From: Hydrurus foetidus
Taxonomy: Eukaryota
Direction of reading: 5' to 3'
DNA length: 25,759 nucleotides
NCBI GenBank assembly: GCA_900617105.1
Contig: UYFQ01000265.1
Coordinates: 124,001-149,759 of the forward strand
Under the pieces are notes generated by a model. The model saw nothing but the letters and a program-made list of their open reading frames with translations, did no database searches and was not told where the DNA came from. Positions within the stretch are counted from its first letter, which is position 1, and each line of letters starts with the position of its first letter. Both the position numbers and the translations under genes were made by a program. Shown here one piece after another: positions 1 through 25,759 of the stretch.

Positions 1-33
1 AACTGCCGCCTTCTTTCGAATCCCTCTGACGAG

Positions 34-1221
34 ATGGCTAGCAAGGATAAACTTGCAACAAAGCACAACAAAGGAGAGCCTCAAGACAAGAAGCATGAGC
101 ACCGGCATTTCAAGAAAAGCGGCAGCTCTGTTATCACCAACCCTCAGATCTATAAGAAGATCAATCCTACCGACTTATCCGTAATTGGCATCAACTCGGG
201 TGGAAACATCTCACACATCAAGATGGCATTGATCACCTACTGCCAGAAAGAGCTCGGCCCAATATCGAAGATGTTTACAGAGATGGCGTAGCAGCGCGCC
301 ATCACCATCAATTATGATGAAGAAACTCTATCCAACGCAAATGATCCTCTTGGAATGGAAAAGGCACGAATCATCGGGAGGATGAAGCAAGCGGACGCCG
401 ACAACCACGCCTACGAAAAGTCGAAGACCAAACTCTACGGTATTATTAGTTCAATGACGACTGAGGAAGTCGACGAGAAACTTTCTGTCCACCGAGCTAC
501 CAACGAGTCTGAACCGCCTACAACAAACGCCTCCGCGACTGCTACATCGACAGCGGACGCCATCTCCCCACTTCCAAGAGACACGGCGTTTGTCAACTGC
601 CCTCTATCTCTTTGGAAAGACATTGTACATGTTGTGACGACAAAGACGGCCGGGAACAAACGGATCGACCAAGACAAAATCACGGTTGAAATCGCCACTA
701 TACGACAGAGACCAACTGAATCTCTGTCCGACTTCCACCACAGGATGTCACACACCATTGACAGCTTCGAGATGCTGGGACTAGAAAAGCCAGCAAGTGC
801 CACCCAAGCGATGCGGTTCATTCAAGGACTCGACAACGCACGTTACAGCTCAATGCAAACTTCATTTGCAAACGAGTTACATAATGGACGCGACCTTTAC
901 CCAACCGATCTCGCAAGTGCTGCACTAAAAGCATCGAGATGGATGGTAAGCGGGAAAACCTCCCAGGACCCCTTGCGTGCTCTCGCAGCAACCAAAAGCG
1001 GTAAGAACAGCAAGGGAGCAAAGGACAACAAGGGAGCAAAGGACAGAGGCAAGCCAAAGACAGCTAGCGAAGACAAGACCATGACTAAATGCGACTTCTG
1101 TGGCCGAACCAACCACAGCATGTCTGCGTGCTTTAAATTCAAGGAAGCCCAGTCAGCTGCACTCGCGGCGACAGAGGAGAAGGGAAAACGGATCCCAGGC
1201 CCCAAAAGGGGACGACTATGA
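34..1221 (+). pseudogene. gag: Copia-1 gag with an internal in-frame TAG (289-291)
   Basis: ORFs 34-291 and 355-1221 share a frame. Capsid-like motif IRQRPTESLSDFHHR, motif FIQGLD and zinc knuckle CDFCGRTNHSMSAC (~1090-1131). Confidence 0.85.
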
Positions 1222-4200
1222 TTGCAAAGAGCTACAAGGCCCCTGACTCGGATGACGAAGAACAGCACTACCTTGTGAACGTACACATCAAGTCGCACAC
1301 TGCATCAGTGCTAGCAGCTAAGAAGAGGACAGAGTCCCGAGACTGGGAAATTATCCTAGACACAGGAGCAAATGGCTTACTGTTTGCCAACACCTCCCTT
1401 GTGACTGAGATTCACAGTGAGGATACAGTGTCCTTCGACGGGATATCTGGTGTTCTGTCCACCGACACGGTCGGGGACTTCTACGGCCTGTGCAAGGTGC
1501 ACATACATAAAGACGCCATAGCCAATATCCTATCATTCTCACAACTGCGGAAGATGGGACACTCCATCACTTACGATCAGGGCGAGTGTCCCGATGACGA
1601 CAGCTTTACCATCGCCTACAGAGGGATGCAGCTCCGGTTCTCACACCGATCTGACGGCCTCTACGTACACGACACAAGACATGACCACACATGCCTCGTC
1701 GCGACAGTGGCAGAGAATGAGGCACAATACAGCAAACGCGAGGTGAGTCAGGCACGCGATGCACGTCAACTGCAGCGTCGTCTGGCTAACCCACCAGATG
1801 CCAAGCTCATTAAAGCACTCTCTACCGGAACTATACAGAACACTAGCGTTACTCCCGCTGATGTAACACGTGCTACCGAAATCTACGGGACCAGCATCGA
1901 GGCCCTTAAGGGGAGAACGACCGCAACTCGCGCTCTCCCCTTCCCACGTGAGACCTCAACACGCACTACAGCTGAGCAGAGCATGTATGCTGATATATTC
2001 TTCGCTGCCGGCAATGCCTTCGAGATCACCATCACTCACCCGATCGGGCACATCATATGCTCATACATCGACAAAACGGACACACCAACACTTCGACGTG
2101 CCCTACGCACTCACCTCGGGACGTACGGACAGCGGCGCATTGTCATACGCCATATCTACAGCGACAACGAGAAAGGCATTCTATGCATGGGGCAAGACTT
2201 TGCAGGCGCTGGCATCACCCTTCACCTTGCTGGTCCTGGTATGCATGTCCATATCGTTGAGCGCACTATTCGCTACGTCAAAGAAGGGGTACGAGGACTT
2301 CTTGCAGGACTCCCGTATCCCTGCCCTAGGATCATCTTCTTGCACATGGTCCCTTTCGTCGCGAACCGCATCAACATGTTTCCGTCCTCTACAAGGACGG
2401 ATAACATCTCAGCCTTCCAACTTATTTACAATCGGCACGTCAACGCAGCTATCGACTGCCAACTGGAGTTTGGTGCCTACTACCAGGTCCACAACCGACT
2501 CATGAACAATACCGTGGATACTCCACGCACCATTGGTGCTATTGGCCTTGGCCAATCGAATGACGGTAGTGGAACATGCACCTTCATAGGACTCCACAAC
2601 TTCGCCACCTTTAAGGCCAACACATTCAAGTTACTACCCATGCCAAATGAGGCTATCGCACTCCTCACCAGAATGGCTCTAGCTGACAAAATCAAGGTCA
2701 ACAAAGACCCGATCTTTCAGATCAGTGCACTGAACAGTCCTGCTCTGGACGACACTACCACGATCGACATCGCATCCACTCTCACGCCAGCTGAGGACAA
2801 CCTCCAAGACCTGAACCTGCTCGACTCTAACCACACCGACAGGTCACCATCACCAACCCCCAGCACACATCGCGCCGACGACCTACCATCACCATCATCA
2901 TTGATTCCAGTAGAGGCAGATAGTGGAGGAGATACTCCAATGCATGCTGACGACAGGCAAGTCGAACATATCGCCGACCCCACCGATGAAGTCACAGCAC
3001 TGGAAGAGCGCGATGCATCGCTGGCCGCTGATTCAGTTACCACTACAGTGGACAATTAGGACGACAATACTGCCAACGGACTAAAATCAACGGACCTTCT
3101 TTCATCAGCTCCACAGCCACATGTCTACCCAACGAGGATCCGCCGAGCTCCGGACAGACTGAACCTCCTATGCGTAAATCATATGACTGCTAGGAAGGCT
3201 CTTAAGGAGAACCCAGATGAAGCCTTCCAAGTCATCAGAAAAGAGCTAGAGACTCTCCTGCGGAAAAAGGCGTTCCATGGAAAGAACTACGACGACCTCG
3301 CACAGGAACTGCGGAAGGGAATCACTCGCTCACAAATGAATGTGACCCAGAAGTACGCACCGTCTAGCGACGGCAATGGGAGGGTGAAAGACAAGCTCAA
3401 GGCTCGCCTTGTCGGAGGCGGAGACTGCCAAGACCGCAACTTGTACTCACGAGCAGATACATCCTCCCCCACTGCAAGCACCTCTGCCATCCTCATCATA
3501 GCTCAACTTGCGGCAGCTGAGGGAAGACACGTAATATCCCTCGACATAGGGAGTGCGTACCTAAACACAAGGATGGCCAAGGACGACCCAAGCAAACTTG
3601 TTTTCATGGCCATTGCCCCAATCATCGCTGGCATTCTCACCGACATTGACCCATCATACAAGAAATTCCTTCGCCCCAACGGAAGCATCATCGTAGAGCT
3701 TGATCAAGCACTATACGGATGTATAGAGAGCGCACTCCTTTGGTACAAGGAGATCAGCTCCTTCCTGGGATCAATAGGATTCACCCCGAACCCGTAAGAG
3801 AAGTGCATTCTCAACAAGAAGCATGCGGGCGGGCAAACCACGATAGCTATATACGTGGATGACCTACTTATCACAAGCTCGAAGCAAGCCCAGGCTAAGG
3901 CAGTGGTGGATGCCCTCAGGGGTAAATACAAGGAGCTAAAGGTAACGACAGGTACTGTGCACAACTACTTAGGCATGGTGATGGACTTCTCCAAACCACC
4001 CTACGTGATAATCAATCAAGTCGGCATGATAGAGGATATCATTAGGAGAGCAAGAGATTGCCCAAGCCTCAAAATTCCGACAGCGAGTCCAAGGTCCCCC
4101 GCCATAGAGCAACTATTCGAGGTATCCCTAGACAGCCCCTCTCTCTCCGAGGACGCCCAGACCAACTTTCACTAACTACTCGCCCGGTTCAACTTCGTCG

Positions 4201-4467
4201 CCGGACGCGGAAGACAGGACTTCACCCTCGCACTACCTGGCCCTCTGAAACGGGTACTAATACCCAACGAAGAGGATGAACGAAAACTCGCTCGGTTCGT
4301 CGGATACGCGGCTAGCACAAGAGACCTCACTCTCCGATTGCGATGCCACCTTCCCCCTAAAGTAACGACCTTCATCGATGCATCCTTCGCAACACACTCC
4401 AACATGAGGTCACATTCAGGGGTATGCATCACACTGGGTACAGGGGCATACTACAGTAAGTCTACAG
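1218..4467 (+). pseudogene. pol: Copia-1 pol (protease, integrase, reverse transcriptase, N-terminal RNase H) with in-frame stops at 3057-3059, 3795-3797 and 4173-4175
   Basis: All in one frame: PR IILDTGA; INT YADIFF / YSDNEKG / HVHIVERTIRYVKE; RT LKARLVGGG, LDIGSAYLN, ALYGCIESALLW, YVDDLL; RNase H FIDASFA. Confidence 0.92.
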
Positions 4468-4727
4468 TGTGGTCTGGGGCGGGGCCTAGGACATTGGTGC
4501 TGTTGTTGGTGGGCGGTTGGTGCAAGCGGTGGGCAAGGAAAAGTGGAAGTCGGTGGAATAGACTTGTGTTAATATCTTACAGTTGAATAGATGAAGGTGA
4601 TGTGTACGCTAAGAGCACTCACGTCATATACGGAACTAAGACCTAAACTGGAATCTGGGCGTAATGGGCCTATTGTAACTAGTATACCTAGACACATTGT
4701 ATCCATATAGGGATGCATAAGGCTACA
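4468..4727 (-). repeat. Gypsy-A 3' LTR (260 bp)
   Basis: Matches 9955-10214 with 4 substitutions by manual comparison; preceded on the minus strand by the PPT. Confidence 0.97.
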
Positions 4728-4747
4728 CTACCCCTTCTTCCTTTTTT
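4728..4747 (-). promoter_or_regulatory. Gypsy-A polypurine tract
   Basis: Minus strand AAAAAAGGAAGAAGGGGTAG abuts the TGTAGCC LTR start. Confidence 0.9.
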
Positions 4748-4824
4748 GAAAATTCACGAATGTGTGATAAGAAATGAAAGAAAAAATATGTGTATATATT
4801 TATAGTATATGAGAACTTGAAACG

Positions 4825-4850
4825 ATTATGTCAGACTTTTACTGACTAAA
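4825..4850 (-). promoter_or_regulatory. Conserved 3'-UTR stem-loop motif (Gypsy-A copy)
   Basis: Minus strand TTTAGTCAGTAAAAGTCTGACATAAT; 25/26 identical to 25279-25304 in Gypsy-B2. Confidence 0.7.
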
Positions 4851-4929
4851 CTCTCCAAAAAAGACCCGTAGGTAAAAAAATAGGAGAGAATCCTCATGGA
4901 TAAAGTTTCAAGAATATATGCATATAAAG

Positions 4930-7900
4930 TCAACGGTGTTGTTTATTGATTAAATTTGTCATGTTATTATGACGTAAATAATCATGAAGTTTATCAACAT
5001 CACGAAGACTTGAATAAGGTTCCCAAGTGTTTTTGTCTGAAGGGTAATTTAACCATTTGACTAAAAACTCTATGTGGGTACGTTGATGTTTGCCACGATG
5101 ATCAAGAATATCTTCAACAAAGTATTCCATGTGATCACGTCGTGCAACATCTAACGGATTTGTGATTGATGGGTCAAATAGAAAAGGTTTCATTGCAGAA
5201 ACATGAAATTCTGATGTTTTCTGAGTGACTAGATCATAAAGTGTGTAACGCGAATTTTCGCCACTAACGACTTTTAATGGGCCTCTCCAATGCGTGTGAA
5301 GACGTGAAGGAGGAGTTCCATCGCGATAGTGCACTAAGACATAAGAGTCTTTTGGATACTCTACATGCTGAAAAATTTGAGACTGACTTTGATGAAGCAA
5401 ATCTGTGCGAAGAAGTTCTTTAGCAGAAGCTTTAAGAAGACTGTCTTGCGTTTTGAGTAGATTGCTCATACGCTTTGACAAAGGTTTGTCATCAGTAACA
5501 TTTCGCTCAGCAGGAGGTAAAAAGATACCTCTATCGAGTTTAAGTACATTTCCGAAAAGAAGTTGAGAAGATGATATTTTTAAACGATCACTGTGATTAG
5601 AATTTAAAATTCGTTGCACAAATGGAAGTGACGTTTTATAATCTTCTAGTGTGACATTATCGAATGTTAATGCACGAAGATGTCTATTAACTTCTTTATT
5701 CATGCGCTCAACAATAGCATTTTCTTCTTTAGAGTATGCTAAAGTAAGACAATGTTGAGTGCCAATAAGAGTTAGAAACTCTCTAATAACTTCGGAAATG
5801 AAGTGTGGCCCATTATCAGAACGGAGTTGGAGAGGTGCGCCGAAACGACCGAAGTGTTGCAAGAGGCATTTAGCTGTTGAAAGTGCTGTAGCATCTTCTG
5901 TATGAAACAGTTCAACCCATCTTGTGAACGTATCGATAATTACGAGTACGTACCCGCCGTCTGGAAACGGTCCTATGAAGTCTATGTTAAGGCATTCCAT
6001 AGGTGTGTAAGTAGAAGTCGAGAAACCATGAGCATGTATTGGTATCTTTAACATACTCATTTTCTGACAACACGAACAGTGATCTATGAACCACCTGACA
6101 TGCTGACGCATATATTGCCATACTATCTTTTTGTCAATGAGACGCTTTAGAGTGCGCTCAAGGCCAAAATGCCCAACTTGTGAATTGTGTACTTTACTGA
6201 TTGTATTGTACTGATCACGTGTTAGTTTGAATTTTTCAATAGTATTAGCAGACATGATTGCATCAGGAGTATATTCCTGAGGGAAATCAACCATGTTATT
6301 GCGACAGAGTCGAGACATCGAATCAGCTATATCATTGTTAGCACCAGGTATATATTCAATTTTAAATGAATATTCGGATAAGGCCATAAACCACCGAACA
6401 ATCATTGGATTTGAATTATCCTTGATGTATAACAAGTTACGATGATCTGTACGCAATGTGAACGTACGATCACGTAATAGCGATTTTAAATACGTGCACG
6501 AATAAAAGATAGCATATGCTTCTTTTTGTATAACAGCCCAACGAAGCTGAGCTTTGTTAAGTGATTTACTGACAAATGCTATGGGCGTCTCTTGACCGTC
6601 AACTAACTGGAAAAGATAGGCACCTACACCATAGTCCGATGCATCAGTGTGCAAGTAAATCGGATCGGTGTCACTTAAAAAGTGCATAGTCGTGCATTTT
6701 GAAATCTCAGATTTGATCAAATTGAATGCTCTGAGAGCTTCTATTGTCCAAGTTATTTTCTTATACTTATTATAGTTAAGAAGCAACTGATGTAACGGGT
6801 ATACAACAGTAGAAGCGTTTCTAACAAAGTCGTGAAAATAATTAACCAATCCTAAAAAACTTTTGAGTTGTTTAGATAGTACTGGTTTAGGAAAATCTAA
6901 GACAGTCCGTATTTTTTCTTGTGACATTCTAAGTCCATCTGCAGATAGAACTTTGCCAACATAGTCTATTTCGGCATAGCCTAGATAACACTTATTCGGT
7001 TTAAGGAATATTTTGTGTTTTCTAAAACGTTCAAACACAAGACGAAGTCTAGAAATAAGTTCGTCAATGTCTTTACCGAAAACATTGCAATCATCTATGT
7101 ACATTTCGCATATAGAGTATATCAGCCCTGCTAACACAACAGTCGTCATAATCTGTTGGAAATAGGAGGGTGCTTGTTTAGGCCCAAAGGGTAAACGAGT
7201 GAATTGATATACTCCGCAGAAAAGTATGAATGCAGTATAAGCACGTGCAGCGAGTGTAAGTGGTGCTTGATGGTACCCTTGAGTGAGGTCAAGTACAGCA
7301 AACACTTTTGCTTTATGTGCACCTATTCTACGCAACATCTCACCGATGTGTGGAATAGGATGTGATTTATCTTCGGTACAATTGTTGAGATTCCGAAAAT
7401 CAATACACATGCGCTTAGTTCCATCAGATTTTGGAACTAGTAAAACTTGGCTATAATAAGCCGCGTTTGATTTTTCAACAATATTTTGTTTTTCAAGTTT
7501 TTTAATTTGACTGAGAATGTCAGCTTGATCAACTGTTGATTTAGCCCATGGAGGTTGTCTATTTTTAGGAACTCTCCATTGGTCGTCATTGACATGAAAG
7601 TCAAACGGTGGAATATCAGCAGGAGTGGCCGAAAGTTCACTGCTAAATATATCCTTGAATTCGTGTACTAGTAACCGAAGTTTATTTTTCTGATCTTCAT
7701 CACCTGCTAAGTTTATTAGCGAGAGTGGGTCAGTATCAGGAAATTCATCTATCCAAGGTGAAAACGAGTCCTTGATCGAGTCGTCGATTTCGTCCTCATC
7801 AGGGGGCACAGCCTCAAAAAGTCTTTCAGACTCTTGTATTAGTGAAGCTAGAATAACGTGTGTTTGGGTTACTGCCGGTTTCACCTTTTGGGTTAAAGGA

Positions 7901-9852
7901 TCGACCTTTGGGGAGCCATCAGAGGGTTGCAACTTCTCCTTAGGCTGACAGCCACACGTTATATCCACTTGTTCAGAAGATAAAACTTCCGCTAATGAGG
8001 TAGTGCTTGATGAAGCATTGGCAGATATTTGATCGGGGAAACGTGAAAATAAATTCAATTCGCGAATTGTTTTTCGTCCCACTATTAGATCAAATTTCGA
8101 ATCGTTTAAAACATAAGCCGTGATTTGAAAAGTATAATAATTATTTAAATCAGGGCAAAAATAAGAAAGAGTTAAGTCTATAGTGTCAGAAATATCATAA
8201 CAATGATTATCTAATCCACTACAAACTTTACACAATTTCTTTGAAGAGTTAGAAACGAATTGTGTGAAATTATGATTAGTTATAATGCGGCGATGTATAA
8301 AGTTGCCAGCAAAAGAGCCGGTGTCCAGGAGAGTAAAGACTCTATTACTTTTTTCCAGCATAACCTCCTGTGAGAGGGGAGATACGAAGAAAGGAATAAG
8401 TTCTGGATCATCGGAAAGAATAGATGATGAATTTAGGTTGCATAGTTGCTCACCTTTGTGTTTCTTCGCAGCGTTTGTCGAGTCTGCTGTTGAAGTAGCA
8501 GGTTTTGACGAAGAAGAAGAAGAAGACGATGAAGAAGAGGTCGATGTCTTAGGTAAAGTTGGAATAAACTTAGCCTTTGAATCGACTTTCAACAACTGCT
8601 TATGACCCTCAGAGTTGATATAGGGTGCGTCTGTACTGTTATAGTACGGAGACGTAGTGTAGAAACACGTGGCGACGAAATGGCCAAGTCTCCCACAACC
8701 TGTGCACAGAGGTCTTTCGAATTTGTCAGACTTGTCTGATTGCACAGATTGTTCGCTCTCTCGTGGACGTTTTTTGATTTTGTCCTGAGAGGAACGAGGA
8801 GGAGCTTTGATTTGGCGAGAGTGATCACCATACAAAGGAGAGACATCAATGAACCGTAAGGCATCAATTGATTCTCGTAGCTTAGCAAGCTGCGCAAGCC
8901 ATACGAATCGAAAGTCTTCGATTGTAATGAGTCTTGGCGTTGTATTGTTAAGACTACGCTGTAACACTGCTCTCCAATTGATAGGTTCGACAGGCAACTT
9001 ATCGATGAGAATTTTGGTTGCCTGAAGTTGGAGAGCGGGTGTTGCATCAGGGAATCCATCAACAATATCAGCTAAAAGCTGATCTGTCTTGTCTTCCACT
9101 GATTTATCCTTCAGGTCGAATTGAAGTGCGACCTGAGAGACAGTTTCAATGAAACTCAGCTTGTCAGTTCGATTGACAGCTGATGTAGGAACTGTGAGAT
9201 TGAGTTCTCTACAGAACAATTGATTCGACCAATGTTTCCAATTGTTACAGGAGTCGCGACGATCGGGATCAGTTGCAAACTTACGCTTGAGAAGCGTTGT
9301 AAACGATTGATGGTTGGAAACATGGATTACATCAACTGGTCTAAATGGAGTTCCATTAGAAAGGAGGACCTCCATTACCCGTAGTACTTCCTGACGAGAG
9401 GGCACGGCGCTCAACTTAGGAGCTCTCTCACCCGTTTGCACATAGTGCTGAGGTGGTGCCATCGAACGTGGAATCTCAGCAATAGCTGGTGTCGCAGACG
9501 AATCTGGTGTCGCAGACGAATCTGGTGTCTCAGCCGAAGCTGGTATCTCAGCCGAAGCTGGTGTCGCAGTCGAAACTGGTGATAACGTTAGAGCGAATAA
9601 AGCAGATAAAACAGGAACATCAAGGACAGACGAGACCGCAGGCTCCGAATTCCGCTGAGGAATCGGTGCAGACAGGTCGCCGGCGGGGTCCTGAGCCGCA
9701 GGTGGCCCAGGAGACTCGATGTTATCTCCTCCACGATTGTGGTGCTCCTCGTAACGTTGTCGGAAGGCGACGGCGACAGCTCTAGGGGGCTGTCGTTGTC
9801 GGCGAAGGGAGTTGATGGTGCTAATCCTCTTGTCCTGGCGTCGGAGAGCCAT
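4930..9852 (-). CDS. gag-pol: Gypsy-A Gag-Pol polyprotein (Gag, CCHC, aspartic protease, RT, RNase H, integrase, chromodomain); first ATG at 9852, frame open from 9921
   Basis: CTGCGRLGHFVATC; LLDTGS; RMCIDFRNLN, LDLTQGYHQ, LPFGPKQAP, YIDD; TDASDYGVG; H-x5-H...CSCC; IDFIGP / SDNGPHF / IVERMNK; WRGPLKV; YFVEDILDHRG...FLVKWLNY...NTWEPY. No internal stop. Confidence 0.96.
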   Translation of the reverse strand: MALRRQDKRISTINSLRRQRQPPRAVAVAFRQRYEEHHNRGGDNIESPGPPAAQDPAGDLSAPIPQRNSEPAVSSVLDVPVLSALFALTLSPVSTATPASAEIPASAETPDSSATPDSSATPAIAEIPRSMAPPQHYVQTGERAPKLSAVPSRQEVLRVMEVLLSNGTPFRPVDVIHVSNHQSFTTLLKRKFATDPDRRDSCNNWKHWSNQLFCRELNLTVPTSAVNRTDKLSFIETVSQVALQFDLKDKSVEDKTDQLLADIVDGFPDATPALQLQATKILIDKLPVEPINWRAVLQRSLNNTTPRLITIEDFRFVWLAQLAKLRESIDALRFIDVSPLYGDHSRQIKAPPRSSQDKIKKRPRESEQSVQSDKSDKFERPLCTGCGRLGHFVATCFYTTSPYYNSTDAPYINSEGHKQLLKVDSKAKFIPTLPKTSTSSSSSSSSSSSKPATSTADSTNAAKKHKGEQLCNLNSSSILSDDPELIPFFVSPLSQEVMLEKSNRVFTLLDTGSFAGNFIHRRIITNHNFTQFVSNSSKKLCKVCSGLDNHCYDISDTIDLTLSYFCPDLNNYYTFQITAYVLNDSKFDLIVGRKTIRELNLFSRFPDQISANASSSTTSLAEVLSSEQVDITCGCQPKEKLQPSDGSPKVDPLTQKVKPAVTQTHVILASLIQESERLFEAVPPDEDEIDDSIKDSFSPWIDEFPDTDPLSLINLAGDEDQKNKLRLLVHEFKDIFSSELSATPADIPPFDFHVNDDQWRVPKNRQPPWAKSTVDQADILSQIKKLEKQNIVEKSNAAYYSQVLLVPKSDGTKRMCIDFRNLNNCTEDKSHPIPHIGEMLRRIGAHKAKVFAVLDLTQGYHQAPLTLAARAYTAFILFCGVYQFTRLPFGPKQAPSYFQQIMTTVVLAGLIYSICEMYIDDCNVFGKDIDELISRLRLVFERFRKHKIFLKPNKCYLGYAEIDYVGKVLSADGLRMSQEKIRTVLDFPKPVLSKQLKSFLGLVNYFHDFVRNASTVVYPLHQLLLNYNKYKKITWTIEALRAFNLIKSEISKCTTMHFLSDTDPIYLHTDASDYGVGAYLFQLVDGQETPIAFVSKSLNKAQLRWAVIQKEAYAIFYSCTYLKSLLRDRTFTLRTDHRNLLYIKDNSNPMIVRWFMALSEYSFKIEYIPGANNDIADSMSRLCRNNMVDFPQEYTPDAIMSANTIEKFKLTRDQYNTISKVHNSQVGHFGLERTLKRLIDKKIVWQYMRQHVRWFIDHCSCCQKMSMLKIPIHAHGFSTSTYTPMECLNIDFIGPFPDGGYVLVIIDTFTRWVELFHTEDATALSTAKCLLQHFGRFGAPLQLRSDNGPHFISEVIREFLTLIGTQHCLTLAYSKEENAIVERMNKEVNRHLRALTFDNVTLEDYKTSLPFVQRILNSNHSDRLKISSSQLLFGNVLKLDRGIFLPPAERNVTDDKPLSKRMSNLLKTQDSLLKASAKELLRTDLLHQSQSQIFQHVEYPKDSYVLVHYRDGTPPSRLHTHWRGPLKVVSGENSRYTLYDLVTQKTSEFHVSAMKPFLFDPSITNPLDVARRDHMEYFVEDILDHRGKHQRTHIEFLVKWLNYPSDKNTWEPYSSLRDVDKLHDYLRHNNMTNLINKQHR
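9486..9581. repeat. 18-bp tandem repeat (~5.3 copies) in the Gypsy-A Gag N-terminal region
   Basis: Units CTGGTGTCGCAGACGAAT x2, CTGGTGTCTCAGCCGAAG, CTGGTATCTCAGCCGAAG, CTGGTGTCGCAGTCGAAA, then CTGGTG; encode hexapeptides such as SAETPD / SSATPA. Confidence 0.9.
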
Positions 9853-9938
9853 TGTCTTCGACTGTCGGATATGAGTGATGGGATTTGAAAATGATGGCGT
9901 GGAGAAATGAATTTCTCGCAAAAAAAAGCTTTGGTATC

Positions 9939-9961
9939 GACCAAATATCGATATTGTGGTC
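9939..9961 (-). promoter_or_regulatory. Palindromic element at the PBS position of Gypsy-A
   Basis: Minus strand GACCA-C-AATATCGATATT-TGGTC; the perfect 12-mer (9944-9955) includes the terminal A of the 5' LTR. Confidence 0.8.
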
Positions 9962-10214
9962 TGGGGCGGGGCCTAGGACGTTGGAGCTGTTGTTGGTGGG
10001 CGGTTGGTGCAAGCGGTGGGCAAGGAAAAGTGGAAGTCGGTGGAATAGACTTGTGTTAATATCTTACAGTTGAATAGATGAAGGTGATGTGTACGCTAAG
10101 TGCACTCACGTCATATACGGAACTAAGACCTAAACTGGAATCTGGGCGTAATGGGCCTATTGTAACTAGTATACCTAGACACATTGTATCCATATAGGGA
10201 TGCATAAGGCGACA
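9955..10214 (-). repeat. Gypsy-A 5' LTR (260 bp)
   Basis: Direct repeat of 4468-4727, upstream of the minus-strand ORF. Confidence 0.97.
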
Positions 10215-10218
10215 ACAG

Positions 10219-10589
10219 CTCAGAAGCTCAACACAACCTCTTCCTGTGAAGCAGAGCTTGTTGCTCTATCCAAGGGTCTCCAACAGAGCCTACGGAGCTC
10301 GTACTTTATTGAGAATCAGGGATACCCTACCTCACCCATCACCGTTCTCCAAGACAACCAGTCTACCATCAAACTGGTGGAGAGCGGGAGACCTACCTCG
10401 GAGCTCTCAAGGCACATCCGCATCGGATACTTCTGGATCCACGATCTCATTATCAAGAAAGTAATCAGGCTAGTGTATTGCCCTATCATGATCGCTGATG
10501 TCATGACAAAGCCTCTGCAGGGATCACTTTTCCGTACTATGCGAGACAGAATCATGGGCTCCGTCCCATGCCCTATGACAGAGGAATAG
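10219..10589 (+). pseudogene. pol: Copia-1 RNase H C-terminal remainder
   Basis: AQKLNTTSSCEAELVAL, QDNQSTI, SRHIRIGYFWIHD, MIADVMTKPLQG. Joins in frame to ...YYSKST at 4467 once the insertion and one ACAG are removed. Confidence 0.92.
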
Positions 10590-10689
10590 AAAGCAGACCT
10601 AATCGCAGGAACCCAAACGACGGTCCAAGTTCCCGACATAGGAGCAAGCCAAGGACCCTGGACTAATTCTATTCTTTACCAGACAAATT

Positions 10690-10697
10690 AAGGGGTA
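10690..10697 (+). promoter_or_regulatory. Copia-1 polypurine tract (short)
   Basis: AAGGGGTA directly before TGTTAGAA, ~100 nt after the pol stop. Confidence 0.6.
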
Positions 10698-10868
10698 TGT
10701 TAGAATTACAATCCCGGATAAGCCGGATTACAGTATAATTACGCAGTAGACTAATTTATCTGATAAGCACGCAGCTAGAGTCGTACCAAGTTGCTCCATC
10801 AGTGGACTAGTTGAACTCTATCTATCCATTCATTTGAAATCTTGGCTGACGCCCAGGATCCTTCAACA
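10698..10868 (+). repeat. Copia-1 putative 3' LTR
   Basis: Starts TGTTAGAA right after the PPT and plausibly ends CTTCAACA. No second copy is in the window, and alternative CAACA ends exist at 10885 and 10892. Confidence 0.55.
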
Positions 10869-11226
10869 TTCAAACTACCTCAACATTCAACATACATTTG
10901 CCGTATCATGATATCACGCACCACACATGACACAGACTACTAACCAACTGCACTCTATAGTCTCAATGTTTCGCATGATTAATCATATAATTATAGTAGC
11001 AATTCAAAGCTAAAAACACTTTTGTCTGATACTCGGGGTGATCGACCTCGTAAGCTCTGCAATCATAACCTGTCCTCATTAGACGGTTTGCAAGCAGTAT
11101 CGGTGAATATCAAGACAACCGATCCACGGCGATCACGTTTCAAGAGGTGCTGCACCGTAGAGTGTTGGAGTTTTATTGTGTGGTGAACCGTTTAGTGTAG
11201 AATGTAGGACCGTTCGGTTGACGTAT

Positions 11227-11392
11227 GTATTGTGCCGGTCAAAACTAAACGGTGCTGCAAAAATTTATTTTGCGGCATATTCGTGTTTTTGACCGCAGAA
11301 TCAAAGTAACAGTTATTTTGACCTCTGTCAAAAACACGAAAAAACCTCCCCGCAAAATAAATTCTCCCGTCTAGTTTTGACCGGCACAATAC
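11227..11392. mobile_element. 166-bp fold-back MITE-like element with 21-bp perfect TIRs and 3-bp TAT TSD
   Basis: GTATTGTGCCGGTCAAAACTA (11227-11247) is the reverse complement of 11372-11392. Inner arms 11262-11275/11350-11363 and 11280-11293/11327-11340. TAT at 11224-11226 and 11393-11395. Confidence 0.85.
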
Positions 11393-11630
11393 TATTGTGT
11401 GTGTGTGTGTACTACATGAAGTGTTGTACGTTACAGTACGCATGAAAAGGATTTCATGCGTGCAAGTTAAAGGACACAAGTTAAATTATCAGTTGATTGA
11501 ACATACAGAGGTCTTCCATTTCACAGGATTTGCTGAGTTCTCGTACCGTTCACATCTGACCTCGAGTGGTCCACGCGCACTGTGAAGTACAGAAATTCGC
11601 AACATAATTTAAACATCTGGGCATTCGAGA

Positions 11631-14260
11631 ATGCCTCCGAAGAAAGCTGCTGTGGCGTCTGTGAAATCCGAACCGAGATGCGTTCTTCAGTTCGGCCGAG
11701 ATAACAACGCCATTGAGTGGCGCGAGGCCATGTATAATATCGCCACCGGTCTGTACGGCACGACGGGAATGATCTTTCACCTTAACAGGTCATACAAGTT
11801 CCCACCGATCCAACAGCGAGATTACCACCCAAACTTCATCCACCAACCCGCAGCCACAGAAGGCGCAGCAGCTGACGGTAAAGATGAGGACGACGGTAAT
11901 GAAACTGACGGCAGCAACGCCGAGACAGTCCAAGGCGAAGATGAACCTGAAGCCGCAGTAGAAGAGTTCACTGAACAGTCCATCAACAAGCTCAGAGAAG
12001 GAGCATACGATCGCCGTCAAAAGGCAAATGAGCAGCAGAGACTGGATGAGGGCAAGATGTGGGCTCTCATGTGGGAACTGATGTCACAGGTATCACAGAG
12101 CAAGGTCAGGGAAGATCCACAGTTCGAAACCGCCAGACTGTCTCTTGACAGCGTTCGGCTATGGAGAATCATCCAGAGATCTCACCTCACCCATGTGTTC
12201 GGTGACCATGACAACATGACGTCTATCAACCTACATGACCAACAGTTGCGCTATAACGCACTGCGTCAGGGTGATCGTGAGCCTATTGCCTAGGTTTGAT
12301 AATCAGCTGAAGGCGAACAGTGGAGTCGTCATGACCGACATTGGTGAGCCACTACGAGCACTGGGCTTCATCAGTAAGTTGGACACAAAAAGGTACAGTG
12401 GCATGCTTACTGTGATGCGTAACAATGCGTCCTAGAACCTACCAGGTGCATATCCGGACACACTAGCAAGTACCTTCCGCACCGCTTCCACCTGGATCCG
12501 TGACGGCGCACTGATACCCCTTGGGAGCAACCACCAACACCACTCGGCGTTCTTCGCCGATGCCGTACACGTAACAAAAGCTAAGGATACTGAAAAAGGG
12601 AAGACCCCTTTGGCAAAGAAGGATAAGGCTTCGACGGAAAACAGAAAAAGGTCGTCAGTCGAAACAATACTGTGCTACGTCTGTGGGAAACTGGGCCACT
12701 ATGCACGAGATAGCGAAGATAGAAAGGGAGACACTGCTCTCTAAACTACTACAGAAGATATCGACGTTGACGAAGAAGGTAAGAGTGAGTTCGCGTTCAT
12801 CACAGTTAGTGAGTTGGTTCTGTTCTCACAATCTCATGTGCTGCTCGACAACCAGGCTTCTGTGAGCATCTTCAGCAATCGGGACCTCCTTACGAACGTG
12901 AAGCGATCAGAGAACCAGATTGTCTTAAACGGAGTTCAGTCAGATGCTGAGGGAGTGCGAGTCAGCGAAGAAGTACATTTCAATCAGATGGGAAACGTCT
13001 ACTACAGCGAGAAAGCAACTGCCAACATCCTGTCGTTTGCTGCCATGGTCGACGGGGGTGCTCAGATTCTATACAATCAACAAGAGAGTCGGTTTACTTT
13101 ACAGTCAAAAGGTAAAAGCAACATATACAGCTTTTACAGATAAAGCATTCCAGGGAGTGAAGGTCGCTTTTACGTATGTGATGTGAGATCCATGGTTTCG
13201 AATCAAGTAACTAGCCACCCAGGAGTGGAACACGCGATGGTCCAGACTGTATCCGACAACCTAAAGCTCTATACTAAGCGAGAAGTGGCGTCAGCGAAGA
13301 ATGCTCGAGAGCTAATCGCTCGAATGGGATACCCATCGGTGGAGGAAGCTATCGCAATGCCCAGAGACGGCAGCGACTTCAGTGTCACCGAGTATGACTT
13401 CCGTGTGGCCGATGCTATCTGGGGTCAAGTCATTGCATCTATCAAGGGGAAAACAACGAAGCGAAAGTCTCAGGCACCGAGTCTCACCAACAGTCGTTCA
13501 GCAGCAGCAGAATCTCTCGATCGACATTATGTTCGTCGAGCAGGTGGCGTTACTAGTCGCTGTATCTCACCCACTTGATCTTACCCCTGGTGTTATATTG
13601 GAATCTGCAGATACAGGCAAATCCTCAAGGACTGCAGAGTCGGTGAAGAAGAGTCTGGACATCTTACTATCAATCTTGAAGTCTCGGAACTTCATTGTAT
13701 CAGTCATCATGTCGGATGGGGAAGGAGCACTTGGGAAAGTGATCCCATACGTGGAGAAGTTGGCCGTAGGGGTGGACGTCAGTGGAGCTGGTGGACATAT
13801 CGCACGGATCGAACGACGCATTGGGATGATCAAAGAGAGAATACGATCTCAGATTGCCGGGACGTTGCCGTTTGTGCTCACTATCAACGGTCTGGCAATG
13901 CTTGCACTATATTGCATCTCTCGGATCAACTATCAACATTCTGGTACGCGTCCCGGAGGGGTCACTCCACGAGAAGCGTTCTCCGGACAGCAGGTTGCGG
14001 GGAATAGAGATTTCAGGGTGGCCTTTGGGGACTATTGTCAGTGTACAGTAGCGAACACCGACCGTTCGATGAATACACGAACTGATGACTGTATAGTGTA
14101 CTTGCCAACGGGCAACCGCACTGGATCTGTCAAAATGCTGTCAATCGCGACCAACGAAATCATCGTAAGGGACAATTTTAAGATACTACCTATGCCAGAA
14201 TCTTATAAACCAGCTGAACGCACTTGCAGCGAAAGATGATCGATTCCTTACGAGGATTCC
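11631..14260 (+). pseudogene. gag-pol: Copia-2 gag-protease-integrase, with several frameshifts and stops
   Basis: YNALRQGDREPI; FISKLD; degenerate knuckle CYVCGKLGHYARDS (~12673-12714); PR VLLDNQAS and ANILSF; INT LSIDIMFV / MSDGEG / HIARIERRIGMIKER; FKILPMP. Confidence 0.88.
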
Positions 14261-15940
14261 GCAAAGCATATGAATACTGTAAAAATGCGATGTGAGGGGT
14301 GTAACGGTGCCTGATAGTAATCAGCGATTAAATCCATCACACCAAAAACATCCGGTTTTTTGTTACCGATCCTCTCAAAAAGATGTTTGATATTCGGCAG
14401 GGGAAAAGAGGCGGGAGTAAGGCACTTATTAAGAGGCTTGTAATCGATGCAGGTTCGAAATTTACCGGGTGACTTAGTTGCGATTACAGGATGACTGTAA
14501 TAAGCAGCATCTGACCGCTCTATATCTCCCAACGCAAGCATCTTATCGAGATTCTCCTTAAGAGCAACCTCCTTAGTCGATGACTGGGGACGTACCGGCG
14601 TACGGTTTTCGTCTTTTTCCCACAACTCAAGTGGGATGTTAATCTCAAAAGGTTTGAGTGACGCTGGTTTCTCAGCTAATTGATCACTAAAAATGTCTGA
14701 ATATTCAGGACAGAGCTCTCGGAGCTTCCTCTGAAAGCTTTCATCTCCCTCAAAGGTAATCTCTTTGAGGAAATCCTCTGGCCCCTTGGGCAAGTCATCT
14801 TGACTAGGTTTCTCAGCTAAGAAGGGTGCGAACGTGTCTATCTTGCCATCGTCAATCTCGTCAACTGAGAGTGCGACACCACTGGGCCATAAAGGCTCAG
14901 TGACATAGTCTAAGGTATCAGAGTCCTCAGAAGTGTCTGTAGGGGTGGGAATCTGGTCGCCACCTAGATGCGGTGTATCACCCGTACGTTTTGCGAGAAT
15001 AGGAGTGACACTATTCAGTCGCTCACAACCTACAACATCACAGGGACCTTGGGTCGCGACTCCCTCAATATCCATCTGAGTATCGTTACATGTCGACATT
15101 GTATGGACACAAGAGACGTTGCTCTTCGAAGAAGATTGACCATGTAATATGCTCTTCTTATTTGGATACTCGATAGATCCGTGTGTTTCTCTCTTTTTAG
15201 AGGAAGGTTTACCGCCTGGATATTTCAGCTTATCGTAGTGAGGTGTTAAAGAATCAACTTTGGCTGTATCAGGTTCGGCACTCAACGCTATCATACGACG
15301 CGTATACTTATGCTGATACATCGGATCAAGTTTCAACAAAGCTTCTTTTCTTTCGAATTCGCGTCTGCGAGCATCGCTCTTCTTTTTATTTTCCGCGCTA
15401 AGTTCTGGCGATATGCCGAAAGCAACGGAGTTAAAGACCAAAAATCATACTTATTTACCGTCTTACGGCTAAACAAAATCTCAATTTCGGTTTTTCTATT
15501 TACCCTCATGGGTAAGCTGATGCTCTGGGATTCGCCATCGTAAGAATTAAAAAGGATTTTTAAATCACAAATTTCGTTATTTAAATAACACTGACCATCA
15601 AGGCCGCTACAAACAGTTATGGCTTTAAGAGCAGGATAACAAAGGTGGGTAGCGTTAAGTTTTTCTAACATCGTAAAAGAAAGAAAATGCCCAAAATAAT
15701 TCGCGGTGTCCAGCACGGCATTCCCCACGGCCCGCAACTCCTTGGCTGGGCCTGTCTTTCCTTTATCCTGCACGATAACAGTTACGTTGAGGTGGTGAGA
15801 AGGAAGGATAGATGGGTCATGCAAAAATTCTTCAAGAACAATTACATGCGGCTGTTCTTCGACATGAACATCTATCAGATTATGGGTATCATCGTCAAAG
15901 ACAGCAGCCACGTCATCAAGACGAAGGTTCTTACCTTGAT
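14259..15940 (-). pseudogene. pol: Gypsy-B1 protease, spacer and partial RT (frameshifted, truncated)
   Basis: VLDTANY, VCSGLDGQC, FRTCIDYKPLN, GVMDLIADYYQAPL; ends before LPFG/YxDD. Confidence 0.9.
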
Positions 15941-16046
15941 CCTGACCTGAACTGGAGGAAGAAGGAGAGTTGTTTCCCTGTGGGGGGTTGTATCGATTAC
16001 CCCTGCCCCCGGATCCACGACCCTGGTTTTGGTTCGCATTGGGGTT

Positions 16047-17420
16047 CTATCCTCCCCTTTGCTTACCTCTAAGCCCTCCTTGGTTGCCATGGTAACCACC
16101 TCCCTGGTTACCGTGGTTCCACTGGTTTTGGTTATACCCCCCTTGTCCCTGGTTGGAACGATCTGAACCACCAGAGGCATTGGGGTTGTAACCGCCACCC
16201 TGGCTGTATTTGGGGCGCTTGTTGTCGTTAGACATCAAGTAGGGTTTAGAACCCTCAGGGATTAACAGAACGCGATCTTCGTATCTGGGGAGTACGAGAT
16301 GTTGTTGCCATTCTGTAAACCCTACCGCGGCCCAAGCCATCCCCAATGTAGAATCCTCCCAATCAGCCGAATGGTCTGTATTGGAGTCGGAGTAATACAG
16401 AATGGGGCACTCATTCAACATGTGCGACTTAGACCCGCACGAGCGGCACGCTAGTAAGTTCGGTACGAACGGCACTTCCGTCGACGCACGGACAGCGAGT
16501 CCGTGCTGAGTCGGAATGTACGAGCCCGTTGTACGCACAGTCGTTGTGAGTGATCTAGACGTCACGGGTGGAGTAGGAGAGGGTGCCTTAACACTAGCTC
16601 TGCCTGTCTCTTTCTTACCAACCTCAGGCGGATTGGCTGATGGAGGGAACGAGTACACCACATCCGGGTTGCCGTAGCTCTTGATGAGGTTCGTCATCGA
16701 CCTAGCCTCAGCCAGAACCTGACCAATGCGTAGCATTGTCTTTAACCACGTCCACGTGTTAGGTGGTGAGGTGTCAGCTGCTTTCGCTCTCAGGTAGTCT
16801 TGTTGAATTTGACTACCCTTAGCTAGGCGCTTCTCCAAGATCGAAATGAGCTCAGCATGCTGAGTCGCAGTCAGAGGGCCCTTGGACCTCTCATAGTTGC
16901 TCAGAAGTTCATTGTAGCGAATGAATGTGACATTCTCATGATCGTGGTTAGCGATCTGGTAATGGAAGGGAACTTGGCTAAAACTCCCTGCCAAAGTACA
17001 CTCCCCCAAACCATTTGGGCAGAAGTACTTCACTACAAGAGTGGCTACCTGAGTCACCGATAGAATGGTAAACCAATCATGACGTTGCCGACGATCTATG
17101 ATGTTGAATTTAGGATCGACTAAGATTTTGAAGTTCAATAGTTCGATTGTCTGCTTCTGCATGCAGTCAGTCACCTTCATGTTGGGGTTTCTTTGAGCCT
17201 GTTCGTAGAACTCAATGGCATCAGCTTCATCGATGAAGTTTTGTCTGAGCACAAACACCTCACTCTGGAGTTGCATCGTCAGAGAGTTGTTTGCAAACAA
17301 CGAGTTGTTCAATGGTAAAGACTCATTGAGTGCAGCCAACGCTGCCAGGCGAGCAATCTCTTCCTCAGGAGGTGGAGCAATCTCAGGAGGTGGAGGAGTT
17401 TGAGGTGCGGCGGCGGACAT
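16047..17420 (-). pseudogene. gag: Gypsy-B1 gag (457 codons to a probably premature TAG)
   Basis: Knuckle CRSCGSKSHMLNEC and G/N/Q-rich tail; colinear with 19795-21180; homologous coding sequence continues past the stop. Confidence 0.85.
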
Positions 17421-17952
17421 ATCGCCACTAGATATGTATCTCGCTTAAACACAGCAGAGATCAATCCCCCGTTGTCAATTTTTTTGCAAGGGGTTTGCCT
17501 TGTTCGCTAACGGGTACTGTAACGTCAGTAACAATGCGTTAGAGAATTCTAACCAACTCTTGAACTGAAAAGTTCAATGGCGTAAGAGCCAAATTTTGAA
17601 TGGTGAGAAATTTGGGTACCCAAAAAGGTAGAAGACGCTGTTCTTCAGCGACCAAAAGACGTCTCTTGACTAATCTTATGTCTTCGGTGATGAATCTGTG
17701 GTTCAAACAGCCGGCAGAACAGGTCTTTAATGAATCTCGGGAAGGATCTTTCAACTTCGACCGGAAACTTAAAGAATGGAAGAGCCCAAGCTTAGGGATT
17801 CCAAGAAAGCAGGTATGCTGAATTTCTCTGACTTTGTTCTCTGAGCTCAAAGCTGCAAGAGAAGTCGGCTTATAGCTGACGAGCAGTTACTCAGAAGTCT
17901 TATCTACACGTTGGGACGAGCAGATGGACTGAGAGGTAGAAGAAGAAAGATT

Positions 17953-17976
17953 GGACGAATAGCGCTATTGTAGTCC
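17953..17976 (-). promoter_or_regulatory. Palindromic element at the PBS position of Gypsy-B1
   Basis: Minus strand GGAC-TAC-AATAGCGCTATT-C-GTCC; perfect 12-mer at 17958-17969. Confidence 0.78.
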
Positions 17977-18171
17977 GGATAGAAGTAGGTCGATGTAGAG
18001 AAGGTGGTCGTTAGTTACAGGCTATGCTAGAAGCTAGGATAAACTTTTACGAGTCGGCTGCAGCTAGCTAGCAGTGTGCAAGGATGTAAGTGTACTGTAG
18101 GCGGAAGGATCGGGTTGATCGTGACGAGGTCTGGTACGGCCCGTAGGCCCGGTATACCCGGCACGACCACA
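17969..18171 (-). repeat. Gypsy-B1 5' LTR (203 bp)
   Basis: Minus strand TGTGGTCG...GGACTACA; alignable to the B2 LTRs, e.g. TATACCGGGCCTACGGGCCGTACCAGACC. Confidence 0.9.
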
Positions 18172-19026
18172 ATAGATCACAAATGCCGAGATTCATGCCT
18201 ACCACACCACCAAATGCAGAACTGAAAATTCGAGCAGAGGCTCGACAGGAACCAGCCAATATGGAGGTGCATCAACTGGTCCTAGCTGACACTCCACCTG
18301 TTGGGGATATTATCCCTCCAGAGATAGGGGGCGTAAAAACATTAGTGGAAAGTAATTTAGAGCTACATCCGGAGGGATATGACCAAACCAGTCCAACGGA
18401 CTCACACGATGCAGAGCAAGGCATCGGTCAGCACATAGCTGACACATCGAGTGACAGCGTGTCACCCGATCCGGTCGGTGAGCATCCCCTTACCCCATCC
18501 CTTCTGTCCCCCACTCCCACTACTGTACACACTAATACAGATGAGAGCGTAGAGCGTCACTCACAGGAGCAAGTGATGGACTAATTCAGGACGGGTATTG
18601 GTGCACTCAAGAAACCATCAGAGCAGGGAGCAACATTCGTCACGTTCAACACACCAGTAGTGACCACATCGACTCAGCGAGTGTCATGCACGGAGTCCAT
18701 TACAGCAGTACTTGCGAAGCGCAAGAGTTAACTGCACGTAGAGCTTAGTGCGAATGTGAGTGTGAGAGAGGCGCTCAGAACTAGGGGTGACGATGCGAAA
18801 CTAGTCATCAACAAGAAATTACGACAAATGATAGACAAGAAGGTGTGGGCACCTGTCATGTAAAGTAGACTCACTGCTGGTGAGCGTGCGAGTATCATCA
18901 GATCGTCGATGTTCCTGAAGAGGAAGACTCATTCGGACGGGAGGTTCGACAAGTACAAAGCGAGACTGGTTGCAGCAGGCGATCAGCGGGACAAGAAACT
19001 CTACGATGACTTGTCCTCCCCCACAG
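18172..19026 (+). pseudogene. pol: Copia-2 INT-RT linker and N-terminal RT fragment (RT part not in the ORF track)
   Basis: Manual translation from 18753: NVSVREALRTRGDDAKLVINKKLRQMIDKKVWAPVM*SRLTAGERASIIRSSMFLKRKTHSDGRFDKYKARLVAAGDQRDKKLYDDLSSPT, paralleling Copia-1 LKARLVGGGD...DTSSPT. Confidence 0.88.
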
Positions 19027-19233
19027 TGTGGTCGGATCGGCTATACCGGGCCTACGGGCCGTACCAGACCTAGTCCCGATCCATCCGATCCTACCGCCTA
19101 CTGTACACATACATCTCTAGCGCAGCTGCTAGCTAGCTCTAGCCTACTCGTAGAAGTTCTTCCTAGCTTCTAGCTTAGCCTGTAACTAACTAACACCTCT
19201 ATCTCTATCGACCTACTTCCTATCCGGGCTACA
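19027..19233 (+). repeat. Gypsy-B2 5' LTR (207 bp)
   Basis: Matches 25552-25758 with 5 substitutions. The right end is inferred from the CA terminus and by analogy with Gypsy-A, because the window ends 1 nt after the 3' copy. Confidence 0.88.
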
Positions 19234-19249
19234 ATAGCGCTATTAGTCC
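19226..19249 (+). promoter_or_regulatory. Palindromic element at the PBS position of Gypsy-B2
   Basis: GGGCT-AC-AATAGCGCTATT-AGTCC; perfect 12-mer at 19233-19244. The 3' LTR version GGACT makes the outer stem fully Watson-Crick. Confidence 0.8.
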
Positions 19250-19794
19250 ATTCTTTTCTCTGCTACTCCTCATTCCATCTACTCGTCCCAACCTGTAGAT
19301 AAGACTTCTGAGCTTCTGCTCAACGACTTTCGAGTCGTTTTCTTCTGCAGCCATTGGCTCAGGGAACCTTAGTCTAAGTTAGAGAAAGTCAGATTAACTG
19401 CTTTCTTGGAATCTCCTTGCTTGGGCTCTTCCAAACTTGACATTTTGGTCGAAGTTGATTTATCCTTCCCAGAAGTCATTTAAGACTTGCTCCGCTGGTC
19501 GATTGAATCACAGATTCATCACCAGAGACACAAAGTTAGTCTATAGACTTCATTTCGTCGACGTCGAGCAACGTCTTCTACCTTAAAGGTATACCATCTT
19601 TTCTACCACTCTAAATTTGGCTTTCACGCCATAGAACTTTTCAGTTCAAGAGTTGGTTAGAATCTCTTTATTCGTTGTTACTGACGTTACAGTACCCGTT
19701 TGTGAACGAGGCGAAGCTCTTGAAAATTTTTCTGAGCAGGGGTTATCGATCTCCATTGACTTTCAGTGAGATTTACATCGATAAGTGATTAGAC

Positions 19795-22700
19795 ATGTCA
19801 TCACCACCTAACCCAAACCCTGATCCATCTCCTGAAGAGGAGGAGATTGCACGTCTGGCAGCTTTAGCCGCGCTCAACGATTCGACTATCTCAATGTCGA
19901 ACTCGCTGTTCCCAGCTTTCCCCTCGACGATGCAACTCCAGGGTGAGGTGTTCGTCCTCAGGCATAACTTCATTGATGAAGCTGATGCGACTGAGTTCTA
20001 CGAACAGGCTCAGAGGTACCCGTTGATGAAGCTAACCGATTGCATGCAGAAGCAGGCAATCGAGTTACTTAATTTCAGGATCATGATCGATCCTGAATTT
20101 AACATCATCGATAGACGACAACGCCATGATTGGCAGACTAAATTGTCGGTACTTCAGGTAGCCAAACTGATAATAAAGTACTTCTCGCCAAATGGTTTGG
20201 GAGAATGTACTCTGGCAGAGAGCTTTAGCCAAGTTCCCTTCCATTATCAGATCGCTAACCACGATCATGAGAATGCCACATTCGTACGTTACAACGAACT
20301 TGTGAGCACTTATGAGAGGTCTAAGGGACCATTATCAGAGACTCAGCATGCTGAGCTCATATTGATTTTGGAGAAGCGCCTAGCCAAGGGTAGTCAAATC
20401 CAACAGGATTACCTGAAAGCGAAAGCTGCTGACAATACCCCACCTCATACGTGGTATTCGACTATGCTACGCATTGGTCAGGTTCTTGCCGAGGCTAGGG
20501 CAATGATGAACCTCATCAAAAGCTATGGCAACCCGGACACGGTGTACTCGTTTCCTGCATCAGCAGTTCCACCAGACGTTGGTAAGAAGGAGACGAGTAG
20601 AGCGAGTGCTAAAGCACCCTCACCTACACCCTCCGCTTCGTCGAGATCAGTCACTGCTACTGTGCGTACCCCTAGCTCGTACGTTCCGACGCAGCACGGA
20701 CTCTCTGTCCGTGCTTCCACGGAAGTACCGCTCGTACCGATGTTTCGTCCGTGCCGGTCGTGCGGAGCTACGTCGCACACGTTGGCAGACTGCCCCATCT
20801 TGTATTACTCCGACTCCAACACGAATCACCAAGTTGAGTGGGAGAGTTCTACAGTGGGGATGGCTTGGGCCGCGGTGGGGTACTCTGAATGGCAACTCAA
20901 CCTCGTCCTTCCAGGATACGAGGAACGAGTTCAGTTCTACCCCAGAGGTTCTAAACCTTACTTGATGTGTAACGACAACAAGCGCGCCAAGAACAGCCAT
21001 GGTTCTGGGAACCACTCCAACACCTCGGATGGTTCAGATCGTTTCAACCAGGGTCAAGGGGGATCTCCCAAAACCAATCTGGTTATGGTAACCAGGGTAA
21101 CCAGGGGGGTGGTAGAGGTAAGCAAAGGGAAATCAAAACCCCAATGCGAACCAAAACCAGGGCCGTGGGTACGGCGGTAAGGGTAAATACAACCCCCCGC
21201 AGGGACACAACCCTCCTCCCAACACTCAGCCGGGACAGAACCAGGGTAAGAACCTTGCCCATGACTGCGTGGCTGCCACTTTCGATGATGATGTCTTTAA
21301 TCTGACTGATGATCATCTCGAAGTGCTGCCACTTGTACCTATTCGTGAAGAATTTTTACATACCCCTTCCACCCTCGCTTCTCACCACCTTAACGTTACG
21401 GTTATTGTGCAGGATAAGGACAGGACAGGCCCAGCAAGCGAGCTGCATGCCGTAATGGATACGGCCAATTATTCTGATAATTTTATTTCAAATGATATGA
21501 TTGAAAAATTAAATGCTACTCATTTATGTTATCCTGCTCTTAAAGCCATAACTGTTTGTAGCGGTCTCGATGGCCAATGCTACTTAAATAACGAAATTTG
21601 CGATTTAAAAACCTTTTTCATTCTTACGATGGTGAATGCCATAGCATCAGCCTACCCATGAGGGTCAATCGGAAAACCGACATCGACATTTTATTTAGCC
21701 GTGAAACGGTAAATAAGTATGATTTTTGGACGTTAACTCCGTTTGCATTCGGCATTTCTCCTGAGCTAAGTGCTGAGAATAAGAGAAAGAGCGATGCTCG
21801 CAGACGCGAATTCGAAAGAAAAGAAGCTTTGGATAAACTCGATCCGTTGTTTCAACACAAATATACGCGTCGTATGATAGCGTTGGGTGCCGAACCTGAT
21901 ACAGCCGTAGTCGAGTCTTTAACACCTCACTACGACAAGCTGAAATATCCAGGCGGTAAACCACCCTCTAAAAAGAGAGAAACACACGGATCTATCGAGT
22001 ATCCAAACAAGAAGAGCATATTGCATGGTCAATCTTCTTCGAAGAGCAACGTCTCTTGTGTCCATACAATGTCGACATGTAACGATACTCAGATGGAGAT
22101 CGAGGGAGTCGCGACCCAAGATCCCTGTGGTGTTGTAGGTTGTGAGCGACTGAATAGTGTCACTACTATTCTCGCAAAACGTACGGGTGATACACCGCAC
22201 CTAGGTGGCGACCAGATTCCCACCCCTACAAACACTTCTGAGGACTCTGATACCTTAGACTATGTCACTGAGCCTTTATGGCCCAGTGGTGTCGCACTCT
22301 CAGTTGACGAGATTGACGATGGCAAGATAGATACGTTTGCCCCCTTCTTGGCGGAGAAACCTAGTCAAGATGACTTGCCCAAAGGGCCAGAGGATTTCCT
22401 CAAAGAGATTACCTTTGAAGGAGATGAAAGCTTTCAGAGGAAGCTCCGAGAGCTCTGTTCTGAATATTCAGACATCTTCAGTGATCAATTAGCTGAGAAA
22501 CCAGCGTCCCTTTGAGATTAACATCCCACTTGAGTTGTGGGAAAAAGACGAAAACCGTACGCCGGTACGTCCCCAGTCATCAACAAAAGAGGTTGCTCTC
22601 AAAGAAAACCTTGACGAGATGCTTGCATCGGGAGTTATAGAGCGATCAGATGCCGCTTATTACAGTCATCCTGTAATAGTAACTAAGTCACCCGGTAAAT

Positions 22701-25210
22701 TTCGAACCTGCATCGATTACCGGCCACTTAATAGGTGTCTTAAGCCGGCCTCATTCCCGTTACCAAATATCAAACACCTCTTTGAGAGGATCGGTAATAA
22801 AAAACCGGATATTTTTGGTGTGATGGATTTAACCGCTGGTTACCATCAAGCACCGTTACACCCCGCACACCGCATTTTTACGGCATTCATATGCTTTGCG
22901 GGGGTATTTCAGTTTACGAGACTGCCCTTTGGTCCGTGTCGAGCCCCCTCTTACTTTCAAGAGCAGATGGTAACGGCGGTCCTCTATGGCCTTATCTATC
23001 ATTGTTGCGAGATGTATCTCGACGATTGTATAGTATATGGCAAGGGTGAAGCAGAGTTTCTAACTAACTTGAAAAAAGTTTTTGCAAGATTTAGACTTAA
23101 GGGTCTAAGACTCAAAGCTAAAAAATGCCGTTTCGGCCTTCCACGTATTGAATACGTTGGCAGAGTCGTTGACAAAGATGGTTTATCCATGTCAAAAGAG
23201 AAGATAGAAACAGTTTTAAACTTTTCTATACCTAAAAATTTAACCTTACTCAGGTCATTTTTAGGTTTAGCAAACTATTTTCGACAGTTTGTACCAATGC
23301 ATTCCACTTTGGTTAAGCCAATGCAGGATATGATTGATCACTCTGCTCCGAGACGTTCTGCTGTAGTTTGGACTCAAAAGAGCACCAACTCATTTGTTGA
23401 CACAAAGATTGCTATATCTCGTTGTCCATTAATGTACTTCATTGATGACAATAAGTTAGACATCCGCTGTATACAGACGCGTCCGACTTTGGTATCGGTG
23501 GTGTCTTATTCCAAGTTGTTGGTGCCATTTGGCAACCAATTGCTTTCATTAGCAAATCGTTGACACCCACACAAATAAGGTGGTCTACGATACAAAAGAG
23601 GCTTATGCCATCTTCTATTGTTGTACACAACTCGATTATCTAATCAGAGATCGTACGTTCACTATCCATACGGATCACTTGAACATAACATATATGAAAC
23701 AAAATCCTACCTCAATGGTGGCGAGATGGTTCATTGCTATGCAAGAACTAGATTTTACCGTGGTATTCGTACCCGGTACTTCGAATGTTTTGGCAGACGC
23801 ACTGTCAAGGCTATGTCCTAATCTGACAGAAATTGCTCTGCCGTTACGAACAGAAGAATTGGAATTACTTCCTACTTCATCATCTTCTTTCACTGTATCA
23901 GCTCTGACGGTCATAGAACCGGCTTCAGACGATCAGTTAGAATACATTCAAATGTGCCACAATGCAATTGTCGGTCACAACGGCGTAGACCGTACCCTTA
24001 CTCGGTTGTTTAGTTTACAACAAGTTTGGAAACACATGAAACAACATGTACGTACGTTCATACAGAACTGTCCGTGTTGTCAAAAGTTGAGTGCAAAAGA
24101 TCCTAAGATCAATGCGTCTCATTTTGCAACTTCAAATTATGCTATCTTCGATACGCTAAATGTTGACTATATTGGTCCATTTCCTGACAAAGGTTATATC
24201 CTTGTCATCATCGATACATTCACACGATGGACAGAATTGTTCTGGTGTGCAGACGCAGATGCTAAATCAGCAGCTGACTGTTTGCTTGCGCATTTTGGTC
24301 GATTTGGATCACCAAATATGATTAGATCTGATCGAGGATCACATTTCGCAAATGAATTGATCAAAGAATTCTTAGATCTTTGTGGACACCACATAATCTC
24401 ACCCTTGCTTACTCGAAACAAGAGAATGCAATTGTTGAAAGAGTCAACAAAGAGGTGAATAGACACTTAAGAGGTTTAGTTTTTGATAAACAAACCCTTG
24501 AGGGATATGCTAAGTCAATCCCATTCGTGCAACGTATTATTAACAGTTCAGTTAATAGACGCACAGGTGTCTGCCCCGCTCATTTATTGTTTGGGAACAA
24601 ACTTGATTTGAATCGTGGTATTCTCACTCCACACTTAAGTGTCGGAACACATTCAAGATCAACGTACATATCAGATTTGATAAGTGTACAAGACAAAGTA
24701 CTTGAAACTGCGGTTCAAACTTTGTTAAAAGCTGATGCTAAAAAAGCCGCGTCAGCTGAATCAGCGACTGTGTTCCCCGTGGGGTCATATGTCTTATGCC
24801 GATACACTGATCGACCTCCAACTCGATTACATACTAAGTGGCATGGCCCTTACTGTATTGTCTCCTTTAAGGGGTCCGAGTACGTTCTCGCAAATCTTGT
24901 AAATCACAAGACACGAAGTGTTCACGTCAAAAATTTGAAAATATTCAATTATGACCCAGAGGTAGATATACCTGCTGACACTGCTCGTCGTGATTACATG
25001 GAGTTCGTGGTTGAGAAAGTTCGGGGTCACGCAGGTGACACCAAGAAACCGACTACAATGTCGTTCCATGTTAAATGGCTCAACTACGATGACTCTCATA
25101 ATACATGGGAGCCGTGGAAATCACTACGGCTCTGTGAAGCACTCCATGATTATTTACGGGATAATAAAATGAAACATTTCATTCCCAAAAACATTGAGAC
25201 ATCAGCCTAA
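19795..25210 (+). pseudogene. gag-pol: Gypsy-B2 gag-pol (Gag, PR, RT, RNase H, INT, chromodomain) broken by about seven frameshifts
   Basis: CRSCGATSHTLADC; MDTANY; FRTCIDYRPLN, MDLTAGYHQ, LPFGPCRAP, YLDD; YTDASDFGIGG (shifted frame), ADALSRLC; CHNAIVGH...CPCC; VDYIGP / SDRGSHF / IVERVNK; WHGPY; FHVKWLNY...NTWEPW. Confidence 0.94.
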
Positions 25211-25278
25211 GTTGCTGATCTCGAACGTATTATCTTTTGAAGATTTTTCCTAATTTTCCCTCTATGAGGTTTTATGGT

Positions 25279-25304
25279 TTTAGTCAGTAAAAATCTGACA
25301 TAAT
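25279..25304 (+). promoter_or_regulatory. Conserved 3'-UTR stem-loop motif (Gypsy-B2 copy)
   Basis: TTTAGTCAGTAAAAATCTGACATAAT; GTCAG/CTGAC stem with a 7-nt A-rich loop; shared with Gypsy-A. Confidence 0.7.
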
Positions 25305-25530
25305 TACGTATCGAGGTCTCGTGCGCAAGTACATGGTACTAGGCACCCACCTTATCGCCTTAGACCGACCCACCACTCTGTCTATTTTTATAGATTTTTA
25401 TTTTTGTACATTTAAGTTTTTTGAGATTTACATTTTTGTAATCTTTTTCTTTATTCTTCCTTAGTTAGTTTAAGCTGTATTAGATTTTTGTACAAAACGT
25501 GATGGTCGCGTCATAGATTCTTTTTCTTCG

Positions 25531-25551
25531 AAAAAAGATAAGTGGGGGTAA
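25531..25551 (+). promoter_or_regulatory. Gypsy-B2 polypurine tract
   Basis: AAAAAAGATAAGTGGGGGTAA abuts TGTGGTC. Confidence 0.88.
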
Positions 25552-25758
25552 TGTGGTCGGATCGGCTATACCGGGCCTACGGGCCGTACCGGACCTAGTC
25601 CCGATCCATTCGATCCTACCGCCTACTGTACACTTACATCTCTAGCGCAGCTGCTAGCTAGCTCTAGCCTACTCGTAGAAGTTCTTCCTAGCTTCTAGCT
25701 TAGCCTGTAACTAACTAACACCTCTATCTCTATCGACCTACTTCCTCTCCGGACTACA
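25552..25758 (+). repeat. Gypsy-B2 3' LTR (207 bp)
   Basis: Direct repeat of 19027-19233. Confidence 0.92.
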
Positions 25759-25759
25759 A

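Follow-up and report, generated by a model that had tools for sequence, protein, structure and literature searches.

One question raised by this locus is how a Gypsy retrotransposon starts reverse transcription when a palindrome occupies the position of its primer-binding site (PBS). The DNA analysed (hereafter the window, 25,759 nucleotides of contig UYFQ01000265.1 from Hydrurus foetidus) contains three chromodomain Gypsy elements, named A, B1 and B2, amid Copia-like fragments. The primers known for LTR elements are whole tRNAs, tRNA halves and, in elements of the Tf1 type, a fragment of the element's own 5' end (PMC6317226). The initial annotation of the window claimed that in all three elements a perfect palindrome starts at the last A of the 5' LTR, and both the coordinates and the sequences proved right (Table 1).

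The gag-pol of element A encodes a CCHC knuckle, a protease-like motif, reverse transcriptase (RT), RNase H with its motifs, integrase and a chromodomain. Pfam analysis of A and B2 gave the order RT, RNase H and integrase with a C-terminal chromodomain, which is that of the Ty3/gypsy chromoviruses, and the closest solved relative was Ty3 Gag-Pol (E 1.7e-70). The remaining chromovirus hallmarks, namely LTR ends of the TG...CA type, a polypurine tract and a target-site duplication (4-bp CTGT in A), were found complete in A, and in B2 without a visible 3' flank. The pol of B2 showed 45–59% identity to that of A, and B1 (14259-18171, reverse strand) was 81.5% identical to B2 across 3945 nt. Neighbours in the atlas were either unnamed or loosely oomycete or basidiomycete.

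Table 1. Positions in the window of the three Gypsy elements, their parts and their palindromic sites.
Feature	Position	Strand	Description
Element A	4468-10214	-	Gypsy, 260-nt LTRs, single gag-pol ORF
A 5' LTR	9955..10214	-	260 nt; 98.5% identity with 3' LTR; CTGT duplication at 10215-10218
A palindrome AATATCGATATT	9944-9955	-	terminal A 9955, 10-nt core 9954-9945, T 9944; candidate primer-binding site
A site with outer stem	9939..9961	-	GACCA (9961-9957)/TGGTC (9943-9939), C 9956 bulged
A gag-pol ORF	4930..9852	-	one ORF counted from first ATG; frame open from 9972
A polypurine tract	4728..4747	-	
A 3' LTR	4468..4727	-	then CTGT duplication (4464-4467); flank beyond, without palindrome
B1 5' LTR	17969..18171	-	about 203 nt; 84.8% identity to B2 3' LTR
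B1 palindrome AATAGCGCTATT	17958-17969	-	terminal A 17969, core 17968-17959
B1 site with outer stem	17953..17976	-	GGAC/GTCC around TAC-by-C internal loop
B1 internal region	14259..17968	-	frames broken; ends abruptly within RT; window without B1 3' LTR
Element B2	19027-25758	+	Gypsy, LTR pair 97.6% identical
B2 5' LTR	19027..19233	+	207 nt; 97.6% identity to 3' LTR
B2 palindrome AATAGCGCTATT	19233-19244	+	terminal A 19233, core 19234-19243
B2 site with outer stem	19226..19249	+	GGGCT/AGTCC, one G-U pair, AC unpaired (or CA, other register)
B2 gag-pol	19789..25210	+	six overlapping frame pieces: RT, RNase H, integrase, chromodomain
B2 polypurine tract	25531..25551	+	
B2 3' LTR	25552..25758	+	last base one short of window end

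Element A is nested within a Copia-like element (292-4467 plus 10215-10589). RVT_2 matches cover 3060-3797 and 3798-4175, as pieces that in-frame stops separate, and the right flank (10215-10589) has by eye the look of a Copia RNase H, with no Pfam match. B1 and B2 stand back to back, separated by about 855 nt (18172-19026) that are Copia-like by eye and show an RT-type motif near 18950-18990. The 5' part of the A gag contains an 18-nt tandem repeat (9463-9581), whose translation is rich in Ala/Thr/Pro/Ser. Near the end of pol, A (4811-4990) and B2 (25141-25320) are 69% alike over about 180 nt despite LTRs that cannot be aligned, and many relatives have similar motifs after the stop codon; this stretch is possibly a conserved 3' RNA element. 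On the forward strand ACAG forms the duplication of A (4464-4467 and 10215-10218) and also the 4 nt before B2 (19023-19026), and CTGT follows the 3' LTR of one relative (L062) as it does in A, four other flanks being different. These shared flanks possibly reflect a weak target preference, or chance.

In element A the LTR end was fixed without recourse to the palindrome, as the two LTRs (98.5%) diverge directly past the terminal CA. The 3' LTR of B1 is absent and that of B2 lies at the edge of the window, so the LTR ends of the B elements rest on homology and on the terminal inverted repeat. Other palindromes of at least 10 nt are numerous in the window, and therefore it is the position of the palindrome, not its mere presence, that matters; the blind-centre test described below is in support of this. 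A perfect palindrome of 10-14 nt followed 0.3% of the 59,905 CA/TA positions in these sequences (true sites included), which indicates that the palindrome at the LTR end is more than chance. As claimed in the initial annotation, the A and B palindromes are set apart by one double change (T-A to G-C), and the LTRs of the two families gave no alignment (best blastn E 0.15). An outer stem with a single bulged C had also been described; the stem was found in all three elements and, though enriched, is weak, and only in A is exactly one C bulged.

The polyprotein of element A was aligned with 44 of 120 listed homologues, leading to 79 loci (1 viral, 57 from metagenomes and 21 from genomes). These relatives are environmental contigs, some of them within prokaryote-labelled assemblies. 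A total of 47 candidate sites were collected, three in the window and 44 in 42 loci. One of them (L022) was rejected, since this L009-family sequence is a 3' LTR and its palindrome, which lies in a different register, is due to chance. The other 46 sites correspond to 37 distinct ones with 20 different cores, which follow the LTR end and are 8-14 nt long. The core length was 10 nt in 31 of the 37 distinct sites and different in six, and the LTR ended in CA in 34 and in TA in three. Collapsed short-read contigs are the source of most related sites, which were initially chosen as palindromes; automatic calling of LTR ends through terminal inverted repeats was too noisy and was left unused. No counted site was obtained from the remaining 38 loci (gag/pol coordinates, 15 regions scanned), which begin or end inside the element or show a 3' LTR followed by flank. 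Among the loci there was no identifiable case of a 5' junction without the palindrome (L047 and L056 could not be judged). In A and in three relatives (L003, L009 and L036) a second LTR copy fixes the LTR end independently; the core directly followed CA in all four, and their 3' or solo LTR copies were without it. The LTR of element A, used as query against five genomes, gave no match.

Other observations were made on these relatives. Eukaryote-type retrotransposon fragments (L059-L079 and G001-G005) occur in assemblies labelled as bacteria or archaea, which is most likely binning contamination. One subclade (L010:1115-1144, L014:150-179, L015:5931-5960, L016 and L024) keeps a 10-nt palindromic core after a TA LTR end, an end that is apparent only, having been placed without a second LTR copy. 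A palindrome follows both LTR copies in L023 (359-372 and 6678-6691) and in L025 (508-521 and 6857-6868), as in tandem elements sharing an LTR or in a collapsed assembly, and the two palindromes of L025 differ at the central pair. An extra inverted copy of an L026-type site in L028 was left out of the counts. Of 35 LTRs of the clade, 28 contain the motif TGTAA 40-120 nt upstream of the LTR end (in the window at 18016-18020 and 19181-19185). It may be an algal-type polyadenylation signal. Alternatively, it may be a promoter motif (compare PMC3601003).

A covariation test was run on the LTR-end sites of the related families, using a gap-free alignment of 31 of the 46 sites, those with 10-nt cores. 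The covariation score was 0.542, versus 0.083 in shuffled alignments and at most 0.081 in slid ones. At the two inner pairs all four Watson-Crick types were present, both sides had changed in 18 and 19 sequences, and none of the 31 was unpaired. The innermost of them, which occurs as four pair types, was complementary in all 31 sites and had changed on both sides in 19. Since the sites had been chosen as palindromes, the percentage of paired positions is circular; the diversity of the cores, the edge of the palindrome and a blind-centre test escape this circularity. The blind-centre test was run because the aligned sites had been picked as palindromes. Patterns in which the four central bases were left free were used on the five genomes behind the sampled loci, and 19 matches were obtained. 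The centre was self-complementary in the six matches with a downstream polyprotein (6/6) versus one of the 13 others (p=0.00026). With two previously known sites set aside, the four new ones alone gave 4/4 (p=0.002).

The same was seen between close relatives. In an RT-RNase H tree of 41 rows, built with no named outgroup and leaving out L063, L070 and B1 (short RT coverage), seven sister contrasts were double changes (L003/L009, L007/L012, L057/L058, L030/L026, L038/L044, L015/L010 and L033/B2), with the caveat that in collapsed contigs the RT and the site could originate from two different close families. L030 and L026 are near-identical, yet they show a double change at the site. The tree label L058 was wrong (merged with L057), and the true L058 core was taken from the locus. 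Pairing in register was found in 34 of the 37 distinct sites at the last A of the LTR and fell to 10 of 37 one base outward, a sharp edge, and 30 of the 37 cores begin with ATA. The outer stem is short and variable (at least 3 bp in 24 of 37), with a mean of 2.95 bp versus 2.13 bp with swapped partners (p=0.0002); across the relatives the number of unpaired nt is 1-4 towards the LTR and 0-4 towards the leader. The palindrome is a genuine feature, conserved throughout the clade, and selection acts on its self-complementarity. The 20 palindromic cores and the double changes between sister elements thus uphold the proposal that structure, and not sequence, is selected.

Local pairing energies were computed for the dimer and for the hairpin, and were -28.9 versus -6.3 kcal/mol in A and -30.9 versus -5.7 kcal/mol in B2; the heterodimer of A with B2 gave -10.9 kcal/mol. 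Thirteen ten-base cores gave -8.4 kcal/mol with themselves and -0.3 kcal/mol with each other, several AU-rich cores pairing weakly (-2.6 to -5.6 kcal/mol). According to these calculations, self-pairing is family-specific. Two strands are needed for complementarity at the very centre, and hence the most likely partner of the site is its counterpart on another RNA. Covariation of the innermost pair is left unexplained by a fold-back hairpin, which favours pairing between two element RNAs, one of the two arrangements that the initial annotation had put forward.

From the sequence, we consider it somewhat more probable than all other readings taken together that the palindrome is the PBS and that its primer is the same sequence on a second element RNA, freed by RNase H as in Tf1. 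It is known that the Tf1 primer has 11 nt and is cut by RNase H, and a U5-leader stem reportedly surrounds the Tf1 PBS. The elements described here share with Tf1 such a stem around the site and the element RNA as likely primer. Like Tf1, Tf2 and Tj1, and the Tf1/sushi/Tcn1 chromoviruses, they are also Gypsy elements that lack a tRNA site and whose likely primer site adjoins the LTR, and the ATA start of their cores recalls the Tf1 PBS, which begins with ATAAC (PMC11042837). It is likely, then, that these chromodomain Gypsy elements use their own RNA as primer in a Tf1-like manner.

In the mechanism that we propose, a second element RNA would pair through its identical sequence with the palindrome at the primer-binding position, inside the particle and with the help of the CCHC domain of Gag. 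The RNase H of the element would cut this second RNA just 3' of the core and create the primer end (in Tf2 the primer cut is made by the RT; PMC5341516). The resulting primer, of about 11 nt (terminal A plus core) and ending in UAU, would be extended across the terminal CA of the LTR. Its source might be the partner genome of the dimer or, alternatively, a shorter transcript that begins at the LTR end and supplies its own 5' end; the sequence fits either source alike. The second variant would need just the single cut that Tf1 makes, and for Tf2 a transcript start downstream of the LTR has been described (PMC5341516). TATA placement lent this variant no support, as only 1 of 35 has a TATA box at a distance of 20-45 nt upstream of the LTR end. 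A symmetric cut on both RNAs of the dimer would leave no intact PBS for the second strand transfer, and therefore an asymmetric cut has to be assumed. The weak pairing of AU-rich cores and the variation in core length (8 to 14 nt) also count against the proposed mechanism. In Tf1 cDNA the PBS is copied from the primer (PMC11042837). Here the primer would be the source of the plus-strand PBS and the template that of the minus-strand PBS, so that a single mutation would give a heteroduplex whose resolution could either restore the previous palindrome or create one altered on both sides. The rapid change of letters would be accounted for in this way.

A site at the LTR end is the sole place where a minus-strand start still yields a correct LTR end. 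The PBS position, the ATA start of the cores and the enclosing U5-leader stem argue for priming and not for a dimer alone. The main rival is nevertheless that the palindrome is only a dimerisation or packaging signal, comparable to the retroviral DIS and the Ty1 PAL, in a loop closed by the outer stem, with priming by some other route. The same central covariation and family-specific pairing would be expected without any priming, and the enrichment of the outer stem is also in agreement with it. Moreover, the site shares with DIS and PAL the character of a short self-complementary leader sequence able to join two genome RNAs, and Ty1 dimers have been proposed to form via palindromes (PMC4974528). 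However, DIS and PAL are apart from and additional to the tRNA PBS (a DIS exists alongside a PBS; PMC5445492), whereas here the palindrome stands at the PBS position. A role in dimerisation alone would leave the element without any primer site, and neither the start and sharp stop of the palindrome at the last base of the LTR nor the Tf1-PBS-like start of 30 of the 37 cores would be explained. We regard it as unlikely, although it has to be taken seriously.

Fold-back priming, the other arrangement put forward in the initial annotation, would require that the palindrome form a hairpin in one RNA, that a nick occur 3' of it and that the 3' arm prime on its own U5. A single RNA would suffice for initiation, and in the local folds a stem of 4 bp, capped by a 4-nt loop, is often stacked on the outer one. 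The bases of such a loop should vary freely, yet the two inner pairs are complementary in all 31 aligned sites and change together, and the blind-centre test gave the same result. The hairpins are also weak (0 to -7.3 kcal/mol across the sites), those of B1 and B2 being no better than shuffles (z 0.21 and 0.30). In addition, the four central bases cannot serve both as a hairpin loop and as a covarying stem. This makes fold-back priming improbable.

Self-priming in cis of the Tf1 type, in which the 5' end of the transcript, lying in the LTR, pairs with the site, would agree with the fact that chromodomain Gypsy elements are a group with known self-priming (PMC6317226). In Tf1-type elements the sequence complementary to the PBS lies within the LTR, where the transcript begins (PMC4600332), and a complement of at least 10 nt was taken as the criterion (from PMC6317226). 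Such a complement was found in 1 of 31 (AT-only) and one of 9 nt in 2 of 31, the longest in the three window elements being 5, 5 and 6 nt; the absence of a conserved LTR-internal complement, noted at the outset, was thereby confirmed. Exact complements were slightly longer than with swapped partners (mean 5.6 versus 5.1 nt, p=0.004), but this small excess was gone when G-U pairs and bulges were allowed (p=0.81), there was no common position, and the candidate was rejected. Pairing in cis would also leave the palindromes unexplained. It appears to be largely refuted by the sequence and we give it very little credit. Unlike the Tf1-type PBS, the site here is its own complement, and the primer would be that of another RNA molecule.

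A host tRNA, tRNA half or other host RNA as primer would be the usual mechanism, and half-tRNA primers exist (PMC6317226). However, TGG, the mark of a PBS for the 3' end of a tRNA, was present within 0-5 nt of the LTR end in none of the 37 distinct sites, and neither a tRNA gene nor an Rfam match was detected in the window. Twenty different cores are too many for one host primer, and cores that stay palindromic through the changes between sister elements would need as many host primers, which makes this explanation scarcely credible. Just as implausible is a role as DNA, either as a site for a dimeric protein or as a cruciform at the LTR edge, since the perfect dyad symmetry and the lack of G-U type variants in the core agree with it, but a protein site would keep its letters and the inner four are free, the lack of G-U is partly due to the picking of sites and also fits copying from a primer, and priming is left unexplained.

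A palindrome that includes the last A of the LTR and replaces the PBS has been described as the Conserved Hairpin Site of the fungal GalEa Ty1/copia elements (Donnart et al. 2017, PMC5445492). A PBS role is proposed there without a mechanism, and the authors say that no model fits. The elements described here are similar to GalEa in the lack of a PBS, in a palindrome comprising the final A of the 5' LTR (paired in 34 of the 37 sites) and in a bulge or internal loop at the LTR junction. They differ in that GalEa belongs to Copia and they are Gypsy elements, as judged from domain order and RVT_1, and in that the GalEa palindrome has 10 nt and two main sequences in 85% of the families, versus mostly 12 nt and 20 cores here. 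Furthermore, a second arm, inverse-complementary and 9 nt long, follows 12-41 nt downstream in GalEa. Such an arm was searched for and rejected, because a match of at least 7 nt was found in none of the 37 sites (p=0.53-0.58); in element A only, a 6-nt partial copy of this arm allows an alternative hairpin (z -2.4). These elements thus fail both the Tf1 test (LTR complement) and the GalEa tests (second arm and Copia clade).

For Gypsy elements of the diatom Thalassiosira pseudonana, Repbase entries reportedly name a 12-bp palindrome, situated where the internal portion begins (its 5' end), as the means of self-priming. No such description was found in the literature searched or in the main text of PMC2806351. 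The GalEa palindrome has been cited for bivalve TRIMs (PMC6934838), and one chromovirus with neither a tRNA nor a self-priming site has been reported (PMC2864245). No paper on a palindromic PBS in Gypsy was found in the literature searched, a coverage outside which most subscription journals and Repbase Reports lie. The palindrome as such is not entirely new, a like one being published for the GalEa Copia elements (PMC5445492).

A self-complementary primer site fits none of the known types of LTR priming as described. The 20 natural variants, together with an element A that has one open ORF and near-identical LTRs, make the proposal directly testable with paired mutants. If it is true, RT priming from a short RNA palindrome might serve as a tool, elements without a detected PBS could be re-annotated, and dimer formation and priming would be one and the same step. 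We put forward, tentatively and with slightly less than even confidence, that self-priming in trans is a distinct priming mode of LTR retroelements. The PBS would be its own primer by means of a second element RNA, the palindrome would be renewed in each round of copying, and its letters would act as a family code by which an element pairs with and primes only its own kind. Such a mode would have arisen independently in Gypsy and in Copia, and it would make these elements free of the host tRNA and of silencing by tRNA fragments.
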